Of a stretch of 64,000 nucleotides of DNA, positions 1 through 64,000 are shown one piece after another. Below the pieces are notes generated by a model. It was not told the DNA's origin, did not search any database, and worked only from the letters and a program-made list of their open reading frames with translations. The DNA is taken from contig CAVSHR010000003.1 of the NCBI GenBank assembly GCA_963727625.1, forward strand, positions 168,601 through 232,600. The letters are read 5' to 3'. Numbering within the stretch: position 1 is the stretch's first letter; each line of letters starts with the position of its first letter. This stretch comes from an uncultured delta proteobacterium (GTDB lineage Bacteria > Desulfobacterota > Binatia > UBA9968). A program made the translations under genes and the position numbers.

Positions 1-298
1 GAGTATAGCGCAGGGGCCTGCTCGACGAGCTTCCGGTGCTTTTTCCAGGTAAAAGATTGCCTAGAAAATCCCAAAAAGACGAAGATCGTTGTCCTTGCCG
101 GGGCTGGACGACAATCGAGCGCTCGCGCAAACTGTCGGCCAGGGCGATTTCTACTTGCCGCGCCATTAACAACGCGGTCTGGAGCGTCGCCTCAGTAGTG
201 AGGCGCTGGGCGATCAGCCAGATGCCCGCGCCGAGAATGCTGAAAATTACCACGACCGTGCCGCAAAAAACCGCGATTTGTTGCTGGCGTAGACTCAT
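1..298 (-). CDS. Membrane-anchored protein, N-terminal part only (possibly a sensor kinase); runs off the window
   Basis: Manual translation from ATG at 298: MSLRQQQIAVFCGTVVVIFSILGAGIWLIAQRLTTEATLQTALLMARQVE..., open to the window edge, one N-terminal TM helix. Confidence 0.6.
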   Translation of the reverse strand, partial: MSLRQQQIAVFCGTVVVIFSILGAGIWLIAQRLTTEATLQTALLMARQVEIALADSLRERSIVVQPRQGQRSSSFWDFLGNLLPGKSTGSSSSRPLRYT

Positions 299-402
299 CC
301 GGCGATAAGGATAGCAGATCGGGCAAAGCCAGCAAAGTTTCTTGTTTGTGCCAAACAGGTTCGCCTTGCGCCCCCTAGCCCTTTATTGCATATTGAAGTG
401 TA

Positions 403-1413
403 ATGCTCGTCGATATTTTCAAACGCCCGCTCAAGGACCTGCGCATCTCAGTGACTGACCGGTGCAATTTCCGTTGCACCTATTGCATGCCGTTGGATGA
501 GTACGAGTGGATCGACAAAAAAGAAATTTTGACCTTCGAGGAGATCACCCGGTTAGCGAAGCTTAGCGTCGAGTTCGGCGTCGAGAAGATTCGCCTGACC
601 GGTGGCGAGCCACTGGTGAGGAAGGATTTGCCGGTGCTGATTGAAAAGCTTGCCGTGCTCCGAGGATTGGAAGACCTCTGTCTCACGACCAACGGCGCCT
701 TGCTGAGCGAGCGGATTCAGGCGCTTAAGGCAGCCGGCCTGCAGCGCATCAACATCAGCATCGACAGCCTGGACCCCGACAAGTTCAGGCGCATGACCAA
801 GCGCGGTGATCTCAACAAAGTGCTGGACGGGATCTTCGCGGCTAAGCAGGCAGGCCTGGCACCGATCAAGCTAAACGCTGTAGTCGAGCGCGGCGTCAAC
901 GACGATGACATCATTCCGCTGGTCGAGTTTGCCCGGGAACATGGCTTTGCCATGCGCTTCATCGAGTACATGGACGTCGGCAACGCCAACAATTGGACTT
1001 CGGCGAAGCTGGTGCCGAAAACGGAAATCATCGAAAAGATTCACGCGCGCTATCCGCTCAGAGAAATGGGCCGGGATCAGGGTAGCGCACCGTCGGTGGA
1101 TTATGAATTCGTCGACGGACGCGGCGACATCGGCGTGATCGCGTCGGTGACCGAGCCTTTTTGCGGCAGCTGCACGCGCTTGCGTCTAACCGCGGACGGA
1201 AAATTTGTCACCTGCCTGTTCTCCCAGGTGGGACACGACGTCAAAGCCTTGCTACGGGGCGGTGCTACCGATGGCGAGATCAGAACCTTTCTCGCTTCGA
1301 TCTGGCAGAACAGGACGGACCGATATTCCGTCGAACGCCTGGAAGCGATGAAATCGGCTAACTACGACCCCAAGAGCCACCGCAAGATCGAAATGATCTC
1401 GCTAGGCGGTTAA
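403..1413 (+). CDS. moaA: GTP 3',8-cyclase MoaA
   Basis: LRISVTDRCNFRCTYCMP radical SAM motif, PFCGSCTRLRLTADG second cluster, C-terminal GG. Confidence 0.97.
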   Translation: MLVDIFKRPLKDLRISVTDRCNFRCTYCMPLDEYEWIDKKEILTFEEITRLAKLSVEFGVEKIRLTGGEPLVRKDLPVLIEKLAVLRGLEDLCLTTNGALLSERIQALKAAGLQRINISIDSLDPDKFRRMTKRGDLNKVLDGIFAAKQAGLAPIKLNAVVERGVNDDDIIPLVEFAREHGFAMRFIEYMDVGNANNWTSAKLVPKTEIIEKIHARYPLREMGRDQGSAPSVDYEFVDGRGDIGVIASVTEPFCGSCTRLRLTADGKFVTCLFSQVGHDVKALLRGGATDGEIRTFLASIWQNRTDRYSVERLEAMKSANYDPKSHRKIEMISLGG

Positions 1414-1433
1414 TTCGATCAGGTTTTTTTCCG

Positions 1434-1775
1434 CTAATCTTTCGGCAGCAAGCCGCGGCGCTCCAGACTCGCACGCTCCTCCGGGGTCAAGCGCGGGATG
1501 GTAACGTAGCCACGGTTTTCGTAGACGCGGGCACAACTATCCATAAAGCTTTCGCTAAAAAGAGGTCCGATGCCGACACTTGAACCGCTGCACTCTGCGG
1601 TAGCGCCGGTCTGCGGCTGAATCATTTTTATGGTTTGACTCGCACAGGCAGAAATCGCGAGCAAGCTAAGGGCAAAAACAATCCGTTCGGTGTAAGCGTG
1701 CAACTTTGGGTCTTTCATTTGCCAGGCTTCCTCGTGAGCGAACTTGCGCGGCCCTCTGCAAATGACTAATACCAT
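1434..1775 (-). CDS. Small hypothetical lipoprotein (start may be at MKDPKL)
   Basis: Hydrophobic stretch ending in lipobox-like LAISAC, followed by a Cys pair. Confidence 0.6.
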   Translation of the reverse strand: MVLVICRGPRKFAHEEAWQMKDPKLHAYTERIVFALSLLAISACASQTIKMIQPQTGATAECSGSSVGIGPLFSESFMDSCARVYENRGYVTIPRLTPEERASLERRGLLPKD

Positions 1776-1873
1776 TTAGGCGCACGATTTAGAACCCCGC
1801 TAACGCGCCGGCGAGGATCGCTGAGCGCCATCGATAGGAATAGCTAGAGTCAACAATTGTCCAGAGGGCGGGA

Positions 1874-1936
1874 ATGTTACTCAAAGACAAGATCGCGCTG
1901 GTCACCGGCTCGACCCACAATATCGGGGCCGATTGA
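1874..1936 (+). pseudogene. Truncated N-terminus of an SDR oxidoreductase
   Basis: GAGGG RBS, then MLLKDKIALVTGSTHNIGAD-stop: the Rossmann TGxxxxIG start with nothing after it. Confidence 0.65.
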
Positions 1937-1977
1937 GTGCGTATCCGCAACGCCCCCTCCGCCAAAGTGAACAATCG

Positions 1978-2760
1978 ATGCGAACTCCGGCGTCACGCCA
2001 ATTGTCACCTCCAACACTTAGGCTCGCGATCGTCGCATGTCTAAGCACCGCGACCGCGACGTTTGGCGCCAGTTACGACGAATTGAGGTCGGAGGCGGTT
2101 CAGCGCTGCCAAGCGATCGATCCCGGCGCCTATCAGACTGGCCTGTTTTTCAATTCCGACGGCTATCGTTCCTACTATGTTCGATCGGAGTGTTTTCAAA
2201 GAATTGCAGTGGAGTTTCGCGACGAGACGCTTTGTGCCGAAGTCAAGCAGCGATATTCGCTGTTTTCGTCCAGCTGGGGTTATTCGCTCGCGCAATGCCA
2301 CAAGCTGGTCCACGGAGGCATTGCTGTGGATGAAAATACTTTGACGGAGATCAAGCAGCGCTATCGCCAGGGAGCGGTGCGACTGCGCGATTTTCGCCTC
2401 GAACGAAACGGCAACGGCCGCGACTTCGACATCATTCCATCGTTCACCGGCGCATTCGGTCATGGCTACAATCTGCGCTTTGAGCTTTTTCCAACCGCAG
2501 CCGCTAACCCCCCCGTGCTCTTACATACCTCTGGTTATTATGTAGACGGCAACAGCAACCTGCGCATTTTTGTCAGACAAGAGGAGATCCGCCAACCCTT
2601 TCCCGACCTTGTCCTGGGGCGGCCCTATACGGTGCGCGCGACTTTGACGCTTAATATTGGCAACGGCGGTCAAGCCGGGAAGTGGAGCGATGCATTCATC
2701 GAACGTATCTTCCCGGCGCGAGAGCGCAGCCAATCTTTGGACAGAGAAGTTAAGTTCTGA
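1978..2760 (+). CDS. Hypothetical secreted protein
   Basis: Long ORF with signal-peptide-like LAIVACLSTATATFGA and several Cys; no recognised family. Confidence 0.65.
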   Translation: MRTPASRQLSPPTLRLAIVACLSTATATFGASYDELRSEAVQRCQAIDPGAYQTGLFFNSDGYRSYYVRSECFQRIAVEFRDETLCAEVKQRYSLFSSSWGYSLAQCHKLVHGGIAVDENTLTEIKQRYRQGAVRLRDFRLERNGNGRDFDIIPSFTGAFGHGYNLRFELFPTAAANPPVLLHTSGYYVDGNSNLRIFVRQEEIRQPFPDLVLGRPYTVRATLTLNIGNGGQAGKWSDAFIERIFPARERSQSLDREVKF

Positions 2761-2848
2761 CTGCGAGGGGAAAACCCGTCGGCGAAAAATAGCAGGCCGA
2801 TCGCTGATATAGAAACCGTGATTCACTATTCTCAACAGGTTCTGACCT

Positions 2849-4063
2849 ATGCCATTTCCATTGAGTCGTGACGGCTGGCTGCTTTTCATCACCTGCGGGG
2901 TCCGTTCGTTTGCTTATGGTTTTCTCTCGGTCATTCTAGGGCTGTACCTCGATTCCGCCGGACTTAGCCCCGGCACAATCGGCTGGATATTTACCGCGGC
3001 GCTCGCGGGCGGTGCCGTCATGACGATCCTCGTCACCAGTGTAGCCGACCGCTTCGGGCGCGGAATATTTTTGATCATTGGTGCAATCCTAATGGCTTTG
3101 GCGGGCTGCGTGTTTGCCGTCAGTCACGATCCTATTTTTCTCGCGATCGCTGCGATCTTTGGCACTATAAGCCCTTCCGGCAAAGAAGTCGGTCCATTTC
3201 TTTCCATCGAACAGGCGATTTTGCCGCAGACGACTCCCGCTCAGCACCGTACAGCTATTTTCTCCGCGTATAATCTCGTCGGCTCGTTCGCCGGGGCAAT
3301 CGGCGCGCTAGCGGTCGGGTTACCCACGCTTTTCGCGCTGTCGGCGGCGGCGGGTTATCGACTGCTCATTTGGAGTTATGTCGCGGCGGCACTGATTCTC
3401 GCGATGTTATTCACTTTGCTCTCGAAAGACGTGGAAACTCGGCAGCCGGTCGGCTCTCAACGCCTGCGAATCGGCGTGCACAAGTCGCGCGGCATCGTCG
3501 CTAAATTGGCCGGCCTGTTTGCGCTGGATGCTTTCGCCGGTGGGTTCATCGTACAAAGCATCATCGCTTACTGGTTTTATCTTCGTTTCAAGACAGACTT
3601 GAACGTTTTAGGCGGCATCTTTTTCGGCACGAATATCCTCGCTGCCTTGTCGTTTCTCGCAGCTCCCGCGATCGCGCGCCGGATTGGCTTGCTGAATACG
3701 ATGGTGTTCACTCACCTGCCGTCGAATTTTCTGATTCTTCTGGTGCCGCTGATGCCGAACCTCAAGCTCGCTGTGGTCATGCTGCTGCTGCGCAATTCTC
3801 TGTCGCAGCTCGACGTGCCGACGCGCCAATCGTATACGATGGCAGTGGTTGATGCCGATGAACGGGCGGCGTCAGCGGGCATCCTATCGGTTGCCCGTAA
3901 CGCCGGCGCCGCGCTGGCGCCGTTGTTTACCGGGGCAATCCTCGCTCGGCCAACTTGGGGCCTGCCTTTCTTACTCGCGGGAGGGTTGAAGGTTGTTTAT
4001 GACCTATGGATCTTCGTAGTGTTTCGGCGTGTGAAGCCGCCGGAAGAGAACGAACCACGTTGA
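2849..4063 (+). CDS. MFS transporter
   Basis: ~12 hydrophobic segments, ADRFGR motif A, DVPTRQSY. Confidence 0.92.
   Translation: MPFPLSRDGWLLFITCGVRSFAYGFLSVILGLYLDSAGLSPGTIGWIFTAALAGGAVMTILVTSVADRFGRGIFLIIGAILMALAGCVFAVSHDPIFLAIAAIFGTISPSGKEVGPFLSIEQAILPQTTPAQHRTAIFSAYNLVGSFAGAIGALAVGLPTLFALSAAAGYRLLIWSYVAAALILAMLFTLLSKDVETRQPVGSQRLRIGVHKSRGIVAKLAGLFALDAFAGGFIVQSIIAYWFYLRFKTDLNVLGGIFFGTNILAALSFLAAPAIARRIGLLNTMVFTHLPSNFLILLVPLMPNLKLAVVMLLLRNSLSQLDVPTRQSYTMAVVDADERAASAGILSVARNAGAALAPLFTGAILARPTWGLPFLLAGGLKVVYDLWIFVVFRRVKPPEENEPR
3908..4047 (+). repeat. 140-bp imperfect direct repeat, copy 1 (3' end of the MFS gene)
   Basis: gccgcgctggcgccgttgtttaccggggcaatcctcgctcggccaacttggg...gccgccggaaga, matching 5242-5381. 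Confidence 0.85.
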
Positions 4064-4091
4064 TCCTGCAAAGCTGTGACACTGAAGCTCT

Positions 4092-4904
4092 TCACGAATC
4101 GCTGTACGAGTATCCGTCCAAGAAAGAAAATCCGCGCATCCGCTGCTTCACCGCATCGATCAACTCCTGATTCCACTCCACGTCCGTGCGAGATTTATGG
4201 GAAGATTTGTAAATAACGCTGGCACAATCACTCAAATAACTTTCGTCAGAGCCCATGCCAAGGGAAGCACACAGCGCCATAAGCGTGCTCTTGGGATTAT
4301 TGATGAGGGATTCATGATAAATATTATGGACGGCGCCGGTCGCTACCTGAGGCTTCAGCGTTTCGACTATCTCGCACATGGAAAAGTATCTGTTGATCGC
4401 ATTCGGCAGAAATTCTCCGCTTCTGATTTTCATGGTGCTGATGTTGTCATAAGGATTTCTGATGACATGAATGAGCTTGAGGTCGACCCCTTTTAGCTTT
4501 TGCCGCAGTGATTTCAGGAGGGATGGGTTCCGACGCAGTCGAGTCAGTCCGGTTGACTCGCCGATGACCCGCGGCTTATCAAACCTGCCTTGCCACTGAT
4601 TAGGGACTTCGTAAGAGTACCGACGCTGTTTCCTACCTGTTCTGGCGACCTGCCGAGAATTTTGCATCAACAAGTAGAAAATTTGTTGTTTACCAAACCC
4701 ATACTTAAGATACCTGAGTGCGCTGGTTTGGCTGGCCACGATCATATTTGGATGGGCATCCAGCAGAAATCCGATGAGAGTGTGGCCGCTGCGTGGATAA
4801 CCAATAAACATAACAAAGGTTTTGATGTCATTAAAAATTCTTGGCTCGTAAACGGTGTGGCAAAGAGAGGTAAAGAACCGATAAGGAATGGTCAGTAAAT
4901 CCAT
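4092..4904 (-). CDS. Sulfotransferase family protein
   Basis: 5'-PSB loop IGYPRSGHT, LLDAHP, IHVIRNPYD 3'-PB motif; more AT-rich than neighbours. Confidence 0.85.
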   Translation of the reverse strand: MDLLTIPYRFFTSLCHTVYEPRIFNDIKTFVMFIGYPRSGHTLIGFLLDAHPNMIVASQTSALRYLKYGFGKQQIFYLLMQNSRQVARTGRKQRRYSYEVPNQWQGRFDKPRVIGESTGLTRLRRNPSLLKSLRQKLKGVDLKLIHVIRNPYDNISTMKIRSGEFLPNAINRYFSMCEIVETLKPQVATGAVHNIYHESLINNPKSTLMALCASLGMGSDESYLSDCASVIYKSSHKSRTDVEWNQELIDAVKQRMRGFSFLDGYSYSDS

Positions 4905-5108
4905 GGGGTAAAACTCCTAACAATTATGATCCGAAACTGATTAGAACGCGAAGTTGGAGCAATCGGTTTCAGAATTGTATTAACGAGACCGGCTCCAAAC
5001 TCGACGAATTCAATCTTTATTGAAATAGCGGATATTTGGCAAAGGACGCAAGCGCCAGGGTAGAATTGAACGGCACTATCATCAACGAACCAAGGCATTC
5101 ATTCTCCT

Positions 5109-5381
5109 ATGAGCCGTTCTATTCTCGAAGTCCTCACAGTCGCTTTGCGGAGAGGCCCGACTTACTTCGGCGGGCCGATGGCGCACTTGGGATATTTTCG
5201 TGATGAATTGGGAGACCGGCGCAGGCGGCTGGAGGAGCGGAGCCGCGCTGGCGCCATTGTTTGCCGGGGCAATTCTTGCTCGGCCAACTTGGGTGTTGCC
5301 TTTCTTAATGCCGGGAGGCTAAAAATTTATTTTTGACCTGTGGATTTTCACGGTCATTCGCAACGTGTAGCCGCCGGAAGA
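5109..5381 (+). pseudogene. Chimeric relic: chrA 5' end fused to a degenerate copy of the MFS 3' end
   Basis: MSRSILEVLTVALRRGPTYFGGPMAHLGYFRDE parallels ChrA LLEVLWVSTRLGLTSFGGPIAHLGYFHEE; 5242-5381 repeats 3908-4047 with stops. Confidence 0.8.
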
Positions 5382-5415
5382 AATGAAGATTGCAGGATGG
5401 TAGGCCGCGATCAGA

Positions 5416-6163
5416 TTAATCCGGTGGGCATATAGATTCCGGGATTCTAAACTTGCGCTGATAGGCCCCCGCGATCATTCCAGTGATGCGTTTGAATAAA
5501 CGCCGGAAAAAAGCTGGCTCCTCATAGCCGACTTGCCAGCTGATCTCGTCAACCGGCGCCTCGGTGCGCTCGAGCCGGCGCTTGGCTTCTTCGACGCGCA
5601 AACGTTGCACGTAGGCGATAGGCAAATAGCCGGTAGCCACCTTGAACCGACGTTTGAAGCTCCGTAGGGCAACGCCGGAACGGCGTACGGCTTGCTCGAC
5701 GGGGTTGGCGACGGAAAAATGGCTGCTCTGCCATCGCTGCGTGAGTTGGATTGCGGTGTCCCGATGATCGGTGACCGGTTCGAAGACGACCAAGGGCTAT
5801 AGCCCTTGGTCGTGCGACTGAAAGGCATAAAATTTGGCGATTGCCCTGCGCTGCTGTCGGTCCCGCATACCGGGAGATGAGATAGAGCACCAAATCGTGC
5901 CAAGAGGTCGAAGCGCCCGACATGACGAACTCCTCGTGAGGTCCCGCTGCAACAAGTGTTCGCTCGGGCACTAATCGGACATTCGGAAAGTTCTTGCGAA
6001 AAGTTTGCGCATAAATCCAGTGAATTGTTGCGTCCTTTTCATTCAGTAGTCCGGTCTCCGCGAGCAACGGCACTCCCGAACAAGTGGAACATAACGTCGC
6101 GTCGCGTGCATGCATCGCCGCCCCAATCATCGCTATGATCATAGCCAACAACGGCTTAATCAT
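5416..6163 (-). pseudogene. GlxA-family (DJ-1/PfpI + AraC) regulator, frameshifted and partly deleted
   Basis: STCSGVPLLAETGLLNEKDATIHW in one frame and the AraC HTH (VGYEEPAFFRRLFKR) in another; N-terminus missing. Confidence 0.8.
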
Positions 6164-6319
6164 CGCGTTCTCACGTACTAGGAACCCCTGACCTGGTAGT
6201 TTGTACGGTGCGCTCGTTTTTGTCGCAGTGACTTTGAATTACAAAAAGTCCAGCGTGGCCTCGACGTAATACAAGGCTTTCCGCGACGTGCCGACAATTT
6301 GTAGACTCTGGCTAGACAA

Positions 6320-6748
6320 TTAGGCGCGCGGATGCCGTTCCGCCAATTCAATCTCGTGGCCGTCCGGGTCGCGGATCCAAGCGCTCAGGCCCATGCCGTC
6401 GGATCTCTGCTTCAGCGGGCGAATGAAAGCGACGTCTTTCTTTTCGAGAATCGCGCAAAGCTTGCGAAGATCGCTCGTGTCAATGCCAATGTGAATGTTT
6501 GCCGGCGTTACCTGAGTTGGTGCTCTCTCACTGATGTCTTGAATCAATTCGAGGAATGGCGTGCTCGCTTCGTCGCCGTAACCGATCAAGCCGACTTCCA
6601 CCTTGCGGGCGTCACTGGCGTGGCGCTCTTTCACTTTCATGCCGAGCAGGCGCTTATAGAACGCAATGGATCGATTGAGATCGGCCACCGGCAACATCGT
6701 GTGGTGGACGCGGAAACCAAGGTCCTTGACCAAACAGTCATTCTTCAT
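6320..6748 (-). CDS. VOC/glyoxalase I-like protein
   Basis: HTMLPVADLNRSIAFY, GYGDE, IRDPDGHEIEL. Confidence 0.88.
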   Translation of the reverse strand: MKNDCLVKDLGFRVHHTMLPVADLNRSIAFYKRLLGMKVKERHASDARKVEVGLIGYGDEASTPFLELIQDISERAPTQVTPANIHIGIDTSDLRKLCAILEKKDVAFIRPLKQRSDGMGLSAWIRDPDGHEIELAERHPRA

Positions 6749-6801
6749 AACACCTCCTCCGTCAGACTTCGACGTGACGCCGCTTTTTTTGGCGTTTCAT
6801 T

Positions 6802-8034
6802 TCAAATACGGGCTACCATCTCCCCCCCCAGAGCGGTCATAACAACGACCAGCCAAGGGGGACATTTCCAAAACATCAAAAGCCCGAAGGCGAGGAGTCC
6901 AAGCCCGAAGTCGGCGGGAGAATAGATCGCGCTGCTCCACACCGGTCTGTAGAGCGCGGTCAGCAGCAAACCAACCACTGCTGCGTTGATACCTTTCAAA
7001 GCAGATTGGAAGACCGGCACCGAACGAAGCAGGTCCCAAAATGGCAAAGCGCCGGCGACCAACAAAAAAGAAGGAAGGAAAATCGCAACCAGAGTTAGAA
7101 ATGCTTCTGGCAAACCGTTCAGCTCCGTGCCCATGACAGCACCGAGGTATGCAGAAAAAGTAAAAAGCGGTCCGGGCACGGCTTGAGTAGCTCCATAGCC
7201 CGCCACGAATTGCTCGTTCGTGACCCAACCCGGACCCACGACCTCGGATTGAAGCAGCGGAAGAACGACATGACCGCCGCCAAAAACGAGTGAGCCGACG
7301 CGAAAAAAACTGTCAAAAACTTCAACCGCATGAACCGCCCATACTTGTCTCAAAAGAGGCAGGCCTAAGAGGAGCGCAAAAAAAATAATCCAGGCGGTCA
7401 ATCCAGTTTTTTTGCCGACAGGAAAACGCATGTGAGAGACCGAAGAAGAAGCCGCACCGGGAAAAATCATTAAACCAATGATGGCGGCGATGGCGATCGA
7501 TGAAAGCTGCCCTATGGCAGTTGGCCATGCGAGCGTGACTATCGAAGCGAGAACTGCAATCGTGGCGCGCTCCCGGTCCGGACAAAGCGAACGGGCCATT
7601 CCCCAGACTGCTTGGGCAACGACGGCAACTGCAACAACTTTAAGCCCGTGTAGCCAACCCGTATCTGCAGCGCTCGCGAACGCGCCGATACCGAAGGCAA
7701 ACACGATCAGCGCAAGCGCCGACGGCATGGTAAAGCCCAGCCATGCGGCAACACCGCCGAGGAGCCGCGCACGGGCAATGCCGATCGCGATGCCAACCTG
7801 GCTGCTGGCTGGCCCAGGCAGAAACTGGCAGAGCGCGACGAGGTCGGCATAACTTTGCTCATCAATCCACTTTCTGCGCTTGACGTACTCTTCGTGAAAA
7901 TAACCGAGATGCGCGATCGGACCGCCGAAGGAGGTCAGTCCGAGGCGGGTCGAAACCCAGAGGACTTCAAGAAGGGAACCGCGGTGGCGACCGAGAGTCA
8001 CTTGATCAGTGACAATTTCAGGTTGCTCACTCAT
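6802..8034 (-). CDS. chrA: Chromate efflux transporter, long-chain CHR family
   Basis: SFGGPIAHLG, CQFLPGPASSQ, VFGGGHVVLP, QAVPGPLF. Confidence 0.95.
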   Translation of the reverse strand: MSEQPEIVTDQVTLGRHRGSLLEVLWVSTRLGLTSFGGPIAHLGYFHEEYVKRRKWIDEQSYADLVALCQFLPGPASSQVGIAIGIARARLLGGVAAWLGFTMPSALALIVFAFGIGAFASAADTGWLHGLKVVAVAVVAQAVWGMARSLCPDRERATIAVLASIVTLAWPTAIGQLSSIAIAAIIGLMIFPGAASSSVSHMRFPVGKKTGLTAWIIFFALLLGLPLLRQVWAVHAVEVFDSFFRVGSLVFGGGHVVLPLLQSEVVGPGWVTNEQFVAGYGATQAVPGPLFTFSAYLGAVMGTELNGLPEAFLTLVAIFLPSFLLVAGALPFWDLLRSVPVFQSALKGINAAVVGLLLTALYRPVWSSAIYSPADFGLGLLAFGLLMFWKCPPWLVVVMTALGGEMVARI

Positions 8035-8404
8035 AGTGCTCAGCCACCTCTTCCAATGACCCCTCGGCGATTTTTAAAGCCTTAAGGGCAGTTTCCAAAT
8101 CCTCGCTCGGATGAGTCTTGAGAAACTTGCTTCCCTGATTTTTTATGCCCTTGACGATCTTGTGCCATTGCTTTGCCCGCCGGTGCGCTTTGAGATTTCG
8201 CTTGTGCCGAATCTCTCCGCCGAGTCCGGTATGTTCCAGCGTCTCTTCTACTGTATGTTCAGCGATTTCGAGCGCTAATAAGCCGTGCGCGAGATCTTCG
8301 TATCCTGTTTTTTTATAGATTGCCTTCAGCTGTTTTTGAAGTCGTTTGAATTCCTTTCTCAACGCTGTCATCTGAGTCTTTTGAGCTTGTCCAACTTGAG
8401 CCAT
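8027..8404 (-). CDS. Small helical hypothetical protein with an internal duplication, overlapping the chrA start
   Basis: AAGGAGG RBS; EDLAHGLLALEIAEHTVEETLEH resembles EDLETALKALKIAEGSLEEVAEH. Confidence 0.75.
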   Translation of the reverse strand: MAQVGQAQKTQMTALRKEFKRLQKQLKAIYKKTGYEDLAHGLLALEIAEHTVEETLEHTGLGGEIRHKRNLKAHRRAKQWHKIVKGIKNQGSKFLKTHPSEDLETALKALKIAEGSLEEVAEHYE

Positions 8405-8446
8405 TCTTCGAGTTCCTCCTTTGGGTTTGTTGGTTGGTTATTTTAC

Positions 8447-9006
8447 TCACATTTCCCATTTCTGATTGGTTACAGGTGGAGCAGTCGGCTGTGCGATATA
8501 AATGAACCTATAGCCCCTCTCGGTATGGCATCCGTTGCCCGCGCTTAACGTCTCGTCATACGATTTTTGAAACGCTGCTGGACTCCTGTGCTTTATGGCC
8601 TCGGCCAACTGGGCAATCTGAGTCTGAAGGACGGAATCTAATACAATTGAGATTTTGATCCCGTTCTTCTCTGCGTTCAGCGCCTTCGGAGCCTCCATGG
8701 TTTTCCTAAGTTCATCGAGCTCGTATTTTGATAGCTCCCAATTCCTGGCTTTGGACGCGAATCAGTAATTACCCGCGTGCAGTTGAATCGTGGTCATGGA
8801 CTCTCCCAACCGGGCGTGCGATCTTTGGCTGCTGCGAGTTCGGATTGCATCCGCTGGAGGGAATTTTGCAGCGCGACAAATCCGCCGTCGGTAGCCTTGT
8901 CCGAACCGCGGACTGGACTCTCCAAGCTCAGAACTCGGACGAAGAGAACCAAAATAAGAACTGCGTACAAAATTACACCGCCCTTGAGGTAAACCGCAGG
9001 CTTCAC
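8447..9006 (-). pseudogene. Disrupted membrane-anchored cytochrome c'-like gene
   Basis: Pieces across frames: TM anchor, GESMTTIQLHAG, stop, NWELSKYELDEL, C-terminal SAGNGCH (CxxCH with the first Cys lost). Confidence 0.65.
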
Positions 9007-9051
9007 ACTTTTTTCCTTTGACCAGGTGCCGCCGGATTTGCCACCGGCAGC

Positions 9052-9435
9052 TCACTCATCCTCCAGCAACTCGCCGAAAAGCTCGCTAACTTTTTGTCTC
9101 GCGGCGAGCAAAGCCTTCCGGCCTAGGGGGGTCGCTTCATACAACCGCCGCAGACTTTTCCCAGACCGCTCGCTGGTCGATCGCAGGTACCCCTTGTGCT
9201 CAAGCCCGTGCAGCAATGGATAAAGAGTGCCCGGGCTAAGTCGGTAACCGTGTCGGCCCAATTCCTCGATGAACCATAGACCGAAGACGGGACGCTTCGA
9301 GGCGTGGTGAAGGATGTGAAGGCGGATCAGTCCTGCATAGAGATCCTGGTCCCGTGCTTCTTGGCTTTGGTTCTTCTTAGCTTTCTGCATTTCGTTATCG
9401 AAATCCGATATAGAATGATTTCGATCACCTGTCAA
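9052..9435 (-). CDS. PadR-family transcriptional regulator (true start probably further in)
   Basis: LIRLHILHHA, EELGRHGYRLSPGTLYPLLH, YEATPLG. Confidence 0.9.
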   Translation of the reverse strand: MTGDRNHSISDFDNEMQKAKKNQSQEARDQDLYAGLIRLHILHHASKRPVFGLWFIEELGRHGYRLSPGTLYPLLHGLEHKGYLRSTSERSGKSLRRLYEATPLGRKALLAARQKVSELFGELLEDE

Positions 9436-9759
9436 TGACGTTGAGCCGGTCCGTCAATAGCAGAGCTCTGTTTGTGTGGTCAGGGCAGTTGACGTCCGAT
9501 ACGCTGCATTCGCCGAACTTAAACGGTGGTTGTTGGATGACTCTTCCGCGCTTTCGATAAACCGGTGCGGTCGCGTGATTGGCGCGCCGGTTACCTCCGC
9601 GCTTCAGCTCAGCCATTCGAGTCCATAAGGTAAAGCAATGGAGGCTTGTCGCTGTTTCTCTTCAAATATGCAACGATACTGTCGTTACGAATAAAGATTT
9701 TAGATTGTTAATTTCGATGTTTCTCCCGGGCTAGCCGCCTGGGGGAAGGAGTAAGAGTA

Positions 9760-11109
9760 ATGTCGGGGTCGGACATCGGTAACGAAGTTCTCGCAATCGG
9801 TTTGTTAATCGTGGCCAATGCTTTCTTTGCGATGTCGGAGTTGGCCGTGATCAGCGCACGAAAGTCCAGGCTGCAAAAGTGGGTGAAGATGGGCAATCGG
9901 CGCGCCAAGGCCGCCCTGGATCTCGCGATCACGCCGAGCAAATTTTTGTCGACCATGCAGATCGGAATCACTTTGGCTGGCATTCTGACCGGCGCCATCG
10001 CCGGACGCAGTCTTGCCGACCGCATGGCGGCTTATCTCGAATCGCTGCCGCTGATCGCGCCCTATCACCGCGAAGTTGGTTTAGTTCTCGTGGTTCTCGT
10101 AACGACCTTCACCGTGTTGGTGCTCGGAGAATTGGTGCCGAAGCGTCTCGCGCTGCGACATCCCGAGATGATCGCAACATTTATTTCACTACCCCTGCGC
10201 TGGTTCACGAAACTTTGCGCACCCCTGCTGCGCTTGCTTAACTTCTCGACCGAGGCGGTCTGCCGGCTATTCGGCAGAACCGCCAACGATGAGCCACCGG
10301 TCACCGAAGAAGAGATCAAGAGGCTGGTGCGCCAGGGTGCCGCGGCCGGAGTCTTCGAAGAAGCGGAGCAGGATATGGTGGAAGCGGTGCTCCGGCTGGG
10401 CGATAAGACGGCGCGCGCGCTTATGACTCCAAGAACTCAAATCGCTTGGCTCGATCTCGAAACTGGCGTCGACAAGATCCGCGAGAAAATTATTTCCAGC
10501 GGCCATTCTTGTTTGCCCGTCGGTAAGGGCAGCCTGGATAAGGTTGCCGGCGTGGTCCACGCCAAGGATTTGCTCGGGCTCCATCTCGGCGGCGGTTCTT
10601 TGAATTTAAAGTCGGTGATTCAAGAACCTTTTTTCGTGCCCAGATCGGTGAGCATTTTAGAGGTGTTGGATGCGTTTAAGCAATCGGGACAGCATGTCGC
10701 GCTGGTGGTCGACGAGTACGGCGGCATCGAAGGTTTGCTGACCCCTCACGACGTTCTTGAAGCGATCGCCGGCGACATTCCTTTCGACGGCAAACCGGCG
10801 GACCCCAAGGCAATACAGCGCCAGGATGGCTCTTGGCTGCTCGACGGCATGTTGTCGATAGAGGAGTTCAAAGAGATTTTTCACGTCGAGAACCTCCCGG
10901 GAGAGAAACGCGACGCCTACCAGACCCTCGGCGGTTTCATCTTTACCCGGATGGAAAGGGTGCCGTCGGTCAGCGAAACTTTTGAATGGAATGGCTTGCG
11001 CTTTGAAATTGTCGACATGGATGGCAAGCGTATCGACAAGGTATGGGTCGGTAATATAGCCCATAGAGTCGAGGATCTCCCGGTTTCATCGTCGGTCGAA
11101 CTAGATTGA
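9760..11109 (+). CDS. HlyC/CorC (CNNM) family transporter: DUF21-CBS-CBS-CorC
   Basis: NAFFAMSELA, GELVPKRLA, MTPRTQI, VVDEYGG, YQTLGG. Confidence 0.93.
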   Translation: MSGSDIGNEVLAIGLLIVANAFFAMSELAVISARKSRLQKWVKMGNRRAKAALDLAITPSKFLSTMQIGITLAGILTGAIAGRSLADRMAAYLESLPLIAPYHREVGLVLVVLVTTFTVLVLGELVPKRLALRHPEMIATFISLPLRWFTKLCAPLLRLLNFSTEAVCRLFGRTANDEPPVTEEEIKRLVRQGAAAGVFEEAEQDMVEAVLRLGDKTARALMTPRTQIAWLDLETGVDKIREKIISSGHSCLPVGKGSLDKVAGVVHAKDLLGLHLGGGSLNLKSVIQEPFFVPRSVSILEVLDAFKQSGQHVALVVDEYGGIEGLLTPHDVLEAIAGDIPFDGKPADPKAIQRQDGSWLLDGMLSIEEFKEIFHVENLPGEKRDAYQTLGGFIFTRMERVPSVSETFEWNGLRFEIVDMDGKRIDKVWVGNIAHRVEDLPVSSSVELD

Positions 11110-11149
11110 TGGTACCCGGTCAGCGACGGGGTTGGCATCTCGCATCGTG

Positions 11150-11605
11150 AGACAGAAGTTTATGGAAACCGATCTTACAGCGCGCTGAGGAGCGTCAAAG
11201 ATCGATTTTCGCTGCCGCGAAAGCGCTTCACAGCCGCTATACGGGGGCGCGGGCGCACGACTGCCTGTCGAAGCGCTGAATTAAAAGCCGTCATTGCTGA
11301 TAAATCCGCTAAGCAGTTTGATTTAAGGCGACGTAAATTGATCAATGCTCGGCATGGAGGAATTTCTTGAATCGCAGTTTTTTATTGTCGGATAAGGGTT
11401 TAAACGCCACCGTTCGCGTTGCCGGCGAAACTGTGCCTGACATCGATCTCAAGATGCAAAATTCGAGCTTGCGGAGTGCGCCGGAATTGAACTTCTACTC
11501 GGCGGCATCGCCATGTCGCACCAGGATGACGAGGCGCTCGGTCACAGCGCAGCGCCGCAGTTTTTCGATAATATATACGAATATTATCCGCATAAACGCC
11601 GATGA
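11150..11605 (+). pseudogene. Degenerate chromate-resistance protein ChrB relic (left boundary approximate)
   Basis: Across frames: GETVPDIDLK / DAKF / AECAGIELLLGGIAMSHQDDEA / FDNIYEYY, matching the recalled ChrB C-terminal pattern (VHDIDLKD.KF..E..G). Confidence 0.6.
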
Positions 11606-11691
11606 ACGAAGCGCCCCGAGAGCCTGGACAAATCGGTTTTGGTGAGAATATATTCTATTATAAAAGAAAATCCGAAGAGGAAACCGCCCGA

Positions 11692-12681
11692 ATGCTTAAA
11701 GTCATTCCCGTTGAAGAAGCCGTGGGGTTGCCCCTGGCCCATGACATCACCGAGATCGTGCCTGGCAAACATAAAGGGCCCGCCTTTCGCCGCGGACATA
11801 TCGTGCGCCAGGAAGATATCTCCAAGCTTTTGGATGTCGGCAAGCGCCATCTCTACGTCATGGAGCTCGAAAAAGACGAGCTGCATGAGGAGGACGCGGC
11901 GCGCCGGCTCGCCAGGGCGGCCGCTGGGCCTAATCTAAAAATGACCGATCCGAGCGAGGGCCGGATTAATTTAGTCGCGGAAATTTCGGGACTGCTCAAA
12001 GTTGACGCCGAGCGGCTCTATAGATTCAACTCCTTAGGCGATCTGATGATGGCGACTCTGCCGGGCAACCGTTACGTCAGAAAAGGCACGGTGGTGGCCG
12101 GCACCCGGACGATTCCGGTCATCGTAAAAGAAGAATTGATCCAAAGAGCCGAGGCAGTATGCAAGGCTAAACCGATCGTCACCTTGCTGCCGATGCCGCC
12201 GAAGAAAGTGCATTTGGTCGTGACCGGCAGCGAAGTTTTTACCGGCCGGATAAAGGACGGTTTTGGCCCGGTGGTAACGCGGAAGATCGGCGAGCTCGGT
12301 TCGATGGTAGAGTCAGTCAAGTTGGCGCCCGACGACCCCGATGTGATCGCCGGCGAGATTGAGGCCGCCAAGCAGGCTGGCGCCGACATCATTCTGGTGA
12401 GCGGCGGCATGTCCGTTGACCCCGACGATAAAACGCCGGAAGGGATCCGGCGCAGCGGCGCGAAATTTGAAACGCACGGTTTTCCCGTCCTGCCCGGCTC
12501 GATGTTTGTCATGGCCTATCTCGGTGAAACTCCGGTCATGGGTCTTTCAGGCTGCGTGCTTCACGACCCGTTCACGGCGTTCGATGCTCTGCTGCCGCGC
12601 ATGCTCGCCGGGGAAAAAATCACGCGCGCCGACATCATGGCCATGGGCCACGGCGGTTTGCAGCGCAAGCACGACCATTGA
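11692..12681 (+). CDS. Molybdopterin-binding (MoeA-like/MoCF_biosynth) protein
   Basis: VEEAVGLPLAHDITEI, VTGSEVFTGRIKD, SGGMSVDPDD, GFPVLPG; GAGG RBS before ATG 11692. Confidence 0.88.
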   Translation: MLKVIPVEEAVGLPLAHDITEIVPGKHKGPAFRRGHIVRQEDISKLLDVGKRHLYVMELEKDELHEEDAARRLARAAAGPNLKMTDPSEGRINLVAEISGLLKVDAERLYRFNSLGDLMMATLPGNRYVRKGTVVAGTRTIPVIVKEELIQRAEAVCKAKPIVTLLPMPPKKVHLVVTGSEVFTGRIKDGFGPVVTRKIGELGSMVESVKLAPDDPDVIAGEIEAAKQAGADIILVSGGMSVDPDDKTPEGIRRSGAKFETHGFPVLPGSMFVMAYLGETPVMGLSGCVLHDPFTAFDALLPRMLAGEKITRADIMAMGHGGLQRKHDH

Positions 12682-12751
12682 AACAGCGAGTCGTGATCAG
12701 CGATTAGTCGATGAGCAAAAGTAACGTGGGAGCAACTGACCGGAGGAAACC

Positions 12752-13402
12752 GTGGATATTCTGCGAACCCTGAAAGAGCGGTGCGATCCCAAATACGCGG
12801 CGTTAGTTGTCGTCGACGTGCAGAATGACTTCGTCAGTCCAGACGGCAGCGCTGCCAAGCGCGGTGAGGACGTGAACGCGGCGATCGCCATCATGCCAAC
12901 GCTGCAGCGTCTGATCCACGAAGCGCGGCGCGTGGGTCTCACGATCGTCTACATCAGAACGACCCACAGCGAGTGGACCGATACACCGTCGTGGATCTAT
13001 CGCACATCGCAGAAAGGCGGACTTTCTACTTGCCGCGAGGGTGCCTGGGGCGCCGAGTTCTATCAGGGGATTTCTCCGTTGCCATCCGAACGGGTGGTGG
13101 TGAAACATCGCTACAGCGCCTTTATCAACACGGATCTCAATACGGTGCTCAAGGCGCGCAATATCCAGAGCGTGCTGGTCTGCGGCGTGGCGACCAATGT
13201 CTGCGTCGAAACGACCGCGCGCGACGCCTACATGTTCGATTATTACGTCACGATGATCGATGATTGCTCGGCGGCCTACGAAGCCAAGTTGCACTTTGGC
13301 ACGCTGGACAATATACGCCGCCACTTTGGCTTAGTCGCTTTGTCCAATGAAATTATCGACACCTGGCGCGATTTAACGACAAAACCGGCGGCCGGGATTT
13401 AA
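12752..13402 (+). CDS. Isochorismatase-family cysteine hydrolase (RutB-like)
   Basis: VVVDVQNDF, KHRYSAF, GVATNVCVETTARDA. Confidence 0.9.
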   Translation: MDILRTLKERCDPKYAALVVVDVQNDFVSPDGSAAKRGEDVNAAIAIMPTLQRLIHEARRVGLTIVYIRTTHSEWTDTPSWIYRTSQKGGLSTCREGAWGAEFYQGISPLPSERVVVKHRYSAFINTDLNTVLKARNIQSVLVCGVATNVCVETTARDAYMFDYYVTMIDDCSAAYEAKLHFGTLDNIRRHFGLVALSNEIIDTWRDLTTKPAAGI

Positions 13403-13429
13403 ATTAAAAAGATAGCCATCGTTCAATAG

Positions 13430-13468
13430 AAAACGGCCTGGCAGGAGCTTTTCTGCCAGGCCGTTTTT
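13430..13468. terminator. Bidirectional intrinsic terminator
   Basis: aaaacggcctggcag...ctgccaggccgtttt between convergent genes. Confidence 0.85.
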
Positions 13469-13486
13469 GTCGAGTATCAAGCGAGA

Positions 13487-14515
13487 TCACTTCATCAGGT
13501 CGGCATTAATGCGTTCGAGAGCTTCGAGGGGCGGTTGCAGATCGTCTTGTGTAAGCTCCGAGAGCGGAACGTCGCACAAGTTGAGCTCGTCGGCGAACTC
13601 CTTGCGGTTCGGATTATAATAGATCAAGCCAGTCAAGAATTTTCCCTCGGCGATGGCGCCATGGATGGCCTGGATCGCTTGCGCCTTGCTGGTCGGATCG
13701 TAATCCTTACCGAGTTTGTGCAGGATGATGTGCGAGCCGTCGTGCAATTGCACCTCGTGGTCCGTGCCCTCGTCGTAGTCGGCTTCGATGTTCTCGTACG
13801 GCGGAATAAAGTCGAGTTCATGGATCGGGTCGAGATGGCCTTTGACGTATTTTAAACTCTTGGTCGAGCCTTCATGATTATTGAACGTAACGCAGGGGCT
13901 GATGACATCTAAAATCGCGCTGCCCTTATGCGCTAGGGCGCCCTGAACCAGCGGCGTTAGCTGTTTGCGATCCCCGGAGAAACTCCGCGCCACGTAGGTA
14001 GCGCCCAACGTAATCGCCAGCTCCGCCAGATCGATGGCTGGAATATCGTTGACTTTACCCCCCTTCATGACCGAGCCGACATCCGCCGTGGCGGAAAACT
14101 GCCCCTTGGTCAAGCCGTACACGCCATTGTTCTCGATAATGTACGTGATATTCACGTTGCGCCGCATCATGTGGCAAAAATTACCCAAACCGATGGCAGA
14201 GGTGTCACCGTCGCCGGAGACACCGATTGGCAGCAACGTATGATTCGCCAAATTGGCCCCGGTCGCAACCGCGGACATCCTGCCGTGAACGGCATTAAAG
14301 CCGAATGATTGACTCAGAAAATATGCCGGAGTTTTAGAAGAACAACCGATGCCGCTCAATTTAACCACTTTGTGAGGGTCGATGCTGTTTTCGAAGTAGG
14401 CCCGTTGCACCGAGGCTGATATTGCGTCGTGGCCGCAGCCGCGGCACATCGTCGAGGGCGCGCCATTGTAATCTTTTTCTGTTAGGTTAATACGATTGAG
14501 TTTTGCTTCTGCCAT
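13487..14515 (-). CDS. korB: 2-oxoacid:ferredoxin oxidoreductase beta subunit
   Basis: CRGCGH, SGIGCSS, GDGD TPP motif, YGLTKGQ. Confidence 0.9.
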   Translation of the reverse strand: MAEAKLNRINLTEKDYNGAPSTMCRGCGHDAISASVQRAYFENSIDPHKVVKLSGIGCSSKTPAYFLSQSFGFNAVHGRMSAVATGANLANHTLLPIGVSGDGDTSAIGLGNFCHMMRRNVNITYIIENNGVYGLTKGQFSATADVGSVMKGGKVNDIPAIDLAELAITLGATYVARSFSGDRKQLTPLVQGALAHKGSAILDVISPCVTFNNHEGSTKSLKYVKGHLDPIHELDFIPPYENIEADYDEGTDHEVQLHDGSHIILHKLGKDYDPTSKAQAIQAIHGAIAEGKFLTGLIYYNPNRKEFADELNLCDVPLSELTQDDLQPPLEALERINADLMK

Positions 14516-14545
14516 TGCCCCTGTTCCTTTTGTTTTTGAACTTAA

Positions 14546-16366
14546 TTAAGCGGTTTTCGCCGTCTGCGCCGCCTCGAAAATCTGTTTGACGACTTCCCCG
14601 GGGGTGATGGGGAGGCCGTTGTAAACTAGAATACTGATGATCTTCGCACCCAGCGTGGGGTTTTCATCCTTGATGATCGCGGCCACCTGCGCGTCACGGT
14701 TTTGCTCAACCAGATAGATGGTGTCATGCTCGGCCAAAAATTCCATCACTTCGGCGGTGAGCGGTAGAGCACGAATCAGCATATGGTTGGTCTTCAACCC
14801 GTGCGTTTTCAAGCGATCGCGCGCCTCTCGCACCGATTCATAGCTCGAGCCGTAGCAGATAATCCCGGTCTTGACGCCCTTCTCTTTTTCAATGATCGGC
14901 TTGGGAACAAATTTCCGCGCGGTATCGAATTTTTTGCGCAGTCTGTCGAGGATGTACTTGTAATCGTGCTCGTCCTCCGAATAATTGGCGTCCGCATTGT
15001 GGCCAGAGCCGCGAGTGAAATATGACGCCGTTCGGTTTTGATTCCCCGCTACGGTACGGTACGGAATGCCGTCGCCGTCTTGGTCATAGTAGCGGCGAAA
15101 CTTCTTGCCGGCCTTCACCCATTCATCGAGCTGTGCGGCGCTCAAACGTTTGCCGAAATCGAACGGCTCCTGGTTCAGTTTCAGCGGCTCCGAAGGCCAA
15201 AAATTCATACCAAGGTCAAGATCCATGGCCATGAAAACCGGAGTCTGGAAGCGATCGGCAAAGTTGAAACTCTGACGCGCGAAGTCGAAACAGGAATTCA
15301 TGTCGTGGGGAATCAAGATGATATGGCGCGTATCGCCGTGCGACGCGCCGTACATGAGCGAAATGTCGGACTGCTGGGTGCGAGTCGGCAAGCCGGTTGA
15401 CGGCCCGCCGCGCTGGATAATGAAAAACACGCAGGGAATCTCGGCGAAATAAGCCAAGCCGATGGATTCATTCATGAGCGAAAGCCCCGGCCCGGAGGTC
15501 GAAGTCATGGCACGCGCGCCGGCCCAGCCCGCACCAACGATCATTCCCACCGAGGCGATTTCATCTTCGGCTTGAACGATGGCGTAAGGTTTTTTGCCAT
15601 CCTTGGGCTTGCGCAGTCGGGGTAGATAGTACTCCATCGTTTCGGCGAGCGAGCTCGAAGGCGTGATGGGATACCAGCAAACGACCGATGCGCCGCCATA
15701 AATTGCGCCGAGCGCTGCCGCGGTGTTGCCTTCCGTGATGATTTTGCCTTTGTTGCCGTCCGGGATGGTTTCGAGGCGGGCGATGCTTTGTTTGAAATTT
15801 TGTTCCTTGCAGTATTGATAACCGGCGTCGATACAAATCAAGTTGGACTCGATGACCGCCGGCTTCTTGCCGAAAGTATCTTCGAGCACCGCTTTGATCA
15901 CCGACATGTCGATGCCGAAGAGATAGGCCAGCGCGCCGACATAGACCATGTTGCGCTGTTTGGCGCGCAGCGGCGATGCCGGCACCAGCTTGGCAACCAG
16001 CTTGCTCGCCGGAAATCCGACGTACTGGACGCCGTCGCGCTTTAAAGCTGCCGTCAGAGGCGTGGAGTCGTCGTGTAGAATCAGGCCGCCGTCGCGCACG
16101 CGGTAGATATCCTTCGCGGCGGTGGCGTCGTTGAACATCACCATTACGTCAATGACATCTTTGCGACTTAAATAGCCGTCTGCCGAAGCGCGGATCTGAT
16201 ACCAAGTCGGCAAACCCTGGATATTGGAAGGAAACATATTCTTCGATGAGCAGGGGATGCCCATTTTGAAGATCGCCTTGAAAAGAATGTTGTTCGATGA
16301 GGCGCTTCCTGACCCATTCTCGGTGGCGACGCAGATGTTGAGATCATTGATTAACGGTGTGTCCAA
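14546..16366 (-). CDS. korA: 2-oxoacid:ferredoxin oxidoreductase alpha(gamma) subunit
   Basis: YPITPSS, QAEDEIA, TSTSGPG, QRGGPSTGLPT. Confidence 0.9.
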   Translation of the reverse strand: MDTPLINDLNICVATENGSGSASSNNILFKAIFKMGIPCSSKNMFPSNIQGLPTWYQIRASADGYLSRKDVIDVMVMFNDATAAKDIYRVRDGGLILHDDSTPLTAALKRDGVQYVGFPASKLVAKLVPASPLRAKQRNMVYVGALAYLFGIDMSVIKAVLEDTFGKKPAVIESNLICIDAGYQYCKEQNFKQSIARLETIPDGNKGKIITEGNTAAALGAIYGGASVVCWYPITPSSSLAETMEYYLPRLRKPKDGKKPYAIVQAEDEIASVGMIVGAGWAGARAMTSTSGPGLSLMNESIGLAYFAEIPCVFFIIQRGGPSTGLPTRTQQSDISLMYGASHGDTRHIILIPHDMNSCFDFARQSFNFADRFQTPVFMAMDLDLGMNFWPSEPLKLNQEPFDFGKRLSAAQLDEWVKAGKKFRRYYDQDGDGIPYRTVAGNQNRTASYFTRGSGHNADANYSEDEHDYKYILDRLRKKFDTARKFVPKPIIEKEKGVKTGIICYGSSYESVREARDRLKTHGLKTNHMLIRALPLTAEVMEFLAEHDTIYLVEQNRDAQVAAIIKDENPTLGAKIISILVYNGLPITPGEVVKQIFEAAQTAKTA

Positions 16367-16443
16367 AGTACGACCTCCTTAAAGCTGTTCCAAAACTCTT
16401 CAATTTTATCACATACCCCTGGAAAGACAACAACTTAGATATT

Positions 16444-17304
16444 TTACCCCGGAGTGTATTGATCTTCGTTATCGAAAAATTCGGCTACTTCCTTCCAGCT
16501 GCGACGAACTTGTTCGTCGACGTTAAATGCGCGCGCGTATTGAAGAATTTCCGGCATGGCGATCAAACCGGTCAATTCGCCGCCGGTGCCGCTGACCGGC
16601 ATGTTGCGGATATCCCGCCGGTACATCTCCGCAAGCACATCGCCGATCAAGGCTGAATGCGGCATGGTAATCAACGGCGCTGTCATGACCTTTTGAATAG
16701 GGGTTTCTTTTACCGGCAGCTCTTTCGTCGCCACGCGTTTGAGAGCATCGCGCTCGGTAAAAATCCCGCTTGGTTTTTCACTGGCCGTGACTATCACAGC
16801 GGTGGAACTTTTTTTGTTCATTAACTCAATGGTTCCATGCACCGAAGCGTTTTCATCCAACGTCACAATTGTCGCGGCGGCGATATCGCCTAAAGTTTTG
16901 GTCTCGCTTAGACCCTGGCCGAGCTCGACCGCAATGCTGAGAATACGCCGCATGGAAACGACGCCGATAATCTTGCCGCGCCGGCCGCGCACCAGCAGGT
17001 GGCGGAATTTGCCCCGATACATTTTTCCGAAGGCATCAATGATGTGAGTTTCCTCGCGCACGGCGCGGACGGGGGTGGTCATCACACTTCTAATCGCCGT
17101 TTTACGCGTATCGATGCCGGTGTTGAGGATGCGCTTCAAGACGTCTTTCTCGGTGAAGATGCCGATCGGAATGTCATCGTCGGTCACGATAATACGGCCG
17201 ACGTCCTCTGCCACCATGATTTCCATGACGTGAAAGATCGACGACGATGCCGGCGCCGTCGTGAGATGGGTCGTCATGACTTCGCTGACTTTATTGGAAA
17301 GCAT
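16444..17304 (-). CDS. Four-CBS-domain protein
   Basis: Two CBS pairs (GIFTEKD, GIFTERD); GGAGG RBS before MLSNKV. Confidence 0.88.
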   Translation of the reverse strand: MLSNKVSEVMTTHLTTAPASSSIFHVMEIMVAEDVGRIIVTDDDIPIGIFTEKDVLKRILNTGIDTRKTAIRSVMTTPVRAVREETHIIDAFGKMYRGKFRHLLVRGRRGKIIGVVSMRRILSIAVELGQGLSETKTLGDIAAATIVTLDENASVHGTIELMNKKSSTAVIVTASEKPSGIFTERDALKRVATKELPVKETPIQKVMTAPLITMPHSALIGDVLAEMYRRDIRNMPVSGTGGELTGLIAMPEILQYARAFNVDEQVRRSWKEVAEFFDNEDQYTPG

Positions 17305-17492
17305 CCGGTCACCTCCTTCGAAGTGGTTACAGAAACGGCAGCGATTGAACAACTTGACGGATTATAATTATAGCACCTGTCCGGCCGGAGAACACAAGCT
17401 TCCGGCGATTTCTTTAAAGCCGGCAAAACATTGCGGCCCGGTGTGCCGGCATGTTAGATTTGCACTTGTTCTCCTTGGGGGGATATTTGATC

Positions 17493-17807
17493 ATGAGCCG
17501 GCGGGAAAACGAATTCGACCACGGATTGGTCACCGAGACCAAAAAGAAGGTCAAACGCCCGCCGCTTTATAAAGTTTTGCTGCATAACGACGATTACACG
17601 ACTAAGGAATTTGTTGTGCAGATCCTGCAGTATGTGTTTCACAAGGAGCAAACCGAAGCCGTTCAAATTATGCTCCACGTACACAAAAAAGGCATCGGCG
17701 TGGCCGGTGTTTACAGTTATGAGATTGCCGAAACCAAGGTTTCTCTGGTTGATGAACTCGCGCGGCAGCATGAGTATCCGCTGAAATGCACGATGGAAGA
17801 GGCTTAG
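17493..17807 (+). CDS. clpS: Clp protease adaptor ClpS
   Basis: YKVLLHNDDYT, IMLHVHKKG, YPLKCTME. Confidence 0.96.
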   Translation: MSRRENEFDHGLVTETKKKVKRPPLYKVLLHNDDYTTKEFVVQILQYVFHKEQTEAVQIMLHVHKKGIGVAGVYSYEIAETKVSLVDELARQHEYPLKCTMEEA

Positions 17808-17808
17808 A

Positions 17809-20088
<2,280 letters not shown>

Positions 20089-20115
20089 ATTGTTCTTGCC
20101 GCGCCGCACAGCCGG

Positions 20116-21381
20116 ATGGAACAACGGGTCGTCACGTCATTTCTGATATTCTTTGCACTCGATTTCCTGGTTGAATTTGTACTCAACGAATTGAATCTCC
20201 GCTACGTGCGCGCCTGCTGGGCGCAAAAACGGATCCCCGAGCTTTTTCGCGACAAGCTGAACGCGGAAGGATATCAAAAGTCAGTAGAGTACACCCTGGC
20301 CAAAGGCCGCTTCGGCCGCTGGGTCGAAATTTATCATCGAACCATCAACCTGGTGATTTTATTCAGTGGAATTTTGGCCTTTCTCGATCAATTCGCAGAC
20401 GCGATTGCGCGAGAGTTTTCCCTGGGCCTTTACGGCCAGGGAATTATATTCTGTCTCGCCGTTGGCGGCCTCTTTTCGGTGGCGAGTTTGGCGAGCGATG
20501 TTTACTCGACCTTCGCTCTCGAGGCCAAGTTCGATTTCAATAAGACGAGTGTCGGTCTTTACGTTAGCGATAAGCTCAAAGGTTTGTTGCTCGGGGTCCT
20601 GATCGGCATCCCGTTTCTCCTCGTCGTGTTCTGGCTGATGGATGTGATGGGCCGTTTCTGGTGGATCTGGGCGTTTGTCTTTATTACAGCTTTTCAGCTC
20701 CTAATGGTTGTCATTTTTCCGACGTTCATCGCGCCCTGGTTCAATAAATTCGAGCCGCTCAAGGAAGGAGAGTTTCGCGAGCGTATCCTGGCGCTAGCGG
20801 ACAAGGTTGGTTTCAAGACAAGCGGCATCTATTCGATGGACGGCTCGAAACGGTCGTCCCATTCGAACGCTTATTTCACCGGTATCGGCAAATCTAAGCG
20901 CATCGTGCTGTTCGACACGCTGCTCGAGCAGATGAGCATGGCGCAGGGACTGGCCGTGCTCGCCCACGAGATGGGCCATTACAAAATGAAACATATCCGC
21001 AGAATGCTGATCGTCCAGACCGTTTTTTTATTAATCGGCCTTTTTATTCTCAATTTATTGTTGGACTACCGGCCGCTCTACGCCGGTTTCGGTCTGGAAC
21101 CGAGCCACCACGCCGCTCTGATGCTGTTCAGCCTGCTATCGGGTCCATTTACCTTTTACCTTGGGCCGCTGATGAACTTTCTATCGCGAAAGCATGAGTA
21201 TGAAGCGGACCGTTTTGCCGCGCTCACCTTGGGCGATGGCAAAGCGATGGAAGAGGCGTTGGTCAACTTGACGGTGAAAAATTTATCGAACTTGACACCC
21301 CACCCCTGGTATTCGGCCTACCACTATTCCCACCCCACACCCACAGAACGCATCAGCGCGCTTCGGCAGTCGGCAACTTAG
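20116..21381 (+). CDS. M48 (Ste24p-like) membrane zinc peptidase
   Basis: HEMGH zinc motif, NAYFTG, YSHP. Confidence 0.93.
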   Translation: MEQRVVTSFLIFFALDFLVEFVLNELNLRYVRACWAQKRIPELFRDKLNAEGYQKSVEYTLAKGRFGRWVEIYHRTINLVILFSGILAFLDQFADAIAREFSLGLYGQGIIFCLAVGGLFSVASLASDVYSTFALEAKFDFNKTSVGLYVSDKLKGLLLGVLIGIPFLLVVFWLMDVMGRFWWIWAFVFITAFQLLMVVIFPTFIAPWFNKFEPLKEGEFRERILALADKVGFKTSGIYSMDGSKRSSHSNAYFTGIGKSKRIVLFDTLLEQMSMAQGLAVLAHEMGHYKMKHIRRMLIVQTVFLLIGLFILNLLLDYRPLYAGFGLEPSHHAALMLFSLLSGPFTFYLGPLMNFLSRKHEYEADRFAALTLGDGKAMEEALVNLTVKNLSNLTPHPWYSAYHYSHPTPTERISALRQSAT

Positions 21382-21422
21382 CGCTTCGGTCCGCTTTTCG
21401 GTAAGATTCAGCAGATGGGAAA

Positions 21423-21446
21423 TGGTCGGGGCGAGTGGATTTGAAC
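21423..21446 (-). repeat. tRNA-Pro 3'-end remnant (att-like), left copy
   Basis: Reverse complement GTTCAAATCCACTCGCCCCGACCA: T-loop, acceptor strand and CCA; no 5' half of a tRNA adjacent. Confidence 0.8.
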
Positions 21447-21890
21447 TCCGATGAGCGTAACAAGGCCGAGGATGATCACTAAGTAGCGATGTTTTTAAGG
21501 TAAGTGCTTGCCACATCAACCGGGGTTGAAACCCAAAATTTACCTCAAAACACGGCTAACCCCCCCAAGACCCGAAACCGTCCAGAGCGGCAAAAATGTG
21601 AGGGTCATTGAGTCCCTATTTCAACGCTCAAGGCCTAATCGGGGATAGAGCTAAAAATATATAAGAGCGCTTGTAGCGAAGCCATTTTAATGGTTCAAAT
21701 ATTTCCAAAGCTCCACATCACCAGCTCACCCATCTAGAATTCTCAACCGGCAATCTCTTCGTTCCTTGCGCGATTCACAACTTGTGCGCGGGACCCTCAA
21801 GGGTCCCCAAACACTCCCATCGCAGAATTCACTGAGATCCTGTCAAATCCATGGAGCTGCTCCTTTGATCACTTCATCGTTCGTGGCAAG

Positions 21891-22715
21891 TTAGAATACT
21901 TCCGCTGGTACACCGGTGCGCCAGCGCACTTCACCGGCGATCCATTGCAGCGTGATCACACTGACTTTTTCAATTCCTTTGTCTGGGGGCTCACGATCCA
22001 GGCTATAAATCTGAACGCCGGCGGGATGAATCTCCCGGATTTTCTGAATCCACATCGAAACCGATTCAGGGTCGGTGTTGGTGACTCTTCCCTGGATAAA
22101 ACAGGACTGGAGGTAAATATTCTTGAGTGCTTTCAATCCAACGATAATTTCGCCCATGTACACCGGCGCCGTAGGATGGTTGAGCTGGCAAAACATTTCC
22201 TCGCTGCCAGCGTCGAATTTCATGATTTTTACATCGATAAGTTCCAGCGCGGCGCGAACGGATGGTTCGCCTAAGGTCGACGAGTTTGACAGAATCGAAA
22301 TGCACGCATCGGGTTGGTAACGGTCACGAAGCTCTTTCATTTTGACAATGATTTCGGTGAGTGCCGGATAGACCGTAGGTTCGCCATTGCCGCAGATGGT
22401 GATGGAATCGAGCGTTTTTTTCCCACGGGACAGATCCGCCAACACCTTCTCGACAGCCGTTCCAACCTCATCAACCGTTGGTAGATTATCCAGCCCTCCG
22501 GAAGCGGGCGTCGTGTCTTCAGTCCAGCCGTATTGGCAGTAAATACAATTGAACGAACAGAGTTTATACGCGGTTGGCAGCAAGTTGATGCCGAGAGAAA
22601 TGCCGAGGCGGCGCGATTGAACGGGGCCGTAGACGATCTCCGGTTGCGGCGAATATTTATTCAGCAGTTGCGGCGGCCGGTGGCCTGTGCGTGATCTTAC
22701 CGTGATACGGTTCAT
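21891..22715 (-). CDS. Radical SAM protein (COG0731/TYW1-like Fe-S oxidoreductase)
   Basis: YGPVQSRRLGISLGINL, CSFNCIYC, GNGEPT. Confidence 0.85.
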   Translation of the reverse strand: MNRITVRSRTGHRPPQLLNKYSPQPEIVYGPVQSRRLGISLGINLLPTAYKLCSFNCIYCQYGWTEDTTPASGGLDNLPTVDEVGTAVEKVLADLSRGKKTLDSITICGNGEPTVYPALTEIIVKMKELRDRYQPDACISILSNSSTLGEPSVRAALELIDVKIMKFDAGSEEMFCQLNHPTAPVYMGEIIVGLKALKNIYLQSCFIQGRVTNTDPESVSMWIQKIREIHPAGVQIYSLDREPPDKGIEKVSVITLQWIAGEVRWRTGVPAEVF

Positions 22716-22740
22716 GCCGATTCCGGTCGCAACCGATGGC

Positions 22741-23892
22741 TCAGCGGTTTGCCTTTCGGTAACCCAACACGTCTTGCGCGATAATGAGCTTTTGAATGTT
22801 CACCGAACCTTCGACGATTTGATAGGACTTGGCATCGCGGTAATAACGTTCAACGGGAAATTCCGTCGAATAACCGTAGGCGCCGAGCATTTTGAGCGCG
22901 GCGTCGGCGGAGAATGCCGCGGCTTCGGCACCGGCGTATTTCGCCATCGAGGCCTCCCAGTTGTAGGGTTGGCTGCGGTCAGCTAGACAGGCTGCGCGGT
23001 AAACCAGCAGACGGGCCGCTTCTTCCTGTACGATCATCTGCGCGATGAGATCTTGGTTCATTTGAAACTGGCCGATCTTTTGACCGAACTGCTCGCGCTG
23101 ATTGGCATAGCTCACTGCCGCCTCGCGGGCGGCCTTGGCGAGTCCGATGGCGCCGGCGGCGCAGCCTAGGCGCGTGTGATTCAAGTGGCGCATGCAGATT
23201 TTGAAGCCGTCGCCTTCTTGACCGATGAGATTCTCCGCGGGAATTTTAAAATTGTCGAAGGTTAACTCGCCGGTGGGCGAGGCATGCGCGCCCAACTTGT
23301 CGAGGTCGCGGCGGGTCACACCGGGCTGATTCAAGTCCGCATAGAAGGCCGACATGCCGCGATGCTTCTGCGCGCGGTCGGTGTACGCAAAGAGGATGCC
23401 GGCGTCGGCCACGGTGGCATTGGTGATCCAGATTTTGGTGCCGTCGAGGCGATAGTAGTTGCCGTCGCGCCTGGCAGTAGTCTTCATCGCCGCCACATCC
23501 GAGCCGGCGTCGGGTTCGGTGATGGCGAATAATCCCACGGATTCGCCGCTTAGAAATCCCGGTATATGTCTAGTCTTTTGCTGTTCGTTGCCGAACTCGA
23601 AAATCGTCACGGCCGGACCGGCTTGCATATTCAAATAAACCCGAATGGCGCTGTGAACGCGCGCGATTTCTTCCGAAATCAGAGCGTGGGCGAGGAAGCC
23701 GAGACCGTTGCCGCCGTACTCTTCGGGAATCAAACAGCCGTAGAATCCCAACTCGCCCATTTTGATCACTAGATCTTTGCGAAAAATATGTTCCCGGTCG
23801 TCCTTCGTTGCGCTCGGAGCGATCTCTTTCTCGGAAAAGTCACGCGCTAATTTCTGAACTTCGGCCAACTCTTCCGGCAGCTCAAAATCCAT
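22741..23892 (-). CDS. Acyl-CoA dehydrogenase, closely resembling non-decarboxylating glutaryl-CoA dehydrogenase
   Basis: ITEPDAGSD, KLGAHASPTGEL, LNHTRL, FQMNQD, GAYGYSTE, C-terminal RKANR, as recalled for Desulfococcus multivorans GDH. Confidence 0.8.
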   Translation of the reverse strand: MDFELPEELAEVQKLARDFSEKEIAPSATKDDREHIFRKDLVIKMGELGFYGCLIPEEYGGNGLGFLAHALISEEIARVHSAIRVYLNMQAGPAVTIFEFGNEQQKTRHIPGFLSGESVGLFAITEPDAGSDVAAMKTTARRDGNYYRLDGTKIWITNATVADAGILFAYTDRAQKHRGMSAFYADLNQPGVTRRDLDKLGAHASPTGELTFDNFKIPAENLIGQEGDGFKICMRHLNHTRLGCAAGAIGLAKAAREAAVSYANQREQFGQKIGQFQMNQDLIAQMIVQEEAARLLVYRAACLADRSQPYNWEASMAKYAGAEAAAFSADAALKMLGAYGYSTEFPVERYYRDAKSYQIVEGSVNIQKLIIAQDVLGYRKANR

Positions 23893-25048
23893 GTCGGCGC
23901 TCCTTGTGCAAAAGGCTCTTAGCGATCACGAGCTTTTGAATTTCCGAGGAACCTTCATAGATGCGCAGGGCGCGCACGTCGCGGTAAAGTCGTTCCATAA
24001 CGTTTCCTGCCACGACACCGTTGCCGCCGTGAATCTGTAGCGCCTGGTCGACGATTCGCTGCGCCGCTTCCGTGGCGAAGAGCTTGGCGATAGATGACTT
24101 GAGCGGCAGATCCGGTCCCTCCATGTCATGTGTCCAGGCAGCCTGATAAACGAGAAGACGGGACGCCTCTAAATCGGCCGCCATCTCGGCGATCTTAAAT
24201 TGAATCCCCTGAAATTCGCCGATGGCGCGGCCGAACTGCCGTCGGTTTTGGCTGTAAGAAATCGCTTCCGCCAAGGCTCTGCGGGCGAAACCGACAGCGG
24301 CGGCGCCGACGCTGCAGCGCAGGGTGTCAAGGGTCCGATAAGCGATAGTCAGTCCATCTCCTTCGCCGCCGAGCATTTGTTGTCGCGGCACGAAACAGTT
24401 TTCAAAGGCCACGACGCCGATCGGGTGAGGGGAAAGCAACCGAGTTTTTTCCTTGACCGTGAAGCCGGGAGAATTGGCTTCTACGATAAAAGCGCTAACG
24501 CCCTTGGCCTTCGCACCGGGGTCTGATGAGGCGAAAACGATGTAGGTGTGCGCGATGCCGGCGTTGGAGATGAAGCATTTAATCCCGTCTAAACAGTAAC
24601 CGTCGCGGACTTTTGTCGCCCGTGTGCTAATGGCCGAAGCGTCGGACCCGGCTTCAGGCTCGGTGAGCGCGAAAGCCGCGATGTTTTCCGCGGTCGCTGC
24701 CGGCGGCAAGTACTTCTTCTTTTGCTCTTCCGAGCCGGAGACGACGATCGGGTAACTGCCGAGGGCTTGAACACCGAACATGACGTCTGCCAGGGCTGAA
24801 CAAGAGGCGAGTTCTTCGCGGATCACGCAAAGGTCGCGAGCCTGAACGGTTGCACGGAGGCCTCCGTATTGACCCGGAACCACATAACCCATGAAACCGT
24901 CTTGGCCGAGTTGTCGCGCGAGCCGGATGGCGTCGCGCTCAAGCGTTTCTGGATCAGACTCAAGATTCAGCGCATTGCGATGCGACCATGAACTGAGCCT
25001 TTCACGTAGTGTGCGAGCTTGATCATCGTCTAAAAAGTCCATGATCAA
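23882..25048 (-). CDS. Acyl-CoA dehydrogenase (abm-cluster-like)
   Basis: LCVIREELA..SALADVMFGVQALGS, AAFALTEPEAGSD, LYRDVRALRIYEG. Confidence 0.85.
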   Translation of the reverse strand: MIMDFLDDDQARTLRERLSSWSHRNALNLESDPETLERDAIRLARQLGQDGFMGYVVPGQYGGLRATVQARDLCVIREELASCSALADVMFGVQALGSYPIVVSGSEEQKKKYLPPAATAENIAAFALTEPEAGSDASAISTRATKVRDGYCLDGIKCFISNAGIAHTYIVFASSDPGAKAKGVSAFIVEANSPGFTVKEKTRLLSPHPIGVVAFENCFVPRQQMLGGEGDGLTIAYRTLDTLRCSVGAAAVGFARRALAEAISYSQNRRQFGRAIGEFQGIQFKIAEMAADLEASRLLVYQAAWTHDMEGPDLPLKSSIAKLFATEAAQRIVDQALQIHGGNGVVAGNVMERLYRDVRALRIYEGSSEIQKLVIAKSLLHKERRHGF

Positions 25049-25060
25049 CAGCCAGCGGTG

Positions 25061-25510
25061 TCAGCTGGAAATTTCCTTTTGATAATGCAGCATTTTGCCC
25101 TGGACGAAGCCGAGCCGGCTGAAAAAATCCTGCATTTCATTCTGGCTGTTGCTCACCAGGGTGAAGATGGTCTTGATACCGTGGTCTTCAGCCGATTCGG
25201 CGAATTGACCGACTAATTCCTGAGCAATTCCCTTGCGGCGATAGGCTGGGTCAACACCGATTATTTCAATCCACGCTACGGTCCCCGGCAATCCAAATTC
25301 AAATTCACCGGCCCGCCCCAATACAAACCCGACCACGCGGTTGTCGCGTTCGGCCACCAAAGAGGCCCAGTGGGGCCGAATAGCTTCGGAGATTTCGATT
25401 CTCTTCTCCCAGTACTCGGGCCGCGCCACCCCGGTCTGGCGCTCCTCCATGCTGACGATCGCAGGGAGATCGCGCTTCTCCAGATTTCTGACATAGATCT
25501 CTTTTTTCAT
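25061..25510 (-). CDS. GNAT-family N-acetyltransferase (BadL-like context)
   Basis: IGVDPAYRRKGIA acetyl-CoA motif, GEFEFG, FFSRLGF. Confidence 0.85.
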   Translation of the reverse strand: MKKEIYVRNLEKRDLPAIVSMEERQTGVARPEYWEKRIEISEAIRPHWASLVAERDNRVVGFVLGRAGEFEFGLPGTVAWIEIIGVDPAYRRKGIAQELVGQFAESAEDHGIKTIFTLVSNSQNEMQDFFSRLGFVQGKMLHYQKEISS

Positions 25511-25533
25511 AGGCTTTTCCTCTCGCTTCGAGC

Positions 25534-26328
25534 TTAACTCCGGTTAAAACGCTGCGGTCGTTTCTCGACGAAGGAATTGTATCCCTCCACGAAGTCCGCG
25601 GTTTCCATGCACCTCGCCTGGGCTGCCGCTTCCATTTCCAGCGCAGTTTCTAGATTGATGTTCGCTTCATATTCGAGAAGCTCCTTGGTGACTCCCAGCG
25701 CGTACAGCGGCCCGTCCTTCAATCGATTTGCCCACTTGTAAGTTTCATCCATCAAAGCATCAGCCGGCACGACGCGATTGGCCAAACCGATACGGTGCGC
25801 CTCCTGGGCATCGATGGTATCGCCGAAGTAGACCAGCTCGGTGGCTTTGCCCAGGCCGACGATTCTCGGCAACAAGTACAGCGCGCCCATATCGGCGCCT
25901 GATAGACCCACTTTTACGAATAGAAAAGCCGCACGTGCTTTGTCGGAGAAGAGGCGCAAGTCCGAGGCGAGCATGAGCATCGCGCCAGCGCCGGCGGCGA
26001 TGCCGTTGACTGCGGCGATGATCGGCTTCTTTAAGGCGCGCATGTTTTTGATGACGTTGCAGGTCATGCGCGTGAAATTATAGAGTTCGTCGCCTTTCAT
26101 CTTGAGCAGCGGCCCGATGATGTCGTCGACCCGGCCGCCGGAACAAAAACCTTTGCCGGCTCCGGTCAGCACAACGACCTTGACCGTGTTGTCATGGGCC
26201 ATTTCCGCCGTGAGTTTTTCCAATTCGGCGTAAGTCTGGAAGGTCAGCGCATTGAGTCTTTCGGGATCGTTTAGGCGTATCGTTGCAATTCCTTCGTTGT
26301 TCTCAAAAACAAAACTCGAATAACTCAT
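25534..26328 (-). CDS. Enoyl-CoA hydratase family protein (abm-cluster type)
   Basis: LNALTFQTYAEL, GFCSGG, FLFVKVGLSGADMGA. Confidence 0.85.
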   Translation of the reverse strand: MSYSSFVFENNEGIATIRLNDPERLNALTFQTYAELEKLTAEMAHDNTVKVVVLTGAGKGFCSGGRVDDIIGPLLKMKGDELYNFTRMTCNVIKNMRALKKPIIAAVNGIAAGAGAMLMLASDLRLFSDKARAAFLFVKVGLSGADMGALYLLPRIVGLGKATELVYFGDTIDAQEAHRIGLANRVVPADALMDETYKWANRLKDGPLYALGVTKELLEYEANINLETALEMEAAAQARCMETADFVEGYNSFVEKRPQRFNRS

Positions 26329-26360
26329 CCGGTGCTTCTCCTTGCATCTAGCGTTTCGAT

Positions 26361-27140
26361 TCAGGCCATCACCGCGCCGCCATCGACCTGGATGCCCTGG
26401 CCGGTAATCCCTCTAGCGCGATCTGATGCGAGCATCAACGTCACGTACGCCACTTCTTGCGGTTCGATCAGGCGCCGCTGCGGGCAACTCGCCGCCAGCA
26501 GTCCGATCGCTTCATCCAGGGACTGGCCGCGTTTTTCCGCCATGCGTCGCGCGTTGTCACGGGTCAATTCAGTGTTGACGTAGCCGGGGCATACGGCATT
26601 GACGGTCACGCCCGACCTCGCGGTTTCGATCGCCAGAGAGCGGGTCAGGCCGAGAAGCGCGTGTTTCGATGTGGCATAGGCGGCAATTTGCGGGTAGGCG
26701 ACCCGCGCTACCGTCGAAGCGATATTGATAATCCGACCCCATCGCGCGCTGACCATTGGCCGCAAAAAAGCTTTGCAGCAGTTGTAGGCGGCGCTCAGAT
26801 TGACGCGCATGACTTCTTCCCAAAGACTATCCGGCATTTCGAGAAAGGCCGCCGCCGGCGCGATGCCGACGTTGTTCACGAGGATTTGCACCTCGCCGAA
26901 ACGACTTTCGATCTGGCGCTGTAAATTTTCGACCTCGGTTTTTTTTGTCACGTCGCAGGTCGTTGCCATCAGTTCGGCGCCGTGGCTGTCTACTTCCGCG
27001 GCGAGCTGGTCAAGGGTCTCCGCCGTTCTGCCGGTTACGACCAGCCGGCTTTTCTCCGCGGCAAATGCCAGAGCAATGGCCCTACCGATGCCGCGCCCGG
27101 CGCCGGTCACCAGAACGACTTTGCCGCATAGATCTTTCAT
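26361..27140 (-). CDS. SDR family 3-hydroxyacyl-CoA dehydrogenase-like protein
   Basis: TGAGRGIG, YATSKH, VNAVCPGYV. Confidence 0.88.
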   Translation of the reverse strand: MKDLCGKVVLVTGAGRGIGRAIALAFAAEKSRLVVTGRTAETLDQLAAEVDSHGAELMATTCDVTKKTEVENLQRQIESRFGEVQILVNNVGIAPAAAFLEMPDSLWEEVMRVNLSAAYNCCKAFLRPMVSARWGRIINIASTVARVAYPQIAAYATSKHALLGLTRSLAIETARSGVTVNAVCPGYVNTELTRDNARRMAEKRGQSLDEAIGLLAASCPQRRLIEPQEVAYVTLMLASDRARGITGQGIQVDGGAVMA

Positions 27141-27143
27141 GGG

Positions 27144-27923
27144 TCAGTCGCCGGTAAAGTTCGGTTTGCGTTTCTCCAAAAACGCTTTAGTTCCCTCGGC
27201 CAGATCCTGGGTGTGCGCGATCGCGCCGAAAGTTCGCGCTTCGAATTCAAGGCCCGCCGCCAAGCCGACATCCAGGCTACGATTGATCAGCATCTTCGAG
27301 GCTTGCAGGGCGAGACGCGGCAAGGCGGCCAGCTTGGCGGCGAGACTGTTCGCTTCCGCCAAATACGTTCCCGTCGGCGCGACTTTCATGACCAAGCCCG
27401 CGGCCAGCGCTTCTTGGGCCGTGATCGGATCGCCGGTGAGAATCATTTCTTTGGCCTTGGCGATGCCGATCAAACGCCCCAGTCTTTGCGTGCCGCCGCC
27501 GCCGGGAAAAGCGCCGATCTTGATTTCCGGGAGCCCAAAGCGCGCGCTCTCCGAAGCGATGCGAAAATCGGCGGCCAAAGCCAATTCGCAACCGCCGCCG
27601 AGGGCAAATCCCGAAATTGCCGCAATCACCGGTTGAGGCAGCGATTCAACTTGGTCAAAAAGGATTTGAAATTCCCGTGCGTGGTGATAAGAGGACTCGG
27701 CGTTGGCGGGACCGCCCATTTCGCCGATGTCCGCACCGGCGCAAAAGATTTCGTCACTCCCGGTAATGACGACCGCTCGTATCGCCGGTTTGCGCGCCAG
27801 TTCGTGCAGTAGGCTCTCCATTTCTTGGCGCATCTGCGTATTAAACGAATTTTTCTTTTCCGGCCGGTTCAACCGGATTGTCGCGACCGCACCGTCCTCT
27901 TGAAATTGCAGGGTTTGATACAT
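27144..27923 (-). CDS. Crotonase / enoyl-CoA hydratase
   Basis: FCAGADI, GGGCELA, GLPEIKIG, GGGGTQRL (both catalytic Glu present). Confidence 0.9.
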   Translation of the reverse strand: MYQTLQFQEDGAVATIRLNRPEKKNSFNTQMRQEMESLLHELARKPAIRAVVITGSDEIFCAGADIGEMGGPANAESSYHHAREFQILFDQVESLPQPVIAAISGFALGGGCELALAADFRIASESARFGLPEIKIGAFPGGGGTQRLGRLIGIAKAKEMILTGDPITAQEALAAGLVMKVAPTGTYLAEANSLAAKLAALPRLALQASKMLINRSLDVGLAAGLEFEARTFGAIAHTQDLAEGTKAFLEKRKPNFTGD

Positions 27924-27982
27924 TCCTTCCTCATTTGAAGAATATCGTTTAATGAATACTTATGCTTGTTGACCGAGCGCCA

Positions 27983-28230
27983 TTACGGGTATCGCCCGTA
28001 TACCGCTCTGTCCGGATAAACCTTTTGCCAATACTGAGCCGATTCCAACAACTCACGGCAGGCCTTGTTGCAGATCGCTGCTCGGCCAAACCTGCGCCAT
28101 CGCAAGCCAGAACATCCAACGCATGACCGCGCAGCTGAGGATAGGCTTGCAACCGGACGCTATGACTGAGCTTATCGAGCGGACATTTCAACGAGAGGAC
28201 GTAATCGGCGGATAAAAATCTACACATCAT
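27983..28230 (-). pseudogene. Small Cys-rich protein with one frameshift
   Basis: RBS, then ...LKCPLDK...DVLACDG, continuing in the next frame as ICNKACRELLESAQYWQKVYPDRAVYGRYP-stop. Confidence 0.5.
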
Positions 28231-28248
28231 GGCCTTTTACCTTTCCTC

Positions 28249-29103
28249 TCACTTTAGATTGAAGAGCTCCGCCGCGTTATCGCGCAGCAGTTTACGCTTG
28301 GTGGTTTCTTTCAACCCCATCTCTTCCCACTGATCGAGACTCTCTTTCCAGGGCAGGCCGTTGGTTCCCCAAAGACAACGATCCAGACCCATGCGGCTGT
28401 TAATATAATGAATAATCTCGGGCTTGAGATATTTTGGCATCCAGGCGTCGACGCCGAAGTAAACGTTGTCCCATTTGTAGCAGACCGAAATCAGCTCCTC
28501 GACCCAGGGCCAACCGGTATGGGCGCCAATGATCTTGAGGTCGGGAAAATCGCTGGCGATACGATCCAGATAAATCGGCCGTGCATGCTCGCTAGGCATC
28601 GCTTCGAGAACATGCCCCACTTGCATCGACACCGGCACATTAAGCTCCACGCACTTGGCATAGAGCGGATACATTTTGGCGTCGTGCAACGGGATGTCGA
28701 AACCGTAGATGTGAATATAAACACCCTTGAAACCATGGACCTTGATCGCTTGCTCCAGTTCCTGCAACGACTCCTTGATTCGGAATGGATTGTAACTGGC
28801 AAGGCCGACAAAGCGGTTTGGATAACGAGTCGTGTATTGCGCGACTTCTTCCAGGGTCGTGTCCATGTACATCCACTTGTTGCGGTACGACCACATCTTG
28901 CACTGGGTGATGAAAACCTTGTCGACGCCCGCTTCGTCCATCTTGGCGATCATCGCCTCGATGCTGTCGTACTGCGGCAGGCCGCCGATGGCCTTCTCCA
29001 TACGGCAGATGAGCTCGCCCTTTTTCGCCTCGTTCCACTTGGCGATGAATTCCGGCGTCGCGACGTAATACATGATGTCGATGGCTTTGATGTCGTTTCG
29101 CAT
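28249..29103 (-). CDS. Amidohydrolase_2 family metal-dependent hydrolase
   Basis: YPLYAKCVEL, QVGH, IIGAHTGWPW, LWGTN. Confidence 0.88.
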   Translation of the reverse strand: MRNDIKAIDIMYYVATPEFIAKWNEAKKGELICRMEKAIGGLPQYDSIEAMIAKMDEAGVDKVFITQCKMWSYRNKWMYMDTTLEEVAQYTTRYPNRFVGLASYNPFRIKESLQELEQAIKVHGFKGVYIHIYGFDIPLHDAKMYPLYAKCVELNVPVSMQVGHVLEAMPSEHARPIYLDRIASDFPDLKIIGAHTGWPWVEELISVCYKWDNVYFGVDAWMPKYLKPEIIHYINSRMGLDRCLWGTNGLPWKESLDQWEEMGLKETTKRKLLRDNAAELFNLK

Positions 29104-29198
29104 GGCTACCTCAAAATAAAATGGATAATTGAAAATTGAAGATGATAACTCAAAATTTGACGTTTCATTTAATTATCCATTCTCCATTATCAATTTTC

Positions 29199-29963
29199 TT
29201 ACACCATCGTCAGCCCGCCGCTCACGCTCAATGTTTGTCCGGTGATAAATTCTGCCGCCGGCGACGTGAAAAAAAACACCGCCTCGGCGATTTCTTCGGG
29301 TTTCGCCGGACGCCGAAAGGGTGTGGCTTTGGTCACCGCTTCGATGATCTTTGCGGTTTGTTCCGATTGACTCCTGACGGCTTGTAACAGAGGAGTCTCT
29401 GTAAGCCCAGGGCAGACGACGTTGACGTTGATCTTATAGCGCGCGACTTCGCGCGCTATCGTTTTAGAAAACGCGATCACCGCCCCTTTGGAACCGGCAT
29501 ACACCGCTTCCCAACTTGAGCCGACGCGCCCGGCGTCGGAGGCGATGTTGACGATCTTGCCGCCGCCGCGAGAGATCATCTGGGGCAAAACGGCTTTGGC
29601 AGTGTAAAGCACAGACTTGAAATTGATCGCCAACAGTTTCTCCCAGGTCTCTTCGTTGCTTTCCACGAAGGGTTCCAAACGATCCCAACCCTGGCAGTTG
29701 ACTAAAATGTCGACCTGCCCGAAGCGCGCGAGAATCTCGCTCACCATGCGATCCACATCAATTTTCTTGGTCAGATCGACCTGGCAAGCCAGCGCGTCGA
29801 CGCCGAGAGCTTTAACTTCAGCGCTGACTTTCTCGGCATTATCCGTGGCGATATCCGCAATCGCGGTTTTCGCGCCGGCACGAGCCAATGCCAGGGCCAC
29901 CGCTCGTCCGATACCTCCACCACCGCCGGAAATCAAAGCGACTTTTCCTTGAAGCTCCTTCAT
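29199..29963 (-). CDS. SDR, BadH-like (2-hydroxycyclohexanecarboxyl-CoA dehydrogenase-like)
   Basis: True start MKELQGKVAL overlapping the upstream stop; GWDRLEPF, ASDAGRVGS, YAGSK, SVSGGLTM. Confidence 0.85.
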   Translation of the reverse strand: MKELQGKVALISGGGGGIGRAVALALARAGAKTAIADIATDNAEKVSAEVKALGVDALACQVDLTKKIDVDRMVSEILARFGQVDILVNCQGWDRLEPFVESNEETWEKLLAINFKSVLYTAKAVLPQMISRGGGKIVNIASDAGRVGSSWEAVYAGSKGAVIAFSKTIAREVARYKINVNVVCPGLTETPLLQAVRSQSEQTAKIIEAVTKATPFRRPAKPEEIAEAVFFFTSPAAEFITGQTLSVSGGLTMV

Positions 29964-30790
29964 GCGACCCTCGCTTCCTCGACCGGACTCGTTTTCTCGG
30001 CGCGCAGTTTTTCGAGGCGGCGTAGCGCCAAGAGGGCGGCCCCCAAAGCGCCGACGAGTTCGGGTTCCTCGCTTACGTTGATCTTTCTTTTGAGCGTTTC
30101 CTCCAGCGCTTTGACCATGCCTTTTTGCCGAGCCACGCCGCCGACGAAGGTAACCTCGTCTTCCATACCGGAGCGCTTGAGCAACGCCAAGGCCCGCGAA
30201 GCAAGCGAGTTGTGCACGCCGCGGAGAATATTTTCGATAGTCTCTCCGTTTGAGACGTGATTGATAATCTCCGATTCGGCCAAGACTGCGCAGACGCTGC
30301 TGATGGTCTGCGGCTTCTTCGCTTGAATCGAGAGATCCCCGACTTGCTCGATTCCGACCTCGAGATACTTGCAGGCGCGTTCGATGAAGCCGCCGGCCCC
30401 CGCAGCGCACTTGTCGTTGGTGCGGAACTCGCGCACCTTGCCGGTGTCGGTGACCCGCAGCGCTCGCGTGCTTTGCGCGCCGATGTCGAGCACGCAGCGG
30501 GTCTTGGGAAAGAGAAAAACCGCGCCTCGGCCGACGCAAGTAATATCGGTAATCTGCACGTCGCGAAAGGGGACGTTATAGCGACCGAAGCCGGTGGTGG
30601 CTATGTAATTGATGTCGTTATCCTTGAGCCCCGCTTCTTGAAGCGCCAAGTCCAACACCTCCCGGGCGACCGCGGCGAAATCCGGCCGGGTTTTGACGGA
30701 TGCTCTGGCGCAAATACGCCTGTCCCCATCCATGATCACCGCCTTGGTCGACTTTGCGCCCATGTCAATGCCAGCGACAAAAGTCATCAT
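29960..30790 (-). CDS. ASKHA ATPase activase subunit (BcrD/BzdP-like)
   Basis: GIDMGAKSTK, TTGFGR, NDKCAAG, SSVCAVLAESE. Confidence 0.88.
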   Translation of the reverse strand: MMTFVAGIDMGAKSTKAVIMDGDRRICARASVKTRPDFAAVAREVLDLALQEAGLKDNDINYIATTGFGRYNVPFRDVQITDITCVGRGAVFLFPKTRCVLDIGAQSTRALRVTDTGKVREFRTNDKCAAGAGGFIERACKYLEVGIEQVGDLSIQAKKPQTISSVCAVLAESEIINHVSNGETIENILRGVHNSLASRALALLKRSGMEDEVTFVGGVARQKGMVKALEETLKRKINVSEEPELVGALGAALLALRRLEKLRAEKTSPVEEARVA

Positions 30791-30808
30791 GCCTCCTTAA
30801 AATAAGCG

Positions 30809-31642
30809 TCAGGCAGTCGGCTCTGCCTGGATCGCTGTTGCCTGGGGCTTTTCCCCTGTTGCCTTCGTGGCGCGCTCCAGGGCGAAGATGCTTGCGCCCA
30901 GTGCGCCGACGAAATGAGAATCCGGACTGACGTTGAGCTTCATACCGAGTTTTTCTTCGAGCGCACGCACCATGCCGATGTTGAGCGACACGCCGCCGGT
31001 GAAAGTCACTTCAGGTTCAATGCCGACACGCCGCACCAGTGAAATGGTCCGCGCGGCGATAGCGCTGTGCACGCCGCCGAGGATATCCTCGGTTTTTTTG
31101 CCTTGGGCGAGGTAGGACATGATGTCAGACTCGACGAAAACCGTGCAGACGGTGGTCAGGCGCACGGGATTTCGCGCTTGGAGCGAGATATCGCCGATAT
31201 CGCCCAAGCCCATGCCCAAAGCCTCGGCGGCGCTGGCAAGAAATCTTCCGGTGCCGGCGGCGCACTTGTCGTTCATGACGAAGTCCTTGACATCGCCGTC
31301 GATGCCGATTTTGATGCCCTTGGCATCCTGGCCGCCCATGTCGATCACCGTGCGCGTGTTGGGAAAAAGATAACTCGCGCCGCGCGCATGGCAGCTGATC
31401 TCGGTGATCTGGGCGTCGCCGAAGGTCACTTTGTAGCGGCCGTACCCGGTGCCCACTACGTAAGCGACATCTTCCCGTTTGACTCCCGATTTTTGCAGCG
31501 CTTCGACGAAGCACCTTTCGGCGGCCCGGGTGACGTAAGCGCCGGTGTCGGTCAAGGCTCGGGCGATGATCTCAAACTTGTCGTTGAGTATAATTCCTTT
31601 GGTCTGAGTCGAGCCAACATCGATCCCTGCGGCGTAAATCAT
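30809..31642 (-). CDS. ASKHA ATPase activase subunit (BcrA/BzdQ-like)
   Basis: [39 protein letters not shown]. Confidence 0.9.
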
Positions 31643-32940
31643 GCTGCGCCTCCTGCCTCCGCGCTGGCACGGACCATTTTCTTGTGCTCCAATGATTCGA
31701 AAAAAGCGTCGATGCGGTTTTTGAGCTGGGCTTCGGAAAAATATCGCGGATCTTCGATATCCGATTCGATCAACAGAGTGGGAACGTTTAGTTCTTTGGT
31801 GAAATATTCACGCATGTCGCCCTGTCCCGCGGAAAAGAGGCGGCAGCTTTTGACCGAGTGAATCACCAGAGCGTCGGCATGCCACTCTTCGACATAACGG
31901 CGGATCTGCTGGTAGCGCTGCAAGAAGTTGCGGTTGGTGACGTTCCACTGGAGCATATGCTGGGCGATGGATTCCAACGGGTGGTTGGTATCATGCCGGA
32001 AGCCGAATTCCCACAGGCCGCCGACAGTGGAGTAGGTCGAGGCCACCGCCACCGCCCCCCATTTGGAAAACATATCTCGAAATGTCCGCAGGTACGGCCA
32101 AGGCGGCGGTCCTTCAATGACGAAGCGGAAACGCTCCTCAGGTAACGGCCCGGTTCCAAGCCGCACTTTTTCTTCCATCTCTTTAAGGGCAGTTTCAAAA
32201 AATCTCACTCCCTCTTCGGTTCCCCTCAGGCAATAGAGCGGCGCCATCATAGTCACCGAATCGAAATAGGCGTCGAAGGGAGAAGGAGTATTCTTGGTTA
32301 GCCCCTTGATGCGCGACCACATCTCGCCGGTTTCGCTCGAGCGGCGGACGATTTCTTTCAGCCGCGCGTAGTCGAGCTTCTTTCCTGTCAATTTCTCGCA
32401 GATCTCGATCACCTCTTCAAGCTGGCGCACGACGTAAGTAATGTCCTCTGGGCTCGGTTGTCCGGATGGATCGCGCGAAAATGGAATGTCGAGGTTGTAC
32501 AGTTGCCCGTCGCAGTACTCGGCCAGGTGCTCGAACCACTGGAGGTAGACATTGCAGCCCACGTAGTTGCAGAGGATCAGCGACGGCAGCGGAATCGTTG
32601 CGAAGGGGGTCTTGCGGTCGCCGAGAAACATGCCCACATCCGCTTTCACATAGGCGCAGTTGTCCATCGAGTAGCCGAGTTCCTCGGCCTTTTGGATAAA
32701 CGGCAGGGCGCTCTTTTTGACCGCAAGCTGCAGGGCATCGATCTCCGGATAGATTGGGATCATGTCGAACGCTTGGATCAATTCCACCGGGTTGCCGCTG
32801 ATCAGCATGTAGACGGCTTTGCCCTCGCCCTTTTCCGCGGCCCGGGTGACGCGCTCGAAGTAGCGCCCCATCATGTCTTTTTGCAGCAGATGCATCTGAC
32901 CCTGATACTGAGTTTTTTCGGCTACAGCTGTTTCCGCCAT
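31639..32940 (-). CDS. Benzoyl-CoA reductase/2-hydroxyacyl-CoA dehydratase family subunit (BcrB/BadE-like)
   Basis: [52 protein letters not shown]. Confidence 0.88.
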
Positions 32941-32949
32941 AAGGTTCTC

Positions 32950-34107
32950 CTAATCGAAAAGCATTGACTCGACAAAGGTCTCGACCTCGGTACGCGCTTT
33001 ATCGAAGATCCACATCTTTTCCTCAAACTCGAGGCATAGGTGCGGAATACCCTCTTTTTCCAGCGCCCGTTTATAAAGTGCGTAGTCGAACAGCGCTGGC
33101 TCGCAGAATTTTGCTGCCAGGATTAATACCGCGGTGGCGCCGGTCTCCTTGAATTTGTCGATGAGATGTTTGGATTTGGGCTCGCGGGTATCGTGTTTGA
33201 CGCCGGAATAAACGCTTTGATTGATGTAAGCATCGGCGATGTTACGCAGGGGATCGCCTTCGGTCGAGATATCTCCAGGAAACCAGCGCCAACCAACGAG
33301 GAAGTCATCGTCCAGAATGTAGCAGCCGGCGGCCTCCAGGCCGTCGAGCAGCTCGATGGGCGGCTGCTCGCAGAAAGAGCCTTCGAGGACGACTTTGATC
33401 CTATCCTTGGGCTTTTCGTGGCGTTGGCGCAGTTCCGGCAGCGCTTCGTTGAGTATGGCGATGTGTTCCTGTGGCGGGAGCAGGGTGCCGACGCGGGTTA
33501 AGACGTAACACTCTACAGTGGAAAGATTCTGCGGCGTCTCTCTGCGGATGGCATAGAGTTCCCGCATCAGGCGACGCTGTTCATTATACAGCGAGATACT
33601 ATTTCTCAAGCCATCGTCGGTGATCTTTTTTCCGGACAATTGCTCATAGCTGGCGGCAAGCCTTTTGTACTCAGAGATCAAGTATTCCACGGTATGGGGG
33701 GAAGTCATGTTCTGGGGAAAGTGTATGTATTCCACCATCAGATCGGGAAAGTTTCTTTTGAAAACGCTGCCGAGATTGCGCGCCGGGTCGCAGATCGAGT
33801 GAAAAACCATGCCGTCGAGAAACTTGAGCCTCTCGGTGAGTCCCAACTCAAGGGTGCTTTTGACAATGGAACAAATGAAGGATTGAAAACGAGAATCGGC
33901 GTGGGCGATCTCCAGCCGGTTGCCGGCGCCGATGATGCCGACAGGCAGCATGCCCGCGGCATGAATGAGTTCGACGGGAGTGTAGACCGGATAGCACCCG
34001 ACCATTTTCTTATCGGGATTCGCTTTCTTCGACTCTACGGCGAGATCGAGTGGCGAAATCTCAAGGGGCTCGCGGTACCGAGAAACAAAATTCTCGACAG
34101 TTGTCAT
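32950..34107 (-). CDS. Benzoyl-CoA reductase family subunit (BcrC/BadD-like)
   Basis: PVYTPVELIHAAG, FQSFICSI, SICDPARN, GSFCEQPP, KFCEPAL. Confidence 0.88.
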   Translation of the reverse strand: MTTVENFVSRYREPLEISPLDLAVESKKANPDKKMVGCYPVYTPVELIHAAGMLPVGIIGAGNRLEIAHADSRFQSFICSIVKSTLELGLTERLKFLDGMVFHSICDPARNLGSVFKRNFPDLMVEYIHFPQNMTSPHTVEYLISEYKRLAASYEQLSGKKITDDGLRNSISLYNEQRRLMRELYAIRRETPQNLSTVECYVLTRVGTLLPPQEHIAILNEALPELRQRHEKPKDRIKVVLEGSFCEQPPIELLDGLEAAGCYILDDDFLVGWRWFPGDISTEGDPLRNIADAYINQSVYSGVKHDTREPKSKHLIDKFKETGATAVLILAAKFCEPALFDYALYKRALEKEGIPHLCLEFEEKMWIFDKARTEVETFVESMLFD

Positions 34108-34143
34108 GGATCGCTCCGTTATAACCTTTTTATCGGAGAGTTT

Positions 34144-34159
34144 CGCAATATGGGTGCCA
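34144..34159 (-). promoter_or_regulatory. Sigma54 -24/-12 promoter of the bcr-like operon
   Basis: Reverse complement TGGCACCCATATTGCG (GG-N10-GC), about 36 nt upstream of the ATG. Confidence 0.75.
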
Positions 34160-34287
34160 CTGGTTCTTGAACGTTTGTAGCAGTTCTCGCTTGAATTTTC
34201 CCAACAATAGGAAAGATGTGTGAAAACTTTCTCAGACGTCAGAACGGCGCCTGCGATTTCTCTTGACTAAAGCTCGACTAAAGATGG

Positions 34288-34303
34288 TGGCATGTGCCTT
34301 GCT
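34288..34303 (+). promoter_or_regulatory. Sigma54 -24/-12 promoter of the ferritin-like gene
   Basis: TGGCATGTGCCTTGCT. Confidence 0.75.
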
Positions 34304-34357
34304 CGATAAATCACTGATCCCCCGCCTAATAAGTTCGCTTACGAAAGGAGAACGGTT

Positions 34358-34924
34358 GTGGCGCGAACTCTAAGGTCTCATTCTATCAAAGCCATCGCCG
34401 GGCAAAGGGCGGAGGACGCCATGTGGGGCATCCCCGAGTCGCCTGAGTTCTCCGCCGTGCAGCATATGATGAATGAGTTTAAGACCCACGAAAACGACGA
34501 GGCGGAGTGGCTGAAGACTTACCAAAAGACTGCCGATGAAACAGACGATCCGCTCGTTCGCTTTCTGTTGAGTCTGATCATCGCCGACGAGGAGCGGCAC
34601 CATCAGATCATTGACCGCATGATAGCGAGGCTTAAAAACGACCTCGCCGAAACGCGGCCGGAAAAAATTTTCCAAGAAAAACAAGGTCCCGCCGGCAAAA
34701 ATGCCGGGCTACGAGCAGCGTTGGATCGATTTCTCGAAGTCGAGCGCAACGGCATCAAGGAATATGAGAGGTTGAGCAAGGCCAGCGGGGGGTTAGGTCA
34801 TGACTTGTTCGGACTGCTCTGCCGCACGATGGTTCATGACTCGATGAAGCACATCGGCATTCTCGATTTTTTACGGCGCAGGTTGCGTGAGCCCAAGAGC
34901 GCTAAACCTAGGCGAAAAAAGTGA
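34358..34924 (+). CDS. Ferritin/rubrerythrin-like four-helix-bundle protein
   Basis: DPLVRFLLSLIIADEERHH, EVERNG, HDSMKH diiron-type ExxH repeats; AAGGAG RBS. Confidence 0.75.
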   Translation: MARTLRSHSIKAIAGQRAEDAMWGIPESPEFSAVQHMMNEFKTHENDEAEWLKTYQKTADETDDPLVRFLLSLIIADEERHHQIIDRMIARLKNDLAETRPEKIFQEKQGPAGKNAGLRAALDRFLEVERNGIKEYERLSKASGGLGHDLFGLLCRTMVHDSMKHIGILDFLRRRLREPKSAKPRRKK

Positions 34925-35016
34925 AGAGTGGCACTATACCCATGTCACCGCGTTACATACCGCCACGCGGTTGAGTTGGTTCCGCACGCATCGACCGATC
35001 GACCTCTGTGGCGACA

Positions 35017-36105
35017 TTAATTGAGAAACTTCATTTCGATGAAATCGACCAGAGGACCGATGCGATCCGGTTGAAAATTCGGGGCTGTGGCTGCCGGCGA
35101 TTTCGAGCCCACCGTCGCAACAACTAAATCACTCGCCCTGCATAGACGTTTATCGTCGTGCCCCGACAGCACTTCGATCTTTGGCCCAGGTTCCTCGTGA
35201 AACCCTTCCACTAAGACGATGTCGTGGCCACTAAAATGAGGCAAGATTTGCTCCAGTGAATTGCGATCACTGGCGGCGCGAAATAGCGCAACGTGAGCCG
35301 GTGCCATCAGCGCAACCGTATGGGCACCCGCTCGCCGGTGGCGCCAGGTGTCCGTGCCCACAGAGTCCACTTCGGCGGGAAAGTCGGAATGATGATGTTT
35401 GACAGTGCCAACCCGATATCCGCGCGCGGTTAACTCGGCGACGAGTTTTTCGATGAGCGTGGTCTTGCCGACTTTCTTAAAGCCGACGACATGTAAAACT
35501 CGGGCGGGGACTGCGGTTCGTGAGCGGTCGGGCGGCTGGGACGCCCCGTTGGACTGCGCGCATGGAATGCAGAGCGTTTGTCCTGCCAGGTGAATTTCCC
35601 GACGGAGATTTATTCCCTCGCCGCAAGAGTCACAATAGACCCTTGGGCTACGAAAGCCCGGCATGTTCTCTTCGGGGATTTCTACCCAGGCTGGCTGAAT
35701 CCCAAAGAGTAAATCCTCGGGCATGACGGTGTAAGCTTGCTTTTGCGCCTCCCTGGGATTTGCCGCATTGGGCGCATAGGCGGCAGCATGGTCTCGCGCA
35801 TTGTCTTTGGCGAGAACTCGAACCGCTTTCTGCGCTGCCGTGTTTATAAAGGTTGCCGCCATCTTGCCATAGTCGAGAAACTTCAGGGTTCGCTTGCCCA
35901 GCGAGCAGCCGGTCACGGCTTGCACTGCGTCGGTGGCGCAACGATCCATCTCGACGTAAACAATCAGTTTTTTGCAGCCGTGTGGTTCGTCGATACCGAC
36001 TTCACGGCAACCTACCATGGCCATGCGCACGCCGAGCACTTGCCCGGCGCAGTGATGTCCGTGAAGAGAGGACGATTCCTTCAGCAGTTCAGTCAATGGG
36101 CGCAT
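35017..36105 (-). CDS. FmdE-domain / zinc-finger / MobB fusion protein
   Basis: HGHHCAGQVLG, CATDAVQAVTGCSLGK (FmdE); CDSCGE..CIPC; VGFKKVGKTT, VKHHH, LVEGF (MobB). Confidence 0.85.
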   Translation of the reverse strand: MRPLTELLKESSSLHGHHCAGQVLGVRMAMVGCREVGIDEPHGCKKLIVYVEMDRCATDAVQAVTGCSLGKRTLKFLDYGKMAATFINTAAQKAVRVLAKDNARDHAAAYAPNAANPREAQKQAYTVMPEDLLFGIQPAWVEIPEENMPGFRSPRVYCDSCGEGINLRREIHLAGQTLCIPCAQSNGASQPPDRSRTAVPARVLHVVGFKKVGKTTLIEKLVAELTARGYRVGTVKHHHSDFPAEVDSVGTDTWRHRRAGAHTVALMAPAHVALFRAASDRNSLEQILPHFSGHDIVLVEGFHEEPGPKIEVLSGHDDKRLCRASDLVVATVGSKSPAATAPNFQPDRIGPLVDFIEMKFLN

Positions 36106-36180
36106 AGGTCTTTCAAACTATTTCAACTACCGAATTCAGTTCACGAACTCGCGCGCGCTCGGGGCAATTGCGCCATCTAT

Positions 36181-37692
36181 TCATGACCGACTTTTCTCAA
36201 GTCGCAACTGTTGCCAGACAGAGACCGCTTTTTGGCCGTTGCGATCGCTCTGCGAGCCATCCCAAACGGCGAATGCCACCGGGACCGTCTCGCCCGGTGT
36301 GAGCTGACGATCTCGGGAACTCTCGGTTCTCAAGGGCCGGATCATCACCACGCGCCACTGACCTTCGCGCCAGACCGCGCTGCCGCGAATCTGTTGGTCA
36401 TCGAGGGGTTGTGGGGTCAAAGTGCCGAAGCCCTCGGCGTTCAATTCAGTTATACGGGACTGTGGTACCACCGAGTACAGTCCGTTCCCCGCAGCGCGCG
36501 CCGTCGCATAAACGGGGTCCGAGTCGAATGGATAGTCGTCTATTGCTAAGTTGGGATATGCTTTGGTGAAAGAATCGGCAATCGCTTTCAGTCCATTATC
36601 CGCGCGCCAGTACCAGATGTTGACGCCCGCGGTTTTTTCACCCATCGTGAAGCTCGGTGTTTTCCCGCTGAGGGGGAACTGAGCGGCGACAGCGTCGGCG
36701 AATGCTTGCGGTCGGGCCGCCGAAAAATCTGCGGTGGGATCATCCCATTCGATACATAAAGCCAAATCGCTTACTGTGTACAGGGCCCGAATCCGGAGGG
36801 AGCGAATAGTTTTTTCTCGCGCCCACAGCGTCATCAGTTTGACTTCGATAGGCGACACGCGCTCCCAGTCAGGGTTGAACGGATCCGCGGGATCGATGGC
36901 TGTTCGGGCGCGCTTGGCCGTGATTAAGACCGAAGGGTTGGCCAGGGCAGGCTTAACTGGCGTGCGCCCAAGAGACTGCACATAGGCGACCAGTTCCCAG
37001 GACTGTTCCGGAGTTAGCGAGTCGCTGAACACGGGCATCGGTGTGCCACCGACTCCGACTTGAATCACCTTGTAGATATCTTGCGGGGTCGCGCCCTGTT
37101 TGAAAAGGTCCGGGCGTGTGAGGTCGCGCGGGCGGATGGGATATCCCCATTCATCTCGAAGGTCTGCAACCGAGGAGCCATCGCCTCGTCCGCCCGGCCC
37201 ATGACAGGAATCACAACCGGCATCGACATAGAGTTGCTTACCCGCTGCGACCATCTTCGGTGTGAGGTGTGGCAGGGCGGGAATCTTGACCGGCTGGCCC
37301 GGCTTGGAAAAGGCGGCGGAAAAGGTTTTGATGTAGTCCACCAGGGCCAAGCGATCGCTTGGACTGAGATTCGCCCAAGCGGGCATGGCGGTCCCGGGTA
37401 TTCCCCGGGTGATCGTGCGCAAAAGATCGGCATTCGTCGGTGTAGTCGGAGTCGACCGAAACTTAAAAATTCCGCGGGTAAAATCACGCGGTTCGGGAAA
37501 AATGAGATAGGCTCCCGGCCCGTCTCCACGGCCCTCCGCTCCATGGCAAACCGCACAGTTGGCGGAATAAAGTTCCTTGCCACGGGTTAGGCTTATTGTC
37601 GGGCGATTTATTTTCTGCGCCGCCAACGCCAACGTTGATGCGAACACCGCGACCACAAGGCCGATCATCCAATTGAACTTCATGCGGATCAC
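36181..37692 (-). CDS. Diheme cytochrome c fused to a DMSO-reductase type II heme b (EbdC/NxrC-like) domain
   Basis: Signal peptide, CAVCH and CDSCH, then EWDD, DAVAAQFP, FTMGE, VNIWYWRA, AEGFGTLT, AFAVWDG..RNGQK; GTG start after AGGAGG. Confidence 0.85.
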   Translation of the reverse strand: MIRMKFNWMIGLVVAVFASTLALAAQKINRPTISLTRGKELYSANCAVCHGAEGRGDGPGAYLIFPEPRDFTRGIFKFRSTPTTPTNADLLRTITRGIPGTAMPAWANLSPSDRLALVDYIKTFSAAFSKPGQPVKIPALPHLTPKMVAAGKQLYVDAGCDSCHGPGGRGDGSSVADLRDEWGYPIRPRDLTRPDLFKQGATPQDIYKVIQVGVGGTPMPVFSDSLTPEQSWELVAYVQSLGRTPVKPALANPSVLITAKRARTAIDPADPFNPDWERVSPIEVKLMTLWAREKTIRSLRIRALYTVSDLALCIEWDDPTADFSAARPQAFADAVAAQFPLSGKTPSFTMGEKTAGVNIWYWRADNGLKAIADSFTKAYPNLAIDDYPFDSDPVYATARAAGNGLYSVVPQSRITELNAEGFGTLTPQPLDDQQIRGSAVWREGQWRVVMIRPLRTESSRDRQLTPGETVPVAFAVWDGSQSDRNGQKAVSVWQQLRLEKSRS

Positions 37693-37718
37693 GCTGCTCC
37701 CTCCTTTAATTTGCCACT

Positions 37719-38474
37719 TCAGTGCCGGGTCGAATCCTCCATTCCAGCACCGCAGGCCGCAACACATGAAAAGTTAGTCCCTTCGGGCTCAGCGGAGGCG
37801 GGTGCCGGCTCGAGATCGTTCGCCCCAAGATCAACACCGACATCGTGACAGTGCGCCTTTACGCAATCTGCCGTGATATCAGCGATTAATTCGAAAATGC
37901 CTCCACCAGCCCGGTCGCGGAGCTGTTTGAGAAAGCTCGGCGCCCATCGCCCAAGGTGGTCCCTTAAAAAACCGATTCCGGCCTGGCCACAAAGGTCGGC
38001 ATTCTCCCCCCACTCATGAAGTAGTGCATAGGCTTCTTTCAGCGCGAGTACGTGCATGAATTCGAGCTCGACGGCGATGTGGTCCGGTCGCTCCCGCCGA
38101 GTGTCGGACGGCTCCAGGCCAAATGCCCGGTAGAAACCGCTCACGTCCGCCAGACACTGAGTTTCCTGAAAAACATGATGGGTGCCATAGTCGGCTTCGT
38201 ACGGGCGTAGCTCGCCCGCCGCCGTATGGCCGAAGATCGCTACATGCTCGCCCACGAATTGCTCCGCCGTCATCGCCTGAAGTCTTTCTGGCAAACATGT
38301 AAAGCCCCTAGCGCTCCAGCCTAGAACGGAACGAACGCGTTCCAAGTCTCCTGGCGACGAATCGTGAAGCAGCTGCCACGATGCACTGTCAGGGTAGACA
38401 TAGAGCGTGGAGAGGTAATGATAGAGGGCGCTCCGTGCGTGCGCCTGTTCGATTCGTCGGCTTATGGTGTGCAT
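37719..38474 (-). CDS. TorD/DmsD/NarJ-type molybdoenzyme chaperone
   Basis: PYEADY, LADVSGFYRAFG, RPDHIAVELEFM, DHLGRW. Confidence 0.9.
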   Translation of the reverse strand: MHTISRRIEQAHARSALYHYLSTLYVYPDSASWQLLHDSSPGDLERVRSVLGWSARGFTCLPERLQAMTAEQFVGEHVAIFGHTAAGELRPYEADYGTHHVFQETQCLADVSGFYRAFGLEPSDTRRERPDHIAVELEFMHVLALKEAYALLHEWGENADLCGQAGIGFLRDHLGRWAPSFLKQLRDRAGGGIFELIADITADCVKAHCHDVGVDLGANDLEPAPASAEPEGTNFSCVAACGAGMEDSTRH

Positions 38475-38488
38475 CGCGGGGTCTCCGT

Positions 38489-39764
<1,276 letters not shown>

Positions 39765-39772
<8 letters not shown>

Positions 39773-40037
39773 CGTGACCTCCCCGGGATTCACTCTTAAA
39801 ACGTTTGCGCACGCGCTCGATGAGGCTTTGCACATAGGCCTCACCTCGCGCACGGTAGATCGAATGGGCGCCGGCATAAAAAGGATCGCGGAAGAGACCC
39901 AGCAAACGTTCGCGGTCGTAGCCGAGCCAGACGAATTCCTCCACGAAACATTCGGCCATCACCTCCGTGTCTCCTTCGGGCACGGAGACTCGAACCAGCT
40001 CCATCGGGTCGTCGTCTTCAAGGGGTTTGCGTGCCAT
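39765..40037 (-). CDS. Small acidic hypothetical protein between the alpha and beta subunits
   Basis: AAGGA RBS, DDPMELV..MAECFVEEF..LFRDPFY; stop overlaps the nxrB start. Confidence 0.75.
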
Positions 40038-40099
40038 GCTTCATCCGTCCTTAATATGGCTGGTTTTCTTACGTCCGGCCGTCTCGCGGTCCAGTGCGG

Positions 40100-43000
40100 T
40101 TATTTGTCATTTACCTTGATCATCTCTCCGCCGAGATAGCGCGTCATGAAATCCGCTTCGGCGCCGGGAGTCCGGCCGGTGCGTGCCGTTTCCCAAATTC
40201 CCTTGCCTTCGAGCCCGCCGTCCTCGGCCTTGACGATCCGGATGAGCGTTTCCTTCGGCACCGTATTGACTGCGTGGTTGTCGACGTCGAAGCCGAACAC
40301 GAAGCCCACGCTTCCGGTTTTCTTGTGGAACAGCGTGTCGGTCTGGTGCATCGGAGGAAGCCAGCCGCGCGTGATGGATTGATGCGAGCCGTAGCGATAA
40401 GAGGCTTGGTAACCGGTTTCGGGCGCCAGCGCGCGTTTGTCCGGACGGGTTTCGTGAGCCCGGACGGTTCGTTCCGTGGCAATCCAGCCGGTGTGCTTTA
40501 GAACCGTGAAGTGATAGGGCAGGGCCGGATTGAACTTCACTCTAACCATGCAGCGGAAAGCGCGGTAACGAGAGTCATCGGGCTTCCAGCCGACGTAGGG
40601 CCGGTCCACCGGGTTCGCGTCAACGTAGACGTAGTCGCCGTCATGGAGACCCATTGCCATCCCGGCTTGCGGGTTTAGTTGGATCTGGCGGTCGGCGACG
40701 CCGGGAGCCCGCTTGTCCATGCGATAGGGGTCGCCGAAATTGCACGACCAGATCCAGTTCCAGTCCACCGTCGACCACGACGAGTGGGTTGAATGGCGGC
40801 TCTTAGGAGTGGAGCAGAAAAAGCGAAATCCCTGAGTCCAAAGCGGATTGACGCTCTTCTTCACCTCGGACCACGCCATCTTGACATTGCGCACCGAGCG
40901 CAGGTCGGCGTCCATGGCATCCAGTGGAATACCGTAGTTCTCTGGGCGAACGAAGGGACTGGTCGAGACGATGACGTTGGGGAGATAGGGCGTCGCTTCG
41001 GGTCCCTCGCGGTGGACGATCAGGTTCTCCCCGTACTCGATCGCTTCGGGGAGATCGCAGTAGGCATTGAGCCGTCCCGTATCGGTGTAAAACGGGACAT
41101 CATCGTGAACTTGCTCCCAGAAAGGCACCCGGGGATAAGTACGGAACAGCATGAGCGCTGTTCCTGGCGAACCGTAGCCCCCCTTGATGATTTTATCGAC
41201 CCCGTACGACTCACGCTGGTTCCGCGTCGTTGTCGAGCTGTCGAATACCCGTTGGAGATAGACCTGCGGCTTTTTCTCCGAGACGTATTTCCAATAATCT
41301 CGGAAGCGGTGATCGCCGAATTTATCGCTCAGGGCCGCGGCCACGCCGGCGAAAATCGCCGCATCGTCCTTGGAGTCGTACAGCGGTTTGATGCCCTCGC
41401 CGCCCCAGATCTGGATGAAGGGATTGGAGCAGGAGCCGCCGCACTCGATCGTTTCAAATTCCATCCACGAATTGGCCGGCAGCACCAGGTCGGCGTATTC
41501 CGCGGAGCCGGTCCATTCGATTTGTTGATCGACGATCATGTCGACCTTCGGCAACACGTTGACGATCAGATGATAAACCCACTTGGACTGGTTGATGAAA
41601 TTTGCGTTGTTGTACCACATCATCTTTGTCGGACAGGGAAGATGGGATTTGCCGGTAAAGACTTTTCGTCCTTTGGGAGTGTCTACAGAGAGGATTTTTT
41701 CCCCGTAACCCCAGTACGAAGGTTCCTCTGCTTCGGTCGTGTCGCGCAACTGTTCACGCGTCAAACGCGCCTTTTCGTCCAGTACCGGATGAAAAGGATC
41801 TTCGTGCACGTAGGCGCCCACTCCAGGACCGCTCCACGGCGAGGCCTGAAACAGCGCGCCTTTGTAATTGCCGGCCCAGGTAAAGGCGCCGGCGCCATGC
41901 ACTCCGATGTTCCCGGTCAGGATCAGCGGCAGGTAGGTGGCGCGGTTATGAAGCGTGGCGTGGAAGTAGTGGTTGATCCCTTCACCGAAGTGAATAGCCG
42001 CGGGCTTGATCGTGGCAAGGTCCTTGGCGAGTTGGTGCACGACCTGCTTTTTCGCTCCGGAAATCTGTTCGACGGTGTCGAGGTCATAGTCTTTCAGATG
42101 CGCTTTGTAAATCGACCATACGGTCATTACTTCGACCGCCGTGCCGTCGATCAACCGCGTTTTGCCTGTCCATTCGAGTTTTGGATCAATGCCTTTGGCC
42201 ACGAGCCTTCCGCCCACGTCATCCCTCGTTACCGCCTTGAGACTCTGGCTCTTTGCGTCGAAGACAACGAAATCACCAAGTTTGTCGTACTGTTCGCGGC
42301 TAAGGTTTTGCAGTTTGAAGCTCGGGCCGTTGGGATCAAGGCTTGCTTTGTAATCTGGAAAGAGTTCCTGAGCATGTAATCGCTTGAGAGTATCGGTTCG
42401 AATCAGGAACGGCATGTCGCTAAAATGCTTGACAAAGTCGGCATCGTACCAACCCTCGTCCATGAGGATTTTGCTGAGGCCGAGGAACACGGCGGTGTCT
42501 GATAGACCGGGCCGCACCGGAATCCACGTATCACATTTGGTGGCGGGGGCGTTGTACTCTGGTGAAATGACGTAGATTTTACCGCCTCGCTCCATGATCT
42601 CAGTCATCCAGTGGGAATCGGCCATCTTATTTTCAATGAGATTTTTCCCGACTTGAATATGCAGCTTCGTGAAGCGCAGGTCATTAAAATCACAGTCCGA
42701 TGTTTGCAGACCGTGGACGAAGGGTTGTCCCGGCGCCTGGTCGCCGCGCCAGGTGTATTCATTCCAATCCCGCGACCCGAGCGCCTTCGCTTCAGGCACG
42801 CCGCGGACGTGATGATCGAGCAGCGCCATCATGTTAACGAATCGGTAAATGCCGAACTTTCCGAGCACACCGTGAATGGGCAGGTTCGAGCCGAACTTCA
42901 TCGTTCGCGTGCCGGCCTCGTTCCAATGCGTGAGCATTAAAGGATCATAGCCGTCGGCGAGCAGGCGCTGCTTGCCGCTCTCACTGCTATAGGTCTTGGC

Positions 43001-43570
43001 GATCGCCGCGAGGCCTTCGGCCGCGTAGCGAGACGCCTCTTTCCATGAGACGCGCACAAACTGATCATTGCCACGATCATCGAAACGGAATTTCTGACGA
43101 AGCTCAGGGCGGTCCGAAAGCGAAGGGAAATTCGCGTCAGCCCATTCTTTCCATCCCTTGCGGATGACAGGCCCTTTGAGACGGTGAGGTCCGTAGACGC
43201 GCCGTTGAAACGTGTAACCCTTCAAACAGCCTCGCGGGTTCCAGTTTACCGATGCTTTGTTACCATAGAGATCGCCGTAATCGCCGTTGGTGTATTCTTG
43301 TTCGCTGCGCAGAACGATGCCGTTGCGAACGAAAGCCCGGAGCCTGCACATATGAGTGTCGTTAGGGCCGCACACCCAAGTGAAGCTTCGGTCATAGCGA
43401 TACTGATCACGGTAGATTTTTTCCCATTCGCGATTGGGATAGAAGGCCAGCGGATTTTCCACGCCGGCGATCGGCTGGAGGAGACGTAGAGCCAGAGCGG
43501 CCCGGCTAAAAAGAAGACCGGCGCCCGCCGTCGTTCCCGTCTTGAGAAAATCGCGTCTGGTCAGATCCAT
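40100..43570 (-). CDS. nxrA: Tat-exported NxrA-like Mo-bis-MGD catalytic subunit (anammox/Nitrospira-type clade)
   Basis: TRRDFLK Tat motif, FS0 motif CGPNDTHMC..NPRGC, YTWRGDQ, GEGINHYFH, TPKSRH, YGSHQS; ~1156 aa. Confidence 0.85.
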   Translation of the reverse strand: MDLTRRDFLKTGTTAGAGLLFSRAALALRLLQPIAGVENPLAFYPNREWEKIYRDQYRYDRSFTWVCGPNDTHMCRLRAFVRNGIVLRSEQEYTNGDYGDLYGNKASVNWNPRGCLKGYTFQRRVYGPHRLKGPVIRKGWKEWADANFPSLSDRPELRQKFRFDDRGNDQFVRVSWKEASRYAAEGLAAIAKTYSSESGKQRLLADGYDPLMLTHWNEAGTRTMKFGSNLPIHGVLGKFGIYRFVNMMALLDHHVRGVPEAKALGSRDWNEYTWRGDQAPGQPFVHGLQTSDCDFNDLRFTKLHIQVGKNLIENKMADSHWMTEIMERGGKIYVISPEYNAPATKCDTWIPVRPGLSDTAVFLGLSKILMDEGWYDADFVKHFSDMPFLIRTDTLKRLHAQELFPDYKASLDPNGPSFKLQNLSREQYDKLGDFVVFDAKSQSLKAVTRDDVGGRLVAKGIDPKLEWTGKTRLIDGTAVEVMTVWSIYKAHLKDYDLDTVEQISGAKKQVVHQLAKDLATIKPAAIHFGEGINHYFHATLHNRATYLPLILTGNIGVHGAGAFTWAGNYKGALFQASPWSGPGVGAYVHEDPFHPVLDEKARLTREQLRDTTEAEEPSYWGYGEKILSVDTPKGRKVFTGKSHLPCPTKMMWYNNANFINQSKWVYHLIVNVLPKVDMIVDQQIEWTGSAEYADLVLPANSWMEFETIECGGSCSNPFIQIWGGEGIKPLYDSKDDAAIFAGVAAALSDKFGDHRFRDYWKYVSEKKPQVYLQRVFDSSTTTRNQRESYGVDKIIKGGYGSPGTALMLFRTYPRVPFWEQVHDDVPFYTDTGRLNAYCDLPEAIEYGENLIVHREGPEATPYLPNVIVSTSPFVRPENYGIPLDAMDADLRSVRNVKMAWSEVKKSVNPLWTQGFRFFCSTPKSRHSTHSSWSTVDWNWIWSCNFGDPYRMDKRAPGVADRQIQLNPQAGMAMGLHDGDYVYVDANPVDRPYVGWKPDDSRYRAFRCMVRVKFNPALPYHFTVLKHTGWIATERTVRAHETRPDKRALAPETGYQASYRYGSHQSITRGWLPPMHQTDTLFHKKTGSVGFVFGFDVDNHAVNTVPKETLIRIVKAEDGGLEGKGIWETARTGRTPGAEADFMTRYLGGEMIKVNDK

Positions 43571-43776
43571 CCTCGCCCCCTTAGCTAGCCAAATTTTTTC
43601 ATTGACCGATCGTGGTCTCAGCCGTCCAAAAAACCCGGGCAAACCGAACGGCGCCGGACTTTATTGAGCCTTTCGAGCCGCGAGCTTTGCCAGGGTTGTG
43701 GCTTCGAACAGCCCAGAGTTTCATCTGGGTCGTACAGGAGTCAACGGACCACTTTAGTCCTTTAAGCTGTCGAAGG

Positions 43777-43792
43777 AGCAAAATCGGTACCA
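43777..43792 (-). promoter_or_regulatory. Sigma54 -24/-12 promoter of the nxr-like operon
   Basis: Reverse complement TGGTACCGATTTTGCT. Confidence 0.65.
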
Positions 43793-44079
43793 ATACTAAG
43801 GACAATGTTTTCCCTCTGATTGTTTGTCAAAGCCGGAGAGAATTTTTCATGAAATAGGAAAATCCCGGTTGGATTTCCAAATTTTGCGACCTCGTTTTCG
43901 TGCGTCAGACAAATAGGTTCAAATCTTCTGATCACGATTCCTGAAATGAATTTGGGGTAATATCTTTATTCTGGAAAAACGAAATATTTTCGCCACGCCC
44001 AGATGGCCACGTACGCAGTTCAAGCCGGGTCAGCGTCAGAGCAAGATCAATCCGCCTCGACTCCTTGCTGGGTTTAGCA

Positions 44080-44366
44080 TTTGTTTTTGTTTCCTCGCCA
44101 GCCTTCACCGTGCCGTCTTGGCGAGCTTGCCGAGCGTCTCGTGCCAAACCTCGATGGTATGATTGCCCGCCGGAATGTCGCTGATCGTGAAATTGCCGCC
44201 CCTGTCGGTCGCAGCGATGTAGGGGTGATCGGCGACAACTCGACCAGACGGGGGTGCCGCCTAATGATGTCGCGAGCGATTCGGTGAGAGCCTGAGCGCC
44301 AAATGAAAAATACGATGCAGCGACCAACGCGATGAATAGCGAAACACTCCGCATTGCCCGATTCAT
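44080..44366 (-). pseudogene. Internally deleted, frameshifted secreted carboxypeptidase-regulatory-like/cupredoxin-associated gene
   Basis: Signal peptide joined directly to the C-terminal piece VVADHPYIAATDRGGNFTISDIPAGNHTIEVWHETLG in another frame. Confidence 0.6.
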
Positions 44367-44667
44367 CGCTAGCCCCAGTTTAGTAAGGGATGATTTTCCT
44401 CATCGAACAAATTCAAGACTATTGACGAACCGCGGATGTCCTAGGAGGCTACAGCGAGACCGGCAGAACATTCCCGTTTTTAGGAAGGCGAATTCTCTTC
44501 TTTACCAAACAATGGAAAAACCAATTGTGAACTCTGCAAGGGAAGGTGTCTAGGAACCATTCTTGATTACGTCGCGGACGCCCTTATTGCTAACAATAAT
44601 CTCGAGATTTTGACACTTCTCTAAAACAAACAACTGTGTGGCATGTAATCTGCACAGCTTCATATCC

Positions 44668-45858
44668 ATGGATTTTAATGAGCGGCCGTTTACCGTCATT
44701 TGGGAAACGACACGGGCTTGCGATCTCGCATGCATTCACTGCCGCGCGGAAGCCCGCGCGCGGCGCGATCCGGAGGAACTGAACTTTGCGGAAGTCCAAG
44801 GACTGATCCAAGGCATCAAAGAGTTCGGTTCGCCCCATCCGATCTTTGTCTTAACCGGCGGCGATCCGGCTAAGCGTCCGGATATTTTTGACATCATCAA
44901 GTACGCTCGAAGCGAAGGTCTCCGCGTGGCCATGACGCCGTCAGCTACGCCGTTGATCACGCGCGATACGGTTCGCCGTTTCGCCGAGGCGGGACTGGTT
45001 CGTCTCGCCGTGAGCTTGGATGGCAAAGATGCCGCCGCCCACGACGGCTTTCGAGGCGTCCATGGTTCATTTGAGCGGACCCTGAAAATTCTCGATTGGT
45101 GCCGCGATTTCGGTCTGGAGTCGCAGATCCACACGACTGTAACCCGCCATGTGTTGGCCGATTTACCGGCGGTCGCGGCGATGATCGCCGAGCGCGGTAT
45201 CAAACTCTGGGCGCTCTTTCTGCTCATCGCAGTTGGCCGGGCGGCGCGCCCGGAGATTCGCCGGCTCAATATCACTGCGCGCGAGGTCGAGTCACTGTTT
45301 CATTGGCTATACGATCTGAACAAATCAGCCCCGTTTGATGTCACGCCGCGCGAAGGCTATCACTACCGGCGCGTGCTATTGCAGCGACGCGCGGCTGAAT
45401 TGGCCATGCCCGTGGAGCAACTTTTCACCGAGGCATACGACAGGTCATGGACACCGTCAGAGGTCGCGCCAAACGCCAAGGCGACCAAGATTCTGCGCGC
45501 CCCCCTCGGCGTCAACGATGGTCGAGGCGTCGTATTCATTTCTCACACTGGTGATGTTCAACCAAGCGGCTTTTTGAATCTCGCCGGAGGCAATATTCGC
45601 TCTCAGTCATTGTCGGAAATCTACCGATCGTCAGATTCGTTTATCCGCGTGCGCGACTACACGCAGCTCAAAGGCAAGTGCGGCGTGTGCGAGTTCAAAT
45701 CGATCTGTGGTGGTAGCCGCTCGCGAGCTTACGCGATCACCGGCGATCCCATGAGCAGCGATCCCTACTGTGTTTATCAGCCGGCGGCTTGGCAAGCTCG
45801 GCACTCCACGGCAAGGGCTCAAGCCGAAAATCGCGGGCGGCTGGGACACGCGAACTAA
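44668..45858 (+). CDS. Radical SAM/SPASM protein, AhbD/NirJ-like (TIGR04053-type)
   Basis: WETTRACDLACIHCRA, GVNDGRG, GKCGVCEF..CGGSRSRAY..DPYC. Confidence 0.85.
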   Translation: MDFNERPFTVIWETTRACDLACIHCRAEARARRDPEELNFAEVQGLIQGIKEFGSPHPIFVLTGGDPAKRPDIFDIIKYARSEGLRVAMTPSATPLITRDTVRRFAEAGLVRLAVSLDGKDAAAHDGFRGVHGSFERTLKILDWCRDFGLESQIHTTVTRHVLADLPAVAAMIAERGIKLWALFLLIAVGRAARPEIRRLNITAREVESLFHWLYDLNKSAPFDVTPREGYHYRRVLLQRRAAELAMPVEQLFTEAYDRSWTPSEVAPNAKATKILRAPLGVNDGRGVVFISHTGDVQPSGFLNLAGGNIRSQSLSEIYRSSDSFIRVRDYTQLKGKCGVCEFKSICGGSRSRAYAITGDPMSSDPYCVYQPAAWQARHSTARAQAENRGRLGHAN

Positions 45859-45890
45859 GAGTTAGAAAAGCAGCCAAAAGGAGAAAGAAT

Positions 45891-46475
45891 ATGGAACCTA
45901 CGACCTCCCATGGTTGCGCTGGCAGCCATCAAGCCGAGAAACCGACGGCGATTCTCAGCGATGAGCATCGCATCATCGAACGGGTGCTCGGCGCCGTCGA
46001 GAAGCTGGCGAAAGGTTCGGTAGGCCCACTGGACCCTTGGAAGAAGGCGCTCGATTTTATCCGCCGCTTTGCCGATCAGTGCCATCACATCAAGGAAGAA
46101 AAGGTTCTGTTTCCGGCCATGGAGGCGCATGGGATTCCGAACGAAGACGGGCCCATCGGAATGATGCTGATGGAACACGAGGAAGCGCGATCGTACGTGC
46201 GAGCCATGCTCGCGGCAATTACTCTGATCGAAAGCAACAACGAGGCCGGTAAAACAAGCCTTATCAGCAGCGCGCAAGCCTACTGCCGTCTACTGCGCGA
46301 GCATATCCAAAAGGAAGACGAGATTCTGTTTCGCATGGCTGACGAGGCGATTCCCGCCGAAGAACAGAAAAAGCTCTCGGCAGCTTTCGCTCAGCACGAG
46401 GCCGAAGAAATGGGCGCGGGAGTCCATGATAAATATCTGAAGATCGCGGCGGAATTGGAAGGCGTCACGAGATAA
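45891..46475 (+). CDS. Hemerythrin-like HHE domain protein
   Basis: LSDEH, HHIKEE, MLMEH, HIQKED; AAGGAG RBS. Confidence 0.88.
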   Translation: MEPTTSHGCAGSHQAEKPTAILSDEHRIIERVLGAVEKLAKGSVGPLDPWKKALDFIRRFADQCHHIKEEKVLFPAMEAHGIPNEDGPIGMMLMEHEEARSYVRAMLAAITLIESNNEAGKTSLISSAQAYCRLLREHIQKEDEILFRMADEAIPAEEQKKLSAAFAQHEAEEMGAGVHDKYLKIAAELEGVTR

Positions 46476-46589
46476 AGCCAATTCATGACCCCGTTGCCGA
46501 GCACGGCAGAGCCACCGTGGGCGCTTCATAAGTCAATTAGGAGGGCCGTCTTTATAAACCGATCGATGGCTATTAGGAAGGGAGTTGTT

Positions 46590-47591
46590 ATGAAGAGGTT
46601 GATGATCATCTTTATTTCCTTGGTCGGGTTTATTCAAATCGCGCCTTCCTATGGCGCTTCACTCTATGAAGGCAAGACGATCACCATCGTCGTTGGCTAC
46701 AAACCGGGAGGGGGCTATGACAGGTATGCGCGCCTCATCGGCAAATATCTGCCCAAATACATCCCGGGAAGTCCCGGTGCTATTGTCCAGAATATGCCGG
46801 GAGCGAGCAGTGTCATTGCGGCGAATCATCTTTTTAGCGTCGCCAAGCCCGACGGTCTGACAATCGGGACTTTTAATAATGCTACGGTCATTGCGCAATT
46901 GATCAAAGTTGCAGGAGTGAGGTTCGATTTAACCAAGTTTGCTTGGTTGGGCAGTGCTGCCAGCGATGCAGTGATCCTCAGCGTGCGCTCCGATCTGCCG
47001 TACAAGACCGCGGACGACTTGCGAAAGGTCAAGCAGTTCGTGATCGGCACCACCGGACCCGGAAGCTCGACCCATGATTTCCCTGCGCTCCTAGATGAGT
47101 TCGCTGGTTTCGACTTCAAGCTTGTCCCCGGTTATTCGTCGAGCGCGGACGTAATGCTCGCCCTCGAGCGTAAAGAGGTGGACGGCCGGGCCGGATCTTA
47201 CGATTCGATCAAGCCCTTTATCGAACGTGGTCTGGTGCGTCCTATTATTCGCAATCGGACCTCGGCTCCGGGGATCGAAAAACTACCGGTCGACGAAGAT
47301 CTTGCAACGAGTCAAAACGGCAAGCTCATCATGGCTGTCAACGCAGTCCCGACGCAAATCTACCGGCCATTCGTAGCACCTCCGGGAACAGCTACGGACG
47401 CGATAAAAATCCTGCGCGACGCATTTGCCAAAGCGCTCAAGGACAAAGATCTCCTTGCGGAAGCTAAGAAGGGCAAGATGACCATCGATTACGTGTCGCC
47501 GGAGGAGGCTATGAAGGTTGTCTCCGAGGTTTTAAGTCAACCACCGGCCGTAGTCCAGGAGTTGGCGAAACATATCAAGTTTGGGGAATGA
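46590..47591 (+). CDS. tctC: Tripartite tricarboxylate transporter substrate-binding protein (Bug/TctC)
   Basis: VGYKPGGGYD, NMPGA, KPDGLT. Confidence 0.88.
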   Translation: MKRLMIIFISLVGFIQIAPSYGASLYEGKTITIVVGYKPGGGYDRYARLIGKYLPKYIPGSPGAIVQNMPGASSVIAANHLFSVAKPDGLTIGTFNNATVIAQLIKVAGVRFDLTKFAWLGSAASDAVILSVRSDLPYKTADDLRKVKQFVIGTTGPGSSTHDFPALLDEFAGFDFKLVPGYSSSADVMLALERKEVDGRAGSYDSIKPFIERGLVRPIIRNRTSAPGIEKLPVDEDLATSQNGKLIMAVNAVPTQIYRPFVAPPGTATDAIKILRDAFAKALKDKDLLAEAKKGKMTIDYVSPEEAMKVVSEVLSQPPAVVQELAKHIKFGE

Positions 47592-47622
47592 GACCTTGCA
47601 CCAACTAGAAATTTGCGAAGGG

Positions 47623-47648
47623 GAGAGCGCGGCTTGATCCGCGCTTTC
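47623..47648 (+). terminator. Intergenic stem-loop between tctC and tctA
   Basis: gagagcgcgg-cttgat-ccgcgctttc. Confidence 0.45.
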
Positions 47649-47677
47649 CGCTTAAGGGAAAGCTAGCGGCCTTAACG

Positions 47678-49189
47678 ATGCTCGATGCGTTTGTCCAAGG
47701 GCTGTTCGTAATCTTTCAATGGCACACTTTTCTCATGATGCTGTTGGGCATCTTTCTAGGCTTCTGGGTGGGACTGCTCCCGGGTCTCGGCGGCTCTACC
47801 ACCCTGGCTCTGATGCTTCCCTTTATTTACAAAATGACGCCTGTGGAAGCCTTTGCATTCCTGTTGGGGATGCACTCGGTGGTCTCCACCACTGGAGACA
47901 TCACATCGGTGCTATTTGGAATTCCCGGCGAGGGGACCACCGCAGCAACGATTTTGGACGGTCACGCAATGGCAAAAAATGGCGAGGCCGGACGGGCACT
48001 GGGAGCGGCGCTCATGAGTTCCCTGATCGGCGCCGTGATTGGCGCCTTTGCCTTGGCTCTGGCGATCCCGGTCGTGCGCCCGCTGGTCCTCTCATTCGGG
48101 GCGCCGGAACTGTTCATGCTTGCCATTGTCGGCATCGCCTTTATCTCGTCGCTGAGCGGGCAGGGGGGACGGGCCTTGTTGCGCGGAATTCTCGCCGGGC
48201 TTTTGGGACTCTTGTTCGCTCTCGTGGGTCAAGACCCGCAGGCCGGCGTTCTGCGCTTCACCTTCGGCCAGCTCTATCTATGGAACGGGCTCGACTTGAT
48301 CCCGGTTTTGGTGGGCGTCTTCGCCATTCCCGAGATCATTGACCTCGCCGTCAGAGGAACCTCGATCGCAGGCGAACTGCCGCCTGAGAATCTTGGCAGA
48401 GGCGTTTGGGTCGGGGTCAAAGATACCTTCGTGCATTTTTGGCTAACCGTCCGATGCAGCCTCTTGGGCACCTTCATCGGAATCATGCCGGGTTTAGGTG
48501 GCGGGGTGGCGCAGTGGATCGCGTACGGCCATGCGGTGCAGAGCGCGCGCACCAGCGAGGAGCGAGCCGGATTCGGCAAAGGAGACATCCGGGGGGTATT
48601 GGGTCCGGGCGCCGCCAATAACTCCAAAGAAGGAGGGTCCCTTATCCCAACCATTGCGTTTGGAGTTCCCGGCAGCTCATCCATGGCGATTCTCCTGGGC
48701 GCGTTTTTCCTTCTCGGGATCATGCCGGGACCTGACATGTTGGATAAGCATCTCGTTCTTACCTTTTCCATGGTCTGGACAATGGTCGTCGCCAATATTA
48801 TTACCGTTGCCGTCAGCCTTTTTTTTCTAAATTACCTGGCCATGCTTACGTTGATCCGCGGCACAGTGCTTATCCCATTCATTCTTTTCTTCGCTTTCAT
48901 TGGGGCCTATACCTCAAACAATCATCTAGGCGATTTGTTGGTTTTTCTCGCGTTCGGCTTTCTCGGCTATCTCATGATCAAATGCGGCTGGCCTCGAGCC
49001 CCGCTGGTTCTCGGCTTTGTTTTGGGCAGGATAGCGGAGAACAATTTTTACATTTCAACCATTCGCTACGGCCCCTCCTGGATTCTCCGCCCGTTGGTCC
49101 TGGTTCTCATCGCTTTGTCGGTAATCGTGCTTTTTTTTCCTTTTATGCGCTTTAAGGGGCGACCGTTGGCCGGGGGAAATGAACCGTGA
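47678..49189 (+). CDS. tctA: Tripartite tricarboxylate transporter permease TctA
   Basis: GLLPGLGG, GIPG, AANNS, GVPG. Confidence 0.92.
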   Translation: MLDAFVQGLFVIFQWHTFLMMLLGIFLGFWVGLLPGLGGSTTLALMLPFIYKMTPVEAFAFLLGMHSVVSTTGDITSVLFGIPGEGTTAATILDGHAMAKNGEAGRALGAALMSSLIGAVIGAFALALAIPVVRPLVLSFGAPELFMLAIVGIAFISSLSGQGGRALLRGILAGLLGLLFALVGQDPQAGVLRFTFGQLYLWNGLDLIPVLVGVFAIPEIIDLAVRGTSIAGELPPENLGRGVWVGVKDTFVHFWLTVRCSLLGTFIGIMPGLGGGVAQWIAYGHAVQSARTSEERAGFGKGDIRGVLGPGAANNSKEGGSLIPTIAFGVPGSSSMAILLGAFFLLGIMPGPDMLDKHLVLTFSMVWTMVVANIITVAVSLFFLNYLAMLTLIRGTVLIPFILFFAFIGAYTSNNHLGDLLVFLAFGFLGYLMIKCGWPRAPLVLGFVLGRIAENNFYISTIRYGPSWILRPLVLVLIALSVIVLFFPFMRFKGRPLAGGNEP

Positions 49190-49668
49190 GGCGTCTTTTG
49201 AATCTTCGCTGCGCCCTCAGTTTAGCGACCGCATGTGTTGCCGGGTATGCGCTATACGCTTCATGGAGTTGGCCGTTCCGAACGGCGCTCTTCCCAAGGG
49301 TTATCGCGCTTCCGATTCTTTTCCTTGCCCTGATTGAATTGGCCCTGAATATCTGGAGCATCGAAGGAGAACGCGAGGGTCATGCGGTGGATTTCCAACT
49401 CACCGACACCGTTGAGCCTGCCTTGGCTAGGAAGAGAACGATAGCTATAACTATGTGGACGGTGGGCTTTCTGTTGCTCATTCTTTTGGTTGGCTTTCCT
49501 CTCGCAGTTCCGATCTTTGTTTTTGCTTATTTGAAACTAGCCGGCCGAGAGCCCTGGACGCTCACCATTGCTTTAACGGCAATTTCCTGGCTTTCCATGG
49601 AAGGCTTTTTCACCAGACTTCTCCATCTGCCATTCCCGGAAGGCTGGATTTTTGGATTCTTGAGTTAG
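49186..49668 (+). CDS. tctB: TctB small membrane subunit
   Basis: About 4 TM segments, LFP, C-terminal LPFPEG; overlaps the tctA stop. Confidence 0.85.
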   Translation: MRRLLNLRCALSLATACVAGYALYASWSWPFRTALFPRVIALPILFLALIELALNIWSIEGEREGHAVDFQLTDTVEPALARKRTIAITMWTVGFLLLILLVGFPLAVPIFVFAYLKLAGREPWTLTIALTAISWLSMEGFFTRLLHLPFPEGWIFGFLS

Positions 49669-49704
49669 CGCTTGCGCCGTTAGCGGCGATAAAGGCAGGG
49701 CCTC

Positions 49705-50367
49705 ATGATTTCCAACGCAGCAGCGCACGCCTTGCCGCAACGCACCCAATCCGTCGGAGAGGAAATCGCAAACGCCGTCAGTCACGGTGTCGGTTTGCTG
49801 GCGGCAGTGGTTGCGGCCCCAGTCCTCGTGGCTACCGCCGTTCAGCGCGGCGGGATTGTTGAAATCGTGAGCGCGAGCGTCTTCGGGACGACGATGGTGC
49901 TGGTGTACCTCACATCCACCCTGTACCACGCGTTGCCAAGAAATAGAGCCAAGCGGGTATTCCGGATTCTCGATCATGGAGCAATCTTCCTCCTGATCGC
50001 CGGCACCTACACCCCGTTCATGCTCGGCCCGCTGCGTGGAACCTGGGGTTGGACACTGCTCGGGCTGGTGTGGGGTATGGCCATCGCCGGAATCGTTCTC
50101 AAGGCCGTTTGCGGTGTCCGCTACCCGAAACTTTCGACATTCCTATATATCGCCATGGGCTGGCTGGTCATTATCGCGATTGAGCCGTTGTGGCTCAAGG
50201 TGCCAATGTCGGGTTTCTTTTGGCTATTAGCAGGCGGTGTCGCGTATACGGCGGGCGTTGCATTCTTTGCGCCGCAGCGGCTCCGCTACAGCCATTTTGT
50301 CTGGCATCTATTTGTTCTCGCGGGCACCGCGTGTCATTTTACCGCGGTGCTGTGGTACGCGGTCTAA
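49705..50367 (+). CDS. Hemolysin III / PAQR (TrhA-like) membrane protein
   Basis: EEIANAVSH, STLYH, DHGAIFLLIAGTYTP, HFVWHLFV. Confidence 0.92.
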   Translation: MISNAAAHALPQRTQSVGEEIANAVSHGVGLLAAVVAAPVLVATAVQRGGIVEIVSASVFGTTMVLVYLTSTLYHALPRNRAKRVFRILDHGAIFLLIAGTYTPFMLGPLRGTWGWTLLGLVWGMAIAGIVLKAVCGVRYPKLSTFLYIAMGWLVIIAIEPLWLKVPMSGFFWLLAGGVAYTAGVAFFAPQRLRYSHFVWHLFVLAGTACHFTAVLWYAV

Positions 50368-50550
50368 CGTGGGCTCCCCGTCTTGGCTATCGCGGAAATG
50401 TAGCAGTCCGCCGTGGACGCTCGTTTTGCTGAATTGAAGGCTCCTCTGGGATTCAGCATGCAGTTTCTGCTTTTCCCGTGCTCCACCGGCACAGCTGCTT
50501 CTCTCCGAGTGCTGTGTTCTCACACGCGCTGGTTTGCATCGGACAACAAC

Positions 50551-51996
50551 TTATAGGTCGATCAAATCGGCGGCTGCCTGGTAAGTCTCGAATTTCATCC
50601 TGACGTAAGGCGATGTATAGCCGTTGCGAATGCGCTCGATGCGATTGGGACGGCGATAAAACTCGCGGTTAGCCCAAGCGGAAAGTTTCCCCAGCTTCTC
50701 GCGGGAGAGATATCGAGTCGGCATGATCGAATGGAGCGCGTCCCAATTCTGTAAATCGAGATTCTCGATGCGCTCTTCTCTCATCGCTTGCCTCCAGACG
50801 GGCGAGCCGGGCAGAGGGGTGAGGAGCATCAAGACGCCGGTATCCGGATCGATCTCATCGACCACCTTGAACCGGTGCTTAATTTTTTCCGCATCGTCCT
50901 GCCAAAAGCCGTTCATATACGTCCCCACAGTGGCGATGTCATTGCTCCGAAGGAGCTGCACCAGCTCCTTCAAGTCTGCAATGGTGTAGCGCTCTTTGCT
51001 CTTGTGAATATTGGCCAATTCTTCATCGGTTCCCGCTTCGATGCCGAAGAGCACCTGGTAACAGCCGGCTTTTCTCATTCTCGGAACAAGGTCGGCGTCG
51101 CGGATGAGGTTGCGCGCCCGGCCCATGAAAAACCACTGGATGTCGAGATCGCGATTTTCCAACTCGTCCAAAAGATCCAGCATCTTCTGGCGGTCGGAGT
51201 TAAAATCGTCGTCCAAAAAGTTAAGCGCCTTAACGCCGTACGATTTGTTTAGGATTTCCATCTCGTCGGCGACCCGTTTGCCGCTGCGGGTTCTATGCAG
51301 GAAAAAATCTCCGCTGCGGCGCGGATCAATAAGGCCCCACTCGTAGCAAAAATTGCACGCGCCTTCGCAGCCACGGCTGGTCACGGCTTCGTTGAAGTGC
51401 TCGATCCGTGAGAAACCGACGTATTGGTCCAGTGGAAACAGATCGTAGGCTGGCATGGGCAATGTGTCGAGCTCGGGAATAAGCGGGCGGGGAGCGGTCA
51501 ACCGGATTTCCGAGCCGCGCCTGTAGGCGAGCCCGCTGATTTCCGCGACGTTAGGCCGCCGGCATTGAAGTTCAGCGAGCAGCTCCGCCAATGTGAGTTC
51601 CGCTTCGCCGAGGAGGATATAATCGACTTGTGGCGAGAAGGTGAGAACCTCTTTGGCCAGCGCCGAGACGCCCAGCCCGCCGAGGATCGTTACGACCTGA
51701 GGCAAGTGTTCCTTGAGCAATGCCATGGTCTCGATGAAGCGGACCAGCGGCGTGGCGCCGCCGTCGGTGACCAAACGGGTGCCGAGAAAGATCGCGTCGG
51801 GCGCCGCGGGTTTGATGTGATCAAGCATCGCCGCCGTGTCCAGCCCGAGAGCGCGGCAATCGAGAACCGCTACCGCCGCGGCATCCTGCTGGCGGACATA
51901 GGCTGCCAGTTGGGCGTGCAGCGGATTGCAAGCAACATGTTTGGTTCCCCAGCGCATCCAGTTTTCCATCGGTGGGGTTAAGAACAGTAATTTCAT
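50551..51996 (-). CDS. Cobalamin-dependent radical SAM protein (BchE-like/class B)
   Basis: N-terminal B12-binding domain (ILGG..GEAE), TSRGCEGACNFC, TPLPGS. Confidence 0.88.
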   Translation of the reverse strand: MKLLFLTPPMENWMRWGTKHVACNPLHAQLAAYVRQQDAAAVAVLDCRALGLDTAAMLDHIKPAAPDAIFLGTRLVTDGGATPLVRFIETMALLKEHLPQVVTILGGLGVSALAKEVLTFSPQVDYILLGEAELTLAELLAELQCRRPNVAEISGLAYRRGSEIRLTAPRPLIPELDTLPMPAYDLFPLDQYVGFSRIEHFNEAVTSRGCEGACNFCYEWGLIDPRRSGDFFLHRTRSGKRVADEMEILNKSYGVKALNFLDDDFNSDRQKMLDLLDELENRDLDIQWFFMGRARNLIRDADLVPRMRKAGCYQVLFGIEAGTDEELANIHKSKERYTIADLKELVQLLRSNDIATVGTYMNGFWQDDAEKIKHRFKVVDEIDPDTGVLMLLTPLPGSPVWRQAMREERIENLDLQNWDALHSIMPTRYLSREKLGKLSAWANREFYRRPNRIERIRNGYTSPYVRMKFETYQAAADLIDL

Positions 51997-52252
51997 TTCA
52001 ACCTCGGCATGACGAAAAGTGGGACTAGAAACTTTAAGTATTGATTATCAATATACGAGCAATATCCGGGCCGACTCGTCAGGATGCCGATGTTTGGGCG
52101 TCCGTCAGAGCAGAACAAAGAGCCCGCATGATTCGAATCGCGCCGCCGCTGTTCTCTGATCTGGGAATAATCAATTGAAATTTTCCAAATTCTACGAATG
52201 AAACATCCGCAGGCAGCGCGAGACTTCAGTGAGTTATCACCCCAGTCGCGGC

Positions 52253-52268
52253 TGGCCTGGATATTGCG
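52253..52268 (+). promoter_or_regulatory. Sigma54 -24/-12 promoter of the glyoxylate-shunt operon
   Basis: TGGCCTGGATATTGCG (GG-N10-GC), about 37 nt before the ATG. Confidence 0.6.
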
Positions 52269-52305
52269 GCAATTGGTTAAATAAATCACCGGCGGGGTAT
52301 GCTTC

Positions 52306-54765
52306 ATGAACAATGTAACGCGGCTGGTTTCCCGGCGCGATGTGGAGGCGATTGAATGGGCAAAGGAACTACGCAATACCGAGGTGTGGTTTCATAGCGA
52401 ACGGTTTCGCGATATCACGCGTTTGCATACGCCCTATGAAGTCGTCGCCTTGCGCGGCAGCTTGGCGGAAGATTACACGGTCGCAAGACAGTCATCGGTT
52501 AAGCTGTTCGATTACCTTCAGCGGCTCCTCAAAGAGAAGAAACAAGAAACGACCTACGGGCCGTTTTCGTCCACCGGAGCGGTCAGGGCGGTGATGGAAG
52601 GGATCAAGGTGCTCTATCTCGGCGGGTGGGCGACTTCGGCGAAGGGCTCGGACTCGGAGGATCCCGGCGCCGACCTGGCGAATTACGCGCTGGATCGCGT
52701 TCCTAAAGAAGGAGCTTCATGGGTGCGCGCCTTGCTGCACCAGGACGAAGTCCAAAAGTCTTCGCGCCTGCGCATGACCTCGGCGCAAAGAAAGAAAAAT
52801 CCCGCGGTTGAATTCAGTCCGCCCATGATCATTCCCGACGGCGACACGGGACATGGCGGTGAGCATCATGTCCGCAATCTCGTCAAAAAATTTGTCGAGG
52901 GCAAGATTGGTGCGATCCACATTGAAGATCAGCGGTCGGGCTGCAAGGTGTGCGGCCACCAAGGACAGAAAGTGTTGGTCTCCACCGCCGAGATGATCTC
53001 CCGGCTGAATGCCGCGCGGCTGCAGTACGACATCATGCGCGTGCCAGGAATAATCGTTGCACGCACCGATTCCCATGACGCGACGGCCATCGATAGCGTG
53101 GACGATCAGCGCGATCATCCGTTTGTTTACGGCGCGACCAATTCGCGGATTGTCCCGTTCAAAAACGTCAGTTTGGCGGTCATCCGGAAATTTTACCAGG
53201 CGGGCTTCAAGGAAATAAACGGTCATCTGCTGCACCATATTTCAGACCAGGCCTACAAATTCGCGGAGGAGTGGTTGCGTCAAGAACGTCTCAGCGACCG
53301 GATTAATGAAGGTATAGCGAAAATCACCAAAGAGAGTGACGCGCTCAAGAAGTTGCGCCGGGGACTTCGGCGGCAAGATTCCAGCCAGCGGGATTTTCGC
53401 GAGCAGTCGGCGGTGTCCGAACTTACGATCAAAAAAATTACTGAGGAAACGCTCGATAGCGTTATGGCGGCAGTCCGCCAGGCGTGGGCGGAAAAGGCCG
53501 GGCTCAAGACCTACGCTGAAGCCGTGGCTGATGCCCTGGCGAGCCGCGCTCAAACCCGGGCCAAGCTCGGCTTGACGGTGGAGCGCTGGAAAACTTTTGC
53601 CCGCAGCGTGTCCCTTGCCGAAGCACGCGAGCGCGCGGCCTCCATGGGCATGGAGATTTTTTGGGATTGGGACTTGCCGCGGACGGCGGAAGGGTTTTAC
53701 CCGATTACCGGCGGGCACGATATGGCGATCCAAAGAGGATTGGCGACGGCTCCTTTTGCTGATCTGCTTTGGCGCGAGACCGCCAAGCCGGATTTAGTGG
53801 ATGACAAGCTCTGGGCCGATGCCGTCCATGCGGTGTTTCCGCAGAAAATGCTCGCTTACAACCTGTCGCCCTCGTGGAACTGGGACGCCTGGGGATTTAC
53901 CGACGACCAAATCCGCGGCTTCGCCAATGAGCTGGGCAAAATGGGCTATGTCTTCAACTTTATCACCTATGGCGGCCACCAAACCGAAGCGTTGATGAAT
54001 GGGCGGTTGGCGCGGGCGCTTAAAGAAGAAGGCGTGCTCGGTTTCGTGCGGCTGGTTCAGCGCGCTCTTCGCTTAGCCAACGATCCGGCGCAGTATCCCC
54101 AGACTTTTGTCGGCGGCGAGTGGGCGGATCGCTTCCGGCGTGCGGCTCGCGGTCCGTCGCTCACCACGTCGTCAATGGGCGGGAAGTCGACGGAGACACA
54201 GCATCGAAAAACGGTAGAGGTGCCGACGAGCGTACTCGAAAGGTGGCTGCGCATCTGGACCGATCATTGGAACAAAAAAGGGCTCTATGACCAAGGGGGA
54301 CTTAGCGTCGAGCTCAAAGAACACTGGGCCGGCGCCGAGGAGATGATGCTCAATGTTTTCGACGGCGCAAGCGACAAGATCGCTGAAATCATCTTTCGGG
54401 TCGATAAAGACCGGGAAGGACGAAAATTTCTCGCCGTCAAAGATCAGAATACGATTAGAAAGTATCGCAACCGCAGGCTCATGTCGCTGATGCATTTCTT
54501 TCTCCTGCACCGATACAAAACCGATCTGGTCCACTATGTGACGCCGAGTGTCGATAATCGCCTGTCGGTCCAGCGGATGATTCACAACGGCGTGTTCAGA
54601 TCGGCAAGAACCGATGATCCGAACATCATCGCCATCGAAGTCGATACCGCGCGGGCGCCAAAGATTTTCGCTAACGACGAATCGATCAAACGGTTCATCG
54701 CAAAACCGTTGGCATCGTCCGCAGGCCGCACTGCCGCCGTGCCCGTGCGCGCCACTGCGGGGTAG
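52306..54765 (+). CDS. aceA: Long ICL2-type isocitrate lyase with a C-terminal extra domain
   Basis: [42 protein letters not shown]; C-terminus KDQN..RNRRLM..HYVTP as in mycobacterial ICL2. Confidence 0.88.
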
Positions 54766-54784
54766 AATGACAGGGGAACGATCC

Positions 54785-56965
54785 ATGCCGAATCCCGTCG
54801 AACTCGGCGGCTTGCGAATCGATGACAAACTTCATGCCCTGGTCCGAGATGAAATCGCGCCGGGCAGCGGTATCGAGCCCGATGGGTTCTGGATTGGCCT
54901 GAGCAAAATCGTTCACGATCTGGCTCCCAAGAATCGCACTTTGCTTGAGAAGCGCGATACGCTGCAGCGCCGAATCGACTCCTGGTGTCTCAGTCATCGC
55001 GGCCAGGCTTTCAATGTTGCTGAGTCTCAGCGGTTTCTCGAAGAGATCGGCTACTTAGTTCGAGAAGGTGAAAACTTTCAGGTGGCGACGGAAAGCGTCG
55101 ATCGCGAAATCGCCGAAGTGTCCGGCCCCCAACTGGTGGTTCCTCTCGACAACGCGCGCTACGCTCTCAACGCCGCCAATGCCCGCTGGGGGAGTTTATA
55201 CGACGCTCTCTATGGCACGGATGTCATCGCCGAGGATGATCGTGCCGAGAGGGGTGAAACTTACAATCCGGTGCGCGGCGCGAAGGTCATCGCCAAAGCT
55301 GAAGCTTTTCTTGACGGCGCCATGGGTCTTGAATTCGGGAGATTTTCCGACGTCGTGCGATTTTCCCTCAGGGACGGCAGCGGCGCCACACAATTGATTG
55401 CGACGCTCAAGGACGGGCGTGAAGTGGGTTTGGCCGATACTGGAAAATTCGCCGGCTACGCGCTCAAGCAAGGCGAGCTATCGAGTATTCTTTTCAAGAA
55501 CCATGAACTGCACGTAGAGATTCAAATTGACCGCGACCATCCCATCGGCAAGCTTCATCCCGCCGGTGTAAAGGATGTCATCCTTGAGGCGGCGGTAACG
55601 ACGATTCAGGACTGCGAAGACTCGGTGGCCGCGGTGGACGCCGCCGACAAAGTGAGAATCTACCGAAACTGGAACGGCATCATGCGCGGCACGTTGGAGA
55701 CCGCTTTTGAGAAAAACGGGCGCCCGATCGCGCGTAGGTTAAACTCGGATCGAAACTTCATCGCGCCAAACGGCCGAAGCCTGACGCTGCCGGGGAGAAG
55801 TCTGATGCTCGTGCGCCACGTGGGCATCCACATGTATACCGGTGCGGTGACCACAGCCGGCGGCGAGGAAATTCCTGAAGGCTTCCTTGACGCCATGGTG
55901 ACGGCGCTTGCGGCTTTGCACGATCTCAACCATACCGGAGCGCTAAGCAACAGCCGCGCCGAAAGCGTCTATGTCGTCAAGCCCAAGCTGCACGGCCCGG
56001 CGGAAGTCGCGGCGACGGTGGAATTATTCGCCAGGGTGGAAGGCGCCCTCGGCATGAAACGCAATACCCTGAAGATCGGCATTATGGATGAAGAGCGCCG
56101 GCTTACGGTCAATTTGAAAGAGTCGATCCGCGCCGCCCGGGAGCGGATCGTGTTCATCAATACCGGATTTCTCGACCGCACCGGCGATGAGATCCACACC
56201 AGCATGGAGTTGGGCGCAATGCTGCCCAAGATGGAAATCAAAAACCAGCCATGGCTCAGCACCTACGAGGATTGGAACGTCAATATCGGGATCGAGACCG
56301 GACTGGTCGGAAGGGCGCAGATCGGCAAAGGCATGTGGACCATGCCCGACGAAATGCGCAAGATGGTTGAAACCAAAGCCGCGCATCCTCATGCCGGCGC
56401 TAATACCGCTTGGGTACCCTCGCCGACGGCGGCGACGCTTCATGCGCTGCACTATCATCAAGTGAATGTGGCAAAGCGCCAGGCCGAACTTGCCCGCCGA
56501 GGCCGGGCAAACCTGGCAGCAATCCTGACTCCGCCCCTGCTCGATCGGACGTTGACCGGCGAAGAGATCCAGAGAGAACTGGATAACAACGCGCAGGGGA
56601 TTCTTGGTTATGTCGTCCGCTGGGTGGATCAAGGCGTCGGCTGCTCCAAGGTGCCGGATATTCACAATGTCGCGTTGATGGAAGACCGGGCGACGCTGCG
56701 GATATCGAGCCAACATATCGCCAATTGGCTGCATCACGGCGTGGTCACCGAGCGGCAGGTGCGAAGGACCTTCGAGCGCATGGCCGCCATCGTCGACGGG
56801 CAGAATAAAGACGATCCTCACTATCGCAGGATGGCGCCTGAGTATGATAAGAGTCTGGCATTCCAGGCCGCGCTCGAATTGGTATTTAAAGGAAGGTCGG
56901 CGTCCAACGGTTACACCGAGCCGGTGCTTCACGCGCGGCGCCGGCAGGTGAAGAAAAACGGATAA
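54785..56965 (+). CDS. glcB: Malate synthase G
   Basis: [51 protein letters not shown]. Confidence 0.95.
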
Positions 56966-56976
56966 GCGAGGACTCT

Positions 56977-57840
56977 ATGCCAAGACCCAAAATCATCGAA
57001 TGGCCGGACCATTCCAAAATCTGCGTTACCTTTATTGTCCCCTGGGAAGTTTGGCCGGAGAATTTCGGCACGCGCGAGTCCTTGCAGCGCCACGGGACGC
57101 ATACGATCCCGCCAGCCAACGCGGTGTTCAAACAAAATCTCGCCGCCGTCACAGAGCGGGAATATGGCGACCGCATCGGCGTCTGGCGCATCATGGATAT
57201 GTTCGACCGACACGGCCTGAAAGTCACCTTCTTGATGAACGGTCTCAAGGTTGAGCAGTTTCCCGAGGAGTGCAAGGAATTCAAAACCCAGGGACATGAA
57301 TTCTCATCGGAAAGCTACGAGCACGAGTATTCTTTCATGTACACGCGCGAGCAGGAACGGCAGTCGATTCAAAAAACCGTCGCCGCCTTCGAAAAGGTTT
57401 TGGGGCAGAAACCGACCGGCTACCTCTCGCCGGGGCATGCCTCGACGCCCCATACTTTGGAATTGGTGGCCGAGGCCGGATTCGTCTGGTGGGCCGATCC
57501 GTTGAATTCGGACAACCCCTACACCGTCGAGTCTAAAGGCAAAAAGGTCGTGGTGGTCCCTTACAATGTGCCGGGCTGCAATGACTATTCGACTTACGGC
57601 GCCGGGCGGACACCGAGAGATTTGCTGCAGATCATGAAGGACCAGTTCGATTATCTCTACTGGGAAGGGGAGCAGGGCGCGCCAAAGTTCTTCGCGTTTA
57701 ACCTGCACCCGTTCGTTTCCGGCGTGCCCTTTCGCACTAAAATCGTCGACGAATTCATCCGCTACGCCAAGGGCTTTCCAAAAGTATGGTTCGCCCGCCG
57801 CGTTGAGATCGCCAACTGGTGTTTAGAAAAAGGCTATTAG
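56977..57840 (+). CDS. Polysaccharide deacetylase family protein (PuuE-like)
   Basis: EYGDRIGVWR, GYLSPG, ND, LHPFVSG, VWFAR. Confidence 0.85.
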   Translation: MPRPKIIEWPDHSKICVTFIVPWEVWPENFGTRESLQRHGTHTIPPANAVFKQNLAAVTEREYGDRIGVWRIMDMFDRHGLKVTFLMNGLKVEQFPEECKEFKTQGHEFSSESYEHEYSFMYTREQERQSIQKTVAAFEKVLGQKPTGYLSPGHASTPHTLELVAEAGFVWWADPLNSDNPYTVESKGKKVVVVPYNVPGCNDYSTYGAGRTPRDLLQIMKDQFDYLYWEGEQGAPKFFAFNLHPFVSGVPFRTKIVDEFIRYAKGFPKVWFARRVEIANWCLEKGY

Positions 57841-57899
57841 GAGCGACAGGGTCGACGGTGGTCAGTACTCAAGTATTGGAAAAAACTGACGGAAAGAAT

Positions 57900-57923
57900 T
57901 GGTCGGGGCGAGTGGTTTTGAAC
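57900..57923 (-). repeat. tRNA-Pro 3'-end remnant (att-like), right copy
   Basis: tggtcggggcgagtggttttgaac, 23/24 identical to 21423-21446. Confidence 0.8.
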
Positions 57924-58349
57924 CACGCCGAAAGACAAAAGGTCAGCAAGTGAAAGACCTTGTAGCTCCTAGTCTTCGCGCCACTTTTGTAGTTTAAGGC
58001 GTTCCGTAAGCCGCCCCGAAACATCCCGCGTTTAGCCCTCCAATTCCCGCAAAAACCGGAACGGTACCCGGTCCCGGCCAGGCCCTTGGGGGCAGGGGTT
58101 CGTGTCGGGCCGCGTAGGTGGTCTGGATCCGGCTAGGGGGTAGAAAGCACTTCTATTCACTTGGTATGTGCCCCGCCTTATACGGCTTAGAACACAATCT
58201 CCGGGATTGACCTGCACGAGGCCTCAGACAAATCTTACAGGATTGAGTCGATGGGGAATTCAGTTCAAACCTACGCTGCCGATGAGCTGAAAGGGAAACG
58301 TCGGCCGGTCAGAATGAGGAGCGTTAATTCACTCTCGCCTTCTTTTGTG

Positions 58350-60650
58350 CTATCCAAGCGGTCGCACGGTATCAAGGTGTTCAGCGATGATCCGACCAAG
58401 TTCGACCACATTTTCATGGACTAGGTCACCGGAATCCTTCGCCGCAAAATGATAGGTGTTCACTTCGCCGCTCCACAAACTCTGCCATGGAATCTTATCT
58501 GATCGGCGGTTACGGGGATGATTCGACTCAAAGATATCAAAGGTTGTCAGCGGCCCAATGAGCGGTTTTCGACTGTAGCCGCGAAGCGCCCTACGGTTCG
58601 CACGAGCGACTTCAAGTTGATGTAATTCTCTAGCCAGCCGCTTCGTCTTGTTGCCATCCGTGAGCGTACCGCCGACGGAAAACGCTTTCCGCATCACATA
58701 ATAGATTCGTTCGCGACCGGGCGTATTACGTAATTCATCGCCGTACAGCTTTACCCGGGAAGACAAAAGATTCACGACGGCGCGGGTTTTATTCCAAAAC
58801 TCAAATTGCCCACCGCTCGCGATCTTGTCGCCTCGATTTTCCCGGTTGCTCGGATCGATCAGTCCGAGATAGGCAACTTTGTTTCCAGCCGCCAACAACT
58901 GGCGCACGATCTCATACGCTACCGTGGCGCCGAAACAAGCGCCAATGATCACATACGAACCCTGGCTTTGCACTGATCTGATTTCTCTAATACACAGCGC
59001 CGCCATCGCTTCGATGCTTTCAAGGGGCGGCTGTAGCCCATCCAAACCAACTGATTGTAGGGCATAGAAGGGTTGATCCTCGCCCAACTCTCCGGCCAAT
59101 GCAGCAAATCCGAGGACGTTCCCGAACACCCCAGGCACGGCGAATATGGATAGCCGGTTTCCCCTAGAGCGCAGAGGAACCAATGAGGTCAATGTTCTCC
59201 GCGTCTCTTGTGGTCGGCCAAAGTGTTCGGCCAATTGTCTAATGGTCGGCGATGTCAATAACAGGCTAAGGGGATATGTCCGGCCAAACTTTTCGTCGAG
59301 CATAGTAAACATCTGAGCGCCTAAAAGTGAGTGGCCTCCAAGCGAGAAAAAATCATCGTCGATGCCAATGGCCGATAGACCAAAAAGCTTTTCCCACACC
59401 GAGCACAATATTTTTTCAACCTCGGTTTGCGGGGCTTGATAGGCCTGTTGGCCGACTCGATTCAACATGTCTGGGTCTGGCAACTTTCGACGATCTACCT
59501 TGCCTGTGCCGATAACAGGGAGCGCATCCAAAAACACATACGCGGAAGGGATCATGAATTCCGGGAAGTGTTGCCGCCAGGACAGTTCTCAATTCTCGAT
59601 CTCCAAGAGGTGGCCGCGATTGTGCTACCAGGTATGCTATCAGACGTTTGTTGCCGTTTGGCTCGTCTTTGCCGACAACCACAGCTTCTCTAACCTTTGG
59701 GCAATTCAATAGCGCCGCTTCGACTTCGGCGACTTCGACGCGATTGCCATTGATTTTTAACTGGAAATCCTTTCGTCCGAGATGCACAAAAGAACCGTCG
59801 ACGCGTTTCTGGCCAAGATCGCCGGTTCGGTATATCCGTTGGGTCGCATCGCTGGAGTCGACTGTGAATTTCGCTTCGGTCAGAGCCGGGTTTCGCCAAT
59901 ACCCAAACGCGAGATATTGACTTTTGACAGCGAATTCACCAATCTCACCCTCCTTTACCGGTTGACCTAGTTCATCAAGCAAGAACACCTCGGAATCAAC
60001 CGTCGGAAATCCAACTGCAACGACATTGTCTTCGTTTGCGGAATGATAACTGACGAAGTTCTGGCAAAATGTCCCGGTTTCATTGCTGCCCAGTCGGTTG
60101 ATGAGGATGCAACTTTCTGAAAAGTGCTGTCTGAACAATTCAACGTCATTTTTGTACAACGGCTCGCCGATCAGCTTTATGAGTCGCACGTGTGGAAAGA
60201 TCTGCTTCTCATTTAGAGTGTGGAGAAGGTAGCGAAATGTTGATGTGACAGAGCTGTAAATCGTTATTTCGTCCTGCTGTAGGCTTCTGATCAGACCTGG
60301 AAATCCAGTTTCCTTAATGTCTATGGGATACACTGAAGCCCCGTTGAGTAGTGCTGTCACCATGTCGCCGCCGCGGGATGCCGGACAGATAAACCGATCT
60401 TCCGGGCAGATGTGAGTCCCAGTAGTCTCGCGCCACAATCTGTGAAGCTCCTTCCGATGGTACTGCATGACACCTTTGGGGTCACCGGTGGAGCCTGATG
60501 TGTAATGGATGCAAACCAGAGACTCGGGAAGAACATCAATTTTTGGATCGTCATCGGGAGCAGACTCAACAGGGGTGCTGATGTCTAAGAATTCCCATGT
60601 ATCTCTGCCTGAAACGCCATTGGCAATACGGTTGACGTCAGCAGGGCCAT
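58350..60650 (-). pseudogene. NRPS-like A-PCP-TE protein, frameshifted near 59560 and truncated at its 5' end
   Basis: YTSGSTGDPKG, YRTGDLG, QLKINGNRVE, FFSLGGHSL, TE motif GACFG. Confidence 0.8.
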
Positions 60651-60669
60651 TACGTATTGCTGTCGGGTT

Positions 60670-61377
60670 CACCGACTCAATTGCCAAGTCGCTGGGTATC
60701 CCGGTCGCCAACGTCGAGCCGGTTGCGCAGCAGTTGTTGTTCTACTTCATCGCCATCGTAGTGCTGGGCATTATCGTGCTGGTCGCGCGGCGGCTGGACA
60801 ACTCCCCGATTGGGCGCGCGTGGACTGCCATCCGCGAGGACGAGATCGCCGCGATTGCGATGGGCGTCCGCTGGTGCGGATGAAGCTGCTGGCGTTCGCG
60901 TCGGGGGCGGCATTCGCCGGAGCGATTGGCGTGCTCTACGCCGCGAAGCAGACGTTCGTCAGCCCGGAGAGCTTCAGCCTGATCCAGTCGATCAGTATCT
61001 TGGCGATGGTGATCGTCGGCGGGATGGGCGGCATCAAGGGCGTGATCCTCGGCGCGATGATCGTGACGCTGCTGAATCTGCAAATCCTCAAGAACGTCTC
61101 GCTGCAAATTAACGCGCTGCGCAATATCGACTACGTGGTGCCGATCATCAATTTCCACATTAGCGATTGGCCCACGCAGCTTGAACCCGCCAAATACGAG
61201 CGCTTGGTCTTCGGCGCGCTGCTGATATTGATGATGATCTTCCGCCCGGAGGGGCTGATGCCGGAGGCGCGCCGCCGGATGGAGATACGCGCGCACGCCG
61301 AGCCGGAGGAACTGGCGCGGCTGGAGGAGCCGGTTGTCGCCGCCGAAGTCGATCCCGAACACCGGAATGAAGGGTAG
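60670..61377 (+). CDS. livM: Branched-chain amino acid ABC permease LivM, 5'-truncated and frameshifted
   Basis: GRAWTAIREDEIAA..MG then KLLAF, VIVGGMG, RPEGL in the next frame. Confidence 0.8.
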   Translation, partial: HRLNCQVAGYPGRQRRAGCAAVVVLLHRHRSAGHYRAGRAAAGQLPDWARVDCHPRGRDRRDCDGRPLVRMKLLAFASGAAFAGAIGVLYAAKQTFVSPESFSLIQSISILAMVIVGGMGGIKGVILGAMIVTLLNLQILKNVSLQINALRNIDYVVPIINFHISDWPTQLEPAKYERLVFGALLILMMIFRPEGLMPEARRRMEIRAHAEPEELARLEEPVVAAEVDPEHRNEG

Positions 61378-61383
61378 GGCGAG

Positions 61384-62182
61384 ATGGCGGAAGCAAGCTG
61401 CTGCTGGAAGTGAAAGATTTGAGTAAAGCCTTCGGCGGGATTCAAGCGGTGCGGAGCGTCAGCATCGGCATCGAGCAGAACAGCATTAGCTCGATCATCG
61501 GTCCAACGGCGCGGGTAAGACAACTTTCTTTAACCTGCTGACCGGCATCTACAAGCCGGACACCGGCGAGATCAACTTCGACGGCAAGTCGCTGATCGGC
61601 TTGCGTCCCGATCAAGTCAACGCGGCAGGAGTCGCGCGGACGTTCCAGAGTATCCGCCTGTTCTCGAACATGACGGTGCTCGAAAACCTGATGGTGGGGA
61701 TGCACTCGCGGCTGGACGTTTCGGTCTGGAAGACGCTGCTGCGCCCGCCGGGATTTCGCCAGCAAGAGGATCGCGTGCGCGAAAAAGCGCGCGATCTGCT
61801 TCATTTCGTCGGGTTGTCGGGAAAGGGTGATGAAGTCAGCCGCAACCTGCCCTATGGCGATCAGCGGCGCGTCGAGATCGCGCGGGCGTTGGCGAGCGAT
61901 CCGAAGCTGATTTTGCTGGACGAGCCGACCGCCGGTATGAACCCCAACGAGAGCGCCGAGGCGATGCTGTTGTTCCGCCGTGTGCGCGATGAGTTAGGGA
62001 TCACGGTCGTGCTGATCGAGCACGACATGCGCGTCGTCATGGGCATCAGCGAGCGCATTAGCGTGCTCGACTACGGCGAAAAACTCGCCGAAGGCACGCC
62101 CGAAGCGATCCGCACCGATCCGCGCGTCGTTCAAGCCTATCTGGGACGGCGAGCGCTCGGCGAGGAGGAAACGGCATCATGA
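61384..62182 (+). CDS. livG: ABC ATPase LivG, with apparent frameshifts at the 5' end
   Basis: IIGPNG.GKTT spread over frames, ARTFQSIRLF, LPYGDQRRVE, LLDEPTAG. Confidence 0.82.
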
Positions 62183-62894
62183 CGGTGCTGCTCGAACTGC
62201 AAAATCTGCACACGTTCTACGGGAAAATTCACGCGCTCAAGGGGATCGATCTGGTCGTCAACGAAGGCGAGATCGTGACGTTGGTTGGCGCGAATGGAGC
62301 GGCAAAAGCACGACGCTGCGGACGATCAGCGGCATGGTTCGCCCGCAGCGCGGCAGCGTGCAGCTCCGGGGACAAGACATCACCGGCAGGAAGGCGCACG
62401 AGGTCGCCGCGCTGGGGATCGGGCACGTCCCCGAAGGGCGGCGGATCTTTCCGCTGCTGACCGTGCTGGAAAATCTTGAGATCGGAGCGTGGAATGTCGA
62501 GAGCAAAGCCGACATCAGCGCCAGCATCGAGCGGGCGTTTGAGTTATTCCCGCGCTTGAAGGAACGCATCGCCCAGAAAGGCGGCACGCTCTCCGGCGGC
62601 GAGCAGCAAATGCTGGCAATCGCGCGCGCCCTGATGAGCGATCCGCACGTCCTCTTGCTCGATGAGCCGTCGATGGGACTCGCGCCGGTGCTGGTCGAGG
62701 CAATTTTCGACATCATCACCCGCATCAATCAAGAAGGCAAAACCGTGCTGCTGGTCGAGCAAAACGCGCTGATGGCGCTGGAGGTCGCGCACCGGGGCTA
62801 CGTACTGCAAACCGGCGTGGTCATGCTCAGCGATGACGCCAAAGTGCTGATGAAGAACGACATGGTGCGGAAAATGTACCTCGGCGAGAACTAA
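62179..62894 (+). CDS. livF: ABC ATPase LivF, frameshift in Walker A
   Basis: GANGA/KST break, VPEGRRIF, LSGGEQQ, DEPSMGLAP. Confidence 0.85.
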
Positions 62895-62916
62895 GGATAG
62901 AAAGTAAAAGATTCAC

Positions 62917-62985
62917 TGCAAAGACGCCAAGACGCAAGTAAGCCCCAATCTTTGCGTCTTTCTTTTCCCTTTGCGGCTTCGCGTT
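62917..62985. repeat. REP-like intergenic inverted repeat
   Basis: gcaaagacgccaagacgcaag ... ctttgcgtcttt ... ctttgcggc. Confidence 0.5.
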
Positions 62986-63038
62986 ACGTTTTTGTCCTTC
63001 TGTAATCATTCCGCAATTAATCCCCGTATAATAGAGCT

Positions 63039-63762
63039 ATGGTTAAACAAGCGAACATCCTCGTAGTCGACGACGAAGCGACCGTGCGTGAAGTCGTCCG
63101 CAAATATCTGGAACACGACGGTTTTCACGTCATTGAGGCGGAAAGCGGGACGCAGGCGCTCGACTGCGTGCGCGATCAGCATCCCGACCTGATCGTGTTG
63201 GACGTGATGCTGCCGGGAGCCGACGGTTTTACGATCACGCGGGCGCTGCGTGATGCCGACGATTACGCGCCGCTCTATGTCGACAACGCGATCCCGATCA
63301 TCCTGCTGACGGCGCGGTCGAGCGAGCTGGACCGGATGCCGGCTTCGAAGTCGGCGCGGACGACTACATCGTCAAGCCGTTCAGCCCCCGTGAGTTGGTC
63401 GCCCGCGTCAAAGCCGTCCTTCGGCGCAGCGCGAACGGTCTGGTCGAAGTGGACGAGAAGCCGACCGCTCAAGCCCTGACGATTGATCCGCGCAGCCGCG
63501 AGGTTCGCGTGCGCGATGCGGTCGTCGTCCTGACCGCCAAAGAATTCGACCTGCTCTGGTTCTTAGCGCGTCATCCGCGACAAGTCTTTTCGCGAGCGCA
63601 GTTGCTCGATCAGATTGGGGTTTTGAGTTTTACGGCGACGAGAGCACCGTCACCGTCCACATTCGGCGATTGCGCGAGAAGGTCGAGGCAAACCCGAGCG
63701 AACCTGTCATCATCCAGACGGTCTGGGGCGTCGGCTACAAGTTTGAACCCCATGACACATGA
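63039..63762 (+). CDS. OmpR-family response regulator, at least 2 frameshifts
   Basis: [39 protein letters not shown] across frames. Confidence 0.85.
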
Positions 63763-64000
63763 AATCGGCTAAACCCACCCTTTATGCGGTTCCCTTGCTG
63801 GCGCTCGGCTTTCTGGTGCTCCTGCTTGGCGGCATCATGATCGCGCTGCCACGAATCGGTGTCGCTGAAGATCTGAGTACGCTGCTGATCGTGATGGCGC
63901 TGATTGGCGTGGCGTCGATTGGCGCGCTACATCGCTTATCGCCTGCGGCTGGCGCGCTGGCTGCGGAGTTTGCGCTGGGCGCTGCTGGTGACGATGGTGC
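63759..64000 (+). CDS. Probable sensor histidine kinase N-terminus (partial)
   Basis: ATGA overlap with the response regulator; two hydrophobic helices. Confidence 0.55.

Follow-up and report, generated by a model that had tools for sequence, protein, structure and literature searches.

A predicted class I aryl-CoA reductase operon with an abm-type accessory module in an uncultured member of the Binatia

Gene content of the operon

Fourteen genes on the minus strand form an operon spanning positions 34107–21891 of the window, the whole 64 000-nucleotide stretch of contig CAVSHR010000003.1 that was analysed (Table 1). Open reading frames and profile hits confirmed the coordinates of every gene in what an earlier note had described as a co-oriented minus-strand cluster of about 14 genes with overlapping start and stop codons. 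There are three such overlaps, and the remaining gaps measure 3–32 bases with a single exception of 95. Synteny was also borne out, as operon order and content are repeated across many genomes, which argues against a chance arrangement.

Table 1. Features of the operon and its upstream flank
Feature	Position	Strand	Family or basis
Reductase subunit C, BcrC/MbdN-like, predicted electron-transfer Fe-S subunit	32950–34107	-	PF06050
Reductase catalytic subunit B	31639–32940	-	PF06050
Subunit A, short ATPase/activator, 277 aa	30809–31642	-	PF01869; TIGR00241 above cut-off
Subunit D, ATPase/activator, 276 aa	29960–30790	-	PF01869; TIGR00241 above cut-off
SDR1, BadH-like hydroxyacyl-CoA dehydrogenase	29199–29963	-	top family TIGR03206, 294.8 bits, below cut-off 431.2
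Amidohydrolase-fold protein, candidate ring-opening hydrolase	28249–29103	-	PF04909
Small Cys-rich protein, frameshifted	27949–28230	-	without family match
ECH1, crotonase, both catalytic Glu present	27144–27923	-	ordinary enoyl-CoA hydratase, not Dch
SDR2, abm-associated SDR subfamily	26361–27140	-	identity to AbmA-neighbour SDRs
ECH2, PRK08258 crotonase, AbmA-associated type	25534–26328	-	NF006107, 358 against cut-off 330
GNAT, reductase-associated kind	25061–25510	-	PF00583; tree
ACAD1, abm-associated acyl-CoA dehydrogenase subfamily	23882–25048	-	identity and tree
ACAD2, glutaryl-CoA dehydrogenase Acd type	22741–23892	-	NF045552, 483.2 above cut-off 470
Radical SAM protein, accessory	21891–22715	-	weak PF04055
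Divergent 188-aa protein, paired ExxH motifs, ferritin-like by eye	34358–34924	+	5' of reductase

The conserved core consists of the reductase, the BadH-like SDR (present in all 23 long close loci) and the amidohydrolase, while the radical SAM gene was found in five of those 23 loci. The small Cys protein reported earlier is a Cys-rich ORF but not an intact gene: its 93 aa are a frameshifted version of an 82-aa protein whose intact form occurs in 13 of 80 related loci. The 188-aa protein is kept upstream of the reductase in 21/80 loci and had no match in Pfam or NCBIfam.

As previously noted, the cluster itself holds no Dch, Had, Oah or BadI, CoA ligase or ferredoxin. Some candidates lie elsewhere in the genome, namely a benzoate-CoA-ligase-family gene about 95 kb from the operon, a 40 % identical Dch-like gene on another contig, small ferredoxin-like ORFs and a 2-oxoacid:ferredoxin oxidoreductase at 13487–16366. 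No Oah or BadI (TIGR03200, TIGR03210) scored above cut-off in the host genome, the best values being 81 and 134 bits against 464 and 468.

Placement of the reductase

Profiles, PDB matches and a B-subunit tree agreed with the original assignment to a class I aryl-CoA reductase of gene order C-B-A-D, and two HGD-D subunits were found together with the two distinct ATPase subunits of this class. The best PDB match of subunit C was MbdN (307 bits, against 189 for HadC and 135 for BzdN), and subunit B ranked MbdO (253 bits) above HadB (185) and BzdO (106). In a quick IQ-TREE reconstruction of 69 rows, B fell within the aryl-CoA reductase group and apart from HadB-like rows (support 100), with its clade sister to MbdO-like rows (support 93). 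By this placement B is a separate clade, grouping neither with 2-hydroxyacyl-CoA dehydratases nor with canonical BcrB, and its members are distributed over Binatia, Acidobacteriota, Chloroflexota and others.

Assignment to the known types was tried and rejected. For the canonical Bcr/Bad type (TIGR02259/02260/02261/02263), all four subunits scored below the cut-offs (205/312/189/345 bits against 578/487/313/421), and subunit A, which is not of the long form, aligned solely with the C-terminal half of TIGR02259. For the BZD type (TIGR03190–03192), scores were 143/104/179 bits against 454/449/380. For the MBR type, represented in the tree by the MbdO-like row P0138 and not by MbdO itself, B was sister to the clade and not within it.

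Residues S48, E66, C95, Y97, C129, Y303 and C366 of B coincide with BzdO active-site positions and include the hallmarks of class I reductases: three Cys ligands (C95/C129/C366), the catalytic E66 and the thioester-binding Tyr pair Y97/Y303. The position of BzdO His131 is Tyr in B and Phe in MbdO. Pocket positions were near-invariant across 76–80 aligned clade copies, among them loci with Dch-, Had- and BadI/Oah-like genes and a benzoate-CoA ligase. The operon encodes a class I aryl-CoA reductase, predicted to be ATP-dependent, of an unstudied branch.

Canonical Oah was present above cut-off in eight of 80 genomes carrying the clade reductase, a count that overstates independence since the genomes are related. 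Three of these (G072, G077 and G088) each contained a single HGD-D pair, the clade one, in a survey of class I reductase genes only, and in G090 both Oah and Had were above cut-off beside the clade reductase. This pairing with canonical Oah, with a near-invariant pocket, points to benzoyl-CoA as the likely substrate, which the operon reductase would be expected to dearomatise.

Ring opening and the abm-type module

The amidohydrolase was found in 13 of 17 reductase-positive family genomes versus none of 19 reductase-negative ones, in none of the eight Oah genomes of the clade, and in none of the canonical BcrB loci, which numbered 80 and showed Oah in 53 cases. It is likely the ring opener, predicted to replace Oah, and the host likely degrades benzoate anoxically via this unusual enzyme. 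Motif inspection revealed neither the HxH motif nor the strand-8 Asp, and the missing metal and Asp motifs count against this role. One genome (G085) has an amidohydrolase and a partial BadI-like gene together. Many other reductase genomes, including the single-chromosome assembly G076, have neither the amidohydrolase nor Oah/BadI-like matches, which suggests that ECH2 may open the ring there and perhaps in the host too.

SDR2, ECH2 and ACAD1 (the trio; with ACAD2, the cassette) were compared with abm clusters of Paracoccus denitrificans PD1222 and Azospirillum thermophilum, which served as surrogates for Azoarcus evansii. Identities of 36–51 % upheld their proposed membership of AbmA-associated subfamilies, with trees made for the crotonase and the ACAD and the SDR placed by identity. 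SDR2 was the genome-wide best match of two AbmA-neighbour SDRs (36 and 42 %). ECH2, which carries the NxLTF..Y.EL motif recorded earlier (as NALTFQTYAEL), was 50–51 % identical to AbmA-neighbour crotonases and has one Asp in place of the catalytic Glu pair. ACAD1 was 41 and 45 % identical to AbmA-neighbour ACADs (clade support 99). Binatia copies of the trio formed a branch of their own.

At least two of the three trio genes occur beside the reductase in 21/80 loci, across unrelated phyla and gene orders. In G090 a ligase-crotonase fusion, an SDR1-like gene and the trio are present besides Dch/Had/Oah and a second ligase, and a comparable extra module was found in two of 80 canonical BcrB loci (L238 and L240). 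Where Dch/Had/Oah exist, the trio comes as an additional module that brings a ligase of its own; this points to a second substrate and favours the 'otherwise substituted' benzoyl-CoA that had been offered beside the amino compound. Module ligases scored 366–393 against HbdA (cut-off 1000), indicating that they are not HbdA orthologues. The best guess for the second substrate is 3-hydroxybenzoyl-CoA, and the trio more likely serves a hydroxylated compound than aminobenzoate. The trio and ACAD2 were also present, with neither a reductase nor AbmA, in five of seven reductase-negative relatives examined, which a second substrate leaves unexplained.

Gene content, family placement, active-site residues and co-occurrence were observed, and from these we infer the individual steps of a route in which we place middling confidence. 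A ligase encoded elsewhere would form the aryl-CoA; A and D, hydrolysing ATP, would send electrons of reduced ferredoxin by way of C to B, whose aqua-[4Fe-4S] site would form a 1,5-dienoyl-CoA. Hydration by ECH1 or the distant Dch-like enzyme and oxidation by SDR1 would yield a cyclic beta-oxoacyl-CoA, which the amidohydrolase would open to a C7 dicarboxyl-CoA, so that SDR1 and the amidohydrolase replace Had and Oah. Beta-oxidation would then lead to glutaryl-CoA, to be oxidised by ACAD2. The abm-type module would be optional, serving the second, probably 3-hydroxy, substrate. The product of AbmA is 2-amino-5-oxocyclohex-1-ene-carbonyl-CoA. Reduced 3-hydroxybenzoyl-CoA would tautomerise to its des-amino twin, 5-oxocyclohex-1-ene-1-carbonyl-CoA, which ECH1 and SDR1 could convert to 2,5-dioxocyclohexane-carbonyl-CoA. 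Deamination in the abm route should lead to this same compound, and its further conversion would fall to SDR2, ACAD1 and ECH2, the last as a hydrolase or isomerase with a single Asp. Such a common intermediate would explain why AbmA clusters combine the trio with RidA and reductase clusters combine it with a hydratase and a BadH-like SDR.

A somewhat unlikely alternative is that benzoyl-CoA alone is degraded. Either a single line as in Rhodopseudomonas would operate, in which ACAD1 or the reductase gives a mono-enoyl-CoA, BadK and BadH have their counterparts in ECH1 and SDR1, and ECH2 or the amidohydrolase opens the ring to pimeloyl-CoA, or the cassette would be a family-wide housekeeping unit that came to lie next to the reductase on account of its last gene, a glutaryl-CoA dehydrogenase. 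The trio is indeed present in just nine of 23 long close loci, and the cassette occupies a fixed locus in reductase-negative relatives, where the host retains an ACAD2 paralogue (72 %); it lies away from the reductase in G034, G036 and G065, G012 has a second copy, and G076 has the trio yet no Oah, BadI-like or amidohydrolase match. However, the module adjoins the reductase in phyla and gene orders that are unrelated, and it is retained, along with a ligase of its own, where Dch/Had/Oah already provide for benzoate; ACAD1 scored far below cyclohexane-carbonyl-CoA dehydrogenase cut-offs.

The earlier note had proposed a dedicated anoxic aminobenzoyl-CoA route, with the reductase replacing AbmA and the amidohydrolase deaminating or opening the ring. 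This is improbable, although it agrees with the subfamilies of the trio and with the search for AbmA (NF006101), which gave no match in the host and none above cut-off in 80 genomes. An abm-like thioesterase occurs in 14 acidobacterial loci, RidA (60 %) directly follows the module of L238, hinting at an amino substrate there, and the genes for anaerobic 2-aminobenzoate degradation are called 'barely known' in a passage of PMC8388817. Against it, the clade works with canonical Oah/Had, its pocket is the same in benzoate-type loci, and the trio is optional. RidA was found in 0/80 clade loci versus 12/80 canonical BcrB loci (the host has only generic RidA, about 30 %, outside the operon), no kynureninase was found, and the host aryl-CoA ligase, present in 36/36 family genomes, shares 33 % identity with the AbmG-like ligase and has another pocket motif. 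Reduced 2-aminobenzoyl-CoA would, moreover, hydrolyse straight to an Oah-type substrate, so that a trio handling 5-oxo compounds would not be needed; a 3-aminobenzoyl-CoA variant is less excluded. The GNAT, once likened to BadL, fell outside the Rrf2-paired (BadM) clade that stood for BadL in the tree (support 100). The cluster contains no Rrf2 gene, and none of four Rrf2 genes above cut-off in the genome matches the paired type. BadL, for its part, regulates benzoate degradation and does not carry out a catabolic step (PMC6191541).

Least of all is it probable that the four subunit genes are those of a 2-hydroxyacyl-CoA dehydratase and activator feeding ordinary beta-oxidation: close homologues are so named by NCBI and the predicted fold is almost as near to HadB (TM 0.85) as to MbdO (0.87), but the tree separates B from HadB-like rows, Mbd and Bcr models give both HGD-D subunits their highest scores, the ATPase genes are two and distinct, and the adjoining genes are dearomatisation genes.

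It may tentatively be proposed, with the chances against it, that a single plug-in, the lower module of the abm pathway, serves two opposite chemistries of dearomatisation, that of AbmA with O2 and that of class I reductases with ATP (the new clade and canonical Bcr), which converge on a 5-oxo-cyclohexene/2,5-dioxocyclohexane-carbonyl-CoA, and that the metal-motif-deviant amidohydrolase of Binatia cleaves the ring as a C-C hydrolase of a new kind outside the crotonases. If this is true, soil and groundwater bacteria that are abundant but uncultured would possess an anoxic route, so far undescribed, for benzoyl-CoA bearing a meta-hydroxy or meta-amino group, and the lower abm and anaerobic 3-hydroxybenzoate pathways would share an intermediate that can be tested for. 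The reductase branch, the amidohydrolase and the shared intermediate offer three expressible targets.

Comparison with known systems

The reductase would represent a fourth class I branch, found widely among uncultured members of the Binatia, Acidobacteriota and Chloroflexota and annotated as a dehydratase. MbdONPQ (the MBR-type 3-methylbenzoyl-CoA reductase of Thauera chlorobenzoica; PDB 9g87, 9gai) comes closest to B and C in sequence and fold and likewise has two short ATPase subunits. It belongs to the sister clade, however, B is only 32–36 % identical to MbdO, pocket motifs differ (16 protein letters not shown), and the lower pathway here lacks Dch/Had/Oah homologues above cut-off. BcrCBAD (Thauera aromatica) and BadDEFG (Rhodopseudomonas palustris) share the order C-B-A-D, the catalytic Glu and three Cys, a reductase-associated GNAT, and a downstream BadH-like SDR and glutaryl-CoA dehydrogenase, whereas their A subunits have about 430–450 aa, Oah and BadI are absent here, and B is 38–41 % identical to rows passing TIGR02260.

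The SDR, PRK08258 crotonase and ACAD of the abm cluster agree with those of the operon in subfamily and order, but the operon lacks AbmA, RidA, the thioesterase, MarR and an AbmG-type ligase, and its cassette terminates in a glutaryl-CoA dehydrogenase. For the 3-hydroxybenzoate module of Aromatoleum aromaticum EbN1 (ebA720/722/723/736), the rows of PMC9765128 supplement 6 name hbrABCD and a ligase together with an SDR, an ACAD and a pair of crotonases. Compared by gene list only, the module resembles the operon in that such enzymes and a class I reductase are assigned to a substituted benzoyl-CoA, but it has its own ligase and transporter, with no amidohydrolase among those rows. ThnN of the thn operon of culture N47 and BamU of Geobacter metallireducens, related proteins likened here by description only, have the amidohydrolase fold and lie in anaerobic aryl-CoA clusters. 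They are candidate ring openers according to a proposal in PMC12016498, ThnN where oah is missing. With its clean either-or distribution against Oah, the amidohydrolase of this operon is a candidate for the same job.

Operon composition and placement of the reductase

The minus-strand cluster comprises the fourteen co-oriented genes given in the earlier note; start and stop codons overlap at three junctions, and the remaining gaps are short. The small Cys ORF of that list is present but carries a frameshift; in 13 of 80 related loci the corresponding 82-aa protein is intact. The last acyl-CoA dehydrogenase (ACAD2) scores over the cut-off for the glutaryl-CoA dehydrogenase Acd, and homologues of reductase subunit B at 95–96 % carry the name Candidatus Binatia. 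A genome-wide search of the source genome (G000; 98 % complete, 6.3 % contamination) found none of the ring-opening hydrolases Oah and BadI, the dienoyl-CoA hydratase Dch or the hydroxyacyl-CoA dehydrogenase Had over cut-off. This genome holds a Dch-like gene with 40 % identity to those of related loci and, approximately 95 kb from the operon, one benzoate-CoA-ligase-family gene over cut-off. The operon is real; its reductase forms a new branch within a known enzyme class, and its lower pathway is non-canonical. This gene arrangement was not described in the literature searched, which mostly lacked subscription journals.

Subunits B and C scored highest with canonical Bcr models, yet under every cut-off. 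Their nearest solved relatives were the MBR-type subunits MbdO and MbdN, respectively, and both ATPase subunits (A and D) are short. A quick tree was built from 69 rows, namely the 58 full-length sequences among 150 representatives together with locus copies. There, B joined copies from Binatia, Acidobacteriota, Chloroflexota and Eremiobacterota to form a separate clade (support 99), whose sister group (93) contained the MbdO-like row P0138. The enclosing group (100) took in both TIGR02260-passing rows and left out those resembling the dehydratase subunit HadB. Active-site positions of BzdO, as described in the accessible part of PMC11971306, map to S48, E66, C95, Y97, C129, Y303 and C366 of B, and these residues are near-invariant (76–80 clade copies aligned per position). 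By its placement, the predicted enzyme is a class I aryl-CoA reductase, as the earlier note had claimed, and lies outside the BCR, BZD and MBR types. Fold was rejected as a discriminator of reductase from dehydratase, with the predicted model (pLDDT 78.6) giving 0.87 for MbdO and 0.85 for HadB. A plasmid search for reductase references returned matches of only 20–29 %. L020 (G034:C14), a 4-kb locus with only B and C visible, carries a second reductase pair of 55 % identity whose branch is sister to the window clade.

Neighbouring genes and candidate ring-opening enzymes

Locations of features in the window (no prefix), elsewhere in its genome (G000; contigs C3, C5, C6) and in compared loci (L numbers)
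Feature	Location	Strand
2-Oxoacid:ferredoxin oxidoreductase	13487-16366	minus
Reductase operon	34107 to 21891	minus
188-aa protein, paired ExxH motifs, no family match	34358-34924	plus
FmdE, zinc finger and MobB fusion	35017-36105	minus
Nitrate-reductase-like molybdoenzyme operon	36181-43642	minus
Glyoxylate-shunt genes (long isocitrate lyase, malate synthase)	52306-56965	plus
ACAD2 paralogue (72 %)	G000:C6:305090-307331	
4-Hydroxybenzoyl-CoA-reductase-like molybdoenzyme	G000:C5:528252-534929	
Aryl-CoA ligase	C3:95184	
PaaA/BoxB-like diiron gene (PF05138)	L054:15440-16165	
Aryl-CoA ligase/enoyl-CoA hydratase fusion (~800 aa)	L144:10347-12746	

The ferredoxin oxidoreductase, molybdoenzyme and glyoxylate-shunt genes have counterparts next to the reductase elsewhere, and in L043, L047, L052, L053 and L060 the reductase operon itself contains inserted homologues of isocitrate lyase, malate synthase or the oxidoreductase. 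They are consistent with anoxic growth on aromatic acids and give no proof of the substrate. The molybdoenzyme operon is of the Tat-type, type II DMSO-reductase family (1180-aa Mo subunit, small ORF, Fe-S subunit, chaperone and cytochrome c/heme b fusion); its proteins score below all NCBIfam cut-offs, and in 7 of 80 loci the reductase has a related alpha subunit as a neighbour. The FmdE fusion adjoins the reductase in nine loci and the 188-aa protein is divergent from it in 21 of 80, with Acidobacteriota clusters carrying an Fe-S repair protein (RIC) in its place. A search for FNR-like boxes found none upstream in the window and, at two mismatches, hits in 7 of 66 upstream regions; a promoter/terminator scan was near chance. 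A shared 9–16-base word (around TTGTAGTACCAGAATA), possibly an Rrf2 operator, precedes subunit C in about ten loci, not including the window. In sequencing runs, shares were at most 0.18, with two RNA runs at 0.05–0.07, and these were not counted as evidence.

Twenty-three loci had B identity of at least 79 % and no less than 9 kb of downstream sequence. All of them held A, D and the BadH-like SDR1, 20 the amidohydrolase and 17 the crotonase ECH1. The remaining genes were less constant: the crotonase ECH2 and GNAT (12 each), SDR2 and ACAD2 (10 each), ACAD1 (9), the full trio of SDR2, ECH2 and ACAD1 (9) and the radical SAM gene (5). The amidohydrolase was present in 13 of 17 reductase-positive versus 0 of 19 reductase-negative family genomes. 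It was absent from the eight Oah genomes, from six genomes with a close BadI/Oah-like gene (G098-G103) and from 80 canonical BcrB loci, many of them short, with Oah visible in 53. G085, carrying both types, is a counterexample to an either-or pattern. Neither the HxH motif nor the strand-8 Asp is present in the protein. As a candidate ring opener it has precedents in ThnN and BamU, whose role is likewise a proposed one (PMC12016498, PMC1924859).

Neither the amidohydrolase nor a BadI/Oah-like type turned up in several reductase genomes, one of them the single-chromosome G076, and ECH2 may therefore open the ring there. ECH1 has both catalytic Glu residues. ECH2 has neither, and carries one Asp where BadI/Oah-like rows also have Asp, a position we take to be that of the catalytic Asp of BadI/PaaG. 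A radical SAM homologue (45 %) in L155/L180 of G085 has a 3-hydroxyacyl-CoA dehydrogenase on one side and an amidohydrolase homologue on the other, with a glutaryl-CoA dehydrogenase near; because of these neighbours, the radical SAM gene may be part of this metabolism.

The abm-type module

The earlier note had placed SDR2, ECH2 and ACAD1 in the subfamilies accompanying AbmA, the 2-aminobenzoyl-CoA monooxygenase/reductase, and had AbmA missing; both points held. With two surrogate AbmA clusters as reference (Paracoccus AbmA over the NF006101 cut-off), SDR2 (36–42 %), ECH2 (50–51 %) and ACAD1 (41–45 %) were the genome-wide best matches of the corresponding AbmA neighbours. In trees, ACAD1 (support 99) and ECH2 (90) shared clades with AbmA-linked enzymes, which were closest to reductase-linked Acidiferrales copies. 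AbmA had no match in G000 and none over cut-off in 80 genomes, where one match was nearly full length and 21 covered half of the protein. Split AbmA halves were rejected as partners, none of the seven N-half and three C-half regions examined adjoining the trio. In G069 (L148), trio genes occur with a 29 % AbmA-like gene and RidA, apart from its reductase.

An ECH2 orthologue was also present in 13 of the 19 family genomes that lack the reductase, and in five of seven such relatives examined it is part of an SDR2-ECH2-ACAD1-ACAD2 cassette at a fixed locus that holds no reductase and no AbmA. Because of these occurrences, the trio is, judged from gene distribution, older and wider than a simple exchange of AbmA for the reductase. 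On C6, the ACAD2 paralogue stands where relatives hold the entire cassette. Only traces resembling SDR and ACAD1 sequences lie next to it, which would fit a move or duplication of the cassette into the operon. No PRK08258 crotonase was found in 300 genomes of the wider phylum (eight candidates scored per genome). The diiron gene lies between ECH1 and SDR2 in L054, L057 and L060; G000 has two copies at 66–68 % elsewhere.

Substrates of the clade and of the operon

Chloroflexota and Eremiobacterota clade members adjoin Dch-, Had- and BadI/Oah-like genes, in L098 also a benzoate-CoA ligase. Canonical Oah was over cut-off in 8 of 80 genomes searched, all reductase-positive Acidobacteriota; among the four of these checked, G072, G077 and G088 hold an HGD-D pair of this clade and no other. 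In G090, Oah and Had over cut-off lie near the reductase. Because the pocket is near-invariant across the clade, benzoyl-CoA is the most likely common substrate. The C3 aryl-CoA ligase was rejected as a dedicated feeder, being found in 36 of 36 family genomes, and the C5 molybdoenzyme as a benzoyl-CoA funnel, being below cut-offs with one Cys pair only in its beta subunit. The latter has two CoA ligases and a UbiD gene at its flanks, its large subunit is one of 26 of the xanthine-oxidase family matched in G000, and such genes occur in 10 of 17 reductase-positive and 6 of 19 reductase-negative genomes.

Acidiferrales group the trio into one unit with an aryl-CoA ligase and a BadH-like SDR; the ligase is often hydratase-fused (L144, L145, L146 and L149), and its pocket motif is unlike that of benzoate ligases. 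Module ligases are not HbdA orthologues. G090 keeps the unit alongside full Dch/Had/Oah, and L238 and L240 keep it alongside a canonical BcrB, a redundancy which suggests that it serves another substrate. Benzoyl-CoA as the sole substrate of the operon is regarded as rather unlikely.

An aminobenzoyl-specific route, in which the reductase replaces AbmA as the earlier note proposed, is improbable. Two observations favour it: 14 acidobacterial loci carry an abm-like thioesterase, and the module in L238 has RidA next to it. Against it, RidA, a flanking gene of the trio in each of the two AbmA clusters and present in 12 of 80 canonical BcrB loci, is in none of 80 clade loci, no kynureninase was found, the G000 ligase, present in 36 of 36 family genomes, has 33 % identity to an AbmG-like ligase and different pocket motifs, and the window GNAT falls outside the clade of the GNAT-Rrf2 pairs of 18 acidobacterial loci. 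BadL, according to the accessible part of PMC6191541, acetylates aminobenzoates only for derepression of the benzoate operon via the Rrf2 protein BadM.

That the operon serves benzoyl-CoA and a second, hydroxylated substrate is held with about even confidence. On chemical grounds, reduced 3-hydroxybenzoyl-CoA would share a 5-oxocyclohex-1-ene skeleton with the AbmA product, presumably so built, and the two would converge by hydration/oxidation of one and deamination of the other. In the types of gene it lists, the EbN1 3-hydroxybenzoate module resembles the trio module (PMC9765128, supplement 6).

What the first reader, a model, noticed from the sequence alone, without database searches (positions are those of the whole stretch)
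35017..43570. Periplasmic anammox/Nitrospira-type NXR-like operon in a heterotrophic-looking context
Seen: Tat-NxrA, 90-aa protein, NxrB, chaperone, cytochrome c/heme b fusion and FmdE-MobB. NxrA has the CxPNDTHxC FS0 motif and NxrB starts PKVYNWHLGR, both hallmarks of periplasmic NXR rather than cytoplasmic NarGH; there is no NarI. NxrB keeps all-Cys CTMACKS, whereas Nitrospira has Asp there (recalled). Inference: beside a strictly anoxic reductase operon it more likely serves respiratory reduction of nitrate or another oxyanion than nitrite oxidation. If so, nxrB-based nitrifier surveys would misassign it.
Basis: partly seen in the sequence, partly recalled or inferred. Interest (0 to 1): 0.75.

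Follow-up and report, generated by a model that had tools for sequence, protein, structure and literature searches.

The report
Periplasmic NXR-type nitrate/nitrite oxidoreductase operon
This is a complete operon for a molybdenum enzyme that interconverts nitrite and nitrate outside the cytoplasm; the same operon occurs in hundreds of uncultured non-nitrifier genomes, and sequence alone cannot show which direction it runs.

Summary
The alpha, beta and gamma subunits match the solved Kuenenia nitrite oxidoreductase far better than NarGH, perchlorate reductase or ethylbenzene dehydrogenase. The Asp-containing FS0 site, the Mo-ligand Asp, Asn70 and the haem b Met/Lys ligands are all kept. No NarI was found in the window.

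The operon is not rare. At least 591 species genomes carry a relative. The closest are Candidatus Binatia MAGs at 81-87% identity. The block nxrA, 90-aa gene, nxrB, chaperone is conserved across about a dozen phyla.

In my trees the window lies in a different half of the family from an anammox-type anchor (59% identity). I could fetch no named Nitrospira or Nitrospina sequence, so their position is untested.

The direction of catalysis cannot be read from the sequence. Nitrate reduction is my preferred guess, at about 0.5. The "anoxic neighbour" argument is weak: 1 of 80 related loci shares that neighbour. The recalled Nitrospira NxrB Asp is unsupported.

Such NXR-like operons in heterotroph MAGs, and the open question of direction, are already in print. 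This is a new member of a known kind. The 90-aa protein is universally conserved and has no assigned function.

The parts
40100..43570 (-). nxrA-like catalytic Mo-bisMGD alpha subunit, 1156 aa, with a Tat signal
   Evidence: 1599.5 bits to Kuenenia NXR-A 7b04_B over residues 1-1154. The next best PDB hits are 176 bits (4ydd_A), 139 (EbdA) and 108 (NarG). Identity to the anammox-type P0408 is 59%. C67, N70, D71, C75 and C115 are present, as is D277, which aligns with Kuenenia's Mo ligand Asp275 (residue roles from PMC8387239).
39765..40037 (-). p90: small acidic protein with no signal peptide and no assigned function, encoded between nxrA and nxrB. Its stop overlaps the nxrB start by 8 nt
   Evidence: A profile hit lies between nxrA and nxrB in 65 of 65 related loci that hold both gene ends. 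tblastn found it in 59 of 80 loci. AlphaFold2 with a 30-row alignment gives pLDDT 87.6 and three helices. There is no Pfam, NCBIfam or PDB sequence match. Foldseek against PDB finds nothing better than E = 1.5.
38489..39772 (-). nxrB-like Fe-S beta subunit, 427 aa, no signal peptide
   Evidence: 639 bits to 7b04_A, against 208 (4ydd_B), 205 (EbdB) and 175 (NarH). All Cys of the cluster motifs are invariant in 26 aligned sequences.
37719..38474 (-). nxrD: TorD/NarJ-family assembly chaperone, 251 aa
   Evidence: PF02613, E = 2.7e-19. TIGR03482 type II DMSO-reductase chaperone, 95 bits, below its cut-off of 152. Found downstream of nxrB in 60 of 80 loci.
36181..37683 (-). Gamma subunit: Sec signal, then a dihaem cytochrome c domain fused to an NxrC-type haem b (EB_dh) domain. 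No membrane helix after the signal
   Evidence: Residues 61-267 score 167 bits to the dihaem cytochrome 6h5l_B. Residues 320-525 score 95.6 bits to Kuenenia NXR-C 7b04_C. There are two CxxCH motifs. Met (in SFTMGEK) and Lys513 align with the Kuenenia haem b ligands Met155 and Lys305 (PMC8387239). The same fusion occurs in 49 of the 70 loci where NxrC is seen.
35017..36105 (-). FmdE-MobB fusion, a probable molybdenum-cofactor maturation helper
   Evidence: PF02663 + PF03205. mobB TIGR00176 scores 126 bits against a cut-off of 76. FmdE lies next to nxr-like clusters in 6 of 80 loci and MobB in 10 of 80. The two are adjacent to each other in L046, L072, L075 and L078.
44638..45858 (+). Possibly associated: radical SAM/SPASM protein of family TIGR04053, an AhbD-like haem synthase relative, divergent from nxrA
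   Evidence: TIGR04053 450 bits against a cut-off of 395; AhbD 307 bits against a cut-off of 500. A homologue lies near the nxr-like cluster in 6 of 80 loci. In L017 and L031 it sits next to a protoporphyrinogen-oxidase-like gene, a family found in 5 loci.
45789..46475 (+). Possibly associated: hemerythrin-domain protein, weakly similar to YtfE/RIC
   Evidence: PF01814, E = 9.6e-23. YtfE model 34.7 bits, far below its cut-off. Related loci carry hemerythrin or RIC genes near nxr: tblastn hits in 3 of 80, and a bona fide RIC family in 5 loci.

Best explanation
The operon encodes a soluble periplasmic nitrate/nitrite oxidoreductase of the Nitrospira/Nitrospina/anammox (NXR) type.

Assembly, as I read it:
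- NxrA receives Mo-bisMGD and the FS0 cluster in the cytoplasm, helped by the TorD-like NxrD and probably by FmdE-MobB.
- NxrB (four Fe-S clusters, no signal peptide) joins NxrA, and the pair is exported by Tat.
- p90 is a conserved cytoplasmic helper or transient partner of that step (inferred).
- The gamma subunit is exported by Sec. It carries one haem b and two haems c, so the complex exchanges electrons directly with the c-type cytochrome pool rather than with quinol through a NarI anchor.

What is shown: family membership, the cofactor ligands, the export signals, the absence of a membrane anchor, and operon conservation.

What is inferred: the enzyme is reversible, like the Kuenenia enzyme. 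In this probably Binatia-like, heterotroph-looking host it mainly works as a respiratory nitrate reductase at low oxygen. Electrons would come from the quinol pool through alternative complex III or bc1 and cytochrome c.
For: Family:
- Full-length matches of all three subunits to the solved Kuenenia NXR, far above NarGH, PcrAB or EbdAB.
- 59% identity to the anammox-type anchor P0408, which itself scores 2386 bits to 7b04_B.
- FS0 Cys/Asp ligands, Asn70 and the Mo-ligand Asp are invariant in A1. The haem b Met/Lys are aligned.
- A Tat motif is present, and no NarI was found among 57 ORFs.

Reversibility: purified Kuenenia NXR oxidises nitrite (61 nmol/min/mg) and reduces nitrate (1.5 umol/min/mg) with artificial partners (PMC8387239).

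Reduction in heterotrophs:
- Thermogutta terrifontis grows anaerobically with nitrate. Its only Nar is a deep-branching enzyme encoded next to bc1 genes (PMC5673643, passages).
- That enzyme and the Methanoperedens nitrate reductase fall in the NXR-type clade in the tree described in PMC10732223 (passages).

Context:
- The window shows a glyoxylate shunt, beta-oxidation-type genes and an oxygen-sensitive BCR/HAD-like cluster. It shows no carbon-fixation genes, no bd-like oxidase and no cupredoxins.
- Binatota MAGs are described as heterotrophs or methylotrophs with ACIII and complex IV (PMC8262859, passages).
- The nearest relatives are all MAGs of lineages without known nitrifiers.
- The AU test rejects a clade of the Binatia subclade plus the anammox anchor (delta lnL 497, p = 3.6e-31). 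The group was named after I had seen the tree.
Against: Nothing in the sequence fixes the direction.

- The same cofactor ligands occur in the nitrite-oxidising Kuenenia enzyme.
- A periplasmic enzyme wired to cytochrome c can equally feed a terminal oxidase, and Binatota are described as aerobes.
- The authors of PMC10732223 favour nitrite oxidation for their 19 Planctomycetota homologues.
- The anoxic-neighbour argument rests on adjacency seen in only 1 of 80 loci.
- Only 64 kb of the genome is visible, so absence of autotrophy or oxidase genes is not shown.
- No named Nitrospira or Nitrospina NxrA could be fetched, so the window could still lie nearer to them than to anammox. Kuenenia is about 60% identical to those too (legend of Extended Data Fig. 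1).
- The host assignment to Binatia rests on the nxr genes alone. Phyla are interleaved in the tree: 17 label changes where 11 is the minimum. Transfer is therefore possible.
Confidence: 0.5

Rival explanations
1. The enzyme works mainly as a nitrite oxidase in a heterotroph or mixotroph. Nitrite is oxidised in the periplasm. The electrons pass through the fused haem b/dihaem c gamma subunit to soluble cytochrome c and a terminal oxidase. This gives supplementary energy or removes toxic nitrite, without obligate autotrophy.
For: - Family membership with every known periplasmic nitrite oxidase.
- A gamma subunit with c-type haems resembles the 'alternative NxrC' proteins (1-3 haem c sites plus a haem b domain) of Nitrospina gracilis. 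An alternative NxrC is also listed among the genes conserved between Kuenenia, Nitrospira and Nitrospina (PMC3578206, passages).
- Binatota MAGs encode ACIII and complex IV.
- PMC10732223 proposes this role for Planctomycetota homologues, and PMC9306079 raises non-autotrophic nitrite oxidation.
- Periplasmic oxidation releases protons on the outside, which favours this orientation for oxidation (established bioenergetics; stated in PMC8387239).
Against: - No cultured organism outside the known nitrifiers and anammox bacteria has been shown to grow this way, in the papers I read.
- No oxidase, cupredoxin or bd-like oxidase gene lies in the window or recurs in the 80 loci.
- Cultured heterotrophs with enzymes of this clade or distant Nar homologues respire nitrate.
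Confidence: 0.3
2. The organism is a true chemolithoautotrophic nitrite oxidiser, and this is its canonical NXR.
For: Identity to the Kuenenia-type enzyme (59%) is about what is reported between Kuenenia and Nitrospira/Nitrospina (around 60%). The window holds a 2-oxoacid:ferredoxin oxidoreductase, an enzyme type also used in the reductive TCA cycle.
Against: - The nearest relatives are Binatia, Acidobacteriota and Planctomycetota MAGs, with no known nitrifier among them.
- The window holds a glyoxylate shunt and organic-acid uptake genes.
- The operon layout, with p90 and the chaperone between nxrA and nxrC, differs from the nxrABC order described for Nitrospina gracilis.
- At least 591 species genomes carry relatives, far more lineages than known nitrifiers.
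Confidence: 0.05
3. The enzyme acts on another substrate, such as chlorate, perchlorate, selenate or an organic compound, like other type II DMSO-reductase enzymes with a soluble haem b subunit.
For: - The subunit architecture (Tat alpha, beta, soluble EB_dh gamma, TorD-like delta) is shared with the Ser/Clr/Pcr/Ddh/Ebd enzymes.
- All curated NCBIfam models score below their cut-offs, so no curated name applies.
- A chromate-transporter gene is in the window, 30 kb away.
Against: - Only 25% identity to P0201, a protein above the TIGR03479 cut-off, against 59% to the anammox-type NxrA.
- TIGR03479 scores 312 bits against a cut-off of 985.
- Asn70, proposed to coordinate nitrite/nitrate and replaced by Ile in EbdA, is invariant.
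Confidence: 0.07

Closest known systems
Kuenenia stuttgartiensis NXR-ABC (PDB 7B04; Chicano et al. 2021, PMC8387239)
   Same: - Alpha, beta and gamma align over their full lengths (1599, 639 and 96 bits).
- FS0 has 3 Cys + Asp, with the Mo-ligand Asp, Asn70 and haem b Met/Lys ligands.
- Tat export, a soluble complex with no NarI, and small ORFs between nxrA and nxrB. Kuenenia has kustd1701 and kustd1702, listed as unknown or hypothetical (PMC6423088).
   Different: - About 59% identity (measured against the anammox-type P0408).
- In my trees the window sits in the other half of the family.
- Here the gamma subunit carries an extra dihaem cytochrome c domain. That domain resembles a separate Kuenenia dihaem protein, 6h5l_B. 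That this chain is Kustc0457, the partner of the nitrite-reducing HAO, is my recollection plus PMC8042395.
- No NXR-T, anammoxosome or hydrazine genes are in the window.
NXR of Nitrospira and Nitrospina (periplasmic nitrite oxidisers)
   Same: Same enzyme family according to the literature. NxrB is about 425-430 aa. Nitrospina has 'alternative NxrC' proteins that combine haem c sites with the haem b domain.
   Different: - No named sequence could be fetched, so relatedness was not measured here.
- Nitrospina's operon is described as nxrABC, with the chaperone elsewhere. Here the order is A-p90-B-D-C.
- The nitrifier module of bd-like oxidase, cupredoxins and extra cytochromes is not in the window.
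NXR-like operons of non-nitrifier MAGs (Planctomycetota, Verrucomicrobiota, Chloroflexota, Proteobacteria, Armatimonadota) and the nitrate reductase of Thermogutta terrifontis
   Same: This is the group the window belongs to. Five of my related loci (L009, L018, L022, L055, L064) are OFTM MAGs, the isolate naming used in PMC10732223. The architecture is the same. The published open question is the same: nitrite oxidation or nitrate reduction (PMC9306079, PMC10732223, bioRxiv 10.1101/2020.05.19.103440).
   Different: - The window's subclade is labelled Candidatus Binatia (L001 87%, L002 81%).
- In the passages I searched of the Binatota genome paper, nitrate respiration and NXR are not discussed (PMC8262859).
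- The gene order has gamma downstream, as in 6 of the 49 loci with the fused gamma. The FmdE-MobB fusion is present.
Selenate, chlorate and perchlorate reductases, DMS and ethylbenzene dehydrogenases (type II DMSO-reductase enzymes, TIGR03477-03482)
   Same: A soluble periplasmic alpha-beta-gamma complex with a haem b gamma subunit and a TorD-like delta. [quoted passage not shown] Functionally, the fused gamma looks like that pair joined in one chain.
   Different: All four NCBIfam models score below their cut-offs (312/985, 262/481, 151/170, 95/152). Alpha is about 200 residues longer and 25% identical. FS0 has Asp where those enzymes have His coordination.

Membership tests
Periplasmic NXR (Nitrospira/Nitrospina/anammox type) | Tat-exported type II DMSO-reductase alpha subunit that is full-length similar to a biochemically characterised NXR-A | tested here: met
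   RRDFLK motif. 1599.5 bits over residues 1-1154 to 7b04_B. 59% identity to the anammox-type P0408.
Periplasmic NXR (Nitrospira/Nitrospina/anammox type) | FS0 cluster bound by Cys67, Asp71, Cys75 and Cys115; Mo-ligand Asp; substrate-coordinating Asn70 | tested here: met
   All are present at aligned positions and invariant in the 10-row alignment A1. Residue roles come from PMC8387239.
Periplasmic NXR (Nitrospira/Nitrospina/anammox type) | NxrB with four all-Cys Fe-S motifs and no signal peptide | tested here: met
   639 bits to 7b04_A. The Cys columns are invariant in 26 sequences.
Periplasmic NXR (Nitrospira/Nitrospina/anammox type) | Gamma subunit with an EB_dh haem b domain and Met/Lys ligands; no NarI | tested here: met
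   PF09459. Met and Lys align with Kuenenia Met155 and Lys305. No NarI among 57 ORFs.
Periplasmic NXR (Nitrospira/Nitrospina/anammox type) | Physiological nitrite oxidation to nitrate | not testable with these tools
   This needs activity or expression data. Kuenenia NXR is bidirectional in vitro.
Nitrite-oxidiser genome (chemolithoautotroph) | CO2-fixation pathway and the conserved NXR-associated module (bd-like oxidase, cupredoxins, mono- and dihaem cytochromes; PMC3578206) | tested here: inconclusive
   None were seen among the 57 ORFs of the 64-kb window. The rest of the genome is not available.
Nitrite-oxidiser NXR clade in phylogeny | Alpha subunit nests within characterised nitrifier or anammox sequences | tested here: inconclusive
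   It does not nest with the anammox anchor (AU p = 3.6e-31).
Membrane-bound respiratory nitrate reductase NarGHI | Cytoplasmic NarG without a Tat signal, His-coordinated FS0, NarI dihaem b anchor, scores above the narG/narH equivalog cut-offs | tested here: not met
   narG 129 bits against 1084; narH 187 against 524. A Tat motif is present. Cys67 replaces the His. No NarI.
Type II DMSO-reductase subfamily TIGR03479 (Ser/Clr/Pcr/Ddh/Ebd-like) | Score above the curated subfamily cut-off | tested here: not met
   312 bits against a cut-off of 985 for alpha; 262/481 for beta; 151/170 for gamma; 95/152 for the chaperone.
Class I benzoyl-CoA reductase (neighbouring 'anoxic reductase' operon, 30809-34107) | Four subunits BcrABCD with two ATPase subunits, scoring above the equivalog cut-offs | tested here: not met
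   BcrC 345 against 421; BcrB 312 against 487. Only one ATPase gene is present, and it passes the acyl-CoA dehydratase activase domain model (278 against 125). It is therefore a BCR/2-hydroxyacyl-CoA-dehydratase-family enzyme of unknown substrate. Oxygen sensitivity is inferred from the family.

The most novel reading that the evidence does not exclude
Binatia-like heterotrophs, and by extension the hundreds of non-nitrifier lineages that carry this conserved A-p90-B-D(+C) operon, may use it to oxidise nitrite aerobically as a supplementary electron donor. Biological nitrate formation would then be spread over about a dozen phyla rather than a handful of specialist nitrifiers. A second, independent novel element is that p90 may be an obligatory, so far uncharacterised assembly factor of all enzymes of this clade.
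Probability: 0.25. Interest if true: 0.75.

Novelty: new member of a known kind. Interest (0 to 1): 0.35.

Why it matters
Genes of this family are annotated as 'nitrate reductase', 'nitrite oxidoreductase' or just 'molybdopterin oxidoreductase' (names). Metagenome studies read them as nitrification or as denitrification almost at will. At least 591 species genomes carry a relative, so the unresolved direction affects inferred nitrogen budgets.

This window adds a Binatia-type member and shows how conserved the operon core is. By itself it does not make the question testable. The organism is uncultured, and the question has already been posed in print for other phyla.

Tried and rejected

2. 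I tried three routes to named nitrifier or anammox NxrA sequences. None gave a named Nitrospira, Nitrospina or Brocadiia protein.
   - I queried with the NxrA of L029, which is labelled 'uncultured Nitrospina sp.'. Its relatives are gammaproteobacterial and planctomycete MAG proteins.
   - I queried with L065.
   I anchored anammox indirectly through P0408, which scores 2386 bits to 7b04_B.

3. The ESM Atlas gave only coarse leads. For P0386 the first hit is a 'putative nitrate oxidoreductase' cluster whose commonest phylum is Nitrospirota, known for 9 members. I did not use these as labels.

4. For p90: Pfam at E up to 1 on 30 members gave only chance-level hits. The PDB sequence search gave E = 1.1 at best. 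Foldseek against PDB gave E = 1.5 at best. No fold assignment resulted.

5. Regulatory signals led nowhere.
   - An FNR-type box search found no site between 43571 and 44000.
   - The sigma-70 and terminator scan gave counts equal to shuffled sequence.
   - There were no Rfam families and no tRNAs in the window.

6. The 144-aa ORF upstream of nxrA (43932-44366) has no family, a low-complexity sequence and no homologue in the 80 loci. It is probably not a gene of the system.

7. The Nitrospira genome paper (Lucker 2010) is not held. The supplementary trees of the cited papers were not opened.

Full report
**What is there.**
- The alpha subunit (40100-43570, 1156 aa) starts with a twin-arginine motif and carries the Pfam Molybdopterin domain.
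- A 90-aa ORF (39765-40037) has no Pfam or NCBIfam family.
- The beta subunit (38489-39772) starts MPKVYNWHLGR and has 4Fe-4S dicluster domains.
- A TorD/NarJ-type chaperone follows (37719-38474).
- The gamma subunit comes next. Its likely start is the Met at 37683, which opens a signal-peptide-like stretch. It has two CxxCH motifs and an EB_dh haem b domain.
- The last gene is an FmdE-MobB fusion (35017-36105).

No NarI family hit appeared among the 57 window ORFs scanned with Pfam.

**What it resembles.** Against all PDB chains, the three subunits hit the Kuenenia stuttgartiensis nitrite oxidoreductase first, by a wide margin.

| Subunit | Kuenenia NXR | Next best hits |
|---|---|---|
| Alpha | 1599.5 bits, full length | PcrA-type 176, EbdA 139, NarG 108 |
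| Beta | 639 bits | about 205-208, and 175 for NarH |
| Gamma, C-terminal half | 95.6 bits to NXR-C | - |
| Gamma, N-terminal half | 167 bits to the dihaem cytochrome 6h5l_B | - |

All curated NCBIfam models (type II DMSO-reductase alpha, beta, gamma and chaperone; narG; narH; ebdA) score well below their cut-offs, so no curated name applies.

The residues that Chicano et al. (PMC8387239; Main section and Extended Data legends read) identify in the Kuenenia structure are all present at aligned positions. These are the FS0 ligands Cys67, Asp71, Cys75 and Cys115, the substrate-coordinating Asn70, the Mo-ligand Asp, and the haem b ligands Met and Lys.

The unusual Asp is in NxrA FS0, and the other clusters are Cys-only in NXRs and NARs alike. 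I could not read the Nitrospira genome paper itself. In my 26-row NxrB alignment the four Cys of the first motif are invariant.

**How common it is.**
- A word-indexed protein search gave 2209 proteins at E <= 1e-10 among 8000 scored candidates. The best 120 range from 89% down to 66% identity. Where they are named, they come from Candidatus Binatia, Planctomycetota, Acidobacteriota, Terriglobia and Gemmatimonadota MAGs.
- The exhaustive search of 50%-identity representatives gave 3095 proteins at E <= 0.001. It put the whole NXR group into essentially one cluster.
Of these, 591 were confirmed as relatives, and the best 80 were kept.
- The two closest loci are Candidatus Binatia MAGs (87% and 81%). 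The rest (57-70%) span Planctomycetota, Acidobacteriota, Actinomycetota (Acidimicrobiia), Chloroflexota, Verrucomicrobiota, Methylomirabilota, Kiritimatiellota, Cloacimonadota, Elusimicrobiota and Pseudomonadota.
- The window's host is therefore probably Binatia-like. That rests on the nxr genes alone, because the flanks of L001 and L002 share nothing with the window's flanks.

**Operon conservation.** By tblastn with the window's proteins, the counts among the 80 loci were as follows. Several loci are cut by contig ends.

| Gene or domain | Loci of 80 |
|---|---|
| NxrA | 80 |
| Haem b domain of NxrC | 70 |
| NxrB | 66 |
| Chaperone | 60 |
| 90-aa protein | 59 |
| Cytochrome c domain | 50 |

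- The order A-p90-B-D is constant, while gamma moves. It is upstream and fused to the cytochrome c domain in 43 loci. It is downstream and fused in 6, as in the window. It has no cytochrome c domain in 21, mostly Actinomycetota and Chloroflexota.
- With a profile built from 30 p90 sequences, a hit lies between nxrA and nxrB in 65 of 65 loci that contain both gene ends. Twenty-nine of those loci contributed to the profile.
- FmdE occurs in 6 and MobB in 10 of the 80 loci. The two are adjacent in four Chloroflexota loci, so the fusion in the window is a recurring accessory.
- Haem c plus haem b 'alternative NxrC' proteins are already described for Nitrospina gracilis. An alternative NxrC is also listed among the genes conserved between Kuenenia, Nitrospira and Nitrospina (PMC3578206, passages). 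The fused gamma is therefore not new.

**The 90-aa protein.**
- AlphaFold2 with the 30-row alignment gives a confident three-helix model (mean pLDDT 87.6). Helices follow a less ordered N-terminus that carries the conserved DDPMEL motif.
- Foldseek finds nothing in the PDB better than E = 1.5.
- The protein has no signal peptide, and its stop overlaps the nxrB start.
- A complex prediction of NxrB with p90 gave weak support. The median score was 0.53 (runs 0.61, 0.53, 0.52) and the best of 3 controls was 0.00. Partner pLDDT was at least 66, and the runs agreed in at least 67% of contacts. In the tool's calibration, the mark was reached by 116 of 157 solved complexes and 2 of 215 mismatched pairs. 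Scores of 0.60 or under came from only 18 of those 157 and from both mismatches that passed. I read that as a lead, not as evidence of binding.
- In Kuenenia two small ORFs, kustd1701 and kustd1702, lie between nxrA and nxrB. They are listed as unknown or hypothetical, were transcribed, and have no value in the proteome table (PMC6423088, passages). One search for those two names found only that paper. Whether either is a p90 homologue could not be tested.

**Phylogeny.**
- I built a FastTree of 81 rows: the window, 67 of the 80 loci (the 13 left out had no nxrA ORF of 1100 aa or more, mostly cut by contig ends), and 13 database proteins.
- A larger FastTree had 199 rows. It added 118 of the 119 proteins P0332-P0450; P0392, at 940 aa, was dropped.
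- An IQ-TREE LG+G4 'quick' tree covered 40 chosen rows.
- The outgroups were P0201, the only protein above the Ser/Clr/Pcr-type cut-off, and unnamed deep branches.
- In all three trees the window sits in a well-supported subclade with the two close Binatia loci L001 and L002 and unnamed proteins (support 99-100).
- The NXR group splits into two halves with support 97-100.
- I identified an anammox-type anchor indirectly. P0408 scores 2386 bits to Kuenenia NXR-A, against 1834 for L065, 1712 for L006, 1599 for the window, 1590 for P0121 and 1059 for P0123. P0408 falls in the half that does not contain the window.
- An AU test rejects a clade of the Binatia subclade plus P0408 (delta lnL 497, p = 3.6e-31). 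I named that group after seeing the tree.
- The window is 59% identical to P0408. Kuenenia NXR-A is reported to be about 60% identical to Nitrospira and Nitrospina, 85% to Brocadia and Jettenia, 66% to Scalindua and 40% to Nitrotoga.
- Because I could fetch no named Nitrospira or Nitrospina sequence, their position relative to the window is untested. This is the main gap.
- Phylum labels are clustered but interleaved (17 changes where 11 is the minimum). That pattern fits transfer between phyla but does not prove it.

**Direction of catalysis.** The sequence does not decide it.

For reduction:
- The Kuenenia enzyme reduces nitrate about 25 times faster than it oxidises nitrite, with artificial partners.
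- Thermogutta terrifontis, a cultured heterotrophic planctomycete, respires nitrate. Its only Nar is a deep-branching enzyme next to bc1 genes (PMC5673643). PMC10732223 places it, with the Methanoperedens nitrate reductase, in the clade that holds anammox, Nitrospira and Nitrospina.
- Two nitrate-respiring Limisphaera strains have 'distant homologs of NarGHI', ACIII and no bc1 (PMC13608581). I did not see the supplementary figure that would show whether these homologues are NXR-type.
- The window looks heterotrophic.

For oxidation:
- All known periplasmic nitrite oxidases belong to this family.
- Binatota are described as aerobes with ACIII and complex IV (PMC8262859).
- The authors of PMC10732223 favour nitrite oxidation for their 19 Planctomycetota homologues.

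PMC9306079 states plainly that the role of such genes in heterotroph MAGs 'remains unknown'.

- That cluster is a BCR/2-hydroxyacyl-CoA-dehydratase-family enzyme below the benzoyl-CoA reductase cut-offs, with a single activase.
- Only 1 of 80 related loci has a homologue nearby.

Recurrent neighbours in the related loci:
- Rrf2-type regulators in 12 loci, including L001, where the gene is directly upstream of nxrA.
- Sigma-54 response regulators in 10 loci.
- PAS histidine kinases in 6 loci.
- RIC/YtfE-type di-iron proteins in 5 loci.
- The TIGR04053 radical SAM protein in 6 loci, plus the window.
- A protoporphyrinogen-oxidase-like gene in 5 loci.
- Rieske proteins in 3 loci.
- A NapA-like gene in L055, and NasC-like genes in L030 and L052.

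These point to regulation linked to nitrogen oxides and to haem supply. They fit either direction.

**The survey claim.** The Nitrospira nxrB primers nxrB169f and nxrB638r (sequences confirmed in PMC12542776) match the window's nxrB in the right orientation, 473 bp apart. The forward primer has 1 mismatch, at the penultimate 3' base. The reverse primer has 3 mismatches.

Among 64 nxrB genes (63 loci plus the window), none matches both primers perfectly. Thirteen have 3 or fewer mismatches in total, and two have 0 + 1. PCR surveys would probably miss this gene but could pick up some relatives. Annotation-based surveys already label such genes inconsistently.

**Verdict.** The gene set is one more member, of a Binatia-type subclade, of a widespread NXR-like operon that has been described and discussed for other phyla. 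My best reading is a reversible periplasmic nitrate/nitrite oxidoreductase wired to c-type cytochromes. It is used by a heterotroph mainly for nitrate reduction (about 0.5), with nitrite oxidation as the serious rival (about 0.3). The most useful by-product is that the 90-aa protein is a universal, structurally unassigned component of the operon.

Noticed in passing
window 44638-46475; loci L013, L016, L017, L031, L057, L062: A TIGR04053 radical SAM/SPASM protein (the second-best model is the haem b synthase AhbD) recurs near nxr-like clusters. In L017 and L031 it lies beside a protoporphyrinogen-oxidase-like gene. This hints at an oxygen-independent haem supply tied to the operon. In the window it is followed by a hemerythrin-domain protein.
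   Followed up: partly
L001 6302-6766 and 11 other loci; L021 6045-6821 and 4 other loci: Rrf2-family regulators (12 loci) and RIC/YtfE-type di-iron repair proteins (5 loci) recur next to nxr-like clusters. Both gene types are usually linked to nitric-oxide or nitrite stress. The window has no Rrf2 gene at the equivalent place.
   Followed up: partly
window 28249-34107: A cluster holds two HGD-D subunits (best models benzoyl-CoA reductase B and C, both below cut-off), one activase, a BadH-like dehydrogenase and an amidohydrolase. Further on lie an enoyl-CoA hydratase and two acyl-CoA dehydrogenases (22741-26328). It looks like an anaerobic ring or 2-hydroxyacyl-CoA pathway of unknown substrate.
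   Followed up: partly
window 52306-56965: The glyoxylate shunt genes lie side by side. The isocitrate-lyase-family ORF is unusually long (819 aa), and the malate synthase G ORF (783 aa) overlaps it by about 150 nt as called.
   Followed up: no
window 58350-62894: Several ORFs match only parts of their domain models. These are AMP-binding (profile positions 142-384), PP-binding + thioesterase, and two ABC ATPase pieces of 193 and 186 aa. Frameshifts, pseudogenes or assembly errors are possible.
   Followed up: no
window 403-1413 and 11602-12681: A MoaA-type molybdenum cofactor synthesis gene and a MoCF_biosynth-domain gene lie in the same window as the molybdoenzyme operon. No Moco riboswitch or other Rfam family was found.
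   Followed up: no
L029 (record labelled uncultured Nitrospina sp.): Its NxrA groups with Planctomycetota MAG proteins. Its closest database relatives are named Gammaproteobacteria or Planctomycetota. Either the bin label is unreliable for this contig or the gene was transferred.
   Followed up: partly
L065 14077-17253; L006 14173-14970: L065 carries a second nxrA-like gene a few kb downstream of the first operon, cut by the contig end. L006 has an extra NxrC-like ORF.
   Followed up: no
L055 3311-5908; L030 2206-4437; L052 340-2706: Other nitrate reductase-like genes lie within 10 kb of nxr-like clusters. One is NapA-like (882 bits, just under its cut-off of 904) and two are NasC-like (about 790 bits against a cut-off of 1100).
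   Followed up: no
13 loci of Actinomycetota and Chloroflexota, e.g. L056 6560-7555: A conserved protein of about 330 aa, with no Pfam or NCBIfam family, follows the cytochrome-free nxrC in these lineages. It may be their electron-transfer partner or anchor.
   Followed up: no
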